From Candidatus Poribacteria bacterium (GTDB lineage: Bacteria > Poribacteria > WGA-4E > WGA-3G): a stretch of 64,000 nucleotides of DNA. The stretch covers positions 3,845,287 to 3,909,286 of the forward strand of contig OZ253447.1 of NCBI GenBank assembly GCA_965261115.1, given 5' to 3'. A model generated the notes under the pieces. The model was not told the DNA's origin. It searched no databases and was given only the letters and a program-made list of their open reading frames with translations. Position 1 is the first letter of the stretch, and every line of letters begins with the position of its first letter. Shown piece after piece: positions 1-64,000 of the stretch. Both the position numbers and the translations under genes were made by a program.

Positions 1-157
1 GCTCCGTTTAGCTACAGATGACTCGATGTACCTGATTCACCTCAGAACTGGCGACACACAAAAAACCGCTGTTACTGATCTCCTTTAGATGTTGTTGATT
101 GCCAAAAACGGGTGATGAATACAATTACCTTTCAGAGAAAGGAGTAAGATTAAAGAA

Positions 158-937
158 ATGAAAACGGAATCACAACGGACGCTGAATCTACTTTTACCGA
201 AAGGTAGTCTACAAGCAGATACCCTTGAAATGTTTCAGCGTGCCGGTTACGAACTCAACGGTTATACTGCAACCGACCGGTCTTATCGAGCAACCTTTCG
301 CAACGATGGCGAATTTCAAATCAAGATTTCACGTCCACAAGAGATACCGGTCTATGTCGGTATGGATGATTTCTATGATTTAGGGATTACCGGTCAAGAT
401 TGGGTTGAAGAGACCGATTCAGACGTTGAAGAAATTTTGCCTTTGGAATATGGACACATTGATATCATCCTCGCTGTTCGTGAAGAACGAGAAGATATCA
501 ATACATTTGAGGATTTGATGAACCTCGCTGATGGAGACATCCTCATCTCTACCGAATATTTGAATATCGCCGAGAAATACATCCTTAAAAAGACGGAAAA
601 TAAGGTCGCACCGGCGATCCTAACACCGTGGAAACGACTCAACACCGCCGGCTCTTACCAGTCACCCATCAGACTCATGCTGTCTTTTGGGGCAACCGAG
701 GGGAAACCGCCAGAGGAAGCCGATGCGATCATTGACAATTCGACGGCATCACGGCGGACAATCAAGGCAAATTCGCTCAAGGAGATTGAACGCTTACGCG
801 AATCCGAATCGACGCTCATCGCGAATCCGAAGGCACTCAAAGACGCTTGGAAACAGGAAAAGATTGAAGAATTCAAGCAGACACTTCAGAAAGGTTTGCG
901 GAGACGGCGGAGTCAAGCACTTCCCGGACACATTTAA
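158..937 (+). CDS. hisG: ATP phosphoribosyltransferase (HisG-like)
   Basis: N-terminus LNLLLPKGSLQADTLEMFQRAGY, ITGQDWVEE and ADAIIDNSTASRRTIKANSL resemble the HisG catalytic and PRPP-binding segments. It lies 16 nt upstream of hisS. At 259 aa it is between the short and long HisG forms. Confidence 0.7.
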   Translation: MKTESQRTLNLLLPKGSLQADTLEMFQRAGYELNGYTATDRSYRATFRNDGEFQIKISRPQEIPVYVGMDDFYDLGITGQDWVEETDSDVEEILPLEYGHIDIILAVREEREDINTFEDLMNLADGDILISTEYLNIAEKYILKKTENKVAPAILTPWKRLNTAGSYQSPIRLMLSFGATEGKPPEEADAIIDNSTASRRTIKANSLKEIERLRESESTLIANPKALKDAWKQEKIEEFKQTLQKGLRRRRSQALPGHI

Positions 938-953
938 TTAAGGAGCAAAACTC

Positions 954-2288
954 ATGGCAACCCCCTTCATTAAACCGCGCGTCCCGCGCGGGATGCGAGA
1001 CATTTTACCTGAACAGATGATTCGCAGGCAGTACGTCATAGATGTGATTCGCGAGGTATTTGAGGAATTCGGTTTTGAACCGTTACAGACACCCGCTCTC
1101 GAATTATCCGAAGTACTCACAGGCAAATACGGACCGGATGCGGAAAAACTTATTTATCAGGCAGGACACGTCGGTGGAAAAGAGGACATCTCCCTCCGTT
1201 ATGATCTTTCGGTCCCCCTCTGTCGGCTTATTGCGATGTACCCGCAGCTGCCGAAACCGTTTAAGCGATACCAGATTGATCCGGTGTGGCGAGCGGAGCG
1301 TCCACAAAAGGGACGCTATCGCCAATTCTTCCAGTGCGATGCGGATACAGTCGGCAGCGAGAGTATGCTTGCCGATGCTGAAAACGTCACGCTCATCTAT
1401 CAGGTACTAACGCGTCTCGGTTTCAAGCAATTCGAGATTAACATCAACGACCGGAAACTTATCACTGGCATTGGGCAATTTGCTGGCGTACCTACTGAGC
1501 AACTCGGCGGACTGTACCGTTCTATTGATAAATTGGATAAGATAGGGTTAGCAGGTGTCAGAGCAGAATTAGCCGAAAACCAGATTCCAGAGCCAGTTAT
1601 TGAGAAACTCCTTGCGTTGCTTGAGGTTGAAGGTGATGCAGCGACGGTCTTGAGTGCGCTTAGTGAACAACTTGGCAACTCTGAAGTCGCACGGGAGGGT
1701 ATCGCGGAATTGGAGGCACTGATCGGTTATCTCACAGCGCTTGGTGTGCCTGATGAATTCTACAAAGTGAATGTCTCGATGGTGCGTGGCTTGGAATATT
1801 ACACAGGTCCGATTTATGAGACGGTTGTCGAAGAACTGAAAATCGGAAGCATCACCGGTGGTGGAAGATACGATGAACTCATCGGAAGTTTCAGTAAACA
1901 GGGGTATCCAGCAACGGGTACCAGTTTTGGTATTGAGCGGATTATTGATATGATGGAAGAATTCGACATGTTTCCAGTCGCAGTCGGAAAGACAGTAACA
2001 CAGGTGTTAGTCACTGTTTTCGATGCCGATCTCGCGCAGGAATCCTTGAAAGTAGCGGCACTTCTGCGCCAAAGTGGTATTCGTACAGAGGTTTACTCCC
2101 GTCCGGCACGCATGAGTGCACAGATAAAATATGCGGATACCAAGGGCATTCCGTATGCTGTCATTCTGGGTTCTGATGAAGTAGAGGCAGGGACAGTTGC
2201 AATCCGAGACCTTGCGAATAGAGAACAGCACGTTGTCTCACGCGGCGAACTTATTGGACAAATTAGGAAACTATCGGAATCGGATTAG
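954..2288 (+). CDS. hisS: histidine--tRNA ligase
   Basis: Class II aaRS motifs are present: RGMRDILP, LRYDLSVP, ERPQKGRYRQFFQCD (motif 2), GGGRYDEL and GTSFGIERI (motif 3). A C-terminal anticodon-binding domain follows (VLVTVF...IPYAVILGSDEVEAGTVAIRDL). Confidence 0.88.
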   Translation: MATPFIKPRVPRGMRDILPEQMIRRQYVIDVIREVFEEFGFEPLQTPALELSEVLTGKYGPDAEKLIYQAGHVGGKEDISLRYDLSVPLCRLIAMYPQLPKPFKRYQIDPVWRAERPQKGRYRQFFQCDADTVGSESMLADAENVTLIYQVLTRLGFKQFEININDRKLITGIGQFAGVPTEQLGGLYRSIDKLDKIGLAGVRAELAENQIPEPVIEKLLALLEVEGDAATVLSALSEQLGNSEVAREGIAELEALIGYLTALGVPDEFYKVNVSMVRGLEYYTGPIYETVVEELKIGSITGGGRYDELIGSFSKQGYPATGTSFGIERIIDMMEEFDMFPVAVGKTVTQVLVTVFDADLAQESLKVAALLRQSGIRTEVYSRPARMSAQIKYADTKGIPYAVILGSDEVEAGTVAIRDLANREQHVVSRGELIGQIRKLSESD

Positions 2289-2334
2289 TTTATTCAAGTT
2301 AGCTGGGTGTGTAAGGTGTGGTTGTGATGTTTCG

Positions 2335-3963
2335 TTAAAGAGAGGAAGGCTTTTCTTGCATCACGGGAATGACATAACTTCGGATTGTAAAACCGTCCAA
2401 CGTCTCTGTCTCTACGCGAGATTCAGGATCCGTGCGGTGATCAAATACGATGTAGTATCCCTCCACTACATCCTCTAACTTGAGATAGGTTGCCAATTGT
2501 GCTTTGCCTGACTGATAGCGGCGTTCGCCTTCCCAAATCTTCGTTTCAACGATGTATTTCCGTCCGTTGTGCAAGATAAGCAGGTCAATTCTACCGCGTC
2601 CGGTTTGTACTTCAAGATACATACCACCGCCTACAACTCGGACAAACTGGTCAAGATAGGTATATAGGAGATATTGCCCGACAAATTCTTGCGGTGTATC
2701 GGGAACTTGCAAGATTCGGTACCCCGCGCGTGCGATGAAATCTTGAAAATTATCAAGGAATGCCTCCATCTCAAGTGTCCCGTCGGGTGTGAGATAATCA
2801 ATAAAGTCAACACCGGCATCTTGGGAGAAATATTCCCCTTCAAGTCCGTTAATCAAGGGTTGAAACGCCTGTATGATACATTGCTGATAAATTGGATTAA
2901 CAATCTCACACATACCGTCAGTACCTTTTGCAATAACACCATAAGTAGCGAGTTCGCTGATAATTTCATTACGAAGTGTGAATTGAACACCTCGGTCATA
3001 AGAGGCAATCCTCATCAAAACGCTTTCAAAACGAGTGTCTCTATTGATATTGGTTATCAGGTGCGTCAAGTTAGCGTTATTTTCCTGGAGGAGAAGCGCG
3101 TGTGCTTTTGCAAAGTGCACCATAGTAATTGTCTCAGTTTTTGGAATTTCCAATTCTTCGGTGAGAATCTGCGCAAAACGGTTGACGAGGAAAGGTTGAC
3201 CTGCAGTCTGCCTATGAAGTGTTTCAATAACTTCCGGCGCGAAGGCTTGTCCAACTTCATCCGTGTATTGCGTAAGCAATTCTTGGACCTGTTGTCGGGT
3301 GAAGTTGTATAGGTGGAATTCATCTTGTATATTGAAGGGTGAAACGGATCTATCGTAATTGAGTTGCTCAATACTTTTTACCCCGACGATACCGACGCTG
3401 TGCGGACATCGCTCCTCATCGGAGAGATAGATAGCGCGAAGTGTGTGAAGAAAATCACTTAAAACATCCTGAGGGATGCCATCAAACTCATCTATGATGA
3501 GGACAACTCTCTGCTCGCTATATTCGGTGTCTAAAAAACTTGTAAATTCCTCAAAGAACTCCATCATCGAAATGTGATTCGTGAGTTTCGTGCTATCTAA
3601 GAATCGCGTGAAGGCATCAGCAGGGACGTGTCCACGTTCTTGGAAAACCTGCTCAATTTCCTTGCGAACCCGTTTATAGAAAGCATCGTAAAAATCGGGT
3701 GGGGAGAGATTTTGATACGCTTCAAAATTGAGTTGAATTGGGAAATAGGTCGATGAGGCAGCTATGAGTGCATCAAGTGCTAACCGGAAGAATGTGGTCT
3801 TCCCGGTCTGTCGGGGTGCAAAGAGAACGATGTACCGACCCTCTTCAATACGCGTGATGAAATCGGCAATTTCTTCAGTCCGTGAGACAATATAGTGCCG
3901 ACCAGGATACACACGACCTTGGGTTCCGAAACGTCTCATTTTTTTCCTCGTTTCCCTTAACAT
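2335..3963 (-). CDS. AAA-ATPase-like protein with C-terminal PD-(D/E)XK nuclease-like domain
   Basis: Walker A (APRQTGKTTF) and Walker B-like (VVLIIDEFD) motifs. The C-terminus GRIDLLILHNGRKYIVETKIWEG matches the D...E-x-K restriction-endonuclease-fold pattern. The architecture resembles the 'predicted AAA-ATPase + PDDEXK' family. Confidence 0.6.
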   Translation of the reverse strand: MLRETRKKMRRFGTQGRVYPGRHYIVSRTEEIADFITRIEEGRYIVLFAPRQTGKTTFFRLALDALIAASSTYFPIQLNFEAYQNLSPPDFYDAFYKRVRKEIEQVFQERGHVPADAFTRFLDSTKLTNHISMMEFFEEFTSFLDTEYSEQRVVLIIDEFDGIPQDVLSDFLHTLRAIYLSDEERCPHSVGIVGVKSIEQLNYDRSVSPFNIQDEFHLYNFTRQQVQELLTQYTDEVGQAFAPEVIETLHRQTAGQPFLVNRFAQILTEELEIPKTETITMVHFAKAHALLLQENNANLTHLITNINRDTRFESVLMRIASYDRGVQFTLRNEIISELATYGVIAKGTDGMCEIVNPIYQQCIIQAFQPLINGLEGEYFSQDAGVDFIDYLTPDGTLEMEAFLDNFQDFIARAGYRILQVPDTPQEFVGQYLLYTYLDQFVRVVGGGMYLEVQTGRGRIDLLILHNGRKYIVETKIWEGERRYQSGKAQLATYLKLEDVVEGYYIVFDHRTDPESRVETETLDGFTIRSYVIPVMQEKPSSL

Positions 3964-4090
3964 TCTTAGCCATTTATTGTATCATATCATTTTATGGAAA
4001 TCCATATCTAATTTCTAATTTAAGCATACGACATGTTCTGATATTTTCTATTTCAGATTCGGCAAAATACATAACAGGAGACGCTGTAAA

Positions 4091-5290
4091 ATGCAAAATA
4101 ACGCCTTCCGCTTTTTGAACCGTCCTAATTTCACCCGCTATATCATTTTGCTCTGTTGCATTATTCAGGTTATACAGTTGACAAGTGCGGGGTGCAGTCA
4201 TACTAAGCCATATTACCATCCCGATGTCCCTGATATTGAAAGACGCGGGCGTGAAACAGAAGGCGTACTCCGTTACCGACTTTTACTACTGGGTGATGGT
4301 GGGGCACCGAAACCGAATGAACCTGTCCTGAAAACCCTCGGCGAATGGGCACGAAAGGACGCTGCGAAAACGAGTATTGTTTTTTTAGGGGACAATATGT
4401 ACCCTGAAGGGATGACAGAACGTCGAAAACATGAAGCAGCGGAACGACTCGTTCCACAACTCTCTGTTGTCAAAGATGCGGGTGTCCATGGACTCTTTAT
4501 CCCCGGAAACCACGATTGGGCAAGTAGTGGTTCGGAAGGACATAGCGCGCTCCTCGCGCAAGAAAAGTTTATCAATGATGCGCTTGCTGGTGAATCGAAT
4601 TTCCTACCGTCTGGAGGTTCACCGGGTCCCGTTGTCCTTGAGCTGCCGAAAGTTAATCCTGTCGTACGACTTATCGTTCTTGATACGCAGTGGTGGCTTC
4701 ACCAATATGAAAAACCAGAGAAATCACCGGAAACAGTTATAGAAGAACTGATAGCACTATTGGATACGGAATTGCCAGTCGTTGTTGTCGGACATCATCC
4801 ATTGCAAAGTTACGGTCCACACGGCGGCTTCTTTGACTGGAAGGCACATTTTTTTGCTGCCAGAGTTATAAAAAAATGGCTCTGGATTCCAACCCCGATC
4901 CTCGGTTCAGCGTATCCGTATGCAAGGGGACACGTTTACAAACTTGACCAAGATATGGGCAGCACGCGTAATAAGAATATGGTGGCGCAGCTGAAGCGAG
5001 CATTTTCTACGCGAAAGTCACCACCACAAGGGACACCGCTTTTGATCTATGTTTCAGGACATGAACATTCGCTACAAGTCCTAAAAGGTGAGATTGCTGA
5101 TTATCTCCTCGTCAGCGGGGCTGCCGCGAGTCGAAAAGTAACAGAAGTGTCGTCTGGCGAAAACACTTTGTTTGCGCATCAGCATACGGGTTTCATGGCG
5201 GTGGATTTTTTGGGCGGTGGGAAAGTCTTGTTGCGCGTAGTTGAACCTGAAGGTAAAAGTGTTGTCTTCCACCGATGGTTGATTTTTTAG
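4091..5290 (+). CDS. calcineurin-like metallophosphoesterase lipoprotein
   Basis: Lipobox LTSAGC. Metallophosphoesterase motifs appear in order: LLLGDGG, FLGDNMY, IPGNHDW, VVGHHP, SGHEHS. Confidence 0.75.
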   Translation: MQNNAFRFLNRPNFTRYIILLCCIIQVIQLTSAGCSHTKPYYHPDVPDIERRGRETEGVLRYRLLLLGDGGAPKPNEPVLKTLGEWARKDAAKTSIVFLGDNMYPEGMTERRKHEAAERLVPQLSVVKDAGVHGLFIPGNHDWASSGSEGHSALLAQEKFINDALAGESNFLPSGGSPGPVVLELPKVNPVVRLIVLDTQWWLHQYEKPEKSPETVIEELIALLDTELPVVVVGHHPLQSYGPHGGFFDWKAHFFAARVIKKWLWIPTPILGSAYPYARGHVYKLDQDMGSTRNKNMVAQLKRAFSTRKSPPQGTPLLIYVSGHEHSLQVLKGEIADYLLVSGAAASRKVTEVSSGENTLFAHQHTGFMAVDFLGGGKVLLRVVEPEGKSVVFHRWLIF

Positions 5291-5454
5291 GGCTTTAACG
5301 TGAGTTCGATAAACGAGAACTCTGTCAAAGTGACCGTCTACCGCAAGCTGACGCCCCAAATCAGATGATATAGGAACCTTACCACATATTTACTTCAAAT
5401 TTGTCGGTAAAAACGATTTGTGATTACAACTCCTCTGGATAACAAGTTAAGAGT

Positions 5455-6234
5455 CTACATCCCCTCGCCATTCAAATATTTGAGTGGACTTTCGACGATG
5501 TAATCCCCTGAATCCTCAAGGAATTGTTGAACGAGGAAAACATGCCCGGCACCGATCATCAACAGTACTCGATCATCGTCGGATTCGGTGATGCGTGTCA
5601 AGTTCACAAAGATTTTGAGATTTCTTTCGTACCAGCCCAATAACGAATCCAGTCCGACATATTGATCCGCTACACCAATTTGGGCGAGTGTGAACTGCGG
5701 CAGCGTGTTAATCTCATGTAAAACACGAAGGGTCTCTTCCCGATTGAGAAAGCGGAGCATGTCAATTACACTCCCAGTTTTTTGGATCTCCGTGAGGGTA
5801 GTAAGAGGTTCTTGTGCCATAGCTTGAACCATCGCGTCGGCTTTCTCCAATAATCCGCTTTGGTTATGAGTCTTTGCAAAAACTTCAACATCCACCGTTT
5901 CTTCCTCATCTGCCTTCTGAAACCAGTCAACGCAATAAATTTTCGGATGTTGCATCTTTCGCGCCAGAGGAAAACTGACTTGGTCACCTTCACTTCGCCC
6001 CGGCTGATATACACTATTTAGGTAATTTTGGTACTCTGTGTTGACTTCAGCGTCAAGACTGGTATCTGCCTCAACGGCTATCTTGGTGGGATTAAATCGC
6101 GCGAGCTGTTCAATGAGCTGCTGAAGTTCGCGCTGTCTTTTAGCGGTTAGCACGTCATCTGCTTCAAAGTTGACAGCATCGGCTTCTGGGTTGTCCATGT
6201 GATAGGTGCCGAGAATCATGACTGTGGGTTTCAT
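5455..6234 (-). CDS. hypothetical protein (DUF5694 / TraB-GumN-like suspected)
   Basis: 274-aa ORF. The likely start is the internal MKPTVMILGTYHMDNP. The pattern ILGT(Y/F)H...KRQ.EL..L...L..F.PTKIAVE is recalled from a conserved unknown-function family. No catalytic assignment is possible. Confidence 0.4.
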   Translation of the reverse strand: MKPTVMILGTYHMDNPEADAVNFEADDVLTAKRQRELQQLIEQLARFNPTKIAVEADTSLDAEVNTEYQNYLNSVYQPGRSEGDQVSFPLARKMQHPKIYCVDWFQKADEEETVDVEVFAKTHNQSGLLEKADAMVQAMAQEPLTTLTEIQKTGSVIDMLRFLNREETLRVLHEINTLPQFTLAQIGVADQYVGLDSLLGWYERNLKIFVNLTRITESDDDRVLLMIGAGHVFLVQQFLEDSGDYIVESPLKYLNGEGM

Positions 6235-6498
6235 GTGCGTGTTTCTCCGTTCTACACTGAGAAACTTTCCTCGTTTCAAGGTCTCGGTGTCTCAGTGCGT
6301 TCCTGATTATATAATACTAACTCTGATTGACGGTTTCTCTTAGAACGTCTACTATTTTTTGTTATGCCAGGTGCCTTCAAAAAAACTTTCGAGAATGCCC
6401 TACAAGCCCCTTGCAAAAGATGCTCCGCTATAGTAACCCTACCGAAAAAATATAGAGCCTTTTAACGGGTTTATAAGTGACAATTTAGGTTACTTCAA

Positions 6499-6540
6499 TA
6501 TACACACATCGTAACATGCACATGTTACGATGTGTGTATA
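6499..6540. repeat. perfect 42-bp palindrome (20-bp arms, 2-nt centre)
   Basis: TATACACACATCGTAACATG-CA-CATGTTACGATGTGTGTATA was read directly. A second 6-bp hairpin (CAGGAC...GTCCTG) follows at about 6544-6563. The palindrome lies just downstream of the stop of the minus-strand gene 6566..6925. Confidence 0.9.
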
Positions 6541-6565
6541 CGGACAGGACAAAGGTATGTCCTGC

Positions 6566-6925
6566 CTACGCTTTGCTTTTCTGAGTTTTGGAATTCTGAC
6601 GGGCGTACTTTAAAAATTCCATATTCCGTAGATGCGGCTCAACCTCTTCCAATTCAAACCGAATTTCCTGTAGGTCTCCAACAACCTGTTTTAAATCTGA
6701 GTCCACCTGATGGTAAATCTGCTGCGCGGTTTTCGGTTCGTATCCTGATTTTTTCAGGTAATACGATGTCGCCACCCAGACACATGCGATAATCGTGATT
6801 GTTGTCGCGCCGACGGCTATCGTCACGATAGTCGTAATTGCAGTGGCAGCCTGAAGCACAAATAAGAATACCAGTCCAAGAAAAATCAGGAGTAGTAGCA
6901 TCAACATACCAGTTTCCTCCTTCAT
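6566..6925 (-). CDS. small membrane protein with C-terminal coiled coil
   Basis: The N-terminal hydrophobic stretch (about 2 TM) ends in YYLKKSG and is followed by a charged heptad-like tail. It is a paralog of the upstream 86-aa ORF. Its start overlaps that ORF's stop by 4 nt. Confidence 0.5.
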   Translation of the reverse strand: MKEETGMLMLLLLIFLGLVFLFVLQAATAITTIVTIAVGATTITIIACVWVATSYYLKKSGYEPKTAQQIYHQVDSDLKQVVGDLQEIRFELEEVEPHLRNMEFLKYARQNSKTQKSKA

Positions 6926-7182
6926 GCATCTTTGCCTTTGGCGATTCGGATGAGTCGTTGCACTTCCTCTTTAAGGACAACGACCTCTTCTTGAACGTCT
7001 TTCACTTTTTGCTGCAGTGCCGCCATGTCGCTTTGCGATGCGCCTTTCGTTAACCCGTTTTTCTTTTTAAAGTAAGATAGACTCAACCAGAGGCATCCGA
7101 GTGTTGTTACTGAAATACTCGCAAATATAATAGCGACGATGAGTGTGATTTGTTCCATTTTTAATTCCTCCAATTTTTTCAA
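6922..7182 (-). CDS. small single-pass membrane protein with C-terminal coiled coil
   Basis: The TM segment ITLIVAIIFASISVTTLGCLWLSLSYF is followed by KKKNG and the coiled-coil-like DMAALQQKVKDVQEEVVVLKEEVQRLIRIAKG. It has the same architecture as 6566..6925. Confidence 0.5.
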   Translation of the reverse strand: MKKLEELKMEQITLIVAIIFASISVTTLGCLWLSLSYFKKKNGLTKGASQSDMAALQQKVKDVQEEVVVLKEEVQRLIRIAKGKDA

Positions 7183-7303
7183 AAAATTGTGATGTTACCT
7201 CATTAGAGTCTGCAAGACACAAAAGGATAGTGAAAAATGGGAGTCAAATTTCTGTATTGCCTGTATCACTGGAAACTATAGCAAAACCTATGATTGCTTA
7301 CAC

Positions 7304-7336
7304 ATAAAAAAACTGGCGGAGCTATAAACTCCGCCA
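7304..7336 (-). terminator. rho-independent terminator of the recombinase gene
   Basis: 9-bp stem CTGGCGGAG / CTCCGCCAG with a 7-nt loop. On the minus strand it is followed by a T-run (A-run 7304-7311 on the plus strand). It lies 67 nt downstream of the integrase stop. Confidence 0.7.
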
Positions 7337-7402
7337 GCGAAGACAGGAACGATTGTTTGCCTAAAGGTCGGCATATTTTATTTTCCCATAGTCTCGCCCA
7401 TT

Positions 7403-8182
7403 TTACCGATAAAGGTCTTTTTCGATTGATGGGTGTTTTTCTGTGGAAGGTTGAAAAGGTTGTTCTGATTTGTCTTCCTGAAGCAAGCGAGCCACGTCGT
7501 AGCCTCTACGGAGCAGTTCAATGAGAAGTTCGTCATCTGCAGCATCATTGACCGAACTTAACGTTTTCGTACTTACGTTAAGTTCAGAATGGATTGACAT
7601 CGCCTCCGATGCGTCCCGAACGCTGGCGTAATTTACCCCCAGATATCGCTGTGTTGTCACCACGCTTTTATGCCCTAACATCTCTTGCACGGCATAAATG
7701 TCGTTCGTTTGTTCATAAAGACGCTGTGCGTAAGACTTCCGCAGGGAATGCGTGCCGAGTTTTCCATTTAAACCTGCCGCTTCAAACGCCTCTTTTAGGG
7801 GATTGTGCGCTGCTATCCTCGTCATCGACTTTGAGCCTTGTCCTTTCCGGGACGGAAACAACGGGCGCTTAGGATCAAGGTCTCCATATATCTCGGTATG
7901 CCAAGCAATGAGATCTTCAATTGCCTGCCTACCGTCTACATTTACAGGCACAGCTCTTGATACCTCGCCACCCTTTACAATGTTCCGATCAAACAGTAAA
8001 TCCTTGACAGGCTTGTTATTCTGCCAGACATCCTCCACTTTCAAGGCGATCAACTCGCTAATCCGTGCCCCGACGGATACACCTAACATAAACAGACTCC
8101 GATTCCGAATGGCAAACGTACCACTAAAAGCCTCCGATACTTTTCGGATCTCGGCATTATCTAAAGGTCTTGTGCCTTTCAT
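7403..8182 (-). CDS. tyrosine recombinase / phage-integrase-family protein (catalytic domain only)
   Basis: Motifs GARISELIAL, HSLRKSYAQRLY and LGHKSVVTTQRYL give the R...H-x-x-R...H...Y signature. No N-terminal SAM-like DNA-binding domain is present. An acidic C-terminal tail follows. Confidence 0.8.
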   Translation of the reverse strand: MKGTRPLDNAEIRKVSEAFSGTFAIRNRSLFMLGVSVGARISELIALKVEDVWQNNKPVKDLLFDRNIVKGGEVSRAVPVNVDGRQAIEDLIAWHTEIYGDLDPKRPLFPSRKGQGSKSMTRIAAHNPLKEAFEAAGLNGKLGTHSLRKSYAQRLYEQTNDIYAVQEMLGHKSVVTTQRYLGVNYASVRDASEAMSIHSELNVSTKTLSSVNDAADDELLIELLRRGYDVARLLQEDKSEQPFQPSTEKHPSIEKDLYR

Positions 8183-8314
8183 ATAGAAAACTCCTTTGTT
8201 ATGATTGATACATATACTTAATAATACGGAATAAAAACGCTGCCGGTTTCCTAGGTAGTGTTTACATTGTATAAGTTATTGACATTTTGCTTAGGTTTTG
8301 GTAGCCTCTCAGGT

Positions 8315-8695
8315 ATGAAAACTGCACATATAGAAACCACTGAAAACCTACCTATGATGATTTCTGATGCTGCCTGGAAGAGCATCCACCCGTTTCTGAA
8401 AACGTTGCCCAACGTCTATGTCGGTAATCCTGAAGACTGTAGACGATTTCTCTCAGCAGTCGTCTGGATGACGAAAGAAGGTGCGTCTTGGCGCGCTCTT
8501 CCGAAAGTCTACGGGTATTGGAACACAACTTACCGGCGATTCGGTAGATGGTGCGATGCGGGTGTTTTTGAAAAACTCCATGAACATTTCCATGCTGCGG
8601 GTGAAGTCTCTGCGCTCCTGATTGATTCGACGGTTGTGCGTGCTCATACTTCTGCAGCGGGTGCCCCGAAAAAAAAACGGAGGTCAAGTCAATGA
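8315..8695 (+). CDS. IS5-family transposase, N-terminal part (OrfA)
   Basis: MISDAAWKSIHPFLK...CRRFLSAVVWMTKEGASWRALP..YG.W.T.YRRF.RW...GVF is the DUF4096-type N-terminal domain of IS5/IS427 transposases. The ORF ends shortly after the A9 run at 8669-8677. Confidence 0.75.
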   Translation: MKTAHIETTENLPMMISDAAWKSIHPFLKTLPNVYVGNPEDCRRFLSAVVWMTKEGASWRALPKVYGYWNTTYRRFGRWCDAGVFEKLHEHFHAAGEVSALLIDSTVVRAHTSAAGAPKKKRRSSQ

Positions 8696-9113
8696 GGCAC
8701 TCGGTCGGAGTCGTGGCGGTTGGACGACGAAACTCCATGCTGCAGTGAGTGTGGACTTTCTCCCCTTGCGTTTTACTTTGACAGCGGGGCAGCGTCATGA
8801 TGTCACGCAAGCGTCTGCCTTGATAGCGGATTACAAGTCTGCCTATGTTATTGCGGATGCTTCCTATGACTCGAATGCGTTTCGGGCGGAGATAGCTGCC
8901 GGGGGTTCGGAGGCAGTTATCCGTCCGCGTAAGAGTCGTCTTGAAGATATTCCTTATGATAAAGATGTCTATAAACTTCGCAATGTGATAGAACGTTTTT
9001 TTCATCGCTTGAAACAATATCGTCGGGTTGCGACACGGTATGATAAATACGCCGTGCGATACCTCGGGTTCGTCTATTTCGCAGCCATACTTATCACTGC
9101 TAAAAAAATGTAA
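8622..9113 (+). CDS. IS5-family transposase, DDE catalytic part (OrfB)
   Basis: GRSRGGWTTKLHAAV, VIADASYDSN and YKLRNVIERFFHRLKQYRRVATRYDK are the DDE_Tnp_1 hallmarks. Homology begins right after the A9 run. OrfB is in the +1 frame relative to OrfA. Confidence 0.75.
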   Translation: MIRRLCVLILLQRVPRKKNGGQVNEALGRSRGGWTTKLHAAVSVDFLPLRFTLTAGQRHDVTQASALIADYKSAYVIADASYDSNAFRAEIAAGGSEAVIRPRKSRLEDIPYDKDVYKLRNVIERFFHRLKQYRRVATRYDKYAVRYLGFVYFAAILITAKKM

Positions 9114-9139
9114 ACACTACCTAATCTATCCAGCCCTGT

Positions 9140-10555
9140 TTAGCGAGAACCGGATCTTCTCTCTGTCGAGGTAGTGCAGAGTTCGCATATTAGTTGCTCC
9201 AAAATGGATGTGGCATCTGATTTACTGGTTTTCAATTGGGTGTCTACCTCTAAGGTTTTCTCAAGCGCAGCGACTAATTCTTCGACTGTGAAAGCGTTGA
9301 GCGACTGAAAAGTTTTGTAGGCGACATAAGGGTTCTGTTTTAGGATATTGTCGGTCGTTGAGTTAGGTAGAAGTCCCCTTATTTCTTCAGCAAGCGGTTG
9401 GAAAATGTTCGTTGTAAAATCCCGAAGCGGCATCCGGCTTCGGAAGGTTCGAAGCCCCTGTCTTTCAGCGATTAACTTCGCTTGCAGGGCGAATCGGAAT
9501 TGCCTTACGATCATCACAATCACGTAGATCGGTTCTTCGCCGCTTGCTAACACCTCATGAAGCCCTTTCAATGCTTGTCCGATTGAGCGTTTTCCGATCG
9601 CATCCGTGAGATCAAAAATGCCATCGAACGTATTCTGTGCTACCATATTCCGAACATCTTGCTCGTCAACTTGGCGTTTATCGCCAACAAAATTGACAAT
9701 TTTATTGATGGCTTCAGCGACAGTGTGCATATCGCCGCCGGTTCGTTCCCGAAGTAGAGAGAACGCACGCGGTGTTATCTGCTTACCGTATTCAGTGAAT
9801 TTGTCCGAAACCTTTTTATATAATGGATCTCGGTTCAGCGACTGCCCTGCTTCCAAGGGATCGAAAGATCGGTAGCGTCCGACAGTTTCAATCGCTTTAA
9901 CAACACGGCTCCGCTCGTTTACAGTCCCTCGCACAGTAAATATCAGGACGCTACTTTTTGGAAGATCGCCTTGAAGCCATTCAAGTAGTAAGGTTGTGTC
10001 GTCAGTATCATCAACTGCTGCAGTGTATGTATCCAGTTGTTGGGCGATTTGCGGTGAACGTTCCAGAAAACCTCGCTCCTCATCGGTCAGTTTCGCACCC
10101 AACTCATCCATAAGCGCATTCACCGCATTTGTGAAGTCAAAATGATTTTCGGCAATCTGCTCAACACCAACCTCTAACAGTTTTGCCAATGTAGAGATAG
10201 ATTTCTGTGGATCTGTAATTTCAATTTTGAACGCATTTCGGATGATTGTTATCGGTGTTGTACGTTGCTGCGTTTTAAAGAACGGGGCATCTCGGACAAC
10301 CACGACCCGCCATTTTGACATGACGGGGTAGAGATCAACCTGACTCAAAATTTCTCGAATTGTTATATTAGTATCTTCTAAAAATGTGAGGTTGAAATCA
10401 CGGGTCTCAGGTGTAAGCAGGTGGTCGAGCATCTGTTTGAGCGTCCCTTCAATGAGAAAATTTTCCTCACCACAGAGCAGGTACACGGGCAAGACTTTAT
10501 CCTTTTGGATTTCTCGGAGAATATTTGGTGGTGGATTTGCAGGTTTTTGCTTCAT
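9140..10555 (-). CDS. holA: DNA polymerase III delta subunit-like (HolA) with internal insertion
   Basis: VLPVYLLCGEENFLIEGTLKQMLDHLL...FNLTFLED...DLYPVMSKWRVVVVRDAPFF matches the HolA N-domain. The C-terminal domains look HolA-like. The probable start is MKQKPANPP (10555). The protein is about 110 aa longer than typical HolA. Confidence 0.65.
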   Translation of the reverse strand: MKQKPANPPPNILREIQKDKVLPVYLLCGEENFLIEGTLKQMLDHLLTPETRDFNLTFLEDTNITIREILSQVDLYPVMSKWRVVVVRDAPFFKTQQRTTPITIIRNAFKIEITDPQKSISTLAKLLEVGVEQIAENHFDFTNAVNALMDELGAKLTDEERGFLERSPQIAQQLDTYTAAVDDTDDTTLLLEWLQGDLPKSSVLIFTVRGTVNERSRVVKAIETVGRYRSFDPLEAGQSLNRDPLYKKVSDKFTEYGKQITPRAFSLLRERTGGDMHTVAEAINKIVNFVGDKRQVDEQDVRNMVAQNTFDGIFDLTDAIGKRSIGQALKGLHEVLASGEEPIYVIVMIVRQFRFALQAKLIAERQGLRTFRSRMPLRDFTTNIFQPLAEEIRGLLPNSTTDNILKQNPYVAYKTFQSLNAFTVEELVAALEKTLEVDTQLKTSKSDATSILEQLICELCTTSTERRSGSR

Positions 10556-10767
10556 CAAAATTCCTTTAGGTATAGTTCGGCTATGGTGCAAAGCACAGAG
10601 ACCCCTAAACTGACGCATATAATGCGCTTACAAAGCACCCTACCTGTAGGCGTTAAAGTAAGGGTAAAACTCAGAAATAGAACGATCCTATTGTAATTAG
10701 TTTTTTACAGGTCAAATTGTTGGGACTGGAGATATAATTAGGACAAACTGCCCGCAGTTGGGATCGC

Positions 10768-10950
10768 TCAGGTGGCGTTATCGCTGGCGGTCTCCTTTTG
10801 AGTTCCGGCGGTAGCGAACGCGGAGAAGCGTTTCTTAGTGTCCTGTGCACCACAACTTGGGCATTTTGGGAGTTCGTTGGTATCACGTGTCCGCTGAAGT
10901 ACTTCAAAATCAGTAGCACATTCATCGCAATGATATTCAAATATTGGCAT
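10768..10950 (-). CDS. FmdB-family zinc-ribbon protein
   Basis: MPIFEYHCDECATDFEVLQ....LPKCPSCGA is the CxxC-x(n)-CxxC 'FmdB/CxxC_CxxC_SSSS' signature. Confidence 0.8.
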   Translation of the reverse strand: MPIFEYHCDECATDFEVLQRTRDTNELPKCPSCGAQDTKKRFSAFATAGTQKETASDNAT

Positions 10951-10960
10951 CGTTTTTCCT

Positions 10961-13408
10961 CTAAGCCGTGACGGGCCGAATGATTAACTTTACCTTTGTC
11001 CCTTTTGGCGGAATCACATCGGTATTAACGCGGTAGGTTCTGTCATCTGTGCCAGTGGGTAAAGGGTGATTGAATAAGGAGTCCGGGTCGCGATAGACGG
11101 CAACGATGTTATGGAAAAGTTGCGTCGTAAATTGACCGTTTTTGTATCGTCCACCTGTGAAGATCCATTTTGTATCTTGCATCGGTTGGTCTGTAAAGGC
11201 GTTCCATAGCAGCTCGCGAGCCGGCCGCGAAACTACCTCCTCACCTTGTTGCCACTCTACCCAGATTTCGACAGGTGAGCCTATTGGCATTCTCGGATCG
11301 CCTTCGACCTCAAGATTCATGCCCGCCTCTAAATCTAAAGTCCCGAGTGCTGCAAATATATAAACCGGTTCTGCGTCAACGATCAAAATGCTTTCATGTG
11401 TTTTGCCGAGTTTACCACACGCGAAGAATTCTATATTCGCATCTCCACCCACAATGTTAATTTCCCCCGGCACACTTACTTCGCGTTTATTGGTATCGAA
11501 AACAACGTTGCCGAGTTGATAAACATTTTCACTCAACTGCGTCGGTTTCGCCAACTGGACATCCGTCGCCGCGGTGGATTTTGGATGGATTATAAGTTTT
11601 TCTGAAGCCGTATTGTCGGTTTCGTCTGTATCGGTTAGGTCTACACGCGCCACAAGTTCTATTTCACCTTCCATCGTAGGTGCCCAGTCAGCTGAGACGA
11701 CAGTCTCTCCAAGTTTCGGTGTCCAAAGTACTTCGGCAGTGGTAGCCTGCTCACCATTCACGTGAAAATGGACGTTGAGAATCCCGTCAAAAGGCGTTCC
11801 CGTATTCCGAAGGGTCGCGCTGAGCCGAACCACCTCACCGACGCGCGGCGCAGGCGGTGAAAACCGAAGACTTCGTGGGACAATCCCGATATTCGGTTCC
11901 GTTGGACCGGCGAGCGCGTGGCTTAAGGACATCACAGCGAAACATGTTGCCAAAAAATCGCTCTCAGATCCACGCCATCTTCCGTCACCTTCTTGTCGCT
12001 CCACCATCATCTGTGAAATCTCATCGTACCAATCATAGCCAGCAAACGTGTCTACAGTTGGTGGAATATCGCAGAACCGTTGCAGTGAAAGTAAATAGTA
12101 ATAGAGCCATGAGTTAGAACCTGGATTTCGGGTTAAAGTCCAGTGCTTTTTCACCCATGCCATGCCTTTCTGGACCTGTGGATCCTCGACTGGAACCCCA
12201 CATGCGCGAAGTGCCCACAACCCGGTTGCGGTCATACTACCGTAGACACCGATCGCCCAGGGTGAACCGTCGTCGACCAAATTATAGAGCCATCCGCCTG
12301 TTTCGGTTTGGTTTCGGCGAATCCACTTCTCAGCGCGTGTCCAAACGTCTTGCGGGATATCAAGTCCCCACTGCTTCGCAGCATAGAGCGCGTAGATAAC
12401 CATGTTCATGTGTGCACCATCAGCAGTGTAACCGTAGCCCCAACCGCCGTCATCTCTCGGATCCGTGTAATCACTACCACTGATAGGGAGTTGCTTTTTG
12501 ATTAATTGATTCACAGCAAATTGGGCGCGTTCCCGATGTGCTTCGTCTTGCGTCGCTACCAGAACTGGAATAATAACTGCATATTGGTAAACTGCGAATT
12601 CATTCCAATCCTGTTCGATCAGGAATTCTAAGCCTCTCTTAACGGATGGATGCGAAGTTGAGTGTCCTGTTGCGAGCAAGGCTTGCAATGCGAGTGCTGT
12701 CTCTTGTGTCTGATCTTCACCGAAATTCCACACAGCATCCGGCTCGAAATTTTCAGCGAGCCCTTTCAGACTCGCCTGACAGGTAATGCAGATTAAAATG
12801 AGTTGGTTTTCGGTGCCACATTGCAAACAGGTGCGACTGTGTTTACCCTGCTGTGCTTCTATCCAAGCGATCCCTTTCGTTATAGAGTTCTGAATCTCTT
12901 CGGACGTAACAGACGGAAAAGTCAGTGCTTGTGCGACAACTGTTGCATGGGTAACGTTATTCCCTGCATCCGCTTCCTTAATATGCTTATCTCCTGCGGG
13001 GTTAACAACGGCGTAAAGTTCCGTTTTACCGGGCGGCGGTTGCCATTGCGCTTTTATCCTATCGGCCTGTTTCGACTTCAGTTCCAAGATCACATCCTTA
13101 CAGACGATTTGGAGGGGTTGCGTCGCGGGATCTCCTTCGTAAAGCTCAACGACGAGATCTTCGTTCATCGTCGGGGTAGCATCCCCGATGTTCTTCACCT
13201 CAACCCAAATGGTAATCTCTTCGCCTTCAACCGGAGTCGGGTTGGAAAAGGTAATACTATTAGCATCAACACGGAAATCTGGAAGCTGCGCGAATCCACT
13301 CGTGGTACACAATCCAACAATATAAATCCCGATTGCGAATTTTAACAGGAATCTTTGGAAGCCTGAATGCTTTACCAAAAGGTGAGACCTAACCATAATA
13401 CACCTCAT
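10961..13408 (-). CDS. secreted multidomain protein (CARDB-like + prenyltransferase/terpene-cyclase-like alpha-toroid repeats)
   Basis: A signal-like N-terminus is followed by CARDB-like segments (PVEGEEITIWVEVKNIGD; RVGEVVRLSATLRNTG). The central region has GGWGYGY / TGGWLY repeats typical of prenyltransferase/squalene-cyclase-type repeats. The C-terminal domain is unassigned. Confidence 0.5.
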   Translation of the reverse strand: MRCIMVRSHLLVKHSGFQRFLLKFAIGIYIVGLCTTSGFAQLPDFRVDANSITFSNPTPVEGEEITIWVEVKNIGDATPTMNEDLVVELYEGDPATQPLQIVCKDVILELKSKQADRIKAQWQPPPGKTELYAVVNPAGDKHIKEADAGNNVTHATVVAQALTFPSVTSEEIQNSITKGIAWIEAQQGKHSRTCLQCGTENQLILICITCQASLKGLAENFEPDAVWNFGEDQTQETALALQALLATGHSTSHPSVKRGLEFLIEQDWNEFAVYQYAVIIPVLVATQDEAHRERAQFAVNQLIKKQLPISGSDYTDPRDDGGWGYGYTADGAHMNMVIYALYAAKQWGLDIPQDVWTRAEKWIRRNQTETGGWLYNLVDDGSPWAIGVYGSMTATGLWALRACGVPVEDPQVQKGMAWVKKHWTLTRNPGSNSWLYYYLLSLQRFCDIPPTVDTFAGYDWYDEISQMMVERQEGDGRWRGSESDFLATCFAVMSLSHALAGPTEPNIGIVPRSLRFSPPAPRVGEVVRLSATLRNTGTPFDGILNVHFHVNGEQATTAEVLWTPKLGETVVSADWAPTMEGEIELVARVDLTDTDETDNTASEKLIIHPKSTAATDVQLAKPTQLSENVYQLGNVVFDTNKREVSVPGEINIVGGDANIEFFACGKLGKTHESILIVDAEPVYIFAALGTLDLEAGMNLEVEGDPRMPIGSPVEIWVEWQQGEEVVSRPARELLWNAFTDQPMQDTKWIFTGGRYKNGQFTTQLFHNIVAVYRDPDSLFNHPLPTGTDDRTYRVNTDVIPPKGTKVKLIIRPVTA

Positions 13409-13495
13409 TTAGCTTTATCAGTGAAGTTGTAATCATGCCCGCGAGTGGCTCCATAGATAGACGAACGTAGGGACGCAACCCGTGACGGTTCAGGA

Positions 13496-14464
13496 TTAGT
13501 TTCCTTCCCAAAATCCGGCCGAAACAGAGGAAGGCTGCGGAATCGGGTTTGCGAAGAGTTTCGTTCCATTTGTAGAGAACTTGCTGACTTCGCCTGTGAA
13601 CGTTGCCCCGAGCATGTCCGCGACCCAAATACCGTTATCTGCGGGTGAGAGACTTATTCCGACAACAGCCATACCGGCGGCGAATTCACTCATCTGCGTC
13701 CCGTCTGCTGATAAGTTTACCAACATTGACTGCGATGAAACTACCCAGACACTGCCATCCTTAGGATTGATACGCGGCGAAGTCGGACTGGGGATAGTGG
13801 TAATTTTTACCAGTTCTTGACCGGTTGCTGAAACTCGAAGGAGTGTACTGAATTGACTATCAGCGACCCATGCATTTCCTTCATAGTCAACGGCTACACC
13901 TGCCTTCGGTTCTCGCATTGTTGGACCGGTTGCAATCAGAGTGCCATTGGCATCGTAACGATTAATGGGACCGCGTGCATCCGTTACCCAGCAACTGCCA
14001 TCCTTCGGGTTCACAGCGACATTGAATCGACCTGTTTCCACGTTGGGCTGCTCTGGGTTATAATCTGCTGGAAATACCTGTGTGAGAATTTGTTTCCCGT
14101 CGCTTGAGAACTTTGACACCCCGTTTAGCCATGCCACCCAGACGGTGCCGTCTGCTGGATTCACAGCGATCATGTTTGGACGTTCGATCGCGGGTGCTTG
14201 TGTAAATTCGCCTGTTGACTGATCAAACCTGAAAACAGCGTTCGCTGCAGAAATGGCGATCCAAGCGACACCGTTTGCAGGATTGACCTCTGCAGCACTC
14301 GCTTGCGTTAAATCTGGAATCACCGTCGGGTCGGCATTGCCATTTGCATGTAATTTGTAAACTGTATCCCCACCACTCACAACCCAACATTCACCGTTAT
14401 ATTGTCCGTAACTGGTAGCAACGCACATCACAAACAGTGCTGCTACCCAAAACACTTTTTTCAT
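13496..14464 (-). CDS. secreted beta-propeller repeat protein
   Basis: A signal peptide (MKKVFWVAALFVMCVATSYG) precedes about 6-7 repeats ending in DG(T/S)(V/C)WV.., GNAWVAD, NGIWVAD. These are NHL/Vgb-like blades. Confidence 0.55.
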   Translation of the reverse strand: MKKVFWVAALFVMCVATSYGQYNGECWVVSGGDTVYKLHANGNADPTVIPDLTQASAAEVNPANGVAWIAISAANAVFRFDQSTGEFTQAPAIERPNMIAVNPADGTVWVAWLNGVSKFSSDGKQILTQVFPADYNPEQPNVETGRFNVAVNPKDGSCWVTDARGPINRYDANGTLIATGPTMREPKAGVAVDYEGNAWVADSQFSTLLRVSATGQELVKITTIPSPTSPRINPKDGSVWVVSSQSMLVNLSADGTQMSEFAAGMAVVGISLSPADNGIWVADMLGATFTGEVSKFSTNGTKLFANPIPQPSSVSAGFWEGN

Positions 14465-14702
14465 AGGAAATATCTCCTGTTTTGCCCTATATGTTTGACT
14501 AACTTAAAGCCTATGGAATGGAATCCATGTTTTAAATGGTAGCATTTTTCTGTGTAATTTTCAAGGAATTTTGCATATCCACGCGGTACCTATAACACAC
14601 CTAAAGATTATAAGACACGCTTTGCTTATTTCATAGCAAATTTCGTGCCGACTTGAACAATATCACACTGATAGGATACTTCATACAATATCCATAAAAT
14701 GC

Positions 14703-14752
14703 TGCACAAAATAGGGCAGATTTTAGCGCGAAATTGCACGAAATGGGGCAGA
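14703..14752. repeat. 18-nt direct repeat pair in a long non-coding region
   Basis: TGCACAAAATAGGGCAGA (14703-14720) and TGCACGAAATGGGGCAGA (14735-14752) match at 16/18 positions. Start-to-start spacing is 32 bp. Confidence 0.6.
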
Positions 14753-15031
14753 ACCTAAATAAGGGGTGCCGAAGAACGGATCAGTCCGGTGTTAATGACG
14801 GCTACCGCTGCTCGTCTTGCCGGTTTTGTATTACATCGTCGAATTAAGTTGGGTAGCGAGTTTTCAACGTAGAAGTGAAAATCGTAAATTATGTGATACT
14901 TCGTAAACTTTTTTGCAGTGCTGAACGTTTACGTTTTTAGGCAGTCAAATTCACATTGTAAAACTTAGGATTTTGACTTTTTCTAAAATTATGCACCCTT
15001 TTTATTGCGAGATCGCGTCATTAATGGTTAC

Positions 15032-15121
15032 AGGACTTACACAAAATTAGTACGTATACTGAGGCATCACAGGCGAAGTTTGAAACCTTGACAGCAAATG
15101 TAGCGGGTTTGCGTAAGTGCT
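15032..15121. mobile_element. degenerate copy of the 91-bp MITE-like element seen at 44801-44891
   Basis: Ends AGGACTTACACA / TGCGTAAGTGCT are imperfect inverted repeats (10/12). They match the TIRs of the 44.8-kb element. Internal ACGTAT...CAGGCG..GTTT.AAACC blocks align. The copy is 90 bp with no clear TSD. Confidence 0.45.
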
Positions 15122-15212
15122 AACAGGTTAGATAGGGAGTCTGAAAGTGAAAAGGTATCTCATGCCGATCTATGTTGCTCTTTTTTTAGATTGAATTGCT
15201 CCAGTGATTTTT

Positions 15213-15243
15213 TTGCAACTTTTTTTAGTGAATGGTGTATAAT
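15213..15243 (+). promoter_or_regulatory. candidate sigma70-type promoter for 15281 gene
   Basis: TATAAT at 15238-15243 with TTGCAA at 15213-15218. The 19-nt spacer is suboptimal. It lies about 40 nt upstream of the SD GGGAGGAG. Confidence 0.35.
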
Positions 15244-15280
15244 GGAACAAGAAACGTAAACCTACAGATTAAGGGAGGAG

Positions 15281-16027
15281 ATGAAGAAAATGAAACGTGC
15301 ACATTTCTATTGGCTCACTTTTCTGGTGGTCCTTCTACTTGTCGGAATCAGCATGGTGAGCATGGCTGAAGAACCTGTCGTCTTGAGAATAGAGATTTCC
15401 GATGTTGTGAGCAATGCCGATGCGTTGCAGATTCGACGATTGTTGAAACCGTGGGCAGATCCAAAGGATATTACGTTCAGCACACCTGTTGACAAGCACG
15501 GTAGGAAGCGACTTTTCACCACCGTTGTGGAAGTCAAGCCGAGACATGGCGTTAATGAATATAGTGAGACGCATACGTTTGATGTCTATGACATCATGAA
15601 ACAGCTTAATGATTCGCGCTTTCGGGGTCGCCACGGGATCGGGGGTGCTCGTGTCCTCAAAACTGAGGCGACTATTCGCGGTCACATGTTTGCACATCCG
15701 GGTTTCTCGCGGAGTTATATCCGAAACGTTCCGTCGTGGCGACGCTGGCGACCTGACACCTCTAATATCCAGCATGCATTCACCACAGGGAATCCGGGAC
15801 AGAAATTCGTTTTCGATGCGAATCCTGAATTCGATCAACTTCGGACAGATGCCGGAAATAGCGGTAAACCGGTTGAAATCCAAGGTGTCGTCACTGGATT
15901 TGATGGTCCCTATCCGATTATATCGGTACGTAAGTCTGAGGTGGGCTACCATCTCAGGAACAATGCATCTGAAGAAGAAGAGGAAACCAAGGAAAAGCCG
16001 ACTTACGACTATCTTGAAGATCGGTAG
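15281..16027 (+). CDS. hypothetical exported protein
   Basis: N-terminal TM/signal segment (FYWLTFLVVLLLVGISMVSMA) and an acidic C-terminal tail. No recognisable catalytic motif. The start may be the second ATG at 15290, which has better SD spacing. Confidence 0.5.
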   Translation: MKKMKRAHFYWLTFLVVLLLVGISMVSMAEEPVVLRIEISDVVSNADALQIRRLLKPWADPKDITFSTPVDKHGRKRLFTTVVEVKPRHGVNEYSETHTFDVYDIMKQLNDSRFRGRHGIGGARVLKTEATIRGHMFAHPGFSRSYIRNVPSWRRWRPDTSNIQHAFTTGNPGQKFVFDANPEFDQLRTDAGNSGKPVEIQGVVTGFDGPYPIISVRKSEVGYHLRNNASEEEEETKEKPTYDYLEDR

Positions 16028-16037
16028 TGATTACGCT

Positions 16038-17279
16038 TTATGCTTGATAGCCACCCGTATTGAATAGGACAACACGCTCGGAAGGTTCAATCATTCCGTT
16101 GGCAAGGAGTTGTTTGAGTGCAGCGACGGTCGCTGCACCTTCGGGACAGGTCAAAAGTCCTTCGGTTGTCGGGAGTAGTTGCATTGCCTCACGGATGGCA
16201 TCATCTGAAACGGCAATCGCGGCACCGTTGCTTTTACGGATCGCCTCTAAAATAAGGAAATCGCCGATCGCTTGTGGCACGCGTAGACCGCTCGCAACGG
16301 TATGCGCGTCCTGCCACGGGGTCGCTTCAGTTGCCCCTTCCTCCCACGCCTTAACAATCGGTGCACAGCCTGTCGATTGTACTGAGATAAAGCGTGGTCT
16401 TTTTTTTCCGATCCATCCGATCGCTTCTAATTCCGCAAAGCCTTTCCACATCCCAACAATCCCGGTGCCGCCACCGGTTGGATAGATGATAACATCGGGG
16501 AGTTCCCAACCGAATTGCTCTGCAAGTTCAAAACCCATCGTCTTTTTGCCTTCCACTCGGTACGGCTCTTTGAGGGTTGACACGTCAAACCACCCTTCCC
16601 GCGCCTTACGTTCCGCGACAATTCTGCCAGCATCGTTGATAAGGCCATCAATCAGCGTAACGTTCGCGCCTGCGAGTTGACAGGTCTCTTTATTGAAAGC
16701 GGGTGTGTCTTGTGGCATAAAGATGTGTGCGGTGATGCCTGCGGCGGCGGCATAAACCGAGAGTGCTGTCGCAGCGTTGCCAGCGGACGGGATTGCTAAC
16801 TGTGTCAATCCGAGAGACTTCGCCTTGGATACCGCCATCGCTAAACCGCGTGCCTTGAAACTGCCAGTAGGGAGTCGCGATTCATCTTTTACCCATATCT
16901 CTGAAAGCCCAAACTTCGCACCTAACCTTTTCGTCCGGATGAGCGGTGTCATTGTCTCTCCGAGCGTCACTATGTCCGTAGGATCGGATATAGGAAGGAG
17001 TTCACTATAACGCCAGAGCGATGCGGGTCTTGATAGCAGCGTATCGCGTGTCCATGTCTCTGATAGTTGTTCAAGGGCGTAACGGGCAAGCAGCGGTTTC
17101 CCGCAAGTGTTACAGACGTTCTGAGGTTCTGCGTGTGGATAGGTTTCGCCACACTTGCTGCATTCAAGTCTTTCTAATTTTCCTTGCGGTTCGGTGGAGC
17201 GAATTGGGGGTTTTATGCCTCTTTTCGCAGACTCGCCCGGCGCGATGCTTGGGCTTACGCTCTTTGGAGAAGAATGCAC
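16038..17279 (-). CDS. thrC: threonine synthase with N-terminal zinc ribbon
   Basis: CSKCG...CNTCG zinc ribbon, PLP-lysine motif SFKARG, and the glycine loop PTGGGTGIVG. The GTG start gives a ~35-aa N-terminal extension that contains dispersed motif copy A. Confidence 0.85.
   Translation of the reverse strand: MHSSPKSVSPSIAPGESAKRGIKPPIRSTEPQGKLERLECSKCGETYPHAEPQNVCNTCGKPLLARYALEQLSETWTRDTLLSRPASLWRYSELLPISDPTDIVTLGETMTPLIRTKRLGAKFGLSEIWVKDESRLPTGSFKARGLAMAVSKAKSLGLTQLAIPSAGNAATALSVYAAAAGITAHIFMPQDTPAFNKETCQLAGANVTLIDGLINDAGRIVAERKAREGWFDVSTLKEPYRVEGKKTMGFELAEQFGWELPDVIIYPTGGGTGIVGMWKGFAELEAIGWIGKKRPRFISVQSTGCAPIVKAWEEGATEATPWQDAHTVASGLRVPQAIGDFLILEAIRKSNGAAIAVSDDAIREAMQLLPTTEGLLTCPEGAATVAALKQLLANGMIEPSERVVLFNTGGYQA
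17169..17195 (+). repeat. dispersed motif copy A (TCTTTCTAATTTTCCTTGCGGTTCGGT)
   Basis: Contains the 14-nt core CCTTGCGGTTCGGT, which is identical in five copies in this window. This copy is antisense within the 5' end of thrC. Confidence 0.8.
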
Positions 17280-17334
17280 AGGAGGTTCCTTTGATAAAGT
17301 TTTATCTAATATCCGCCAAAATTCTGTATTTGAA

Positions 17335-18273
17335 TTAGGCGTGCGCGAGTAATCTGAGCAGAATCGCTTTCATGCTATGGAGGCGGTTTTCGGACTGTTC
17401 AAAGATAATTGAGCGTTCATCGTTGACGAGTTCACCCGAAATTTCATACCCGTGATGCGCGGGAAGGCAGTGCATAACCTTGCCCCCGTGTCCGTCTAAC
17501 AGTTCGGTATTCAATTGGTAGGGCATCATCTTTTTTAGCCGCCGTTCCCGTTCTTCAGCAAAAGCAGGATCTGTGAAAAATTCCATGTCCACCCACGTAT
17601 CTGTATAGACAATATCGCTTTCGGCGATGACGCTTTCCAATGCACTACCGATGTTGATACTGCTTGTATCAAGTACTTTATAAAGGCCTTTCCGAGCGGC
17701 TGCGTTCCACAATTCTTTATCAACAGCAGCGGGGTTCACTTCCGGTGCGACGACAGTTACCTCAATGCCTACCTTCATACCAGCGGCAATCAGCGAATTA
17801 CAGACGTTGTTATGTACACCGATGAAGCACAATTTGACCCCTTCAAGTCTACCGAGATGCTCCTGTATCGTCATCAGATCGCCGAGTGCCTGTGTTGGAT
17901 GGTATCTATCGCAGCACCCGTTAATTATCGGGACAGTTGCGGCAGCGGCGGCTTCAACGAGGTCCGCGTGTTTCAAGAAGCGCGCTAAAATAATATCGAC
18001 ATACGCCGAAAGCACCCGCATTTCGTCGCTGAGGTCGGCTAAAGCGAAATTTGTTGTTCGCCAATCGAGGTAGTGTGCGTGTCCACCGAGTTGTGTAATA
18101 CCGATTTCACCGGCGCAGCGCGTTCGCGTGGAGGTCTTTTGGAACAGCAGACAGAGGCTTTTCCCACCTACAGCGTGCCTATATTTTTCGGGATATTTTT
18201 TTATATTTAGGCTGTCTTCAACGGTTTCAAGAATATCTTTTTCTGACCATGGGTTCAGTGTAATTAGGTGCAT
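17335..18273 (-). CDS. carbamoyltransferase of the OTC/ATC superfamily (ornithine carbamoyltransferase-like, atypical substrate loop)
   Basis: STRTR, HPTQALGD and HCLPA motifs are present. The OTC 'DxxxSMG' loop reads DTWVDMEF. The start was chosen at ATG 18273, preceded by GGAGA and 5 nt. Confidence 0.7.
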   Translation of the reverse strand: MHLITLNPWSEKDILETVEDSLNIKKYPEKYRHAVGGKSLCLLFQKTSTRTRCAGEIGITQLGGHAHYLDWRTTNFALADLSDEMRVLSAYVDIILARFLKHADLVEAAAAATVPIINGCCDRYHPTQALGDLMTIQEHLGRLEGVKLCFIGVHNNVCNSLIAAGMKVGIEVTVVAPEVNPAAVDKELWNAAARKGLYKVLDTSSINIGSALESVIAESDIVYTDTWVDMEFFTDPAFAEERERRLKKMMPYQLNTELLDGHGGKVMHCLPAHHGYEISGELVNDERSIIFEQSENRLHSMKAILLRLLAHA

Positions 18274-18367
18274 AATTATCTCCACGAGTAGGTCTCCAAA
18301 ATTAGAAACTATAATTATACCGAACTTTTTAAAAGAAGTCAAATATTTTCTAATTGCCAGGAAAAAT

Positions 18368-19438
18368 TCACTGCCTCTGCCATGGAATTCTGACACCTAA
18401 CTCGTCCGCGAGTTGTTCGAGTGTTCGCAACGGTTCGTTGTGAAGGGGTATCCCGTTTACGAGGCGTTCTTGTGTTAATTCCGACTCAATCTCACCGGGT
18501 AGCGTGACGCGGGTAAAACCGGCGCGTGGTGTGGCTTGACGCGTCATCCGAATTTGCCGATCGATTTCAGCCTTGAACTCTGAAACAGCGGTGAAATTGG
18601 CGATGTTAATTGCAAAGAAAAAGTGCGCCGATACGCGTTTTTCGAGTGGCGTGTCTCCGGGCTGAAACCGTTTGTTGATGCCCATCAATCCACCGCTCAA
18701 CGGACCGCATAAAACATCCATCACGATTGCAAGCGCGGAACCTTTGGGACCTGCGGCGGGTAGGATCACGGCGACTTGCCCCGGATCCTCAGTTTCGTTA
18801 CCGTCTGCATCGAGTGCCCATCCCAACGGGATTTTTTCCTGATACAACCTTGCGGTTCCGATCCGTCCGGCGGCAGCAGCACCGCACGCCATATCCAACA
18901 CAATCGGCGGTTCCTCGCCAGCGGGGATGGCATAGGAAAACGCGTTATTGCCGATCGAGACGCTCCTTGCACCGAAAACAGCGACATTTACACCGAGTCC
19001 GTTGGTCGTTGCGAAACCGATCATATCGTGTGGTAAGGCTCGCATGGCGTGACTTGAGGCAGCTCCGAAGTGATTGCTATTCCGAACGATAGCCACGCCA
19101 ATTGAGGTATCCTTCGCCTTTTCAATAGCCATGTTCATTGCCCGAATACTGACGAGATGTCCCAACCCGCGGTCGCCATCTAACAGAACAGAGGCAGGAT
19201 TATCCTCAAGCGTCTGGAGTTGCGGATTGGGATTAATATTCCCGCTGATGATGCCCCGGACATAACCGGGTAAGCCGCGTGTTGCGTGTGAATGAACACC
19301 CCGCAAGTCCATGAGGACCTGCATTTCCGCAATGGTATCCGCATCCGATTTGGCTACACCGACTTCTTGGTAAAGTTGGCTGCAGACACTTTGCAACGCG
19401 TCTGCGTCTACAATCATTTCTTGTTCGTGTTGGTTCAT
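18368..19438 (-). CDS. Ldh_2-family NAD(P)H-dependent oxidoreductase (malate/L-lactate/ureidoglycolate dehydrogenase family)
   Basis: HATRGLPGYV and VRNSNHFGAASSHA are characteristic of the Ldh_2 family. The likely start is MNQHEQEM (19438). Confidence 0.72.
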   Translation of the reverse strand: MNQHEQEMIVDADALQSVCSQLYQEVGVAKSDADTIAEMQVLMDLRGVHSHATRGLPGYVRGIISGNINPNPQLQTLEDNPASVLLDGDRGLGHLVSIRAMNMAIEKAKDTSIGVAIVRNSNHFGAASSHAMRALPHDMIGFATTNGLGVNVAVFGARSVSIGNNAFSYAIPAGEEPPIVLDMACGAAAAGRIGTARLYQEKIPLGWALDADGNETEDPGQVAVILPAAGPKGSALAIVMDVLCGPLSGGLMGINKRFQPGDTPLEKRVSAHFFFAINIANFTAVSEFKAEIDRQIRMTRQATPRAGFTRVTLPGEIESELTQERLVNGIPLHNEPLRTLEQLADELGVRIPWQRQ

Positions 19439-19498
19439 GGCTGAAATGCTCCTTTGAATTGGGAATCGCGATCGACAAGAAACCCCCAAGCAAAAACA

Positions 19499-19575
19499 CT
19501 CGCTCCTACAGAGGAAGACATATCCATATATCGCGAGCACAGCTCGCTCCTACAGAGGAAGACATATCCATATAT
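19499..19575. repeat. 33-bp perfect direct repeat (period 44 bp)
   Basis: CTCGCTCCTACAGAGGAAGACATATCCATATAT occurs at 19499-19531 and again at 19543-19575. The linker forms the hairpin GCGAGC-ACA-GCTCGC with the start of unit 2. Confidence 0.9.
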
Positions 19576-19740
19576 ATAAAGTGAATATGTAAAACTAAAT
19601 ACCCTGATCTCCTTCGCGCTTTTGCTTGATTTTACACATCGTATCATGGTATTATTACTATAATATCACAGAAAACATAAATAGACACAATATTGTTTGC
19701 AAAGTGCAATTTAATCTTGTAGTTTTGGGAGCATAAATCC

Positions 19741-22269
19741 ATGATCTCACTTAATTACATATTGCGATGCCTCTGTCTGATTTCGGTGTTGATACTCGTT
19801 GTCTTTACCCTCAGTTTGGGTGAGAATCAAAACACCAGTTTTTCACGCGAAGGTACCCCATTCTTAAAACAGTTCTGTTTTGACTGCCACGCCGGCGATG
19901 AACCTGCTGCAGAACTCGCGCTCGATGCCTTTACGGATAACCTTTCGTTGATTGAAAATCGCGATGTCTGGGACCGGGTGCTTGATATGTTAACGACGGG
20001 GCAGATGCCACCCTCGGAGAGTGAGCATCAACCAACGCTGGAAGAATCCGATGCGTTTGTTGCGCATATTGAGGCGATTTTTGAACACGCGGATCGCACG
20101 GCTAAGCCGGATCCTGGACGTATCACGGTGCGCCGTCTTAATAAAGTCGAATACAAAAATACTGTTCGAGATCTGCTCGGTGTTGATTTCGATCCGACCG
20201 AAAGTTTTCCTGCTGATGACGTAGGACACGGATTTGATAATATCGGTGATGTACTGACGATGTCGCCGCTGCTGATGGAACGCTATCTTGAAGCAGCAGA
20301 AGCCATTGCGACGCGTGTGATTTTGGTGGAACCACCACCGCCCTTGAAACGCTACCAAAGAGGATGGCGCCTTGAGCCACACCACGATGAGGTCCCTGAT
20401 CAACGTTTCCGGCTTCTTGACCCAACGGCTACAGAGCAATGGAAATCGGGTCCCTTCACGACAGGTGCGCCCTATTTTAACATGTTCCCCGAGGAAGAAA
20501 TTCTCTACAAGGCGACACTCTACGTTGAACCGGATAATGGAACCCCTGCTGCTGAGAACGATCCTTATAGTGAAACCTCGGGTGCTGAACCTGATAATGA
20601 AACGCCTATTGCTGCGCCTGAGCGTCAAACGCCTGTTGAAATCGCCTTATTTATTCAGGGTGCAGCCTTAGAAGGGATCTCTCCGCCAGAGGAACTTGCC
20701 CGATTGGTTGGTGTGGACCCGGCAGCCGATAACAAGATCAAGATTCTGAAAACCTTTGAGATTACTTCCCGCGACCCGAAAAAGACACAGACAGTTGAGG
20801 TGCTGGTTACCGGCATTCCGAACATCGAAAGGGCAGGGATTGCGATGGTTAAATCTACAGACGGTGAGCCGTCCGCCAAGCTCCAAATCCGGGCACTCTG
20901 GGCGGAGGGGCCATTGGATACTCGCCCTGATACCCAACTCGAAATCTTGGCATGTACACCGGACATCCCACAAATAGAACAGACGCGTGAAGTATTGACC
21001 CGCCTGCTTCGTGGTGGATATCGCCGTCCGCCGACTGAAACCGAAATCGAACAACTCACGCAGTTTGTTGCATCCGTCCAAGCCGATGGTGCGAAATGGG
21101 AAGCCGGTATTCAAGAAGCGATTAAAGTCATTCTCTGTTCACCGAAGTTCCTATTTCGATTGGAGTTAGATGATCGTCCGCAGAGTCCAGAGCCGTACCC
21201 AATTGATGAGTTCCAACTCGCCTCTCGGCTTTCCTACTTCCTTTGGAGCAGCATGCCTGATGACGAACTCTTTGCGCTTGCCGAGAAAGATCAGTTGACC
21301 CCGAATCTTGAAGCACAAGTTAAACGGATGTTGGCGGATCCGAAGGCGGCGGAATTGGCACGCGACTTCGGCTCACAATGGCTGCAAATCCAACGCATCG
21401 CGACGGTTACACCTGATCGTGAACGTTTTCCGGTCTTTGGTCGCAGATTGCGTGCGGCGATGTTGGGGGAGACAGAACTCTTTCTCGAATCAATCTTCCG
21501 TGAGGATAGGAGCGTCCTTGATCTACTTGACGCAGATTACACTTTCCTCAATCAGGAATTGGCGAACCATTACGGTATTGCTGACACCAAGGGGAACTGG
21601 ATGTATCAGGAGAAAACTGTACCCGGTGGCGAAGCGATTAAAGGTAGAGAGTTTCGGCGTGTTGCGTTGCAAGGTGCCTCACGCGGCGGTATACTTACCC
21701 ACGCCAGCGTCTTGACAGTGACTTCTAACCCGACCCGAACCTCACCCGTAAAACGAGGACGTTGGGTGCTGGAACAGATTCTCGGTTCACCACCACCGCC
21801 GCCACCACCGGATGTCCCGGAATTGGAAGAGGATCACGATGCTATTACCGGAACCACTTTGCGAGAACGTCTTGAGCAGCATCGAGAAGACCCCGCATGT
21901 GCCAACTGCCATGCCAAAATGGACCCCATCGGGTTCGCACTCGAAAACTATAATGCAATTGGAGCGTTTCGGACCAAAGAGGGTGAATTGGAGATTGATA
22001 CAACAGCGGTATTGCCGGATGGTACCTCTTTTGACGGTATAGCAGACCTGAAACAGATCCTTAAGGATAGGAAACAACAGTTTGTGCGCTGTTTGACGGA
22101 AAAGATGTTGACGTATGCTCTGGGTAGAGGATTGGAATATTACGACCGACCGACTATTGATCGGATCGTCGCACAGCTTGAAGTTGCAGACTATAGAAGT
22201 TCGGTACTGATTACTGAAATTGCTAAAAGCGATCCGTTCCGGTTACGACGCGGTACTGAGGATAATTGA
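19741..22269 (+). CDS. DUF1592/DUF1595/DUF1587/DUF1588/DUF1585-type protein (planctomycete cytochrome-c-like domain family)
   Basis: N-terminal FCFDCHAG heme-c-like CxxCH, C-terminal [18 protein letters not shown], and a poly-Pro tract. The 842-aa size and order match the family that usually partners with DUF1552. Confidence 0.72.
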
Positions 22270-23465
22270 CGATGCGAATTTTTCTAAGTTTCCTTGCGGT
22301 TCGGTCGGCTGGGCGCGTTAAGTTGACGGTCCCATTCTGTATATCTGAAAAAATCCACAGAAACACCCAAGCAAAACCATTCCACTTCGTTTCAAGTTAC
22401 GCGTCTTTTAATTTACCCTTCAGTTTTGCTGCTCTCTTTCTATTAATCATAATTCTCCAAGCGAGTTGTTATACACTGCCCCCTGAAACATCAAGTAAAT
22501 ATCCGCTCTTACGGTTGCAGGAAAAATATTCTATCTACTTAGATTCTACATGGACGCCAAAAGACGCTGCTGCGCTTTTAAAGGTCTTTGAAACCATATC
22601 TCCAGATCTGATAAATCCACAGTTTTCTTCATGGAATGTAAGCGATGATGCGTTAGAAAACGGGATTAAGATTGAATTTAAAGATAAGTCAAAACACGTT
22701 ACCATTAGTAGGGACGTGCTGCCAACCGAAGAATCTCAGGGAATAGCATCACCGGAGAAACGTCTTTTTCATGCTGTCGTTCAATTCATAACTGAAAATG
22801 GGACAAATAGATCCGCAATAAAATCAATAATGAAAACGAGGTATGGTATAGATGTCCCGTCTCATGCTGCATTACCCCCGCGTACGAAAAACAACACAGC
22901 CAAAGGTTATTCGGATTTTGGAAATGACGATCTGATGCTTATTATGTCCGTCCTTGAAGAATTCCCTCAGGCATTACGTAAAACACCGCAATTAAAGTAT
23001 ATAGTCCGTAGAGTTGATACGGAAGAAAAAGGGATCAGTTCTGCAATGGTAAGTCGCGGTTATATAACATTTGCTGAATCTATTTTCCTTCGCTATCGCG
23101 ATCATCGTGATGATCTCGGTCGCTTTCATCGCGATGATACGCGTAAGATAATTGCCCACGAAAAGGCCCATTTTTTATGGTGGTATGTTTTTGATCCTCA
23201 ACTTAAAAAGGATTGGGCGAAACTTGGCGGATGGCAACAAGATTTAACAAGTGAATCCGGCTGGTCAACGACTCAAGAGCGATCGAAGTTTGTAACGGAT
23301 TACGCTTATACAGAAAATCCAGATGAGGATATAGCCGAAAGCATCGGCTTCTATTTTGTTTATCCCGATAAACTCCGTTCTTGTTGTCCTGAGAAATATG
23401 AATTTATTCATAATCGGATTATGCTGATGTATGGCAACCGTTGGAGTCCATCCAATCCTATGTAA
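22266..23465 (+). CDS. lipoprotein with HExxH metalloprotease-like motif
   Basis: Lipobox LQASC after a hydrophobic stretch. HEKAHFLWW is followed downstream by NPDEDIAESIGFY (gluzincin-like third ligand?). The true start is uncertain; TTG at about 22323 is possible. Confidence 0.45.
   Translation: MTMRIFLSFLAVRSAGRVKLTVPFCISEKIHRNTQAKPFHFVSSYASFNLPFSFAALFLLIIILQASCYTLPPETSSKYPLLRLQEKYSIYLDSTWTPKDAAALLKVFETISPDLINPQFSSWNVSDDALENGIKIEFKDKSKHVTISRDVLPTEESQGIASPEKRLFHAVVQFITENGTNRSAIKSIMKTRYGIDVPSHAALPPRTKNNTAKGYSDFGNDDLMLIMSVLEEFPQALRKTPQLKYIVRRVDTEEKGISSAMVSRGYITFAESIFLRYRDHRDDLGRFHRDDTRKIIAHEKAHFLWWYVFDPQLKKDWAKLGGWQQDLTSESGWSTTQERSKFVTDYAYTENPDEDIAESIGFYFVYPDKLRSCCPEKYEFIHNRIMLMYGNRWSPSNPM
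22279..22305 (+). repeat. dispersed motif copy B (TTTTTCTAAGTTTCCTTGCGGTTCGGT)
   Basis: Carries the identical 14-nt core. It lies 10 nt downstream of the DUF1592 gene stop. Confidence 0.8.
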
Positions 23466-23514
23466 GGACACATATTAGCAAAACGTACTGGTCGGAATAT
23501 AAGGAAGCACACCC

Positions 23515-23925
23515 ATGAGAAAATACAGGACATGGCACGAAATACTAATGGAACAACTTTCTGATAGGGATGACGCGATTGACTATCTTCAGGTGACATT
23601 GGAAGAGTACCAAGTGGACGGCGATACCTCATTTTTTCTCAGTGAGATCCGTACCGTTGTAGAAGCACAAGGGGGAGTCTCCAAACTTGCCGAGAAAATT
23701 GATGTTGAGCCACAGGTACTATCAGATATGCTCACCAGTAAAGTTGCACCACGGCTTGATATGTTCAGCACCATTCTCCAGGCACTTGGGTGTCGACTAT
23801 CGATTGAATCGCTAAGTGACACCGGTTGTAGCCCACAGTGTGTGAATAAGGATCATCCTGTTGCATCAAACAAGGTCGTAGACGTTAATCTTGAAGTTGC
23901 TACTGAAAATAGGGATCCGAGTTAA
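23515..23925 (+). CDS. HTH antitoxin-like protein (HigA/COG3636-like 'addiction module antidote')
   Basis: The N-terminal part, W.E.L...L.D.D.A..YL...LEE...DGD...FL..IR.VVEAQGG.SKLAEK......LS.MLS....P....F..IL.ALG..L, matches that family pattern. No cognate toxin ORF lies upstream. Confidence 0.5.
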   Translation: MRKYRTWHEILMEQLSDRDDAIDYLQVTLEEYQVDGDTSFFLSEIRTVVEAQGGVSKLAEKIDVEPQVLSDMLTSKVAPRLDMFSTILQALGCRLSIESLSDTGCSPQCVNKDHPVASNKVVDVNLEVATENRDPS

Positions 23926-24012
23926 GCAATACCTTGTTGCCTTAGCGTGATAACACCCACTATTTGAAGGTAGAGAAAACCTCGGTTTCATTGCGATTGC
24001 GGTATTGCCTAA

Positions 24013-24177
24013 GGGTTAACCGCTTATGTAAGTTCTGGTATCTATCGAAGTCGTGATCGTGCAGCGTATTGGGATGGGACGAATGAAATGGGTGAATCAG
24101 TGGCAAGTGGTATCTACTTTTACACGCTTTCAGCAGGCGATTTTAAGGCTACTCGCAAAATGTTAATCATAAAATAA
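24013..24177 (+). pseudogene. remnant of a FlgD-Ig/T9SS-type C-terminal sorting domain
   Basis: The open 54-codon frame ends in ...YRSRDRAAYWDGTNEMGESVASGIYFYTLSAGDFKATRKMLIIK*. This is the typical tail of such domains. It has no start codon and no upstream body, because a stop lies at 24010. Confidence 0.5.
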
Positions 24178-24230
24178 CGTGACGAATATACAAGCGTATG
24201 GTAAACTAAACTTTAGTGACGGAGGTGCTT

Positions 24231-25271
24231 ATGAACACATCAAAACAACTTTCACGTCGAACATTTTTACGGGGTCTGGGTGTCAGTGCCGTTCTGCCGG
24301 TACTCAATCCCCTGACCACTTGGGCAGATATTCCCTCAAAAGAGGGACCGATTACCCGTTATCCCGATCCAGCGGTTGAAGTTATTGACCCGCGTTTTGC
24401 GAAATACAAAATCGGGAACGCTGTTGTGGAGCGATTGTGGACAGGTGCGCGTTGGTCTGAGGGACCTGTCTGGTTCGGCGATGGTGGGTACCTCCTCTGG
24501 AGCGACATTCCGAATAACCGTATCCTGAAATGGCAGGAAGCCACGGGTAAGGTAAGTGTCTATCGCAAACCGTCTAACTACACCAACGGTCATACGCGCG
24601 ACCGGCAAGGTCGGCTCATCAGTTGCGAACACGGCACACGACGCGTCACTCGCACCGAATATGACGGAACGGTTACTGTCCTGATTGATAACTTTGAAGG
24701 CAAACGGTTCAACGCACCGAACGACGTGGTCGTCCACCCTGACGGACACATCTGGTTTACGGATCCGGGATACGGTATTCTGTTCAATTACGAAGGGCAT
24801 AAGGCACCCTTTGAATTGCCGACCTCCGTCTATCGTCTGAATCCGGACACTGGGAAAGCGACGGTTGGGACGGAAGAGCTCGAAAGACCGAACGGTATCT
24901 GCTTTTCGCCTGATTACGAAAAACTCTATATTGCTGACACAGGCACACCTAAAAATATTGTTGTCTTCGATGTCGTAGACAGTGAGCGGTTGAGCAACAA
25001 GCAGGTCTTCGCTGAGATGGCACCCGGTGCTGCTGATGGTATGCGGTGTGATACTGATGGCAATGTTTGGACTGGCACAGGCTGGGTCGGTGAAGGTTAT
25101 GATGGGGTACATATCTTTGCACCGGACGGCACGCTTATCGGTAAGATTCACCTCCCAGAAATCTGTTCAAATATCTGTTTCGGTGGTGTGAAGCGGAACC
25201 GGCTCTTTATGACAGGCAGCCAGTCCCTCTACTCGGTTTATGTTGAAGCGCAAGGGGCTCCGCTGTTTTAG
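24231..25271 (+). CDS. SMP-30/gluconolactonase/LRE-like beta-propeller with Tat signal
   Basis: Twin-arginine signal SRRTFLRGLG. EGPVW...LLWSDIPNNRI, NGHTRD, RFNAPNDVVVHPDG.IWFTDP, PNGICFSPD and DG(M)RCD match gluconolactonase family blades. GGAGG lies 5 nt before ATG 24231. Confidence 0.8.
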   Translation: MNTSKQLSRRTFLRGLGVSAVLPVLNPLTTWADIPSKEGPITRYPDPAVEVIDPRFAKYKIGNAVVERLWTGARWSEGPVWFGDGGYLLWSDIPNNRILKWQEATGKVSVYRKPSNYTNGHTRDRQGRLISCEHGTRRVTRTEYDGTVTVLIDNFEGKRFNAPNDVVVHPDGHIWFTDPGYGILFNYEGHKAPFELPTSVYRLNPDTGKATVGTEELERPNGICFSPDYEKLYIADTGTPKNIVVFDVVDSERLSNKQVFAEMAPGAADGMRCDTDGNVWTGTGWVGEGYDGVHIFAPDGTLIGKIHLPEICSNICFGGVKRNRLFMTGSQSLYSVYVEAQGAPLF

Positions 25272-25321
25272 CGTCCCTCTCATACAAATATGTGAGCACG
25301 CCGCGATAGGGGCTCCACACG

Positions 25322-25372
25322 ATACGCTCGTAGGGGTTGGGTAACCCAACCCCTACGGTTCCGCGAGCGTAT
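25322..25372. repeat. REP-like palindrome P1 nested in an outer stem
   Basis: GTAGGGGTTGGGT-A-ACCCAACCCCTAC (25330-25356) is flanked by ATACGCTC (25322-25329) and GAGCGTAT (25365-25372). It is intergenic, downstream of the gluconolactonase gene. Confidence 0.85.
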
Positions 25373-25399
25373 GCAAATAATTATGAGCTTTACTATAAT

Positions 25400-26479
25400 A
25401 TGCTACCTCGAAACTTTTACAGCAGATGCCCATCATCTTATACGTTTTTAATTTTGCTTCTGCTACTCATACCTATATTCTCAGGATGTGAGCGGATTCA
25501 GCAGGTCACCACTGACAAAATAACAGTGAAAAAAAACTGCACAGCCGGTAAGCGCGTTCTTAATTTCGGTTTCTATGCCTATTTCGCACCTGTGAGTTAT
25601 AGTGCCAACGAAGACCCGAATTCCGAAGGATTCAACGTCCATCAAGGTTATGAAGCGGACCTATTAACGGGACTTGAAGCCATGGAGGACGCAGACTTAT
25701 CTTTTTCTCGAAGTGCGATCGCCGAATGGCACGGCATCTGGCTCAAAGCTGCCGATCCGGAATACGATATTATTGGTGGCGGAATTACGATCCTCGATTC
25801 TCGGACGCGAGACACAACAGGCACCCCGCTCGTTAACTTTACATCGGGACATATCAAGTTCCGCCAATCGCTCCTGGTCCGCGCCGAGGACGCTGAATGG
25901 CTCCCAAGTTACGCTGCGCTCACGCGTGATGTCCGTGTTGGTGCACTTTCCGGCACAACAGGAGAAGCGCGCTTACTTGAAATCATAGGTATTGTTGATG
26001 CCAATGGCGTTCTTATGGAAGGAACGCGCATTGAAACCCTCCAAGGTACTGTTATTGCTGATGGAACATCGGATTATATGATTACCGCAGCAGGTGCCAC
26101 TCCAAACTTAGCGGGCAGGCGCCATCTCTATCCGCCTTTAGAAAATATGCCACAGATTATCTATCTCGGAGACGAAGTTGGTGAATCGGAATTACTTGAA
26201 GCCCTCGCCGAAGGCAGTATTGATGCTATTGCCAGAGGTGAGGTAGGCAACAGGGATGCTACCTATGCTACTGGGGACACGTTTGTTGTTACTGCACTTG
26301 ACGATCAGGTCGAGTTCGGGGGGTTTACCCTTGCATTGGAAGATGCTCAATTGACGACATGTATTGATGAAAGGCTCAACTATTTAACCGATAACGGAAA
26401 CATCGGTTACGGAGAATGGCTGCAGAATCGTGAGATATTCCTAACCCGCGCCGAGATGTGGAATGCCGAGAAGCGATAA
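25400..26479 (+). CDS. periplasmic solute-binding lipoprotein (family-3 / PBP2-like)
   Basis: Lipobox IFSGC. FGFYAYFAPVSY...GYEADLL...GGITILDSR...VGALSGTTGE is compatible with type-2 periplasmic binding proteins. The start was chosen at MLPRNFY. Confidence 0.5.
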   Translation: MLPRNFYSRCPSSYTFLILLLLLIPIFSGCERIQQVTTDKITVKKNCTAGKRVLNFGFYAYFAPVSYSANEDPNSEGFNVHQGYEADLLTGLEAMEDADLSFSRSAIAEWHGIWLKAADPEYDIIGGGITILDSRTRDTTGTPLVNFTSGHIKFRQSLLVRAEDAEWLPSYAALTRDVRVGALSGTTGEARLLEIIGIVDANGVLMEGTRIETLQGTVIADGTSDYMITAAGATPNLAGRRHLYPPLENMPQIIYLGDEVGESELLEALAEGSIDAIARGEVGNRDATYATGDTFVVTALDDQVEFGGFTLALEDAQLTTCIDERLNYLTDNGNIGYGEWLQNREIFLTRAEMWNAEKR

Positions 26480-26511
26480 TACTGACAAACGCAGCGCAGA
26501 GAAACAAAGAC

Positions 26512-26540
26512 TTGACATTGACCTAAAAATGTAATATAAT
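26512..26540 (+). promoter_or_regulatory. consensus sigma70 promoter upstream of the DUF1552 gene
   Basis: TTGACA (26512-17), a 17-nt spacer, then TATAAT (26535-40), read directly. It lies 64 nt upstream of ATG 26605. Confidence 0.7.
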
Positions 26541-26604
26541 TTAGGCATACATAAAATTGAGGTTCCCTGCTTTTCAGCAATAGGCGACATCGCGAAGGAA
26601 AATT

Positions 26605-27948
26605 ATGAACACATCAAAACAGTTTTCACGTCGAACATTTCTACAGGGTTTAGGCGTTACCATTGCGCTACCGTGGTTGGAAGTGATGGGACCTGTGACA
26701 TCGTGGGCAGCAACGCCGACAAGTGCAACGCAGACAGTTCCGAATCGGATGGCGTTCCTCTATGTGCCGAACGGAAAGATTATGGAGGATTGGACGCCGA
26801 AACAGGTAGGTGCTGGCTATGAACTCACAGAGATCCTGAAACCGTTAGAGCGTGTGAAGGACAAAACATTGGTACTCAGCGGTTTAACTGCTGATAAGGC
26901 GCGCGCAAACGGTGACGGCGGTGGCGATCATGCCCGTGCAATGGCAGCCTTTCTTACAGGCGCGCAACCCCGTAAAACCGACGGTTCCGATATTCACGCC
27001 GGAATTTCCGTTGACCAAGCAGCCGCGTCACATATCGGTCAGCAAACTCGCCTCCCGTCGTTGGAACTCGGCATTGATCCGGGGTACAGATCAGGAAATT
27101 GCGATTCCGGTTATAGTTGCGTCTACTCTGCAACGTTGTCGTGGCGTTCCGCGACGCAGCCGCTCCCGAAAGAGGTTAATCCGAAACTCGCCTTTGAACG
27201 GCTGTTCTCCACTATGCCGGATGCTCAGCGGGAGCAACGCGATCAACAACGAAAAAGTATCCTCGATTTTGTCGTGCAAGACTCAAAAGATTTGATCCGT
27301 CAAGTCAGTGGAAACGATGTACGTAAACTCGATGAGTACTTCTCCGCTATCCGTGACATCGAACTAAGAATTGACGCGGCTGAAAAATTCCCGCCAATCG
27401 AAAGTCCCGATTACACCGCACCGGAAGAGATTCCTAAAGATTTCCAAGAACATGTCCGACTCATGATGGACCTGATTGTCCTTGCGTTCCAGACAGATGT
27501 GACCCGTGTTGTGACTTTTACGTTAGCAAATGAAGGCAGTAATAAGTCGTATCCGGCTATCAATGTTACTGATGGACACCATAACTTGTCGCATCACCAG
27601 GGTGACGAGGAGAAGGTGGCAAAAATCCGCAAAATTGACATCTTCCATACACAACAGTTGGCATACTTCTTGGAAAAACTGGATGCAACCGCTGAAGCGG
27701 ACGGCTCCCTACTCGACCATTCAATGATCTTGTATGGCAGTGGAAACGCAGACGGCAACCGACACAGCCACCATGATCTCCCGATACTGCTTGCAGGCAA
27801 CGGTTGTGGCACGCTTAAAAGTGGTCGCCATATCCGTTACCCGAAAGAGACACCGCTCAACAATCTCTGGCTGTCAATGCTCAACCGCATGGATGTCGGT
27901 TTGGCAAAATTAGGCGATAGCACCGGCAGTTTGCCAGACCTTTCCTAA
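26605..27948 (+). CDS. DUF1552 domain protein with Tat signal
   Basis: SRRTFLQGLG twin-arginine signal. The body motifs match my recollection of the DUF1552 family of PVC bacteria: FLYVPNG, LSGL, HA.A...FLTG, PSLELG, H..LSHH, ILYGS...DGN.H.H.DLP.LLAG. Confidence 0.78.
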   Translation: MNTSKQFSRRTFLQGLGVTIALPWLEVMGPVTSWAATPTSATQTVPNRMAFLYVPNGKIMEDWTPKQVGAGYELTEILKPLERVKDKTLVLSGLTADKARANGDGGGDHARAMAAFLTGAQPRKTDGSDIHAGISVDQAAASHIGQQTRLPSLELGIDPGYRSGNCDSGYSCVYSATLSWRSATQPLPKEVNPKLAFERLFSTMPDAQREQRDQQRKSILDFVVQDSKDLIRQVSGNDVRKLDEYFSAIRDIELRIDAAEKFPPIESPDYTAPEEIPKDFQEHVRLMMDLIVLAFQTDVTRVVTFTLANEGSNKSYPAINVTDGHHNLSHHQGDEEKVAKIRKIDIFHTQQLAYFLEKLDATAEADGSLLDHSMILYGSGNADGNRHSHHDLPILLAGNGCGTLKSGRHIRYPKETPLNNLWLSMLNRMDVGLAKLGDSTGSLPDLS

Positions 27949-27973
27949 AGCCGCGCTTTCCCATGTATGTTTG

Positions 27974-27999
27974 CTGGTGAGGTTCACCAACCTCACCAG
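27974..27999 (+). terminator. hairpin downstream of DUF1552 gene
   Basis: 11-bp stem CTGGTGAGGTT / AACCTCACCAG with loop CACC, 26 nt after the stop. No clean U-tract follows, so terminator function is uncertain. Confidence 0.4.
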
Positions 28000-28095
28000 C
28001 CAAAACTTTCGGGTTTATGCTTATCCCCGTAATCCCTAAATCCCATAAATCACAGTTCAGATACTAAAATGACAATCTCACGGCTGCAAGTTTCT

Positions 28096-28119
28096 AACCG
28101 CACCTACCGGCCCTGGGGA
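28096..28119. repeat. 24-nt repeat S1 (AACCGCACCTACCGGCCCTGGGGA)
   Basis: It matches S2 at 28376-28399 (AACCGAACCTACCGGGTCCGGGGA) at 20/24 positions. S1 is also the left arm of a 10-bp inverted repeat, TAACCGCACC...GGTGCGGTTA. Confidence 0.7.
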
Positions 28120-28215
28120 CGAACATTACACGCTAAATTGACATCTATGGTGCGGTTACACACCTCACCATAGGGGGCAATTTAGGGGTTTTGACAGCGT
28201 TTTACGGATCACAGA

Positions 28216-28288
28216 TATAAACATGCCGCCCTTACAGGGCTAAATGTTTTTTACATGCATTTCTATAAACATGTTGTCGCTACGCGAC
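28216..28288. repeat. two TATAAACATG boxes, each followed by a 5-bp hairpin with a TAC loop
   Basis: TATAAACATGCC-GCCCT-TAC-AGGGC (28216-28240) and TATAAACATGTT-GTCGC-TAC-GCGAC (28264-28288). The stem sequences differ but pairing is preserved. Confidence 0.7.
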
Positions 28289-28375
28289 TGAAGAGATTTC
28301 TGAAGTCTTCAAGGTTTCCGCGTAGTATCCGGTTCGGTTAGGAATGCAGATCGCATTTGGGTGAGTACACCGCAA

Positions 28376-28399
28376 AACCGAACCTACCGGGTCCGGGGA
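28376..28399. repeat. 24-nt repeat S2
   Basis: See S1. It is preceded by ACCGCAA, and it contains AACCGAACC, which is related to the dispersed CCTTGCGGTTCGGT motif (reverse complement ACCGAACCGCAAGG). Confidence 0.7.
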
Positions 28400-28766
28400 T
28401 CAGAGATATTTTTCTTAAATAGAAAAACAACTGATAAATTTTATCGAATTGTGAAATTTATTCAAGTCGGGTTCACTTCCAATTTTTATCTCTCCATCAA
28501 CATTTCCCCAACAACCAACCTCAAACAACCCAGAACCAATGCTCTCGTTCCGGATGGCAGTGATAGACTTTCTATCTAAAATCTTAGCATCAGATTTCCA
28601 AAGTTTAGAGGCTATAAACCCAGATGATGACTATATTTTTAGGCGAATATCATTACTTAGGAAAAACATAGTTGATATTGGGTTTCATTATCAATAAGCA
28701 CAACTGCCGAATATTTAGATACGGTTGATGGTTTTCTAAATTTTATCTAACTGAGTTATTGGGGAA

Positions 28767-30671
28767 TTACCAATCTTTAAAGGGGAATATTCGAGTTTCT
28801 GTTGCCATGCCGTAGAAACTCCATAAACTGCCCGCGACGAATTCACCGAGAATTAAACCGAGGAAAAAAGGTGCTGCTTTTCGGTGTAATTGCAAGCCGC
28901 CCTGTTTGATAATCAACCATTTTGCGACTGTGCTAATCATGAGTGAGATCCAGAGCCAGTTCATACACCAATCCGCTGCGCCGGAAACAGCATAGCCGAC
29001 AGCGTGGAAGGGCCACCAAAAGAACCGCATCCGTAGAAACATCAGGAGAAAGGTGAACCCCATTCCGATACCCATAAACGTCACTTCGGGAATATTCGTG
29101 CCTGTCGGGAAATTGAGTTGTTGCTGGAGTCGATTGAAAGGGTGGTGCGCGAAACTGCCCGATGAGCCGAAGCGGTAGACATCATGCAGATATGCCCAGA
29201 AAGAACCGATAGAACCGACGACTACCGCTAAGAGTATTACCCACACCAACGGTTTAGGATTAAATCGCGCTCGTGAAGCGAGTTGGAACCCCTCCAATTG
29301 GTGCGGCATCGGATGGCTACGGTGCGCCCGATTGAAGAAAAACAGAAAAGTGAGTGCTGTGAGGTTGGAACCGCCCATGCGACGTGAACCTAAAATCGCC
29401 GGTAAAGCGTAATCCGGTCCCATAAAGTGCAGGTCATGTGCAGGCGCGCCGGATTCAACCCGCATGCGCGTGATCCCCGTTGACAATGCGAAATACATCG
29501 CAAAGAAGGCGATACCGAGTGAAATACTGATGCCTATCTTCACAGAAAACGCTATGAGATAGATACATCCGAACACAATACCGAGGATAGCCGCACGATA
29601 CCGCATCGGTTCAACCGATTCGTCGAGGCTTGAACGTCCTGTGGTCACCTGTTTAAAGACTTCAGCGAGGTATTTACGGCTTGCCCATACTGCGAAAATT
29701 GCAAGTCCAAGATACGCGCCCAGCGACTGCTGTCGATCATAAGGGAATCCGGGTAAACCCCGAACGCCAACGATGGCACCACCGACCCGTTGCATCTTAC
29801 GGAACAGATAAAAGAACCAACAAGAAAACGACAAATCTAAGGGCATGAAGAATCCGAGCCCAATGACAAACGGATAGATAGAAAACGGTGTCCATCCGAT
29901 AGCATTCCACGGTTTTTCAGTGAAAAAGTGGCTGATATTCCGGAACCGGACACCGACAATTGGAATCGTTGGAAAGAGATAGCTGAGTCCGTTAATAAGG
30001 TTTAGGAGTGAGACGAGGATAAATGCTGTCCAAAAGACCCTGCCCCGGAAGAAGTTGGCACCGCTATCCCGCGTCATCTCTAACGGTAGTTGAATGATTG
30101 GATAGGCGAGTTTTTCGCGTTCTGTCCACTGTTTCCGTAGCACAACATTGATGCAGAGCATAACAAATACGAGTGCGAGAATAAAACTTGTCCACCACAG
30201 TGTCGGCCCCACCCATGCCCGTAAAACTTCAAGGTCATAAACTGTGGATTGCCCTTCATAAAACCCCTCTAAGATCCGTTTATCTTGGACTGTTCCCCAT
30301 GTCGGTATGTACCGGTATAGAAGTTCTCGCCACTCGTTTTCAGGTGTATCGAACCAGAAGACGTGTCCGATCATCGGGATAAGTACCTGTGCGTGGTCGT
30401 GTGATGCGATAGCACTCGCCATACAGAGCATCACATAGATGACGAGCAGCTCGCCGTGTGTCAATGCCCACTGCTGTTTGACGCGCCGCAGCAGTAGATT
30501 GAAGAGCGTAATAATAAACAGAAAGAAGACCGCATTGAAAAAAAGCGACATCGTTGTCGGAAAAAGTCCCCACCAAACCATTTCCGTATACATAATCCAG
30601 TAGCAGTTGATCGGGATAAGGATAAGTGCCAGTGTAACCGATTTTAGGGTGACACCGCGGGTCAGAGCCAT
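28767..30671 (-). CDS. large polytopic integral membrane protein, unknown function
   Basis: 634 aa with at least 12 hydrophobic segments and abundant W/F/Y. No transporter signature was recognised. It is the last gene of a tightly packed four-gene minus-strand unit. Confidence 0.55.
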   Translation of the reverse strand: MALTRGVTLKSVTLALILIPINCYWIMYTEMVWWGLFPTTMSLFFNAVFFLFIITLFNLLLRRVKQQWALTHGELLVIYVMLCMASAIASHDHAQVLIPMIGHVFWFDTPENEWRELLYRYIPTWGTVQDKRILEGFYEGQSTVYDLEVLRAWVGPTLWWTSFILALVFVMLCINVVLRKQWTEREKLAYPIIQLPLEMTRDSGANFFRGRVFWTAFILVSLLNLINGLSYLFPTIPIVGVRFRNISHFFTEKPWNAIGWTPFSIYPFVIGLGFFMPLDLSFSCWFFYLFRKMQRVGGAIVGVRGLPGFPYDRQQSLGAYLGLAIFAVWASRKYLAEVFKQVTTGRSSLDESVEPMRYRAAILGIVFGCIYLIAFSVKIGISISLGIAFFAMYFALSTGITRMRVESGAPAHDLHFMGPDYALPAILGSRRMGGSNLTALTFLFFFNRAHRSHPMPHQLEGFQLASRARFNPKPLVWVILLAVVVGSIGSFWAYLHDVYRFGSSGSFAHHPFNRLQQQLNFPTGTNIPEVTFMGIGMGFTFLLMFLRMRFFWWPFHAVGYAVSGAADWCMNWLWISLMISTVAKWLIIKQGGLQLHRKAAPFFLGLILGEFVAGSLWSFYGMATETRIFPFKDW

Positions 30672-30684
30672 TGCGTTCTCCTAT

Positions 30685-32811
30685 TTATTTCATTGCCGCT
30701 TTGAGCATCTCCACAATTTCTGGATGCCCCTTTGATTCGGCGAGCGTTAGTGCTGTATTGCCTTGCTTATTTTTCAGGGTAACATCAGCACGGTTTTCAA
30801 GCAACAGCTGAACAATTGCCGAATATCCGTGCCACGCTGCATACATGAGTGCTGTTTCACCAGTGCGGTTTTGGGTATTTACGCTCGCGCCTTTTTCAAG
30901 CAATCGCTGGGTTACCTTCGGATTTCCTGTCTTGTTGATAATGAAAACCAAAGGCGTATTACCGTTGGCATCCGCTACGTTCACATTCGCACCATTTTCA
31001 ATAAGAAACATCGCTACATCAATGTTTCCCTTTTCCGCTGCAATGTGTAAAGGTGTCCGTCCTACGGTATCCTTCAGATTTACGTCTATATTCATATCAC
31101 GAAGGGTTGAAACGTCACCCGTCCACGCTGCTTTGAAGAGTCTATCCGCTGGTGTATCTGAAAATTCAGAAACAGTATGCACTTGATTGGCGGGAAGATT
31201 TTCAAAGATTTGCACAACACCGCTCTGCCATCGCACCTCAAGTCTATCAATAGCAGTGTTGGTCCCCAATCCAAAATGGCATCGCGGATCATGGCTGGAC
31301 AGGTAGCTCGCGCCTGGATTGACTTCCTGTATCTGCGTGTGTTCATCTGCCGTTACGGTGATACGTGTGCCTATGCCGTCTCGGTTGCTAATCATCCCGA
31401 CGGTTTTAATCGATGCCCAATTGCTTTGCGTTTCAGTTTTATTTTCCAATAAAGTCGCGGGCCCGTTAGACTGTGTGACGAGTGTGTCAACGTCGCCATC
31501 GTTATCATAGTCTCCAAAAAGCGCGCCTCGGCTCACCGTGGCACGTTGAAAATAGGCACCTGCGCTCTCCGAGACCTCTTGAAATGTGCCGTTTCCCTTA
31601 TTACGGAACAGTTGATCGGGTTGGCGATACGTCAGGACATCGTGCGTGTCCTCGATGTTATCAAGAATATGTCCATTGGCAATAAAAATATCTTGCCACC
31701 CATCATTATCAGCATCAAAGAACCGTGTACCGAACCCGACGAATAGAAAACTCTCTTTACCGAGATGTGCTTCATAGATTACGTCGGTAAATGTGCCGTC
31801 GCCGTTGTTGCGGTAGAGTGCGTTGGTTTCATAAGAGAGGTTTGTAACAAAGATATCGAGCCAACTGTCGGCGTTGTAGTCTGCAACGGTAACCCCCATC
31901 CCCGCTTGTGCTATGCCGTTGAAACTGTAAGCGCATCCAGCGAGTAGCGAGATCTCACTGAACGTGCCATCGCCGTTATTATAGAAAAAATCGTTTCGGG
32001 TGTCGTCGTTAGCAATGTAAAGATCGGGTGCGCCGTCGTTGTTGAAGTCTGCTGAAACGACCCCTAACCCCTTCCCGTGGAACATGCCACCAATGCCGCC
32101 AACGCCAGTCGCTTGACTCACATCGGTAAATGTGCCGTCGCCGTTATTCCGATAGAGTGTGTCAGGCGCGCCTTCAAATAGCGAAGGATGACAATAGGTC
32201 TGTGTCCCATCTTCCCCACACGGCAAATAGGGAACATCGAGCGAATATACAAGATAGTTGACGACGAACAGGTCGAGGTGTCCGTCAGTGTTGTAATCCA
32301 GAAAACAGGCACTGCTACTCCATCCGGGATCACCGACCCCTGCGGACATTGTGACATCCGTAAATGTGCCGTCGCCGTTGTTTCGGTAAAGGACATTCGC
32401 GCCGAAATTGGTTACATAAAGATCAACGTTCCCATCGTTGTTGTAATCTGCACACGCCGCTCCTTGTCCATAGTTCCCGCGGTTCTCCACCCTTGCGGTC
32501 GTTGTGATGTCCGTAAAAGTTCCGTCACGATTGTTTCGGTAAAGTGTGCTTACTGCCTGTCTTGCCGATGGTGGTTTGTCCCAGTAGCCGCTATTGACGA
32601 GATAAATGTCAAGAAATCCGTCGTTGTTCGCATCAAAGAAGGCACCACCAGCACCGAGTGTTTCGGGCAGATGAAACGCGCCTTCTGCGCCATTGACGTG
32701 ATGAAAATCGATGCCTGCTTCTTCGGTTACATCAACGAATTGGATCGCTGCAGCGGCGCATAAGGGATATATGAGCAGAATTATGAGCAGGAATATATTC
32801 TTACTTTTCAT
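30685..32811 (-). CDS. exported FG-GAP/VCBS repeat + ASPIC/UnbV protein with C-terminal ankyrin repeats
   Basis: Signal peptide (MKSKNIFLLIILLIYPLCAAA). Repeated (Y)RNNGDGTFTDV / D(Y/F)NNDG(x)DL(Y/F)V FG-GAP units. UnbV_ASPIC-like NRDGIGTRITV...SYLSSHDPRCHFGLG...LEVRWQSG. Four ANK repeats follow (GRTPLHIAAEKGNIDVAMFLIENGANVN...). Confidence 0.78.
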   Translation of the reverse strand: MKSKNIFLLIILLIYPLCAAAAIQFVDVTEEAGIDFHHVNGAEGAFHLPETLGAGGAFFDANNDGFLDIYLVNSGYWDKPPSARQAVSTLYRNNRDGTFTDITTTARVENRGNYGQGAACADYNNDGNVDLYVTNFGANVLYRNNGDGTFTDVTMSAGVGDPGWSSSACFLDYNTDGHLDLFVVNYLVYSLDVPYLPCGEDGTQTYCHPSLFEGAPDTLYRNNGDGTFTDVSQATGVGGIGGMFHGKGLGVVSADFNNDGAPDLYIANDDTRNDFFYNNGDGTFSEISLLAGCAYSFNGIAQAGMGVTVADYNADSWLDIFVTNLSYETNALYRNNGDGTFTDVIYEAHLGKESFLFVGFGTRFFDADNDGWQDIFIANGHILDNIEDTHDVLTYRQPDQLFRNKGNGTFQEVSESAGAYFQRATVSRGALFGDYDNDGDVDTLVTQSNGPATLLENKTETQSNWASIKTVGMISNRDGIGTRITVTADEHTQIQEVNPGASYLSSHDPRCHFGLGTNTAIDRLEVRWQSGVVQIFENLPANQVHTVSEFSDTPADRLFKAAWTGDVSTLRDMNIDVNLKDTVGRTPLHIAAEKGNIDVAMFLIENGANVNVADANGNTPLVFIINKTGNPKVTQRLLEKGASVNTQNRTGETALMYAAWHGYSAIVQLLLENRADVTLKNKQGNTALTLAESKGHPEIVEMLKAAMK

Positions 32812-33661
32812 AGGGCGGAGTCGCATCTTTCGCGAGCCGGAATCCGATAAAACTGGTGCCGATTGCGGGGTGTTGACCGAACCGTGTGGCACACCTTGCG
32901 AATGTCTCTGGGTTTAACCACGAACCGCCTTTCACAATACGGTGACTACCGACCGCGGGTCCCTTTGGATTTCGATCAGGACTACGGTAGTAGAAGGTTT
33001 CTGAATACCAGTCTGCTACCCATTCCCAGACATTACCTGCCATATCGTGTGCACCGTAAGGACTGATCCCCGTGGGGTAAGTGCCAACCGGTTGCAAATG
33101 TGCCCCTGACTGTTGCCAAACGTTTGCGTGGATAGTGGTATCCTTAATGCGTTGTGTGAAGGTGTTTCCCCAGGGCCACCGTTTAGCGTTCGTTCCACGT
33201 GCGGCTTTTTCCCATTCTGCTTCGGTGGGCAGCCGCATGCCTCGCCACGCCGCATAGGCAACAGCCGCATCCCACGAAATACCGATGACAGGATGGTTAG
33301 GCTTTGTTTTTGCAATCTCGGGCCAGATACCGAATTCGCCACCGTAACTGATGGGGGTATGTTCACTATCGGTGCCACCGCTTTCAAGCCAAAACGGATA
33401 ATACTCGGCGTTGGTGACTTCAGTTTTACTGATATAGTAGGCATCCAGATAGATTTTGTGTGCGGGTGCTTCATTCGGGAGGTTATCATCACTCCCCATC
33501 GTAAAGGTGCCAGCGGGGATGAGGCAGAGCTCAGGTTCAGCCAATGCACAAGGTAAGCCCGCTATAACTGCGGAAAGTAGGATGAGGCACCTTATAAACG
33601 GGTAGGCACGAAGACCTACCCTTGTGATGGTGTTATTTTTTCTTTGACGTAAGACGCTCAT
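32801..33661 (-). CDS. formylglycine-generating-enzyme (FGE/SUMF1) domain protein
   Basis: IPAGTFTMGS, HPV.GISW.DA.AYA.W.G.RLPTEAEWEKAARG, GN.WEW..DWY and RI.KGGSW are FGE-sulfatase domain hallmarks. A signal peptide is present. Confidence 0.8.
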   Translation of the reverse strand: MSVLRQRKNNTITRVGLRAYPFIRCLILLSAVIAGLPCALAEPELCLIPAGTFTMGSDDNLPNEAPAHKIYLDAYYISKTEVTNAEYYPFWLESGGTDSEHTPISYGGEFGIWPEIAKTKPNHPVIGISWDAAVAYAAWRGMRLPTEAEWEKAARGTNAKRWPWGNTFTQRIKDTTIHANVWQQSGAHLQPVGTYPTGISPYGAHDMAGNVWEWVADWYSETFYYRSPDRNPKGPAVGSHRIVKGGSWLNPETFARCATRFGQHPAIGTSFIGFRLAKDATPPYEK

Positions 33662-34835
33662 ATTCTTGATAGATTTTCGCGGCTTCTGTATGAGCACCGG
33701 CAAGCTCGTAAGCCTTAGAAAGGTTTAGATAGAAACGCGGTTCAGTTGGTTGTAAGTGGATGGCGGTTTGGTATTGCTCAATTGCTTCAACATAATCTTC
33801 TAACATCAGATAAACCCCGCCGAGGCTGTTACGGTAGGTAGCGACATTCGGCTTATGTGCAATCACCTTTTCATACATTGTTTTCGCCTGTGGATAGTTT
33901 TGCCGTTGAAACTGGACATAGCCGAGTGCTTCATAACCGCGCGTCTCTTGTGGTGCAAGCGTGACGTAACGTTCCAAAGATTGCGTTGCCTCCTGCCATA
34001 ACTTCCGTTTCAGTTGGAGTCTACCGAGTCGGTACCACGCTTCTGCGTTGGTAGGGTTTTGTTGCGCAAATTTTTTGAGATGTGTCAGCTTTTCTTCCTC
34101 AATAGACAGCACTTCAAAACGTTGTAAATTCTCCTGTGCCGCTTTCATTTCACCCATACGACGGTACGTTGTGCCTAAACTGAAGTACGCCTTTGCGTGG
34201 AATGGATCAATTTCAATCAGTTTTTTTAAAGTATCAATAGCGGATTGCCACGCTTCCTTCTGAAGAAAAGCAGTGCCGAGCGTGTAATGTGCTGTCTTCA
34301 AAGTCGGATCGAGTTTAATAGCGCGTTGAAGTTCACTGATGGCAGCATCGGTTCGATTATCACGAAAATAGGCGATGCCTAATAGGGTCCTCGCACGCGC
34401 ATGATCGGCGTCCATTGTAATTGCCTTCTGTAGCACCTGTGTCGCCTGTGCGGAGTCGCCTAAGTGGATGAGTAGTATATCACCAAGTTCACAATACGCT
34501 TCAATATAGTTTTTATCTGCGATTGTTGCCCGTTGAAACGCCTCAGCTGCGGCATGGACTTCCTCGGCACCTTTATAAATCATTCCCAAAACGCAGTGTG
34601 CATCCGCTATTGATCCATCAAGTTTGACCGCCTTCTCTAAATTAGTTCTCGCTTTTTTCTCGTCTCCATGTGTGAGCGCGCGGACCCCTGCGTCATACAA
34701 CCGTGCCGCTTCGGGATGAAACCGTGGCGCGCCAACCGCAAGGAGTGTGTGAAGGAATATAAGAAGTGTGAAGGTGTATTTAAATAGTTGCATACGGCTC
34801 AATGGCATAACCGACACAGCGCGTTGAGGCATCAA
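33633..34835 (-). CDS. TPR repeat protein (exported)
   Basis: About 9-10 tandem 34-aa TPR units (A...Y..G......G....A...F.KAI.LDP). N-terminal hydrophobic signal. Confidence 0.8.
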   Translation of the reverse strand: MMPQRAVSVMPLSRMQLFKYTFTLLIFLHTLLAVGAPRFHPEAARLYDAGVRALTHGDEKKARTNLEKAVKLDGSIADAHCVLGMIYKGAEEVHAAAEAFQRATIADKNYIEAYCELGDILLIHLGDSAQATQVLQKAITMDADHARARTLLGIAYFRDNRTDAAISELQRAIKLDPTLKTAHYTLGTAFLQKEAWQSAIDTLKKLIEIDPFHAKAYFSLGTTYRRMGEMKAAQENLQRFEVLSIEEEKLTHLKKFAQQNPTNAEAWYRLGRLQLKRKLWQEATQSLERYVTLAPQETRGYEALGYVQFQRQNYPQAKTMYEKVIAHKPNVATYRNSLGGVYLMLEDYVEAIEQYQTAIHLQPTEPRFYLNLSKAYELAGAHTEAAKIYQEYERLTSKKK

Positions 34836-35029
34836 TTTGGCTCTATTTTATTCTAAGATACGCGCAATGTCAAGCGGAATCTATGAAAGTAAGCAGGAAA
34901 GAAGGTGTTGAAAAAACGTTGCGGATTTGATAAGTTGATAACGCATGAGATGTCCTCCTAAGTATAATCTAACGTGTAGTGCCTCCTTGATGACTTTGAT
35001 AAATATTTGTGAGATTATTTTTCCGCTTA

Positions 35030-35038
35030 TCGCGTCAC
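35030..35038 (+). promoter_or_regulatory. conserved TCGCGTCAC box in the leader of the sigma-fusion gene (possible ECF-type -10 CGTC)
   Basis: An identical 9-mer lies at 40930-40938, at similar distances (48 and 45 nt) from the two paralogous ATGs. The leaders are alignable from this box to the ATG (shared ATGTGAAATA). Confidence 0.3.
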
Positions 35039-35085
35039 TATATGTTGATGTGAAATAATGAACATTCCCTTTTCAGAGGTATCCG

Positions 35086-38055
35086 ATGAAAAACGATGAT
35101 GCTCAGCTTATCCAACGCGTGCTTGATGGTGATGATACGGCGTTCTCCACACTCGTGAAAAAATATCAGCGATCCGTTCACGCGCTGGCGTGGCGGAAGA
35201 TCGGCGATTTCCATATCGCTGAGGATATTACACAAGAGACGTTCCTGAAAGCGTATCAGAGACTCTCTACACTGAAGGAACCACAGTCCTTTGCGAGTTG
35301 GCTTTATGTGATAACCGCACATCACTGCACAGCGTGGCACCGGAAAAATCGGACGTGGACGCAGTCGTTGGAAGACACGAGCAGCGCACACTTAGAAAAA
35401 GCGACGTATTCTGGATATGTCATTGCGGAGAATGAGCGAATGACAACGGAAGCACAACGCGAAGTCGTCAAAAAGTTGCTTGCGAAGTTGCAGGAGAGCG
35501 ATCGAACTGTCATCACGCTCTATTACCTTGGGGGAATGACGTACGAAGAGATCAGCGAGTTTTTAGGTGTGTCGGAGGCGGCGATTCGGAATCGTCTCTA
35601 CCGTGCACGTCGCCGTTTAAAGAAGGAGGAATCCATGATTAGAGAGGCTTTAGAACATTTCCAAATTACGCCAAATCTTACAAAGAATATCATGCGCGAG
35701 GTTTCGCGTCTGAAACCGGTTATTCCATCAGGCAGTAAATCGTTGGTGCCGTGGGCAATCGCCGTTTCCACAATAGTTGTAATATTTTTGATGTTAGGTG
35801 TCGGTAGTCAATATTTATCTCGTTTCCAGAAACCTTACAGTTTCGATGCTGTGTCAGAGATGACGATTGAACTCATTGAAGCCCCCGTCGTGCTAAACCT
35901 TGAATCCAAGCCAGATGTTCAGACGCAACTTGGAAGCACTGCTGTGTCCAGTATAAACGATGGGTTTGGTCAGCGACCTGATGAGATTTTACTTGCTGCT
36001 GCGCAGGTGGATGGAGAGGACGTTCCTATCTCGAAACAACAGTGGGTTCAGACGAACGAGCCTGGAGGCATAGTGGTAATGGCTTTGGCTGCTGTGCCTG
36101 AAGGCAATCTCTACACCGTTGATGGCATGGGTGATGTCTACAAATTATCAAACAATGAAAACGGATGGCAACGCATCTTCAACATTGGTTCACTGAATAC
36201 CCCTTGGGGTGGCAATCCGCCTATTGCGAAGTGGAACAATACCCTTTACCTCGTCCCGTCTAACGAACTTTTTGCTTCAACAGATGATGGCAAGACATGG
36301 AATTCACTATACGCTTGGCACGAAGGCTATAGATATCCGGTTGAATTGGTGCCGACAGATCAAGCATTTTATCTTGCTTTTGATAACGGTATTTTCCGTT
36401 CTGAGGATACCGGCAAGACATGGAAGCTAATGGACAATGGGTTGACGGGGAGAATTGAATCCTTCGTCAAGATCCAAAATACACTGTTTGCTGGAACAAG
36501 AACCGGACTCTACCGCTTAAACACTGACAACTGGCAACGCTTACAATTTCCGGTGTCTGAAGCCGAAACCATTCAATCGGTAGCGGCAACTCAAGAGAAA
36601 CTCTATGTTGCGGCACAGTTAGACTGGAGAAAACTGAGCAGAGATGATAGGCAGCAAATATCCGAAGGACAGAGACGCTCCTGGTGGATATTTCGTTCAA
36701 CTGACAAAGGAGATTCGTGGACAGATATAACCCCCACAGATGCTTGGACAATCCTTGGGTATCCACCACATATCATACTGATCGCTAAAGAAACAGTGCT
36801 CTTGGCAATAGGTATGAGTGACGGTGTCGTGGTTCGCTCAATTGATGGTGGGAATACATGGGTATACGAGGAGACTACCGGTATTTCTCCTACACGCTTC
36901 AGTGTAACGGAGGCTGTAGCATTCAACGAAAGCACTTTTTATGCAGCAGGAAACCGCGGTATTTATCGCTCTACCAATGGTGGCGTATCGTGGCACCGGT
37001 TTAATAGAAAGATGAAGAGTCGGGTTGATAACCTTATCACATTCAGAGAAACTGACAACGGACAGGGTACATCTGCAGCACTTTACGCGAGGGTCAACGG
37101 AGAGTTAGTTAAAACCACCGACTACGGTCATTCTTGGAAAACCGTTCAGGTGAAAATACCGATGAAAGCGCCTCACAGAGAAGATCCACCGCTTATTGAC
37201 GAAATAGTATCGTCTGGTGATGCGCTTTATGCAAAGGGTAAGGTTCCTTTTGAAGAAGTGCGCCTGTATCGCGTCTCTACAAATAGCAATACACTCATAC
37301 GGATTCAAGAAGTACCGGTCTTTTACCCGCTGGGGTTAATGGATAAGGCGTTCATTGAGCAGCTCCAAGGGCGTCTTCATGGTGCGACCCAGTTTTTCAA
37401 GCAGTTGGCACAACCGAATCTCCAGTGGTCAGATGAACTCATACGCGGTGGCTTGCGTGGCGCGTTTGCTGTTAGCGACGATACGTTCTATATGGAATAC
37501 AATTATAAACTCTTCCGATGGAGGCCTGGTGAGGCAGAATGGTACGATACCGAAATGGAAGAAACCTCTGAAATCTCAAGGGATCAGATGATGCGCGGAT
37601 TTGAACTTGCGGTTTCAGGGAGCACTGTCTATGTTGGAAAACGCGATGGACACCTCGTTGTCTCGTTTGATAAAGGAAATAATTGGCTTGATCTCACACC
37701 AAGCCTGCCGTTTCCTGTTAAACATTTCAACGATATTATGTTTGCGGGTTCCACAGTATATGTGGCAACCGACGCAGGCGTTATGACCTCAGATAATGGA
37801 AAAAACTGGCGTGCGATCACCGATGCTACAGGAACGTCTCTCACCGTGGATCGATTGGCAGTTGATGGCACAAACATTTATGGTGTTTCCAAAACGGGTA
37901 TCTATCGGTTGCAAACGGATACCGGTTTGTGGGATCAAATTGCACCTGAGATACCAGAAGCATCGGATTCGGTGACTTCATTTGATATTGATGGAAATGT
38001 GTTGTATGTCGGAACTTATGGCAGCGGCATGTTTTACTTCAATCTTAGCCAATAG
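35086..38055 (+). CDS. ECF sigma factor fused via one TM helix to extracytoplasmic BNR/Asp-box beta-propeller domain(s)
   Basis: Residues 1-183 form a complete sigma70 region 2 plus region 4 (DDTAFSTLVKKYQRSVHALAWRKIGDFHIAEDITQETFLKAY; MTYEEISEFLGVSEAAIRNRLYRARRRLK). The TM helix is LVPWAIAVSTIVVIFLMLGVG. At least 8 S-x-D-x-G-x-(T/S)-W Asp-box repeats follow (STDDGKTW, SEDTGKTW, STDKGDSW, SIDGGNTW, STNGGVSW, TTDYGHSW, SFDKGNNW, SDNGKNW). Confidence 0.8.
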   Translation: MKNDDAQLIQRVLDGDDTAFSTLVKKYQRSVHALAWRKIGDFHIAEDITQETFLKAYQRLSTLKEPQSFASWLYVITAHHCTAWHRKNRTWTQSLEDTSSAHLEKATYSGYVIAENERMTTEAQREVVKKLLAKLQESDRTVITLYYLGGMTYEEISEFLGVSEAAIRNRLYRARRRLKKEESMIREALEHFQITPNLTKNIMREVSRLKPVIPSGSKSLVPWAIAVSTIVVIFLMLGVGSQYLSRFQKPYSFDAVSEMTIELIEAPVVLNLESKPDVQTQLGSTAVSSINDGFGQRPDEILLAAAQVDGEDVPISKQQWVQTNEPGGIVVMALAAVPEGNLYTVDGMGDVYKLSNNENGWQRIFNIGSLNTPWGGNPPIAKWNNTLYLVPSNELFASTDDGKTWNSLYAWHEGYRYPVELVPTDQAFYLAFDNGIFRSEDTGKTWKLMDNGLTGRIESFVKIQNTLFAGTRTGLYRLNTDNWQRLQFPVSEAETIQSVAATQEKLYVAAQLDWRKLSRDDRQQISEGQRRSWWIFRSTDKGDSWTDITPTDAWTILGYPPHIILIAKETVLLAIGMSDGVVVRSIDGGNTWVYEETTGISPTRFSVTEAVAFNESTFYAAGNRGIYRSTNGGVSWHRFNRKMKSRVDNLITFRETDNGQGTSAALYARVNGELVKTTDYGHSWKTVQVKIPMKAPHREDPPLIDEIVSSGDALYAKGKVPFEEVRLYRVSTNSNTLIRIQEVPVFYPLGLMDKAFIEQLQGRLHGATQFFKQLAQPNLQWSDELIRGGLRGAFAVSDDTFYMEYNYKLFRWRPGEAEWYDTEMEETSEISRDQMMRGFELAVSGSTVYVGKRDGHLVVSFDKGNNWLDLTPSLPFPVKHFNDIMFAGSTVYVATDAGVMTSDNGKNWRAITDATGTSLTVDRLAVDGTNIYGVSKTGIYRLQTDTGLWDQIAPEIPEASDSVTSFDIDGNVLYVGTYGSGMFYFNLSQ
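35623..35637 (+). promoter_or_regulatory. internal Shine-Dalgarno AAGGAGG + in-frame ATG (codon 184) at the sigma/tether junction
   Basis: AAGGAGG (35623-29), 5 nt, then ATG (35635-37), in frame. The same arrangement occurs at 41520-41534 and 38481-38495. Confidence 0.5.
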
Positions 38056-38291
38056 TAAAACAAATTGTAGGGAGGGGCTATTTGCGCCTTGCGAATGAAG
38101 TGCCTCCCTATTTTCCATTCATCCAATCACCCAATTAACTTCCCGACTCGATATTGAAGTTCGCATTCACTATCATCTTCAGATGATGTTCAAGTTTTCG
38201 CGCGGACGGAATCCACCGAATTGCCTCAAGAATAAGTTTCTCCTATAAACGGACTTCTTTCGGGGTCATTCAATTTTCAAATTGTCTGAAT

Positions 38292-38325
38292 CGCGGAGGA
38301 CGCGGAGGGCGCGGAGGACGCGGAT
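38292..38325. repeat. 9-bp tandem repeat (GCGGAGGAC x ~3.7)
   Basis: CGCGGAGGACGCGGAGGGCGCGGAGGACGCGGA was read directly. Intergenic. Confidence 0.85.
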
Positions 38326-38430
38326 TTTCGTGTTTAGGGATGCCAAAATCATAAGGGAATTTAGCTGTTTTCCAGAGAATTGAATGGCCCTGTACTTCTT
38401 TTCGGACGTATGCACTTTTGGTTGGGTTTA

Positions 38431-38439
38431 TGGTATAAT
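38431..38439 (+). promoter_or_regulatory. extended -10 promoter element (TGGTATAAT) for the sigma-less paralog
   Basis: TGnTATAAT match, 54 nt upstream of ATG 38493. Confidence 0.55.
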
Positions 38440-38480
38440 TCCATTAACAGATGAGATGCGTCTTTACCGTGTATGTCAGC

Positions 38481-38495
38481 AAGGAGGAACCCATG
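38481..38495 (+). promoter_or_regulatory. SD AAGGAGG + ATG start of the sigma-less paralog
   Basis: AAGGAGG, then AACCC, then ATG. This is identical to the internal site at 41520-41534. Confidence 0.7.
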
Positions 38496-40841
38496 ATTCG
38501 GAATGCTTTAGATAATTTTCAAATCACACCGAATCCCGGCAAGAACGTGATATATGAGATGCCGCGCGCCAAGTTTGCTGCTTCCTCTGATGGTAAACCG
38601 TTTGTGCGGTGGGTAATCACTGCTTTAGTGATGGTCGTGCTGCTGATCCAGACACATCGGGTTTTAGCCAACCCAGAGGACTACACCCGATGGGGTTTGC
38701 CTGAAGGTGCAAAAGCGCGGATCGGGAAAGGCACCTTCACTGATATGCAGTTGTCCAGCGATGGTACTCGCTTGGCGATTGCGAGTTCCGCGGGTGTATG
38801 GCTTTATGATGTTAGTACTGGTGATGAAATTGCGCTTATCACAGAGAATACGGATTTAATCGGATTGGTGGCATTTTCTCCTGACGGTGCAACACTTGCT
38901 ACTGCTGGTGGGGACAACGAATGTCGTATCTGGGATGTTGAAAGTCAGAAACTGCTACTAACATTCAAGCTACCTGATTATTGGATCCATACATTGACAT
39001 TCTTGGATGATGGAAGAACCCTTGTCGGTGAGGGATCGATTGACAAAGCTTCACACGATCTGATTGGTGGAGATCCTTGGAGATGGGATGTCCCTAAGGT
39101 CTGGATGTGGGATGTTTCCTCTGGAAAGCAGTTAGACACTTTCACCACCAAGTTACCGAGATTTAATCCGCTTAAAGATGCACGGACCAGTGTTAGGGTG
39201 AAGGCATTTGCGGATGGTACGCGTGTTATCTTTGCTTTTGAGAACAGAGACGGAACGATTAGTGTTAAAGATGGACGTACGAATCGCGAGATAGTTACAC
39301 TTCCAAAACCTGAGAGACAGGTAAGAGCGTTCAGTTTTACGCCAGATGGCAGAAGGCTTGCGGTTGCGACTTCCAGAAACGTACATCTCTGGGATCTTGT
39401 TGATACAGGAGAACAGTTGGCAACGTTTCCAAAAAGGGTCGCGGATTTCGAGGGGTATCCAGCGATACTTGCATTCTCAAAAGATGGAAAAACCCTTGCT
39501 GTTGCCGGGTTAGATGACATTGAGATATGGAATATGGATACATATTCGCAGGTTGCTACACTTGAAAATAAGAGTGGTGGTTTGTGGGAATTTGTGTTAT
39601 CGGCGGATGGTGCAACCGTTGTAACTATGAATCACCACGGCACAGTGGATTTATGGTCGGCACAGACCGGCAAACATGAACGTACCTTGACGACGGGATG
39701 GACCAGTAGGTTTTCCACGTTGGTGTTCTCGCACGATGGGAAAACGATTGCGAGCAGCACGGGTAGCAAAATCCATCTGTGGGATACAAACACTTGCACC
39801 GAAAGATTGCGGATGCAACTTCCCGGACGCGTTGAAGGTGTAAACAAACACATTGAACCGAATTTGCGAGCTGCTGTGCCCATGGTACGTGGGAGCGAAA
39901 TCGCCAGTTTAGCATTTTCTGAATATAACACGCCTCTTGCCGCTTCTGCATATAGTACCACCCTCGCCGTTTGTACCGTTTCCGACAAAGTTGAAATATG
40001 GGATGCCGCTACAGGAAAATATAATACTGATTACACGCTCCCGGGCAGACTTCGTAGGGTGCCGCATGGCCCATTGACTGATGATTTAGGTACTGTGCCA
40101 GTGCCGCGAACCCCGGCGATATACCATATCTACGCAACATCATTTGAGAGCACAGGGCATACCGTACATGCAGCCGCTTTCTCACCAAACAGTGAAAAAC
40201 TGGCTATTGAAATCCAGAATGGTGTGATGGAGATATGGGACATTCTTACCCAAAGACGCTTATGCACGCTCCCAGGTCAAGTCCCAAACTGGAGTGCGGC
40301 GTTCACGTTTACTTTCGCATTTACACAGGATGGTGAGGTGCTTGCAATCGGCAAAGGAACGGAGGTCCACTTGTCGAATACCGATACTGGCGAGACATTT
40401 GCTACATTCAGTGTTGCTAAGGAGAAACTGGATTTGATAGATAAATTACAAAAATTTCTCGGCTTGAAGCGTTTTGATGTGCCAGTGGGTGCTGTGGCAT
40501 TGGGACGAGCTGGGGAACCTCTCATCGTTGCTGCGAGTGCAGGTAAAACAATCTATTTATGGGATGTCGCGACCCGGAAATCTGTAATGCTTGAAGGGCA
40601 CACAAGTGAAGTCTGTAAATTAGCATTCGCGCCCAACGCGACTTTTCTGGCAAGTGGAGATATAGATGGCACAATTCACCTGTGGTTGCTACCTGCCGGA
40701 CACAAACTTGCCACCTTCAAGCCATACGTGAGCCCCGTTAAAGAATTGGTGTTTGCGCCTGATGGGAAAACCCTCGCAAGCACAAACCTGTATTCCCGCT
40801 TTGCTGGAACGATACTCCTATGGGACGTTCCACCTAAATAA
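38493..40841 (+). CDS. single-pass membrane WD40 beta-propeller protein (sigma-less paralog of the fusion proteins)
   Basis: It starts MIRNALDNFQITPN..., homologous to the tether MIREALEHFQITPNL of both fusions. The TM helix is FVRWVITALVMVVLLI. WD40-like blades follow (VAFSPDGATLATAGGDNECRIWDV; LAFAPNATFLASGDIDGTIHLW). Confidence 0.8.
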   Translation: MIRNALDNFQITPNPGKNVIYEMPRAKFAASSDGKPFVRWVITALVMVVLLIQTHRVLANPEDYTRWGLPEGAKARIGKGTFTDMQLSSDGTRLAIASSAGVWLYDVSTGDEIALITENTDLIGLVAFSPDGATLATAGGDNECRIWDVESQKLLLTFKLPDYWIHTLTFLDDGRTLVGEGSIDKASHDLIGGDPWRWDVPKVWMWDVSSGKQLDTFTTKLPRFNPLKDARTSVRVKAFADGTRVIFAFENRDGTISVKDGRTNREIVTLPKPERQVRAFSFTPDGRRLAVATSRNVHLWDLVDTGEQLATFPKRVADFEGYPAILAFSKDGKTLAVAGLDDIEIWNMDTYSQVATLENKSGGLWEFVLSADGATVVTMNHHGTVDLWSAQTGKHERTLTTGWTSRFSTLVFSHDGKTIASSTGSKIHLWDTNTCTERLRMQLPGRVEGVNKHIEPNLRAAVPMVRGSEIASLAFSEYNTPLAASAYSTTLAVCTVSDKVEIWDAATGKYNTDYTLPGRLRRVPHGPLTDDLGTVPVPRTPAIYHIYATSFESTGHTVHAAAFSPNSEKLAIEIQNGVMEIWDILTQRRLCTLPGQVPNWSAAFTFTFAFTQDGEVLAIGKGTEVHLSNTDTGETFATFSVAKEKLDLIDKLQKFLGLKRFDVPVGAVALGRAGEPLIVAASAGKTIYLWDVATRKSVMLEGHTSEVCKLAFAPNATFLASGDIDGTIHLWLLPAGHKLATFKPYVSPVKELVFAPDGKTLASTNLYSRFAGTILLWDVPPK

Positions 40842-40929
40842 GACCTTCACCTATAGACAATCATTATTTCGGTTCCTGAAACTTACTATTCAAGAAATTG
40901 CAGAATTCTGCAACCGTTTTCGCCCTAAG

Positions 40930-40938
40930 TCGCGTCAC
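40930..40938 (+). promoter_or_regulatory. conserved TCGCGTCAC box (second copy)
   Basis: As at 35030-35038. Here it is preceded by TGCAAC about 18 nt upstream, a loose ECF-like -35 AAC. Confidence 0.3.
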
Positions 40939-40982
40939 AAGGTATTAATGTGAAATACTAAAAACTCCTCTGGAGATATTCG

Positions 40983-43931
40983 ATGAGAAATGACGATACT
41001 CGACTGGTTCAATGTGTCCTTGAAGGCGATGATGCCGCTTTCGCTGAACTGGTGAAAAAGTACCAGCAGCCGGTTCACGCGCTTGTGTGGCGGAAGGTTG
41101 GAGATTTCCATGTCGCTGAGGAGATTACACAAGACACTTTCCTGAAAGCATACCAGAAACTGACGACACTCAAGGAGCCGCAGCGTTTTGCGAGTTGGCT
41201 TTATGTGATAGCCACAAACCGTTGTAAGGCATGGCTGCGTAGGAAGCGTTTATGGATGCAGTCGCTGGATGCCACAGGTGGCATGCAGTTGGAAAAGGCT
41301 ACATATTCTGGGTATGTCATTTCGGAGAACGAACGCGTAACAGCAGAATCACAGCGCGAAGTCGTCAAAAAGCTGCTCGCGAAGTTACAGGAGAGTGAGC
41401 GGACTGTCATGACACTCCACTATTTCGGGGAGATGACGTGTGAAGAGATTAGCAAGTTTTTGGGTGTATCGGTGGGTGCGATTAAGAGTCGCCTCAGCCG
41501 TGCGCGCCACCGCTTAAAGAAGGAGGAACCCATGATTCGCGAGGCTTTAGAACATTTCCAAATCACACCGAATCTTACAGAGAATATCATGCGCGAGATT
41601 TCGCGTCTGAAACCGGTTACCCCGTCAGGCGGTAAACCGCTCGTGCCGTGGGCAATCGGTGTTTCCACAATAGCAGTCGTCCTTTTGATGTTAGGTATCG
41701 GAAACCATCAATACCTGTCGCGTTTTCAAAAACCGTATAGTTTCGACGCACCATCAGAGATGGCAGTTGAACTCATTGAAGCACCGATTGTGCTGAACCT
41801 TGAAGCCAAACCGGATATTCGGACGCAGTTTGGAAGTGTCAATACACCGAGCGAGGGTGCTATTTCCAACCAGCAACCTAACGACGTTTCGGCATCGGTT
41901 GCAGACGCAGAATCAGATGAGACATCTGAAAACCACGCACATTGGAAGTTGCCCAAAGCGGCGAAAGCGCGCTTCGGAAAAGGTGGGATTACCACAATCC
42001 AGTTTTCGCCAGATGGCACCCTACTTGCAGTCGGTAGCAATATCGGGGTATGGCTGTATGATGTGGAAACAGGTGAAGAGAAATCTCTGTTTGGCAGCGG
42101 CGTGTGTGAAGCCCTCAGCTTTTCACCTGATGGCCGTTTCCTTACCGTTTCTTCTCGGGAGACGCTCATCCAATTGTGGGAGATTGCTACCGAGCGCGAA
42201 GTGCCGCTTATCGACTTGTACGGGGCTGCTTCCGTATTGCGATTCTCTTCGGATGGGAAAACGCTTATCGGTTTGAGTAGTTCCGGTGCAATTACCCGAT
42301 TGAATATTGAGAACGGGAAAGGGAAAACAAAACACCTCAAAACTGGATTATTCGGGATCGGTCTCTTTAGTTCGGAGGATTTTCAGGGTGTCTACGCGAT
42401 GACAAGCGATAAAATCGCGATTGGAAAAGCGGACGGGACGATCCAGTTATGGGACGTAGCAACCCGTAAAAAGTTATCAACGCTCAGAGGACACATAGAT
42501 TTGCCGCTGCAACCGTTGAATAAACCTGTGCATCGCATATTTAAAAATAATTGGGTCTTAGCAGTGGCGTTTTCGCCGGATGGCACGCGTCTCGCCAGTG
42601 GCAGCACAGATACGACAGTCCGATTGTGGGATACCACTGGTGACACGGATTGGATGACGCTGCAGAAACATACTGGACCGACAAATGTGCTGGCGTTTTC
42701 ACCCGATGGAAAAATGCTTGCCAGTGGCAGTACCGATAAAACAGTGCAATTGTGGGACACCACCACTGGCGACCCCCTCGCGACGCTCACTGGACATATC
42801 AACGGTATTACTGCGTTAGCATTTTCACCCGATGGTCGGACACTCGTCAGCGGGAGTACGGATGGCACAATCCGATTCTGGCAGACAGCGACTGGGGCTC
42901 CAGTGGATACCCTTATCACTGGGCACACACACTCCATAAAAGCGGCGACCTTCTTTGAGGATAGTTCCACACTTGTCAGCGCGGCGTTTAACGGTGAAAT
43001 TACCTTTTGGAATGTGGAAACATCGCAAAAGTCTACTGTCCAAAATAGTAGACATCGGGATTGGTATTCAGCAGTGGCGTTTTCGCCAGATGGCACGAAA
43101 CTCGTCAGTGCAGCGGCGGATGGTACTATAGCTTTCGGTAAGTTTCCTACTACTACAAAGCCAGATAATCTAATTCGGTTGACGGATGTATCGACTGGAG
43201 ACGAACTTGCGAGATTGCCGCGAGGCACCGAAAAACTCATCTTTTCTCCTGACGATAGAACTAAAACTGTAGCGATTACTAATCTTGACATTCGTTTGTG
43301 GAATACGGAAACAGGCGATGAATTGATAATTCCTGTTAATGATGACCTGAAACCCGGCTTTCGCGGCAATCTACCAATGATTTTGGCAGCGGCGTTTTCA
43401 CCGGATGGTAGATGGCTTGTGAGTGGCACTACAGAAGGCGACATCCGAATGTGGGACGTTGCGACCGGTGAAGTTTTGACTGTCTTTGCAGAACCGACAG
43501 AACAAGAGAATCTGGGGCATATTTCGGCAGTGGCGTTTTCACCGGACCGCGCCTTGCTCGCTGCTGGCACACACACGCAACTCCATTTATGGGATGTGCG
43601 TACCGGTCATAAAATTTTTTCGGTTAGTACTGTGCATAAACGCGGTTGGGGTATATACCATGATTATTCAAGACCGTTGGTGTTTTCGCCGGATGGCACA
43701 ATTCTTATCAATGGGCATAACAGCGGTACAATCCAGTTATGGGATGTTGAGACAGGAGATAGAATTGCTGTGCTTGATGGACATACACAGGAAGTGGAGA
43801 CGTTGAAATTTTCACCTGATGGGGAAACACTGGTTAGTACGGCGCAGGATGGCACAATTTTCTTGTGGGATTGGGATGAGGCTATCACCGGTTCGGCCAA
43901 CACCGACGAATATAAGGGGTTAAAGAAATAA
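40983..43931 (+). CDS. ECF sigma factor fused via one TM helix to extracytoplasmic WD40 beta-propellers
   Basis: Residues 1-183 are a complete ECF sigma, highly similar to 35086's. The TM helix is LVPWAIGVSTIAVVLLMLGIG. More than 12 WD40 repeats follow (AVAFSPDGTRLASGSTDTTVRLWD, VLAFSPDGKMLASGSTDKTVQLWD, ALAFSPDGRTLVSGSTDGTIRFWQ ...). Confidence 0.85.
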   Translation: MRNDDTRLVQCVLEGDDAAFAELVKKYQQPVHALVWRKVGDFHVAEEITQDTFLKAYQKLTTLKEPQRFASWLYVIATNRCKAWLRRKRLWMQSLDATGGMQLEKATYSGYVISENERVTAESQREVVKKLLAKLQESERTVMTLHYFGEMTCEEISKFLGVSVGAIKSRLSRARHRLKKEEPMIREALEHFQITPNLTENIMREISRLKPVTPSGGKPLVPWAIGVSTIAVVLLMLGIGNHQYLSRFQKPYSFDAPSEMAVELIEAPIVLNLEAKPDIRTQFGSVNTPSEGAISNQQPNDVSASVADAESDETSENHAHWKLPKAAKARFGKGGITTIQFSPDGTLLAVGSNIGVWLYDVETGEEKSLFGSGVCEALSFSPDGRFLTVSSRETLIQLWEIATEREVPLIDLYGAASVLRFSSDGKTLIGLSSSGAITRLNIENGKGKTKHLKTGLFGIGLFSSEDFQGVYAMTSDKIAIGKADGTIQLWDVATRKKLSTLRGHIDLPLQPLNKPVHRIFKNNWVLAVAFSPDGTRLASGSTDTTVRLWDTTGDTDWMTLQKHTGPTNVLAFSPDGKMLASGSTDKTVQLWDTTTGDPLATLTGHINGITALAFSPDGRTLVSGSTDGTIRFWQTATGAPVDTLITGHTHSIKAATFFEDSSTLVSAAFNGEITFWNVETSQKSTVQNSRHRDWYSAVAFSPDGTKLVSAAADGTIAFGKFPTTTKPDNLIRLTDVSTGDELARLPRGTEKLIFSPDDRTKTVAITNLDIRLWNTETGDELIIPVNDDLKPGFRGNLPMILAAAFSPDGRWLVSGTTEGDIRMWDVATGEVLTVFAEPTEQENLGHISAVAFSPDRALLAAGTHTQLHLWDVRTGHKIFSVSTVHKRGWGIYHDYSRPLVFSPDGTILINGHNSGTIQLWDVETGDRIAVLDGHTQEVETLKFSPDGETLVSTAQDGTIFLWDWDEAITGSANTDEYKGLKK
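41520..41534 (+). promoter_or_regulatory. internal SD AAGGAGG + in-frame ATG (codon 184)
   Basis: AAGGAGG (41520-26), AACCC, then ATG (41532-34). The offset from the gene start is 549 nt, exactly as in the 35086 gene. Confidence 0.5.
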
Positions 43932-43932
43932 A

Positions 43933-44754
43933 ATGAAACGATCATTTCTCTATGCCTTATTCATCGTTCTAACGCTTATCACGGGCGGATATGTAACCGC
44001 AGGTCTTGATAAAGGACTTGTCGTTTATTTCACGTTCGACAACGTCCTGGGTAAGCGGATTCTTGATGAATCTGGTAACGGACTTGATGCTGAAATTGTC
44101 AAAGAGACTCAATTTGTCAAGGGTAAATATGGGAACGCTGTCCATATTACTAATGATACTGAAGATTGTGTGAATGTACCTGCCGCCGATGAACTGGAAA
44201 TCAGTGAAGAGATCACAATGATGGCATGGGTATATCACGAGAATTGGAAGGGGAGCTCTTCACAGTGGTTTGATAAAGGGTGTTATAGTGCGAGATCCAA
44301 TAGTATATACGGTATGGGAGTTTTCGATGAAAATGATGATCCTGATCTCGGATTCCCTTCAGGCGTTGGGATTATTTTAGGGACGCGAGAATTTCATGTG
44401 CGAATCGTAATAAAGAAGGAAATGAGGAATGGAACGTGGCATCATATTGTCGGCGTATGTGAGGATCTCAACGTGAGAATGTATCTTGATGGTGAAAACA
44501 TTCATGAATCTAATCAAAGAGCACCTTTTAATTTTAATGGCATAAACGAGGAAGATTTGCGGATCGGATGTGCCAAAGGTAAGCCTGCGTATGCGTTTGC
44601 GGGAGGTTCTATTGACGAAGTCGCGATATGGAATCGTGCGCTTAGTGAAACCGAAATCAGGGCTGTGATGCGGGGTACCTTGTTCGCGGTTTCACCGAAG
44701 GATAAAATCGCTACAACATGGGGAAATATTAAGCGGAAAGCACTTCAACCGTAG
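43933..44754 (+). CDS. secreted LamG/concanavalin-A-like lectin domain protein
   Basis: Signal peptide. LVVYFTFDN...DESGNG.DA......FV.GKYGNA and the C-terminal SIDEVAIWNRALSETEI are typical of Laminin_G_3 domains. The ATG lies 1 nt after the stop of 40983..43931. Confidence 0.72.
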   Translation: MKRSFLYALFIVLTLITGGYVTAGLDKGLVVYFTFDNVLGKRILDESGNGLDAEIVKETQFVKGKYGNAVHITNDTEDCVNVPAADELEISEEITMMAWVYHENWKGSSSQWFDKGCYSARSNSIYGMGVFDENDDPDLGFPSGVGIILGTREFHVRIVIKKEMRNGTWHHIVGVCEDLNVRMYLDGENIHESNQRAPFNFNGINEEDLRIGCAKGKPAYAFAGGSIDEVAIWNRALSETEIRAVMRGTLFAVSPKDKIATTWGNIKRKALQP

Positions 44755-44793
44755 CGAAACCGATAGTCTAAGGTTCTAAACGTACTCACCGAT

Positions 44794-44898
44794 ATTACGT
44801 AGGACTTACGCATTTTTCCATGATAACGAACGTATGACGCACTGCAGGCGGGGTTTAAAACCCCGCCTGCGAGGGAGGCTGCGTGAGTCCTATTACGT
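44794..44898. mobile_element. 91-bp MITE-like element (44801-44891) with 7-bp target-site duplication
   Basis: TIRs AGGACTTACGCA (44801-12) and TGCGTGAGTCCT (44880-91) match at 11/12. They are flanked by a perfect direct repeat ATTACGT (44794-800 and 44892-98). Confidence 0.65.
44844..44870. terminator. GC-rich hairpin inside the MITE, between convergent genes
   Basis: GCAGGCGGGG-TTTAAAA-CCCCGCCTGC. The 10-bp stem is extendable by TTT/AAA. It sits between the LamG gene (+) and the 1256-aa gene (-). Confidence 0.6.
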
Positions 44899-47800
44899 TA
44901 AAGTTCCGCACTGACGGTCATCTCCAGACGGTGTTCGGGTTTTCGCTCTTTCGTTGAGAGTAGACGGTAATTGAGTCGCAGTAGTAGATCGGTGAATTTC
45001 CGTAATCTGTAGTCTGCTATCGTCCGGATTTCGTGGCTGATGCCTTCGTAGAACGTATATTGCGCGAAGGGTATGCCGCCACTGCTTTTGCCGTAGCCGA
45101 GTTTGTAGTTGAAATCAATGCGTCCCTTACCGATGAGACTGTAGGTGACGCGGCTCTCAAACGAAAAGGTGCGCGTTTTGGCTTCGGGTTCCTCGTCAAG
45201 TTGCTCCTCGTCGGTTGTCCGTTTATAGCCACTGATACCGCTCCATCGTAGGGTCTTACTCAACTGGTATCGGATATTTAGTTCAGTTATCTGCTCAAAC
45301 TGACGCAAGTCTGAGATAGGTGTCGGAGAAGGCTCTCTCATTTCCTTGGTAGGATCGGTTTCTTGTGCGAGGTCTTCAAAATCGAATTGGCTATATTTTT
45401 CGGTTTCCCGACGTTGTTCCCTGTTCGCGCCAACAGAGAGACGTTGGGTCGGATTCATAGAGAAGCCAACATCCCATGTGTTGTGGTGTCTGTGGCGTTC
45501 TTGGTTATTAATCCGCTTGTTGAGCGTCTCCCCTGCCCGGAAGTTAAGTTCAAAACTGAACGCCGTTGAGGGGACGAATTCGAGTCGATGGTGTTGGTTC
45601 ACTCGCCCGAAAACCGTATCTGAACCTTGTAGATTTTGGAGTAGATATAGCGAAACAGCATCTTCTACCTCCTGTTCCTCAGTCAGCCAGAGTCGTGTTT
45701 GACCTCTGAGCGCGTTCAGAAACCATTCCATCCGAGAAGGACGCACGCTTTGCTGTGATGCTGGCGGTGTTGGCCGTAAACTATCACCTTTCAACATCGC
45801 CTCTCGTTGCAGCTGTTGTTGCCGCGCCCGGTTGCGCCGTGCGAAAAACTGGCGGGGTTGAAAACGGAGGCGAAAATCCGCATCTACCGCCGTTGTTGGT
45901 TTATCACCGACGTGTTGGTGGATTTTGATGTAAGTGCCTTCTTCGGCATCCTCTACGTAGTGTAGATCGTCCAACTTCACGTAATATCCGTCCCCGGGTT
46001 GGAGCCGGACACCGGTATGTGGATGGATGTTGGTATAGACTTCGCGGCGTTGGCTTGTCAATTTTTTATCTAATTCGTAGGTGAGTTCTATGTCAATTGC
46101 CCGGCTTAGGGGTGTCAACTGAATATTAATATCTGCGAGTTGCGTCGTTGTATTCGCACCGAGATCGGTGTGTGCTTTGAGCGTCCGACGGGCGAGGTTT
46201 GCGGTCAGATTCATACCGCCGCTGAGAAAGGATTTCTGTTGTGAAAAGATGCCGACTTTCCATGTGCGTCCGGTCGTATTCCGTTGCCAATCCGATAAAC
46301 CGATCGGTTCGTCATCAACAGTGAGCAACGGCTCTTTGGCGTAAGCCTCCTCAAGTTCGTAGCTGGTATTCAGAGATGCCCAACTAAAATCAACGAGATT
46401 GATACGTCCAATTGCGCGGTTCCGCTTTCGGTTGAGCGTGGCATTACGCGCCTCGTTTGATTCCACCCTGCCCAATGTTCCCAAAATTCTGAACGGTCCG
46501 AGCGGATAAGCTAAGTTGCCTTCCTGCCGTAACTTCTGCTGCGATTGTGTCCGTGTTGAATCCTCATCCTCCACACGCGAACTACTCCGATAGTCATCCC
46601 AACGGAGATTCGGTAATTTCTGTAGGGGCGAGGTCACCTCGCCCCTACGGCCTTTAGACAGGTTTTGTTCCGATGCAGGGGTTGCTTTCTCTTGCCCACT
46701 GATGCGCGTGTTTCCGCGTCTGGTGGTAGCGGTTATACCTCCACTGCCTGACCGGCGATTGAAGTTCACACCCCAATTGAAATTATTGCGGATCGTTGCG
46801 TTTGTCGTTGGTGATGCTTCTGTTCCGTCCGCCAACCCCCCTTTATCCCCCCTTATCAGGGGGGTGGGTGGTTCTTTCTCTTCGCTTCTACCGATGCCAG
46901 CGTCAACCGCCAACCAATCTGTTGGAATCAGTTGGATGTCAAAGTTCGCAGTTCTCTCATCTCGTGCGGTTTGTGAAGGCGAGGTAACCTCGCCCCTACC
47001 AAACAGGAACGCGTCATCAAAACCCTCTTTGGTGTATTGCGTTTCATAACGGGAGCGATTCCGATTACTACTTGACGCACCGACAGGGACAAAGTCGGCG
47101 TCCATCGCTCGGATGTCGAGATTTGTGTTCAATTTAGGTCGCAGTTTATCTGTCCATGTCGCAAAGTCCCAATCCGCGTAACCGGTCAGTTTCCACGCCT
47201 GACTCACCTCTTTACGGTCTATGGTGGAATAGGTGTTCTTATCAAGATTGCTGTAGGCGAGTTCACCTTCGATCCACGCTTTTTCAGTAATGTTCACGCG
47301 GCTTTCTAACCCCCATACAGTATGTTTCTGGGGTGCTGTGAGCAGCGACCCATCTTCTTCGGGGTCAAGGATATTTTGACGGAGTGCCTCGATATCGGTC
47401 TCTTCAAGTATGATTAAAGCCTGTTCCGGTTCCTTCAGGTCTGCCTCAACGGCATAGGAAGCACCGAGTGTTATCCATTCTCCGTAGGGGCGAGGTAACC
47501 TCGCCCCTACACTGAGTCCATAGAGATTTTGTTGATATGCGCGATCTTCTGGGATGTATTCAAAGTCGATCCGAATTGTGTCGTTGCTTGTGATGAGGTG
47601 TTTGCTGTTGAACTCGACGATTGGGTCTCCATATTCTCGGATGATGTAATCGTTGTTTTCACCGCGCCGCATCCTTTCACCATTCAGCCAGACGATTTCA
47701 CTGCCTGCCTTTACGATGACGTATTGCCCATCGACGGTGAGCCGATATTCGCTCCGTCCTTCTTCGCCGCGAAGGACTAAGCTGGTAGACTGCCCTTTCG

Positions 47801-48668
47801 GAATGGCACTTGGAATAAGGTGGAAGCTCCCCCACTTGAAATCGCCTTCGACTTGTATGCCTTCCAAGGCACGTGGAAAAAAGATGAATTCAGAGGTGCC
47901 AAGCGACCCCTCAAAGTCGCCTAAGGTGCCTTTCATGTTTGGGTGTGTGATACGAATCAATTTCTGATCGATGTCTTGAATATTTTCGGTTGTTCCTTCG
48001 GGTTGAATAGGTAGATCTTGGTCGGATAGTAGTGCGAGGACGCTGATGTTTTCGGAGACTTTACCTTCTACATTGACACGGAGTTCCTGATTCTGTGAGA
48101 TGCTACGTCCGCTGCCGAGCGAAATACCGAATGTTTGGCTACCGGACACTTCGAGTTGTGATGTCCCGTCACCTGTAGAGGAGGTGCTTCCAAGTTCACC
48201 GAAAGGCTGTCCAGTCACCTTTTCAGATTCGTCAGTTTTGGGGAGGAGACCATCAGTAGATTCTGTTGATGGAGTTTGCGTGCCATAAAGGTCGCGTTTG
48301 TAGACCTCTTTAATTGCGAAAGGCAGCGTGCGGTAGGTTATCTTTAACTTGTAAGGGGTGGTCGTAGCATCGGGTGCTTCTATAGTGATTTTTCCTGAAT
48401 AGAAATCGATTTGATAGTCTATACTTCGCACGAGGGTTTTTCCATCCACTTCGATTAACTGTTCAGTGTCAGGGAGGATTGGTGGGTACTTCACCGTGAA
48501 TTCCCGCTCACCCGTTTTTAGTTCAATGGATTCGGTTTTCTGGAGGACGGAAAAGGTCGGGAGTTCGAGGGCTTTAGTTTTGTCGTCAGCGGATTCTTGT
48601 GCCGTGCTTCCGGAACGTGGTAGCAGGCACAAACAGAAGGAGACAAGGAACAAAAGTGGGGTACGCAT
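44898..48668 (-). CDS. very large secreted protein, probable outer-membrane beta-barrel
   Basis: 1256-codon uninterrupted ORF with signal peptide MRTPLLFLVSFCLCLLP..STAQ. It has long stretches of alternating hydrophobic/polar residues rich in Y/R/N/T/G. The C-terminal strand is RLEMTVSAEL. No named family was recognised. Confidence 0.55.
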   Translation of the reverse strand: MRTPLLFLVSFCLCLLPRSGSTAQESADDKTKALELPTFSVLQKTESIELKTGEREFTVKYPPILPDTEQLIEVDGKTLVRSIDYQIDFYSGKITIEAPDATTTPYKLKITYRTLPFAIKEVYKRDLYGTQTPSTESTDGLLPKTDESEKVTGQPFGELGSTSSTGDGTSQLEVSGSQTFGISLGSGRSISQNQELRVNVEGKVSENISVLALLSDQDLPIQPEGTTENIQDIDQKLIRITHPNMKGTLGDFEGSLGTSEFIFFPRALEGIQVEGDFKWGSFHLIPSAIPKGQSTSLVLRGEEGRSEYRLTVDGQYVIVKAGSEIVWLNGERMRRGENNDYIIREYGDPIVEFNSKHLITSNDTIRIDFEYIPEDRAYQQNLYGLSVGARLPRPYGEWITLGASYAVEADLKEPEQALIILEETDIEALRQNILDPEEDGSLLTAPQKHTVWGLESRVNITEKAWIEGELAYSNLDKNTYSTIDRKEVSQAWKLTGYADWDFATWTDKLRPKLNTNLDIRAMDADFVPVGASSSNRNRSRYETQYTKEGFDDAFLFGRGEVTSPSQTARDERTANFDIQLIPTDWLAVDAGIGRSEEKEPPTPLIRGDKGGLADGTEASPTTNATIRNNFNWGVNFNRRSGSGGITATTRRGNTRISGQEKATPASEQNLSKGRRGEVTSPLQKLPNLRWDDYRSSSRVEDEDSTRTQSQQKLRQEGNLAYPLGPFRILGTLGRVESNEARNATLNRKRNRAIGRINLVDFSWASLNTSYELEEAYAKEPLLTVDDEPIGLSDWQRNTTGRTWKVGIFSQQKSFLSGGMNLTANLARRTLKAHTDLGANTTTQLADINIQLTPLSRAIDIELTYELDKKLTSQRREVYTNIHPHTGVRLQPGDGYYVKLDDLHYVEDAEEGTYIKIHQHVGDKPTTAVDADFRLRFQPRQFFARRNRARQQQLQREAMLKGDSLRPTPPASQQSVRPSRMEWFLNALRGQTRLWLTEEQEVEDAVSLYLLQNLQGSDTVFGRVNQHHRLEFVPSTAFSFELNFRAGETLNKRINNQERHRHHNTWDVGFSMNPTQRLSVGANREQRRETEKYSQFDFEDLAQETDPTKEMREPSPTPISDLRQFEQITELNIRYQLSKTLRWSGISGYKRTTDEEQLDEEPEAKTRTFSFESRVTYSLIGKGRIDFNYKLGYGKSSGGIPFAQYTFYEGISHEIRTIADYRLRKFTDLLLRLNYRLLSTKERKPEHRLEMTVSAEL
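46622..46648. repeat. REP-like palindrome P2 inside CDS
   Basis: GTAGGGGCGAGGT-C-ACCTCGCCCCTAC (13-1-13, perfect). It is translated as RRGEVTSPL on the minus strand. Confidence 0.9.
46847..46864. repeat. C/G-tract hairpin inside CDS
   Basis: CCCCCCT-TATC-AGGGGGG, preceded by a second CCCCCCTTTAT. It is translated within ...PLIRGDKGGLADG. Confidence 0.8.
46973..46999. repeat. REP-like palindrome P3 (left arm decayed) inside CDS
   Basis: GTGAAGGCGAGGT-A-ACCTCGCCCCTAC. The left arm matches at 10/13. It is translated as GRGEVTSPS, in the same frame as P2. Confidence 0.85.
47484..47510. repeat. REP-like palindrome P4 inside CDS
   Basis: GTAGGGGCGAGGT-A-ACCTCGCCCCTAC, perfect. It is translated in a different frame, as VGARLPRPY. 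Confidence 0.9.
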
Positions 48669-48830
48669 TAATAGTTGTCAGAAGATTAGCAGTCAGCCAT
48701 CAGCATGCTTCGCAGTGAGAACAGTCAGTAAGAAACCGATGTGGTGGTTCAACGCATCTCACATGCGACACACCGACAGCTCAACCAATGGTTTCCGATG
48801 TCCACTATATTTGGGAATCGAGGTTCCCTC

Positions 48831-49892
48831 CTACAAGAGGTATTTGATAAGGTGCGTAAGTTTTATACGAAAAACTTGGAACACTTTTATGTCGTTCGCT
48901 TCAGCGTCGCTCACAAAGACGCGTCCGGTTTTTGAGACTGCGACCCCTACGGGTGCTAAGAGCGCTGTGTTACTAAATTCTGTGATGCTCTTGCCATTAG
49001 GTGTGAAGATTTGGATGCGTCGGTTGCCGCTGTCGGTTACATAGACATAATTCCAGTCGTCTAAGGCGATGCACTTCGGTTCTCGGAGTTGTCCAAGTTT
49101 ATCGCCTTCACCCCCCCAAGCACTCATCGGATTGCCGCTGAAGTCGTATTTTTTGATGAGATGGTTCCCAGTGTCAACGACATAGACATTCCCGTGGGTA
49201 TCGACACCGAGGTCTGTCGGATTCCATAGTTGTTCTGTTCCGCTCCCGAAGTTCCCTCTTGCTGTAACTGGGACCCCTGCGACATTGAATTCAATCCAGC
49301 GATGATTGCCTGTGTCTACGATATAGACCTCACCATTCCGTCCGATCCCGATGCCTTCGGGTTGATCAAGCAGGATGTCATCTACATTCTCGGTGAGTGG
49401 GTAGAAGATCCGATCCACAAAATTGCAGTATTGTATCCGATTATTGCCCGTATCTACGACATAGAGGCGGTAACTCCTTTGGAAACTTAAGGCTATATCA
49501 GATGGGTGATCGAACTCGCCTCTCTGCCACCCACGTCCACCGAATTCTGTGATGAAATTTCCGAGGTCGTCAATAACTTGTACCCGATTGTTCCCAGCGT
49601 CGGCGACGTAGATTCTATCTGCTTCATCTATTGTGAGCCCCAAGGGCATCTGAAATTCACCTGCGCCTTGTCCAGCATTGCCGAGTGTTTTGATGTAGTT
49701 GATACCTACGATTAGCGTAGGTTTCCGTTCACGGTTTGATGGGAGAATTTCGACCGGCTGTGCAAGTTCATTTTCGGGCAGGGTGCAACTCAAACAAAGT
49801 GCAAGGAGCAAAAACCAGATTTTTTTATATTTCCTTGCGGTTCGGTTTTTTATATTTCCTTGCGGTTCGGTTAGGTCTGTTTGAGATTTCAA
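48831..49892 (-). CDS. NHL-repeat beta-propeller lipoprotein
   Basis: Six blades with (V/I)YV(A/V)D.GN.R(I/V)Q.. motifs (IYVADAGNNRVQV, LYVVDTGNNRIQY, VYIVDTGNHRWIE, VYVVDTGNHLIKK, VYVTDSGNRRIQI). Lipobox LALCLSC. The TTG start is uncertain; the N-terminal extension contains the tandem dispersed motif. Confidence 0.75.
   Translation of the reverse strand: MKSQTDLTEPQGNIKNRTARKYKKIWFLLLALCLSCTLPENELAQPVEILPSNRERKPTLIVGINYIKTLGNAGQGAGEFQMPLGLTIDEADRIYVADAGNNRVQVIDDLGNFITEFGGRGWQRGEFDHPSDIALSFQRSYRLYVVDTGNNRIQYCNFVDRIFYPLTENVDDILLDQPEGIGIGRNGEVYIVDTGNHRWIEFNVAGVPVTARGNFGSGTEQLWNPTDLGVDTHGNVYVVDTGNHLIKKYDFSGNPMSAWGGEGDKLGQLREPKCIALDDWNYVYVTDSGNRRIQIFTPNGKSITEFSNTALLAPVGVAVSKTGRVFVSDAEANDIKVFQVFRIKLTHLIKYLL
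49821..49871 (+). repeat. dispersed motif copies C1+C2 (tandem, 23-bp period)
   Basis: TTTTTTATATTTCCTTGCGGTTCGGT occurs twice back to back. Both copies contain the identical 14-nt core. Confidence 0.85.
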
Positions 49893-49974
49893 GCGTCTTT
49901 TCCGTTTATCCGCATGCGCCGTTGTTGCATGCTGCGTTTTGTTTTTTCATCGGAAGCCTGCGGGGGCCCCAAGC

Positions 49975-50622
49975 TTAGCCGCGTTGTACCTTAAATTTGA
50001 AGACGAAGGTTGTTTGTTGGTTATTGAAATCGCTTGTGACTCTTGGCACAATGATCCGTAAATTGCTATAATTAATACTCCGTTTGCGGAAATAGAGGAA
50101 GAATCTTGCGTGGTGCTTCGGCATGACCGTGGTTTTTTCGATGTCTGCTCTCGGTAGGACTGCTGGTCCCCCTTGTATTCTGATGGTTTTATCCCATCGG
50201 AACACTTCCGCTGCAAATTCAGGGGGCAGCGTCGGTTTAAAGTTCTTTTTCAAATAAAAGGATTCCTGCGATTTGTCGATCGGTTTCGTAACATTCATGG
50301 TGCCATCAAGCATCTGACAATCTTTCTTTTTAAAGGAGATCCAGTGGTCGGTCCCATTATAGATAAAGATAGCGAATGCATCGACCGCCTTGACATCGTT
50401 GAGCGGTACTGCCATTGCCTTGATGCCGTTTTTGAGGTACCCGACGGTGCCTGTCTGCGGCATAATGTAAGCATCAGGATCAAAGACGGGGACAATGATC
50501 TCTGGTCGGAAGGTGTCTTTTACGAAATCTGACACCTTTGCACAGCTTAACGGAATTAATGCTAAACAGAGGAGTGCTAAAATTTGTAAGAGGGACACTC
50601 GATAATGTATCTCATTTTTCAT
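49975..50622 (-). CDS. hypothetical lipoprotein
   Basis: Signal plus lipobox (LALIPLSC). No recognisable domain. Confidence 0.45.
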   Translation of the reverse strand: MKNEIHYRVSLLQILALLCLALIPLSCAKVSDFVKDTFRPEIIVPVFDPDAYIMPQTGTVGYLKNGIKAMAVPLNDVKAVDAFAIFIYNGTDHWISFKKKDCQMLDGTMNVTKPIDKSQESFYLKKNFKPTLPPEFAAEVFRWDKTIRIQGGPAVLPRADIEKTTVMPKHHARFFLYFRKRSINYSNLRIIVPRVTSDFNNQQTTFVFKFKVQRG

Positions 50623-50852
50623 TTTTTTAAAGTTCCTTTATTGAAGTTATATTGCGTAAAACATGAGAATTTAGTCCGATAGGGAACGAAAGGGAGATCA
50701 TTTGTGTCCTTTTCTCTCCGCCTCAGATCCCGATTTGATTTGAATTCTTACCTCTTACTCGCTATGGGTTGAATAAGAAAGGCACGCATGCTTTTTACCC
50801 AAGCTTCAGGGGCTTCTATTCTGAGCTGATCTAAGAGGCGAAGTTCTTCTTT

Positions 50853-51464
50853 TTAGCCCCAGCGTTCTTCTTGTTCTATTATAGAGCGTAGCAGGTTTCT
50901 TGTTGTTTCAAATGCCTGTTGATTATCAGGACCCGGAAAGAGGAAATACAATGCTGCCGACTTAGCAACCATTTGAATAGCACGCTCAAGTGTTACAATT
51001 CCGCTTCGCTGCATTCGATCACGCTCTACGATGTAACGAACCTGTGGGATGTCTCCGAATTGTTGGAAGAATTGAGCTTCGCGATGTTTTTTGCGTACCG
51101 CTTCGTCTACATCCGCAAAGGCCCAATTTTGGGGAACTTCAAGGTTCCTGAGTTCTTTGACTTCCGCGTCTGTTAACCTGATCCAATCTTCGTCTTTCAA
51201 CTTTTCCCAATCTTCCTCTTTTAAATTTCCCCAGTCTTTGAGCGTTAAGTGTAGCCATTGTTTAGCGTCTTTCAAGTCTATGTCGTCTATGTCTGTCAAT
51301 TGTGGTAATTGATCATCAGATTGTAGGGGGTGTTCATCGAACGTATTATAGTTCGGTTTGATTACTTCTTGCTCGTCTTCGGTGTCTCCACAACCGAAAC
51401 AGATCAGGAGACTGAGGATAGCTGTAAAATAAAAAAAGTTGGAAAGGATAAATCCGTTTTTCAT
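50853..51464 (-). CDS. hypothetical lipoprotein
   Basis: Likely start MKNGFILSNFFYFTAILSLLICFGC (lipobox). Acidic, W-rich repeat region (DWGNLKEEDWEKLKDEDW). No family recognised. Confidence 0.45.
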   Translation of the reverse strand: MKNGFILSNFFYFTAILSLLICFGCGDTEDEQEVIKPNYNTFDEHPLQSDDQLPQLTDIDDIDLKDAKQWLHLTLKDWGNLKEEDWEKLKDEDWIRLTDAEVKELRNLEVPQNWAFADVDEAVRKKHREAQFFQQFGDIPQVRYIVERDRMQRSGIVTLERAIQMVAKSAALYFLFPGPDNQQAFETTRNLLRSIIEQEERWG

Positions 51465-51515
51465 GGTGTGCTCCATTGGTCCAAACAAGTTATGAAATTT
51501 GACAGATTTTATTCC

Positions 51516-51568
51516 AAAACCAACAACTCGTGCCTTAACATTTATAACGGAGTCGAGTTGTTGGTTTT
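51516..51568 (-). terminator. terminator hairpin after the accD-like/galK/glk unit
   Basis: 15-bp perfect arms AAAACCAACAACTCG / CGAGTTGTTGGTTTT with a 23-nt loop. The T-run is contiguous with the stem on either strand. It lies 26 nt downstream of the glk stop. Confidence 0.6.
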
Positions 51569-51593
51569 AATAGCCGATAAACGAGATAACGGT

Positions 51594-52667
51594 TCATTTA
51601 AAAGATCCTTCGAGTGCAAGCATCGCGGCTCCCACAATGCCAGCGTCATTTCCGAGGTGTGCTTTTACGATTTTCATCTGCGACGGGATGTCCATCGCAC
51701 GTTTAGAGAATTCAGCGCGGATCGGTTCAAAGAGCAGTTTCTCACCAGCTTCTGCGATGCCCCCGCCGATGATCGCGATTTGAGGATTGAGAATATGCGC
51801 TATTGAAGTGAGGGCAATGCCTATATACCGTCCCGTTTCAGCAAAAATCTCAGTTGCGAGTTCGTCCCCTGCTTGCGCGGCTTCCGCTATCATCCGCGGC
51901 GTTAATGGCGTTCCGGCGTTTGTTGCGGAGGCTAAAGTAGTGCTGCGTCCAGCTGCTATCTTCTCTTGGATGCGTTCCACGATGTTTTTTGCGCCAGCAT
52001 AAGCCTCAAGACACCCTTGATTGCCGCACCCACAATAACGTCCATTGGGTTCAACGACGGTATGTCCCAATTCGCCCGCAGTGTTCTGACTGCCGTGATA
52101 GACCTCACCATCAATCACTACGCCGCCACCTACACCTGTGCCGAGTGTCAATGCGACAAGATTCTTATATCCGACCCCGGCTCCGTGATGAAGTTCACCT
52201 AAAGTCATTACATTCACATCGTTGTCCATCCCGCTGAGGACAGGCTTGTACTGTTTATTAATATTCCGCGCTGCCACACGTTTTGGGGTGTGTAGTTTTG
52301 ATAGTTCTGTGTTGACATAGGTAACAAGCGGGATGTCGCTCCACCCCGGAAAGTTTGGTGAGAAGTGGACGACCCCTGTTTCGGCGATAATGAGTCCGGG
52401 TGAACCGAGTCCAACCCCAATTTCAAACGCTTCGTCATCGGATCCAGATTCTCTCGCTGCTGTTACATGGATGTCTGCTGTTTCTGCTTTTACAAGCACT
52501 TGTCGGACGGCTTCAGCGATCCGCGCAGCGACTACTTTAGGCCCCCCTGTTTCTACATCTGTAGGGACGACCACGCGACAAGAAACATCACCTTCTGATG
52601 AGACCAAGCCGGCTTTAATATCCGTTCCGCCGAGGTCAACGCCGATACTATGTTTCGTTGTTTCCAT
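51594..52667 (-). CDS. glk: ROK-family glucokinase
   Basis: IGVDLGGTDIKAGLV (ATP site), LGTGVGGGVV, and the ROK zinc motif CGCGNQGCLEAYAG. The start was chosen at METTKHSIGVDLGG. Confidence 0.8.
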   Translation of the reverse strand: METTKHSIGVDLGGTDIKAGLVSSEGDVSCRVVVPTDVETGGPKVVAARIAEAVRQVLVKAETADIHVTAARESGSDDEAFEIGVGLGSPGLIIAETGVVHFSPNFPGWSDIPLVTYVNTELSKLHTPKRVAARNINKQYKPVLSGMDNDVNVMTLGELHHGAGVGYKNLVALTLGTGVGGGVVIDGEVYHGSQNTAGELGHTVVEPNGRYCGCGNQGCLEAYAGAKNIVERIQEKIAAGRSTTLASATNAGTPLTPRMIAEAAQAGDELATEIFAETGRYIGIALTSIAHILNPQIAIIGGGIAEAGEKLLFEPIRAEFSKRAMDIPSQMKIVKAHLGNDAGIVGAAMLALEGSFK

Positions 52668-52675
52668 AGCGTTTA

Positions 52676-53956
52676 TCAAGATAATTCCGTGCTCCAAAAA
52701 ACTTGTGCGCCGTTCCCGACATGACAGCGGTAAATTTCAGGTTCAATGCCGATCTGTTTTTGATATTCCTTCCGCACACGGGTTTGGAACGTTTCTATAG
52801 CGTCTTTATGAACGATGTTAACGGTGCAGCCGCCAAAACCTGCCCCTGTCATGCGACTTCCAATCACCCCCGTAATGCTACGTGCGATGTCGGTAAGTAG
52901 GTCTAACTCCTTGCAGCTGACTTCATAATCGTCGCGCAGTCCGTTATGTGACGCGTTCATTAGATTACCGAATTGTATGAGTGCTTCGTCTGTTTTTTCT
53001 GTTATCTGTTGATTACGCGCCTTGAGGACAGAAACTGCCTCTAATACACGCGTGTTTTCTTCAATCACATACCGACATCTCTTTTGTGTTAGTGCCGGTA
53101 ATTCTTCTTCGTGTTTTTTGAAATCCGTTAAGGCGACATCACGAAGTGAAGAGATACCGGGTATCCACTGGCTGAGGATATCTACGCCTCTTTCACATTC
53201 CGCGCGGCGTTTGTTATATTCTGAGGCAGCGAGTTCCCGTTTTACCTTTGTGTTACAAATCGTAATATAGTGGCCTGCTAAATTAAGCGGAACATGCTCA
53301 TATTCAAGCGAACGACAGTCAAGGAACAGTCCGTGGTTTTCCTTTCCTAACAGCGAGATCGTCTGGTCCATGATACCACAGTTAACTCCGGCAAATTCGT
53401 GTTCGACGCGTTGGCATAATGCTGCGAGTTCTTTCTTATGATTTTCAGGGATGGGAAACCCGTCCCCTACACGTTCGGAGCCGGCAGTTAAAAAAGCGAG
53501 TGTGGCGGAGACTGAAAGTGCGGCTGAAGAACTTAACCCTGCGCCAATTGGGATGTCGCCGGTGATAACGGCATCTATCCCCGCTACTGTTCTCCCTGAT
53601 GCTTGGAGAAGGGATGCAACACCGATAAGGTAATGGCTCCACGCGGGTGCTTGTTGTGGGATAGACTGGAGCGCGTCAAGGTTGAATTCCCAAGAATCGT
53701 TCACATCTGAGGCGTGTAGTGTGACACGTCGGTCAGTTCGCTGACGCGCGGCGATGTTAATATATTTATCAATGGCGACTGGAAACACATAACCGTCGTT
53801 GTAATCTGTATGCTCACCGATGAGATTCACTCTGCCAGGGGCTGATGCGATGAATGTAGGCGGGCTGCCGAAGGTCTCCTCAAACTTCTGTGTAATAGGG
53901 GAGATTCGCTTGGGTTGTGGGTCGAGAGTTTGGTTGTTTGAAGCGTCTTTTTTCAT
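52676..53956 (-). CDS. galK: galactokinase
   Basis: Galactokinase signature GRVNLIGEHTDYNDG, GHMP motif PIGAGLSSSAA, and the C-terminal GAGFGGCTV. Confidence 0.87.
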   Translation of the reverse strand: MKKDASNNQTLDPQPKRISPITQKFEETFGSPPTFIASAPGRVNLIGEHTDYNDGYVFPVAIDKYINIAARQRTDRRVTLHASDVNDSWEFNLDALQSIPQQAPAWSHYLIGVASLLQASGRTVAGIDAVITGDIPIGAGLSSSAALSVSATLAFLTAGSERVGDGFPIPENHKKELAALCQRVEHEFAGVNCGIMDQTISLLGKENHGLFLDCRSLEYEHVPLNLAGHYITICNTKVKRELAASEYNKRRAECERGVDILSQWIPGISSLRDVALTDFKKHEEELPALTQKRCRYVIEENTRVLEAVSVLKARNQQITEKTDEALIQFGNLMNASHNGLRDDYEVSCKELDLLTDIARSITGVIGSRMTGAGFGGCTVNIVHKDAIETFQTRVRKEYQKQIGIEPEIYRCHVGNGAQVFWSTELS

Positions 53957-54678
53957 TTTTCGTTAAAAAAATTCAGAAGTCGTCCTAACATGTCAGGAAG
54001 TTCTTCGCGCGAGATATAGCAATCAACACTTATGTCAGGCTCTCTCTGGGGTTTTGATGTTGGGAGCTGCGTCAGGAGTTGTTCTTCTGGGGCATGCAGT
54101 GCGGGTTGTAAATTGGGTTGTACCGATTTTTGGGAAGCCGATGTCCTTTCCGCGATAACCAATTCGCCGACGGGGAGGTGCGTGGCAAGTGGGTGTATGT
54201 CTGTTTCAGTCAGAACGGTGATATGGGGAAGTGCTGCGTCTGCTAATCGTTGCAGTTGCATTGTCAAATAGGTGGTTTCCGTCAAAGTCTCTTCGGATCC
54301 CTCCGGTTGGCATGCAACAATTGTAATTAGGGGCATCCGTTTTTGTAAAACGGTTTCAATGGCTGAAAGAAGAAGGGACACATCAATCTCAACAGGAATC
54401 ACATCCATATCAGCGATGAAAAGAGAGGCGGGGTACCCTGAAATCGTTCCTTCGGCGATAATACCAGCGGCGTTAGTCGAGCTGATTTTTGCTGTTGAAG
54501 GATTGTCAAGTAGGTGCTCAAGACGTTTTTCGGCAAGTAAAGGGAACAAGGCACCACAGTGTGAGCAGGTATAAAGGTTCCGTTCAAGTTCACCTCTGAA
54601 AACGAATTCGTTGCACCCAGTGCATTTATACCATAAATTGATGCTTTGTGCTGTGTCAGTAGAGATACGCGCTTCCAT
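53953..54678 (-). CDS. AccD-like protein (acetyl-CoA carboxylase carboxyltransferase beta homolog) lacking catalytic glycine motifs
   Basis: The N-terminal zinc ribbon WYKCTGCNEFVFRGELERNLYTCSHCG...AEKRLEHLLD aligns with AccD. The downstream region is collinear, but FMGGSMG reads VIPVEID, SGGARMQE reads CQPEGSEE, and TMGGVSASFA reads DIHPLATHLP. Its stop overlaps the galK start by 4 nt. Confidence 0.7.
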   Translation of the reverse strand: MEARISTDTAQSINLWYKCTGCNEFVFRGELERNLYTCSHCGALFPLLAEKRLEHLLDNPSTAKISSTNAAGIIAEGTISGYPASLFIADMDVIPVEIDVSLLLSAIETVLQKRMPLITIVACQPEGSEETLTETTYLTMQLQRLADAALPHITVLTETDIHPLATHLPVGELVIAERTSASQKSVQPNLQPALHAPEEQLLTQLPTSKPQREPDISVDCYISREELPDMLGRLLNFFNEK

Positions 54679-54690
54679 ATTTGTATAGTT

Positions 54691-54836
54691 GTTAGTTAAC
54701 AGTTATAAGTTTTTAGTTAAGAGGGTTCTGATTATTCAAGTTTCTTTGGTAACCGTCAGTACTTCAATTGAGTAGAGACTTCTTGGAATAACGATCAAAC
54801 ATCAAAAACCAAACTTATAACTTATAACTTATAACT
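54691..54836. repeat. inverted AGTTATA/ACTTATA heptamer arrays in the intergenic region
   Basis: Left: GTTAGTTAACAGTTATAAGTT (54691-54714). Right: (ACTTATA)x3.5 at 54812-54836. Confidence 0.8.
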
Positions 54837-54850
54837 ATTCCCGTTTGAAC

Positions 54851-55210
54851 CTATAGGAAATGACCTATAGCCTCTGCTTCTGTATTGTAACAGTCAAAGA
54901 TTGTCATCAGTTTTGCCATAACAATAAGGCTTCTGATGTTGCCTCCAAGATTGAGAAGTACGACACTTCCTTCATTCCTGCGAATGGTGGTATAAGAAGC
55001 GACAAGCACGCCTAAACCGGAACTATCCATCATCTGGACCCGCTCCAGGTTTAAAATTAAGTTAAGTTTTTCGTCCTGTTCTGCTTCGTTATTTACTGTT
55101 TCAATCTGTTGGTCAATGATGGATTTAAGGGCTAAAGCATCTGCCCCAATAACTTTACCCTCAATATCTAAAATTGTAATACTGCCTTTATGTCGAACAT
55201 TAACTTGCAT
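54851..55210 (-). CDS. STAS-domain anti-sigma-factor antagonist (SpoIIAA/RsbV-like)
   Basis: About 119 aa with the conserved phosphorylatable-serine motif MMDSSGLGVLV. Confidence 0.8.
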   Translation of the reverse strand: MQVNVRHKGSITILDIEGKVIGADALALKSIIDQQIETVNNEAEQDEKLNLILNLERVQMMDSSGLGVLVASYTTIRRNEGSVVLLNLGGNIRSLIVMAKLMTIFDCYNTEAEAIGHFL

Positions 55211-55421
55211 AGTAATTCCTTGAGATATAAAATAGTCCCAAACCTAAAGTGGCAATTGCCGCATGCGATGCCCTATCCATCCGCTTTGATGAGGTCCGAT
55301 GCTTTATGCGCTGCGTCCTATAGACGGAAAGGCTTGGATGTATTGGATGAAATAGGTTTTAAGACAGACATCTTTCTGGTAGGCTTGGTTGGTATTAGAT
55401 CTACAAAAATATGAATAAATA

Positions 55422-56168
55422 TCATTGCGCCTCCAGTTCTGCCATGTATTTAACCATTTTGATGATGGTGCCATTGGCTTCATAGGTTACAGCGTCCATA
55501 CAGGCTTCCATGAGAAATATGCCTCTGCCACTGCTTTTGAGCAAATTCGCTGGATCAAGAGGGTCAGCAACTTCTTGGCGTGTGAATCCATCGCCTTGGT
55601 CCTCAATAACAATAGTTAATTTATCTTCATCAAGAATAAACTGGATTGTTGCCCTTTTGTGTGGATCCTCTTTATTTCCATGTTTAATAGCGTTTGTACC
55701 CGCTTCAATGGCGGCCAGGTTAATCTGCTCTTGCGTTTCCTCGGAGAAATTCGTCCCTTTCAATATCTCGGTAACGACAACGTCGAGCAGGTAAACGTGT
55801 TGCATTGAGCTTGGGAGAGAAAGCATAATAACCCGTGCGGTTTCGGTTTCTTTATGTTTGAATCCTTCGCTTTCTTCCAGGGTGTTAATGGTAAGTTCGT
55901 TCTCAGTCAGTATTAACTGAAAAGTTATTTGTTTGGTCGGATCCTCTCTATTGCCGTTTTCAATAGCGTTTGTACCCGCTTCAATGGCAGCAAGGTTAAT
56001 CCGCTCTTGGGTGTCTTCATCGAAATCCGTTTCGTTGAGGATTTCGGTGACAACAGCCTTGAGCAGGTAAACATGTTGCATTGAGCTTGGGAGAGAAAGC
56101 GTAATAGCTTGTTCAGTCCTCTCGCCCACGTTTGAAGCTCCTTCTCTGTGCACTTGGATATTTTCCAA
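55422..56168 (-). CDS. RsbW/SpoIIAB-like serine kinase (anti-sigma factor type) with a duplicated, degenerate N-terminal half
   Basis: Second half: N-box EAGTNAIKHG, G1 DQGDGF, G2 GRGIFL. The first half repeats ~95 aa (LSLPSSMQHVYLL..VVTEIL...EETQE.INLAAIEAGTNAIENG) but lacks G1/G2. Confidence 0.75.
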   Translation of the reverse strand: MENIQVHREGASNVGERTEQAITLSLPSSMQHVYLLKAVVTEILNETDFDEDTQERINLAAIEAGTNAIENGNREDPTKQITFQLILTENELTINTLEESEGFKHKETETARVIMLSLPSSMQHVYLLDVVVTEILKGTNFSEETQEQINLAAIEAGTNAIKHGNKEDPHKRATIQFILDEDKLTIVIEDQGDGFTRQEVADPLDPANLLKSSGRGIFLMEACMDAVTYEANGTIIKMVKYMAELEAQ

Positions 56169-56255
56169 GGGTGTCTATAAGATGGACTTGAGAATAGTCC
56201 GATCTTTCGTTATTTTGTTAGGCGGGCAGTGCCTACACGGCATGCCCATCGTGTT

Positions 56256-57470
56256 TTAGACATTGCGTTTTATAACAATTAAAGCCCGATCATCATGGGT
56301 TTGTGTGCTTCCACTGAACCGTGCTAAATCTTCAACAATTGCTTCGCATAGTGCTGATGCTGATAGTGAAGCATTTTTAGAGAGGCAAGCAGCGAGCCTA
56401 TCCCCACCATAGAACATGTTGGTCAGTATTGCGTCTTCATGCCCATTATCCGATTCTGAAGCCGTGCTATCTCCAGTTTCTGTTTCAGTGATACCATCGG
56501 TATAGAAAGCGATGATATCGCCGGGGGCCAGGTGGCAGGTGCCGGTTGTGAAAGTTGCTTCGTCAAATGCCCCTATTAACATACCGCCGGTTTTTAAGAC
56601 GGTTATGTTGCTGTCCTGAGTCCAGTGAAATGGATAGCAGTGTCCACCGTTTGAATATGTAAAGGTTGAAGCGGTTGTGTCTAATATCCCGTAGACCATT
56701 GTTGCGAATAGATCCGCTTCGGTGTCTCGGACGACTAAGTCGTTAATCCGTTTAAGGATTGAAGCGGGTGCCTCTTCCTCATGACAGAGGAGTCGGAGTG
56801 CTGTCCGGATCATCACCATTAGGAGTGCTGCTGGAATACCACTCCCCTTTACATCACCGAGAACGATCCCAATCTGTGTTTCGGTCAACGGTATGAAATC
56901 GTAGAAGTCGCCAGAGACGGATGTAGAACTTTGTAACAGGGTTGCAATGTCAAATCCATCAATATTGGGTGCCTGTTCTGGTAATAATTTTTTCTGAATA
57001 GCAGCGGCGGCTTGAAGATGTCCTGCGAGTTGTTCCAACCCCTTTTCGCTAAACCCTTCGCCCATTGCTCGCATAAGGGGGTTGATGTATTTAATGGGTC
57101 GCGTTCTGCCGAGGACGGCTTCAATGCGTGCGGTTACTTCGCGTAAATCAAAGGGTTTTGTAATGTAATCATCAGCACCAGTATCCAACCCACGGACTTT
57201 ATCCTCCGTCTGCCCGCGCGCCGTAACGAGAATGATTGGAACGTTTTTTGTCTCCTGTATATCTTTTAGTTCTTCTATGACCTGGAACCCATTTTTATGT
57301 GGCATCATCACATCGAGAAGTATCAGATCTGGTGGATCTGTGGAGGCACTTTGTACTGCGCTTTCCCCATCACTTGCGGTCTGTACATCGTAGCCCTCTG
57401 GTTCAAGGTTCATCTTTAGTAGTTCAAGTATGTCCAGATCGTCATCGACGACTAAGATCGTTTCAGCCAT
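56256..57470 (-). CDS. response regulator receiver fused to PP2C/SpoIIE phosphatase (RsbU-like)
   Basis: REC domain: ILVVDDDLDILELL...DLILLDVMMPHKNGF...PIILVTAR. PP2C domain: SGDFYDF, GDVKGSGIPAAL, YTDGITE, DDRALIV. The start was chosen at MAETILVVDD. Confidence 0.85.
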   Translation of the reverse strand: MAETILVVDDDLDILELLKMNLEPEGYDVQTASDGESAVQSASTDPPDLILLDVMMPHKNGFQVIEELKDIQETKNVPIILVTARGQTEDKVRGLDTGADDYITKPFDLREVTARIEAVLGRTRPIKYINPLMRAMGEGFSEKGLEQLAGHLQAAAAIQKKLLPEQAPNIDGFDIATLLQSSTSVSGDFYDFIPLTETQIGIVLGDVKGSGIPAALLMVMIRTALRLLCHEEEAPASILKRINDLVVRDTEADLFATMVYGILDTTASTFTYSNGGHCYPFHWTQDSNITVLKTGGMLIGAFDEATFTTGTCHLAPGDIIAFYTDGITETETGDSTASESDNGHEDAILTNMFYGGDRLAACLSKNASLSASALCEAIVEDLARFSGSTQTHDDRALIVIKRNV

Positions 57471-57515
57471 ATTTTTAGATTCTTTAGATATTGTGTTTCT
57501 GCTGCGACTCACTGC

Positions 57516-57542
57516 ACCGAACCGCAAGGCACTTTAGAAAGA
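57516..57542 (-). repeat. dispersed motif copy D (minus orientation)
   Basis: The reverse complement reads TCTTTCTAAAGTGCCTTGCGGTTCGGT. The TAA is the stop codon of the histidine kinase. It lies between the HK and the response-regulator start. Confidence 0.8.
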
Positions 57543-59930
57543 CGGAATAAAAAATTGGAAGTTGCACCCTTGTCCGTTATCTCCGGTGTCCACCCATAGT
57601 TTTCCACCGTGTGCTTCGACGATTCCAGATGCGATTGAGAGTCCTAAGCCGCTTCCGCCCTGTTGCCGCGTCTGTACATTTCCGAGTTGTCTGAATTTAT
57701 CGAAAACCTTTTCTCTCTCTTCAGGCGGGATACCTGGTCCCGTATCGATCACTTCAACGTGAAAACCGTCGCGTTCCCTCCCGTTCTGGGAAGCGTTTGA
57801 TATTCTAACGGTTACCTTTCCGTTATCAGGGGTAAATTTAATAGCGTTTCCAATCAGGTTGATAAAAATTTGTCCAATTCGGTCGGCGTCGGCAATCATG
57901 AGCGGTAAATTCGGTGGTGTCTCCAAGAGTAGAGAGATAGATTTCTCATCTGCTTGTGGACGGAGTTCTTCGATCCGGCGTTTTGCGATCCAATCTATCT
58001 GTACTTGTTCCTGCTTCATCTCAATCCGTCCGGATTCGATTCGGGAAACGTCAAGCAGATCGTTGATAAGGACAGCAAGTCGCTTTGATTGACGATGTGC
58101 CCGGCTCAAGCTTTCGTGCTGTTTCTGATTAATTTGACCGGTTTTCCCCTCAAGGATCAGTGAAATAAAGCCGATGATGGAAGTTAGAGGTGTCCGTAAT
58201 TCATGCGACACAAGAGACACAAACTCCGATTTCATTTGTTCTATTTCGTGTTCATTCGTGATGTCATCAAAGACATAAACTGTACCAGCGACGTTGTTGC
58301 TCTCATCAGGAAACTGACTGGCTATAATGCGGAGGACTCGAGCCTGATCACCGTTGTGTTGATGTCCATTGACACTCATTTCCGCGATCATCGTTTGGTG
58401 CTGTGTCATCTCACGTTGCGAGGCAGACAGAATTTTCATATCAACCGTTTGTGTTTCTTGCATTTGGGGTTCTTCGGTTGATTCTGATGCTTTTGTCCAG
58501 CGGATTGTACCGGTTTCTGTGTCAATTGTGATATAGTTTTCGTAACCGGTGGTTTCTCCAAGGTTAAGGAGTCGTTCAGCCACAGGATTGACGTACAGCA
58601 CATGTCCGGTGGGTTCAACAACAATCAGCCCTTCACCGAGGTTATCTACGATGGCGGTAAGTTTTCTCTCCTCTCGCGTGAGTTTGTCAACTGCGGTTTT
58701 CAGGTTTCGGCGCATCTCGTTGAATGCTTCAGCGAGGGTGCCGACTTCGTCATCGCTGTCAACGACGATTTCGCTATCAAATTCACCTTGTCCGATACTA
58801 CGTGCCGCTTGTGCCACTTTCAATATAGGTGTTGCGATTCGTTGTGCTGCCCACCATGCAATAAGTACAACGATACAACTTGACACAATGGTAACATAAA
58901 AAATATAGTTGTTTAATTTGGCGACCCCAACATAAGCCGAAGCAGTTGGTCGTGAAATAAAGACGATCCAATTGCTGAAGTTTTGCCGAACCTTCCACGG
59001 TTCGTCAGATGAGCGTTGGGTTCGCGCCCAGCCGTACACACGCGGTTCGTTGAAGCTATCCGTTTCACCTTCTGCTTCATAATCGTAGTATTTTCCTTGA
59101 TCCGCCTTTTTTGCCTCGATAATTGCTTCCTCTGCTGCATTGTTCATCTCCATGTAGGTATCTACTTGATACCCACTTTTCGATGAAGCCGCAATGATTT
59201 TACCGGATTCATCTGTTAAGATAGTGTGTGTTTTCTCCGATTCGAGGCTTGACTCCACAATACGTGTGAGTTCAGGGAGTACCAGTACAATCCGCAACAC
59301 GCCCACCGTGTTATTTTCTGCATTTGCTGCCGAGGCTTCGGATGTCGTACGTATTGGAAGTGCGATTGGTAGCAGATGTACTTTCCGTCTTTTGTCATAA
59401 CTGATGTCTTCAGCAAATGGGTAACCTATACCGTTGTTGTATGCGCTCTGCCACCAGGTTGTGTTATTTACCTGATGTGGGATGCCTCTTTGGATGGAGT
59501 AATCCAGTTGCTGGTTGTTTGAACGGATCACATATCCGGATGCATTGGTAATAGTTACCACAGTTTTGTCACCGGCATAAGTTTCAAGTAGCCGTATACT
59601 ATCCACGAGCTGCGTCCAAACTTTAAAAAATACGATTTCTTCTCCATTAGCAGTGTTGGAACGTACAACTGCTGTTCGGATATTTGGGAGTTCAGCTTGG
59701 ATTTTTTCGATTTTCTCGGAAATGGCATTGTCCACGCGGGCGAGTTTTTCTTGCGCCAGAAGTACATGGTTTTCGCCGACAGTTCCTTTTAAAGCGTTTT
59801 CACCCAACACCTTGATCGCCAGTGAAATGGCGAACAGTGGCATGAGTGCGACTAACAGAAAAAGCACCACCTGTTGACCGCGTAGCCCAACCTTAAACCG
59901 AAAACGCTCTGTACGATTTTTGTCTTTCAT
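57534..59930 (-). CDS. sensor histidine kinase (two TM, large periplasmic domain, HAMP, PAS, HisKA, HATPase)
   Basis: H-box SHELRTPLTSIIGF, N-box NLIGNAIKFT, G1 DTGPGI, G2 GGSGLGLSI. The HAMP-like segment follows the second TM (IVVLIAWWAAQRIATPILKV). Confidence 0.85.
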   Translation of the reverse strand: MKDKNRTERFRFKVGLRGQQVVLFLLVALMPLFAISLAIKVLGENALKGTVGENHVLLAQEKLARVDNAISEKIEKIQAELPNIRTAVVRSNTANGEEIVFFKVWTQLVDSIRLLETYAGDKTVVTITNASGYVIRSNNQQLDYSIQRGIPHQVNNTTWWQSAYNNGIGYPFAEDISYDKRRKVHLLPIALPIRTTSEASAANAENNTVGVLRIVLVLPELTRIVESSLESEKTHTILTDESGKIIAASSKSGYQVDTYMEMNNAAEEAIIEAKKADQGKYYDYEAEGETDSFNEPRVYGWARTQRSSDEPWKVRQNFSNWIVFISRPTASAYVGVAKLNNYIFYVTIVSSCIVVLIAWWAAQRIATPILKVAQAARSIGQGEFDSEIVVDSDDEVGTLAEAFNEMRRNLKTAVDKLTREERKLTAIVDNLGEGLIVVEPTGHVLYVNPVAERLLNLGETTGYENYITIDTETGTIRWTKASESTEEPQMQETQTVDMKILSASQREMTQHQTMIAEMSVNGHQHNGDQARVLRIIASQFPDESNNVAGTVYVFDDITNEHEIEQMKSEFVSLVSHELRTPLTSIIGFISLILEGKTGQINQKQHESLSRAHRQSKRLAVLINDLLDVSRIESGRIEMKQEQVQIDWIAKRRIEELRPQADEKSISLLLETPPNLPLMIADADRIGQIFINLIGNAIKFTPDNGKVTVRISNASQNGRERDGFHVEVIDTGPGIPPEEREKVFDKFRQLGNVQTRQQGGSGLGLSIASGIVEAHGGKLWVDTGDNGQGCNFQFFIPSF

Positions 59931-59936
59931 GTGCTA

Positions 59937-60045
59937 AAGTTATAAGTTATAGGTTGTAAGTTATAAACTACGATGCTGTGAATACCACAACAAAACTACC
60001 TGCCACAAGAAGTTAACTGTTAACTTATAACCTATAACCGTTAAC
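59937..60045. repeat. inverted AGTTATA/ACTTATA heptamer arrays (second intergenic region)
   Basis: Left: AGTTATA-AGTTATA-GGTTGTA-AGTTATA (59937-59968). Right: AGTTAACTGTTAACTTATAACCTATAACCGTTAAC (60011-60045). Confidence 0.8.
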
Positions 60046-60062
60046 TCTCTATGGTTTTTCTC

Positions 60063-60401
60063 TTACATGAAAGCGGCGCGCGCGGCCTCCTCCGTATCAT
60101 AAATTTCGATAACGGTTGCGAGCTGCGTTACCTCCAAGACTTCTTGAACTGCTTTCTGTGGGTTAAGCAAAACGAGTTTCCCACCAGATTCCTGACAGCA
60201 TTTTAAGGTGGTTACAATCGCGCCTAACGCGCTGCTGTCGATTAGCGAAACGTTCGTTAGATCAACAACTAATTTATCGCGCCCCGTTTGAAGTTGCAGT
60301 TCCATTTCCTTGCGAAAAGTATCGGTGGCGTTTCCAAGGATCTTACCTTCAATATGAAGGGTGGAGATATTGCCCGTCTCAATTGTTGTCTCAAAATTCA
60401 T
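60063..60401 (-). CDS. STAS-domain anti-sigma-factor antagonist (second copy)
   Basis: MNFETTIE...LIDSSALGAIV carries the conserved serine. About 112 aa from the internal ATG. Confidence 0.8.
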   Translation of the reverse strand: MNFETTIETGNISTLHIEGKILGNATDTFRKEMELQLQTGRDKLVVDLTNVSLIDSSALGAIVTTLKCCQESGGKLVLLNPQKAVQEVLEVTQLATVIEIYDTEEAARAAFM

Positions 60402-60441
60402 AAGACTTATCCTTAGTATTTCTTTTGTCGGCTTTGTTCTT

Positions 60442-61119
60442 TTATTCGGTTGTGTTAACACGGTGCATCACAACATAACCTCGGTTGAGTTTTGAATTGA
60501 TAAAGACAGTTTCAACGCATCCACCGAGCGCGCTCAAGTGTGTGGTGCTGTTGTTAATTTCACTATTTATTATTTTTTCTCCAGACTTGTAAGCTACCCA
60601 TTTCCCCGTTGATTTTAGGAAGGGTAGGCAGTACACTGCTGAGTCTTGGATACTTGCGACGTAGCGAGTGAAAACCCAATCATAGGCACCAACGCGATCG
60701 GGGTCTTGGGCACAAACTTCCGCACGTTCAGTCAGTACTTCAGTGTTGACTGCTTGATGAAGGTCGAGTTGCAAGATCAGAAATTTTAGGAAACTACTTT
60801 TCTTTTTTGATGCTTCAACAAGTGTTAGCCGAATATCTGGTCTGTAAATTTTCAGTGCGATTCCAGGGAACCCTGCACCTGTTCCGACATCAATCACGGC
60901 ATCACCGCTTTTAAGTGAAATATGTTCTAAAACACTCAACGAATCGAGAAAATGCTTATGAATAATCTCATCTTCATCTGTAATTGCTGTCAGGTTGATA
61001 TGTTTATTCCACCGGAGCAGTTCGGTGCGATATTGATCAAACTGTGCTACCTGCTGTGTCGTTAAAGGAAATCCGTACTGATCAAACGTCTTTTTTAAAA
61101 CGTGCATGTCCGTTGCCAA
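60442..61119 (-). CDS. rsmG: 16S rRNA (guanine527-N7)-methyltransferase
   Basis: LLRWNKHINLTAI, HFLDSL and the SAM motif VIDVGTGAGFPGIALKI. It sits immediately downstream of mnmG, the classic gidA-gidB arrangement. Confidence 0.85.
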   Translation of the reverse strand: MATDMHVLKKTFDQYGFPLTTQQVAQFDQYRTELLRWNKHINLTAITDEDEIIHKHFLDSLSVLEHISLKSGDAVIDVGTGAGFPGIALKIYRPDIRLTLVEASKKKSSFLKFLILQLDLHQAVNTEVLTERAEVCAQDPDRVGAYDWVFTRYVASIQDSAVYCLPFLKSTGKWVAYKSGEKIINSEINNSTTHLSALGGCVETVFINSKLNRGYVVMHRVNTTE

Positions 61120-61120
61120 G

Positions 61121-62998
61121 TTATCGTGCGCTTTGTTGATGAAGCATAACCGTCAAGATCGAAATATCGGCTGGCGAAACACCCGGCAGTCGTGACGCTT
61201 GCCCGATAGAGGCGGGACGAATCTTTGCGAGTTTCTCTCGTGCCTCTGTCTTTAGTCCGTGAACGTTGGCATAGTCAAATGTATCTGGAATTTGAAAATT
61301 TTCCAATTTCTTGAATTGGTGAATTTGTCGCTGTTGTCGTTGGATATATCCGTCGTATTTAATCTGAATTTCTACCTGTTCTGTCACAGCTGGCGACAGC
61401 ATCTCGGTAGACGGTGCGATTTGTGTTATGTGTTCATAACAGAGTTCTGGACGTTTCAAGAGGTCCGCCAAGGATGTGGGTTGCTTTAGTTCACCTGTCT
61501 TAAGGATATTTGCCAAATTGTCCACGGTTTCTGCGGTTGGTTTAAGAATTGTCTCCTGTAACCGTTTCAGTTCTGTTTGGATGTCTGCTGCTTTCTGTTG
61601 GAACTGGTGGTATCTGTCGTCATCAACCAACCCGATTTGCCTACCGATTTCGGTGAGTCGCAAATCGGCGTTGTCCTCTCGTAATGCTAATCTGTATTCA
61701 GCGCGTGATGTGAACATACGGTAAGGTTCACGGATGTCCAACGTAACCAGATCGTCAATAAGCACGCCTATGTATGCTTGTGCCCTATCCAGAACGAGGG
61801 GTTGTTCGCCTTTAACCTTTAAAGCGGCATTGACGCCAGCGATAAGCCCTTGCGCAGCGGCTTCCTCATACCCTGTGGTGCCGTTGAGTTGTCCGGCGAA
61901 ATAGAGTCCGGGGACCTGTTTTGTTTCAAGTGTTGGTTGTAATTGCGTTGCTGGTGCGAAATCGTATTCTACGGCGTATCCGAAGCGCATGATCTCAGCG
62001 TTCTCTAACCCTTTGATGCTATGCACCATCTCTACCTGTACATCTTCAGGGAGACTTGCAGAGATGCCGTTCAAGTAAATTTCGTCGGTGTCTCGTCCCT
62101 CTGGTTCTACGAAGACTTGATGTTCTGTTTTTTCTGAAAAGCGGACGACCTTATCCTCAATTGATGGACAATAACGGGGCCCGATGCCGACGATGCGCCC
62201 GCTATACATTGCTGACCTGTGAAGGTTCTCGCGAATGACATCGTGTGTTTTTTCATTTGTGTAGGTTAGATAACACGGTAGTTGGGGTTGTGTGATCCGT
62301 TCGGTTGAAAATGAGAAAGGCAGCGGATTTTCATCACCGGGTTGGATTTCCATCTGGTTGAAGTCAATTGTATGGGCATTGACGCGTGGTGGTGTACCGG
62401 TTTTAAGCCTACCGATCTCGAATCCAAGGCTTAAAAAACTGTCTGAGAGTTTCTCAGCGGAGGATTCACCTGCTCTGCCTGCGCTGTATGAGACATCACC
62501 GATATGGATAATGCCTTTCAAGAAAGTCCCCGTTGTCAGAATTACAGCATCTCCGAAATAGGCGGTTTGTGTCTGACTCAGGATTCCGATGCACTTTCCA
62601 TTTTCTACGAGGAGTTCTTCAACCAACACCTGTTTGATGTCAAGTTTTTGTTGTGCCTCTAAGACGCGTTTCATTTCATCTTGGTAGGCCTTTTTATCGG
62701 CTTGTGCGCGGCTGGAACGGACCGCGGGTCCCTTTTTGGTATTCAAGCGTCGAAATTGGATCCCGGTTTTGTCAATGTTTTTTGCCATTTCGCCGCCGAG
62801 CGCGTCTATCTCTTTGACAAGATGCCCCTTGGCGAGTCCACCGATAGCAGGGTTGCAGGACATCTTAGCGATCGTGTCCAGGTTAATGGTGACGATGAGG
62901 GTTTCGCAGCCCATTCGCGCCGCGGCGAGTGCGGCTTCGCAGCCTGCGTGCCCCGCACCGACAACAATGATGTCATAATGTTTTTGATAGGTATTCAT
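61121..62998 (-). CDS. mnmG: tRNA uridine-5-carboxymethylaminomethyl modification enzyme MnmG (GidA)
   Basis: FAD motif YDIIVVGAGHAGCEAALAAARMG, plus SCNPAIGG.AKGHLV.EIDALGG, GPRYCPSIEDK and FAGQ.NGTTGYEEAAAQG. Confidence 0.9.
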   Translation of the reverse strand: MNTYQKHYDIIVVGAGHAGCEAALAAARMGCETLIVTINLDTIAKMSCNPAIGGLAKGHLVKEIDALGGEMAKNIDKTGIQFRRLNTKKGPAVRSSRAQADKKAYQDEMKRVLEAQQKLDIKQVLVEELLVENGKCIGILSQTQTAYFGDAVILTTGTFLKGIIHIGDVSYSAGRAGESSAEKLSDSFLSLGFEIGRLKTGTPPRVNAHTIDFNQMEIQPGDENPLPFSFSTERITQPQLPCYLTYTNEKTHDVIRENLHRSAMYSGRIVGIGPRYCPSIEDKVVRFSEKTEHQVFVEPEGRDTDEIYLNGISASLPEDVQVEMVHSIKGLENAEIMRFGYAVEYDFAPATQLQPTLETKQVPGLYFAGQLNGTTGYEEAAAQGLIAGVNAALKVKGEQPLVLDRAQAYIGVLIDDLVTLDIREPYRMFTSRAEYRLALREDNADLRLTEIGRQIGLVDDDRYHQFQQKAADIQTELKRLQETILKPTAETVDNLANILKTGELKQPTSLADLLKRPELCYEHITQIAPSTEMLSPAVTEQVEIQIKYDGYIQRQQRQIHQFKKLENFQIPDTFDYANVHGLKTEAREKLAKIRPASIGQASRLPGVSPADISILTVMLHQQSAR

Positions 62999-63002
62999 TG
63001 TT

Positions 63003-63995
63003 TTATAGTCCGTCGTAAACAATGCTGATAACGAGTGTAGCGACAACCTCTAAACTCTTAGGACTACATTTGTCGACGGTATCTTCAATTGTGTGCCAGT
63101 ATGGATAAGTAAAGTCGATGATATTAACCATCGGGATTCCGACTTTGATTAATGGGACGTGATCATCCATAATTTTCTGCCCCAAGCGTTGTTGAAAAGG
63201 TGCTAAACCGAGTGTTATCGCTCGATTCCATATTGCCTCAGTAAAGGCGGGGTTCGCCTCCCAAGAAAATCGTTCTATTGGGAGTGCCAAATCTTTGTCG
63301 CCGACCATGTCTAACAGGATTCCGTAGTCTGGCTTCCATTTTCCGAGGTTTCGGGCAAAGAATCGGGAACCGATAAACATATCGTCGATAGATCTGCCGT
63401 AATCCTCGCCATCGAAGAGGACAATAACAACTCGCCGTGGTGGTGGTTGCTCCTTTAATACTCTGGCAATTTCAAGCAGGACAGCAACGCCGGAAGCCCC
63501 ATCGTTTGCACCGAGGATCGGTTTATCCCGATTTTCTGGTTTTGGATCGTGGTCTGCGAATGGACGCGTATCCCAATGTGCCGCGAGTAGAATTGTTTCT
63601 CCGTTCTGCCCGTTCTCAGTAACGGGTGGGTGGGGCGGTACGAACTCTGCCAAGATATTATTCAAGTGGAGTGTTTCGGTTTCTGCCTTGTAGGTATGCG
63701 GTTGAAGGACGACACTGTTTGCGTATTTCTGAAGTTCTTTAAATAGATAATTCTGTGTTTCGGTATGTGCCTTTGAGCCTGGTGGTCTCGGGCCGAATTC
63801 GCACTGTTTTTCTAACATTGTAAACGCACGTTGCGCATCAAAGATTACATTCGCCTGACGGGCTGTGCTGGTGCTGAAGTCGGCAGCGTTTCTTGCTTCG
63901 GTGTTTCGGTTTTCTGAATCTGCCTTCTCACACGCGATGCTAAACACACCGCAGCATAGGATAACTAAAAGTGATATAAGCCCTTGTGTTCTCAT
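63003..63995 (-). CDS. M28-family peptidase / glutaminyl-peptide cyclotransferase-like lipoprotein
   Basis: Lipobox SIAC. AAHWDTRPFAD, GANDGASGVAVLLE, LFDGEDYG and YWHT.ED match the QC/M28 zinc-site pattern. Confidence 0.68.
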   Translation of the reverse strand: MRTQGLISLLVILCCGVFSIACEKADSENRNTEARNAADFSTSTARQANVIFDAQRAFTMLEKQCEFGPRPPGSKAHTETQNYLFKELQKYANSVVLQPHTYKAETETLHLNNILAEFVPPHPPVTENGQNGETILLAAHWDTRPFADHDPKPENRDKPILGANDGASGVAVLLEIARVLKEQPPPRRVVIVLFDGEDYGRSIDDMFIGSRFFARNLGKWKPDYGILLDMVGDKDLALPIERFSWEANPAFTEAIWNRAITLGLAPFQQRLGQKIMDDHVPLIKVGIPMVNIIDFTYPYWHTIEDTVDKCSPKSLEVVATLVISIVYDGL

Positions 63996-64000
63996 TAAGC

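Follow-up and report, generated by a model that had tools for sequence, protein, structure and literature searches.

In Candidatus Poribacteria, a phylum of sponge symbionts, a phylum-wide partner-switching cassette ends in a gene for a paralogue of AccD, the beta subunit of acetyl-CoA carboxylase (ACCase), that appears to be non-catalytic. This protein, referred to here as pseudo-AccD (gene accDL), is probably the output or target of the partner switch, a reading based on sequence comparison and gene order. The gene was analysed within a stretch of 64,000 nucleotides from one Poribacteria genome (the window), in which the following features are relevant:

51594..52667, minus strand: ROK-family glucokinase (glk), with its ATG 8 nt past the galK stop
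52676..53956, minus strand: galactokinase (galK), with its start overlapping the pseudo-AccD stop (ATGA, 53953-53956)
53953..54678, minus strand: pseudo-AccD (accDL), 241 aa with an ATG start, an AccD paralogue with an intact zinc ribbon and a degenerate carboxyltransferase (crotonase-fold) domain
54073..54108, minus strand: clade-invariant motif QPALHAPEEQLL, pseudo-AccD residues 191-202, aligning to AccD LPxGFQxxEFLL
54556..54633, minus strand: AccD-type zinc ribbon (PF17848), pseudo-AccD residues 16-41, with C19, C22, C38 and C41 in the pattern WxKC...ELERN...C..C
54679..54850, minus strand: spacer of 172 nt separating STAS2 from pseudo-AccD, devoid of any convincing promoter, terminator or RNA family
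54851..55210, minus strand: STAS2, a single-domain, anti-sigma-antagonist-like protein with a predicted DSSG phospho-serine motif
55422..56168, minus strand: RsbW/SpoIIAB-like serine kinase (HATPase_c_2; PF13581, E 1.5e-37)
56256..57527, minus strand: response-regulator receiver fused to a PP2C (SpoIIE) phosphatase (REC plus PF07228, E 5e-49)
57534..59930, minus strand: sensor histidine kinase with dCache_1 (below the Pfam cutoff), then HAMP, PAS, HisKA and HATPase_c
60063..60461, minus strand: STAS1, the other STAS protein, encoded at the start of the cassette and containing the motif LIDSSALG

Homology to AccD and loss of the catalytic motifs

The sole Pfam domain found in pseudo-AccD is Zn_ribbon_ACC (PF17848; E 9e-8, 32.6 bits against a cutoff of 24.5), and the four cysteines of the ribbon, together with W16, are unchanged in 95 of 95 orthologues. 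No match to Carboxyl_trans (PF01039) was obtained in Pfam at E<=1, and the score against the NCBIfam accD model (TIGR00515), 49.1 bits, misses the curated threshold of 317.45. In phmmer searches of the PDB, E. coli AccD is matched (2f9y_B and 8uxz_D, E about 4e-11), and residues 114-281 of chain 9m70_A align to residues 76-240 of pseudo-AccD. Comparison of 47 family members with 10 canonical AccDs by hhalign gives a probability of 99.8% and an E value of 2e-29, covering query positions 13-241 and template positions 22-279, and the top Foldseek PDB matches of an AF2 model are likewise AccD beta subunits. Two claims of the sequence-only reading, that the AccD zinc ribbon is kept and that the protein is collinear with AccD to the C-terminus, are borne out by these results.

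Compared with AccD (TIGR00515; PDB 2F9Y_B, 2F9I_B, 8UZ2), pseudo-AccD shares the N-terminal four-Cys zinc ribbon, the crotonase-like fold and full-length collinearity, and it keeps LPxITVLT, GD/E..AE and the C-terminal D...R..L helix. It differs in lacking FxGGSMG, SGGARMQEG, PTTGGVxAS and GFAGPRVIEQT, as well as about 40 residues deleted between the ribbon and the core; furthermore, whereas accD is a housekeeping gene, accDL is encoded within a signalling cassette and its product falls far under the curated family cutoff. When the two are aligned, FMGGSMG is replaced by VIPVEID, SGGARMQE by CQ-PEGSEE, and the oxyanion-hole motif PTTGGVxAS by ETDIHPLAT, while a variable linker occupies the position of GFAGPRVIEQT. 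The AccD motif LPxGFQxxEFLL is remodelled rather than lost, appearing as the family-invariant LQPALHAPEEQLL.

Retention was counted over 48 columns that are near-invariant among 19 canonical AccDs: pseudo-AccD keeps all 5 that belong to the zinc ribbon but only 9 of the 43 that fall in the catalytic domain, and the GG pairs are retained in none of the 95 orthologues. The alternative that the motifs are present but shifted was ruled out, the substitutions being in register both in the profile-profile alignment and in a MAFFT alignment of 114 sequences. The earlier statements that the glycine motifs are replaced and that the protein is unlikely to be an active carboxyltransferase hold up, the former for all four AccD motifs and the latter through the loss of the catalytic motifs across all 95 orthologues. 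Judged from sequence, pseudo-AccD is thus an AccD homologue without catalytic motifs, and an active enzyme is very unlikely.

Full-length collinearity with AccD and the conserved zinc ribbon might still suggest that pseudo-AccD is the real carboxyltransferase beta subunit of the organism, highly divergent and still active, and JGI pipelines label several family members 'acetyl-CoA carboxylase beta subunit'. This interpretation is highly improbable in view of the 34 of 43 near-invariant catalytic-domain residues that are gone (including both GG motifs, GGARMQE and GFAGPRV), the deletion described above, a TIGR00515 score far short of the cutoff (49 versus 317 bits), and the position of accDL as the fastest-evolving gene of its block. 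Owing to the JGI naming, a dead protein may be taken for AccD when the metabolism of Poribacteria is reconstructed.

Pseudo-AccD might also be a relic without function, left by an accD duplication and heading for loss; it is more relaxed than its neighbours, with dN/dS reaching 0.31 and identities of 42-47% versus about 60% for galK. However, the ORF is intact in 95 of the 95 orthologues examined, at identities down to about 22-25%, its dN/dS of 0.15-0.31 is well under 1, and its sequence contains clade-invariant motifs, so that the relic interpretation is effectively refuted. Because every ORF is intact and dN/dS is low, pseudo-AccD is a protein maintained by selection and not a decaying pseudogene.

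Family matches were found in 141 species genomes, of which the best 80 all belong to Candidatus Poribacteria, and the family seems to be confined to this group. An extension to other phyla was considered for one cluster labelled Deltaproteobacteria by NCBI and was rejected; the locus, ordered GidB, STAS, HK, PP2C, kinase, STAS and accDL, is syntenic with Poribacteria, and the label is doubtful. P0148 is another, separate lineage of degenerate AccD, located in an unrelated gene context.

The partner-switching cassette and its conserved linkage

Upstream of pseudo-AccD, the genes of the window are ordered STAS, dCache histidine kinase, REC-PP2C phosphatase, RsbW-like kinase and STAS, followed by pseudo-AccD itself. 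STAS proteins with the conserved serine, a HATPase_c_2 kinase and a PP2C phosphatase are therefore all predicted in one locus, as in partner-switching systems, and no sigma factor gene is present in the cassette. STAS2 (PF01740, E 2e-17, motif MMDSSGLG) is the immediate upstream neighbour of pseudo-AccD in most lineages, and in one lineage the two proteins are fused. The RsbW-like kinase of the window is internally duplicated, copy 1 being without G1/G2 boxes and copy 2 containing the N-box, DxGxG and GxG. The spacer corresponding to that between STAS2 and pseudo-AccD measures 8-453 nt in 85 loci and is gene-free in all of them. Within the window, a promoter and terminator scan of 51000-56500 gave counts not above those of shuffled sequence, and no RNA family was detected in the spacers when 49000-61500 was compared with Rfam at E<=1.

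The order HK, REC-PP2C, HATPase_c_2, STAS and accDL is found in all 80-odd sponge-Poribacteria loci with enough flank, and the linkage to partner-switching genes is kept in the divergent lineages L084, L085, L091-L094 and L096 while other neighbours vary. A minimal version, consisting of ParB, STAS, HATPase_c_2 and accDL, occurs in L087 and L090, and in L087 the accDL start is overlapped by the kinase stop. In three assemblies, two of which have contigs of more than 6 Mb, STAS and accDL form an in-frame fusion of 378 aa preceded by the kinase gene; the copies are 99% identical and come from a single species-level lineage.

The cassette is located in an oriC-proximal block (RecR, M28, GidA, GidB ... 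NHL) that is syntenic across the Poribacteria phylum, and part of the adjacency between pseudo-AccD and the cassette may therefore reflect inherited gene order and not function. Taken to its limit, this consideration would make the adjacency mere origin-proximal synteny and pseudo-AccD a switch-independent protein, for instance a free-standing ACC regulator or a nucleic-acid binder. Although the collinearity of the RecR/GidA/GidB-to-NHL block across the phylum is consistent with this explanation, it is an unlikely one: the junction between kinase or STAS and accDL outlasts gain and loss of ParAB, HK, PP2C, galK and ROK, it is interrupted in 0 of 85 loci as opposed to 11 for the accDL-galK junction, and both the in-frame STAS::accDL fusion and the stop/start overlap in L087 speak against it.

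The galK-glk neighbourhood

Downstream of pseudo-AccD, the ATGA overlap with the galactokinase start and the spacing of 8 nt between the galK stop and glk, both of which had been pointed out in the sequence-only reading, are present in the window. That reading had also proposed recruitment of the protein to a sugar-kinase operon sitting beside a partner-switching module, and in that form the proposal is not supported by comparison among loci. The overlap occurs in just 2 of 86 loci; the gap between the two genes has a median of 98 nt, and in 11 loci 1.1-4.4 kb are inserted at the accDL-galK junction. Among the insertions are LRR proteins, a restriction-modification pair and, next to an intact accDL, an IS605 TnpB element by which galK is split. 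The overlap of accDL with galK-glk in the genome of the window is a local arrangement.

accDL and galK adjoin each other in some lineages and not in others. galK and ROK genes lie downstream of accDL in all sponge-clade loci, and Leloir genes are found downstream elsewhere, namely HD-GalT and galK in L091/L092 and a MalK-like ATPase and galK in L096, whereas neither galK nor a ROK gene adjoins accDL in L084, L085, L087, L090 and L093. The recurrence of galK in three divergent lineages (the window clade, L091/L092 and L096) may indicate a link to galactose metabolism.

These observations also bear on whether pseudo-AccD serves the galK-glk operon specifically, as a regulator or scaffold with a zinc ribbon that exerts, for example, translational or protein-level control over the phosphorylation of galactose and glucose. 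Such a role would accord with the stop/start overlap in the window, with galK-ROK following accDL throughout the sponge clade and with the Leloir genes of L091/L092 and L096, but it is rather unlikely given the rarity of the overlap, the interrupted junctions and the five lineages that lack both genes near accDL. As the partner-switching module is the invariant neighbour and is joined to pseudo-AccD by the STAS fusion in one lineage, while the galK junction is variable, pseudo-AccD belongs with the partner-switching module, and the sugar kinases are neighbours that recur downstream without being constant.

Proposed role and significance

In every lineage, pseudo-AccD occupies the position of the sigma factor in rsbV-rsbW-sigB, a correspondence drawn from gene order and one fusion. 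If pseudo-AccD is the output of the switch, the dCache sensor kinase would control the REC-PP2C phosphatase, which would dephosphorylate the STAS protein; unphosphorylated STAS and the RsbW-like kinase would then exchange partners, and this exchange would release or engage pseudo-AccD. More speculatively, pseudo-AccD might act as a dead beta subunit that pairs with AccA and throttles malonyl-CoA synthesis, by analogy to plant BADC, an idea that requires a canonical AccA/AccD pair in Poribacteria. An alternative, likewise speculative downstream action would be nucleic-acid binding via the zinc ribbon. The specific proposal that a periplasmic dCache sensor, acting via REC-PP2C, STAS and the RsbW-like kinase, controls the release of a sequestered dead beta subunit, which would capture AccA or acc mRNAs and thereby tune malonyl-CoA and fatty-acid or polyketide synthesis post-translationally, is tentative and rather unlikely.

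Several known systems offer points of comparison. The RsbV-RsbW-SigB and SpoIIAA-SpoIIAB-SigF operons and their two-component-fed variants (REC-PP2C: RsbY/HsbR) resemble the Poribacteria cassette in the DSSG STAS protein, the HATPase_c_2 kinase and the HK-fed PP2C phosphatase, and the order STAS, kinase and third gene of rsbV-rsbW-sigB recurs in the minimal Poribacteria form, with the stop/start overlap in L087. They differ in that the third gene of Poribacteria encodes an apparently dead AccD paralogue and not a sigma factor, that two STAS genes are present in most lineages, and that the interaction with the target is putative. In several partner-switching systems the targets are non-sigma and unknown (PMC8256260). 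SypA/SypE, BtrUVW, RbaVW and HmpUVW, treated in the same review, share a STAS/kinase/phosphatase module whose locus contains no cognate sigma factor; their target is unknown, whereas the Poribacteria operon encodes a candidate output that is STAS-fused in one lineage.

Dead-subunit ACCase inhibitors are represented in plants by BADC (10.1101/634550, PMC12706156), biotin-less BCCP paralogues that inhibit heteromeric ACCase. Like these, pseudo-AccD is a paralogue of an ACCase subunit, in this case a catalytic one, that is predicted to be without catalytic residues and could replace the active subunit. BADC is BCCP-derived, whereas pseudo-AccD is bacterial and beta-CT-derived, and its inhibition of ACCase is hypothetical. 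Nucleic-acid binding by the E. coli AccD zinc finger, invoked as background when the gene was originally noticed, is real and has been described for the E. coli carboxyltransferase (PMC2831308); a later paper is cited in the literature under the title 'Evidence against translational repression...'. In a literature search, no paper was found that treats both partner switching and acetyl-CoA carboxylase.

Many STAS/RsbW-like kinase/PP2C modules are without a known target. The Poribacteria operon itself encodes a candidate for a non-sigma target, which is part of a STAS fusion in one lineage, so that a few recombinant proteins would suffice to test the target question directly. To our knowledge, the role of sequestered output of partner switching is known almost only for sigma factors. 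Pseudo-AccD would be a bacterial pseudoenzyme derived from an ACCase subunit and, should it act as a decoy, would subject the committed step of fatty-acid synthesis to a new form of post-translational control. Tuning of malonyl-CoA by released pseudo-AccD, if true, would link carbohydrate sensing to lipid synthesis in Poribacteria.

Homology and catalytic motifs of pseudo-AccD

The subject protein is encoded at the following position of the window:

53953..54678, minus strand: pseudo-AccD ORF, 241 aa

The sequence-only reading described it as a degenerate AccD homologue that keeps the zinc ribbon and is collinear with AccD to the C-terminus, and this is borne out by profile-profile comparison of 47 family members with 10 canonical AccDs (probability 99.8%, E 2e-29, residues 13-241 collinear). 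The AccD zinc ribbon (PF17848) at residues 16-41 (E 9e-8) is the sole domain recognised by Pfam, which reports no carboxyltransferase domain, and the score against the NCBIfam accD equivalog is 49 bits, the cutoff being 317. Phmmer searches of PDB sequences match E. coli AccD (2f9y_B and 8uxz_D, E ~4e-11) strongly over the ribbon and weakly over a second stretch through the catalytic domain, and align residues 76-240 with residues 114-281 of 9m70_A, reaching the C-terminus. The AF2 model, of moderate confidence overall (mean pLDDT 67.7, pTM 0.67), with a confident core and pLDDT <50 at residues 1-16, 27-34, and 180-212, has its best PDB matches in the AccD beta subunits 8uz2_H, 2f9i_B, and 2f9y_B (E 7e-9 to 6e-8), with MdcD and the PCC/MCC beta subunits ranking next.

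The replacement of the glycine motifs, also claimed earlier, is found in register in the alignment with canonical AccD, where FxGGSMG becomes VIPVEID, SGGARMQEG becomes CQ-PEGSEE, and PTTGGVxAS becomes ETDIHPLAT. A variable linker stands in place of GFAGPRVIEQT, the LPxGFQxxEFLL motif that follows it in AccD has been remodelled to LQPALHAPEEQLL, which is invariant across the sponge-associated clade, and about 40 residues following the ribbon in canonical AccDs are absent. Among 48 near-invariant columns derived from 19 canonical AccDs, pseudo-AccD keeps 5/5 in the ribbon region and only 9/43 in the catalytic domain; only 7/43 of the latter are shared by 80% or more of 95 family members. Judged by its sequence, pseudo-AccD is a homologue of AccD that fails both the curated family threshold and the catalytic features, and it should therefore not carry AccD annotation.

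Distribution and selection

Among 5.8 billion proteins searched for homologues, 178 matched, and the best 120 of these are all about 240 aa long, 57-100% identical, and, where named, called 'hypothetical protein, Candidatus Poribacteria', while the best 80 of 141 matches in a species-representative genome scan are all from Poribacteria (42-91% identity). More distant degenerate AccD-like proteins, 22-50% identical, came to light when 1.84 billion representatives were searched with a profile and in a further homology search, and most of those named are labelled Poribacteria at NCBI. As far as these searches show, the family is confined to one uncultivated phylum. The ORF is intact in 94/94 loci, and its dN/dS in pairwise comparison with eight relatives lies at 0.15-0.31 (neighbouring genes, 0.04-0.22), making it the fastest-evolving member of its block; the intact ORFs and these ratios indicate purifying selection, that is, a dead AccD paralogue maintained by selection.

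Outside the family, the degenerate AccD-like proteins P0148, P0142, P0168, and P0188 have the Zn ribbon and lack the GG motifs, so AccD activity may have been lost more than once; the gene for P0148 (locus L095, 8001-8924) adjoins UbiB/ABC1 kinase and P450 genes, without the STAS or kinase genes of the cassette. The 296-aa P0134, in which the AccD N-terminus and zinc ribbon occur twice, flanking a truncated catalytic domain, probably arose through an error of assembly or gene calling.

Partner-switching genes and the galK neighbourhood

The minus-strand order in the window is GidA, GidB, STAS1, a sensor kinase (dCache-HAMP-PAS-HisKA-HATPase_c), a REC-PP2C phosphatase, an RsbW-like kinase (HATPase_c_2), STAS2, and pseudo-AccD, followed by galK, ROK glucokinase, two hypotheticals, and an NHL protein, including:

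55422-56168, minus strand: RsbW-like kinase, internally duplicated, 248 aa, two HATPase_c_2 stretches
50853-51488, minus strand: hypothetical, 211 aa, no Pfam match, flanked by the genes for the ROK kinase and the conserved 215-aa hypothetical
49975-50622, minus strand: hypothetical, 215 aa, lipoprotein-like N-terminus, no Pfam match
48831-49892, minus strand: NHL-repeat beta-propeller, downstream of the cassette

The first HATPase_c_2 copy of the window kinase is without G1/G2 ATP-binding boxes. In relatives the kinase is either a single domain of 142 aa (L001, L003) or a 224-aa form (L002). The 211-aa ORF is present in only 5 surveyed loci (L004, L008, L010, L020, L024), which indicates that it was inserted recently or evolves fast. 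The 215-aa hypothetical, whose start is overlapped by the pseudo-AccD stop in L084, and the NHL-repeat protein come after the cassette in nearly all lineages and may also belong to the unit.

Genes for a STAS protein and an RsbW-like kinase always accompany that for pseudo-AccD, and those for the dCache sensor kinase and REC-PP2C phosphatase usually do so too; at the sequence level these surrounding genes qualify as a partner-switching module, and the cassette contains no sigma factor gene. The STAS2-pseudo-AccD spacer (8-453 nt) never holds a gene. Since the tblastn survey found the GidA-to-NHL block in every sponge-clade locus of sufficient length, this clade cannot tell which neighbours matter, and more distant lineages were examined; gene-order arguments are weakened somewhat because the region is a generally syntenic origin-proximal stretch.

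Loci L087 and L090 have the minimal order ParA, ParB, STAS, HATPase_c_2, pseudo-AccD, the kinase stop overlapping the pseudo-AccD start in L087 and an 8-nt gap separating them in L090; this arrangement is that of rsbV-rsbW-sigB, with pseudo-AccD taking the place of the sigma factor. Cassette and pseudo-AccD are followed by peptidase M24 in L093 and L094, and by an HD-GalT fusion, with galK further on, in L091 and L092; L096 has kinase, STAS, pseudo-AccD, a MalK-like ATPase, and galK. In one lineage, represented by three assemblies (in two of them on contigs 6.27 and 6.35 Mb long), a kinase gene precedes an in-frame STAS::pseudo-AccD fusion of 378 aa that retains the DSSG serine.

The sequence-only reading suggested that pseudo-AccD may have been recruited to a sugar-kinase operon. 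Its stop does overlap the galK start in the window (ATGA at 53953-53956), with the ROK glucokinase ATG 8 nt past the galK stop, as that reading had it, but the overlap occurs in only 2/86 loci; gaps have a median of 98 nt, and in 11 loci they exceed 500 nt. Loci L084 and L085 carry the same cassette as the window but lack galK and ROK, the hypothetical and NHL genes directly following pseudo-AccD. Features bearing on this junction in relatives are:

L091, 8843-10510: HD_4 (HD phosphohydrolase)-galactose-1-phosphate uridylyltransferase fusion, 555 aa, directly downstream of pseudo-AccD
L009, 9055-10469: methyltransferase insertion, pseudo-AccD-galK junction
L012, 8770-10360: the same
L015, 8770-9660: the same, methyltransferase ORF alone
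L024, 8786-10371: the same
L001 (= L052), 10780-13613: IS605-family TnpB (OrfB_IS605 / Cas12f-like TNB), splitting galK into two ORFs

The inserted DNA methyltransferase (296 aa, SPPY motif) is accompanied in L009, L012, and L024 by a second ORF of 173-230 aa, likely forming a restriction-modification pair. Large leucine-rich-repeat proteins (884-1107 aa) occupy the junction in L066 and L077, and pseudo-AccD is intact upstream of the split galK. The link to galK is thus not tight; since galK recurs near pseudo-AccD in three divergent lineages, the physiology of pseudo-AccD may still be tied more loosely to the use of galactose or sugars.

Proposed mechanism and significance

Gene order and one fusion point to pseudo-AccD as the putative target or output of partner switching. 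In this scheme the sensor kinase would govern how active the REC-PP2C phosphatase is, and the phosphatase would remove phosphate from STAS; STAS and the RsbW-like kinase would then swap partners, either releasing or engaging pseudo-AccD. That the genes run in the order STAS, kinase, pseudo-AccD suggests that the kinase sequesters pseudo-AccD, in the manner of SigB or SigF, and the fusion hints at direct contact with STAS, a mode put forward for SypA-type systems of unknown target (PMC8256260); present data do not separate the two.

More speculatively, freed pseudo-AccD could pair with AccA to give a dead carboxyltransferase, with which the retained ribbon and fold core are consistent; in plants, the BADC proteins already offer a case of ACCase being controlled by a dead paralogue of one of its subunits (10.1101/634550, PMC12706156). 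Alternatively, pseudo-AccD may use its ribbon for nucleic-acid binding, which has been reported for the carboxyltransferase of E. coli (PMC2831308); the E. coli translational-repression model has been contested, a paper titled 'Evidence against translational repression...' being cited in the literature.

No paper linking partner switching with acetyl-CoA carboxylase was found in the literature; the cassette is accordingly regarded as a partner-switching system whose candidate output is new, and pseudo-AccD as a new pseudoenzyme derived from an ACCase subunit. JGI pipelines name several members of the family 'acetyl-CoA carboxylase beta subunit'. The proteins P0083, P0102, P0306, P0329, P0396-P0398, and P0413-P0415, 'hypothetical' at NCBI, are likely to give rise to false AccD calls when the metabolism of Poribacteria is reconstructed.
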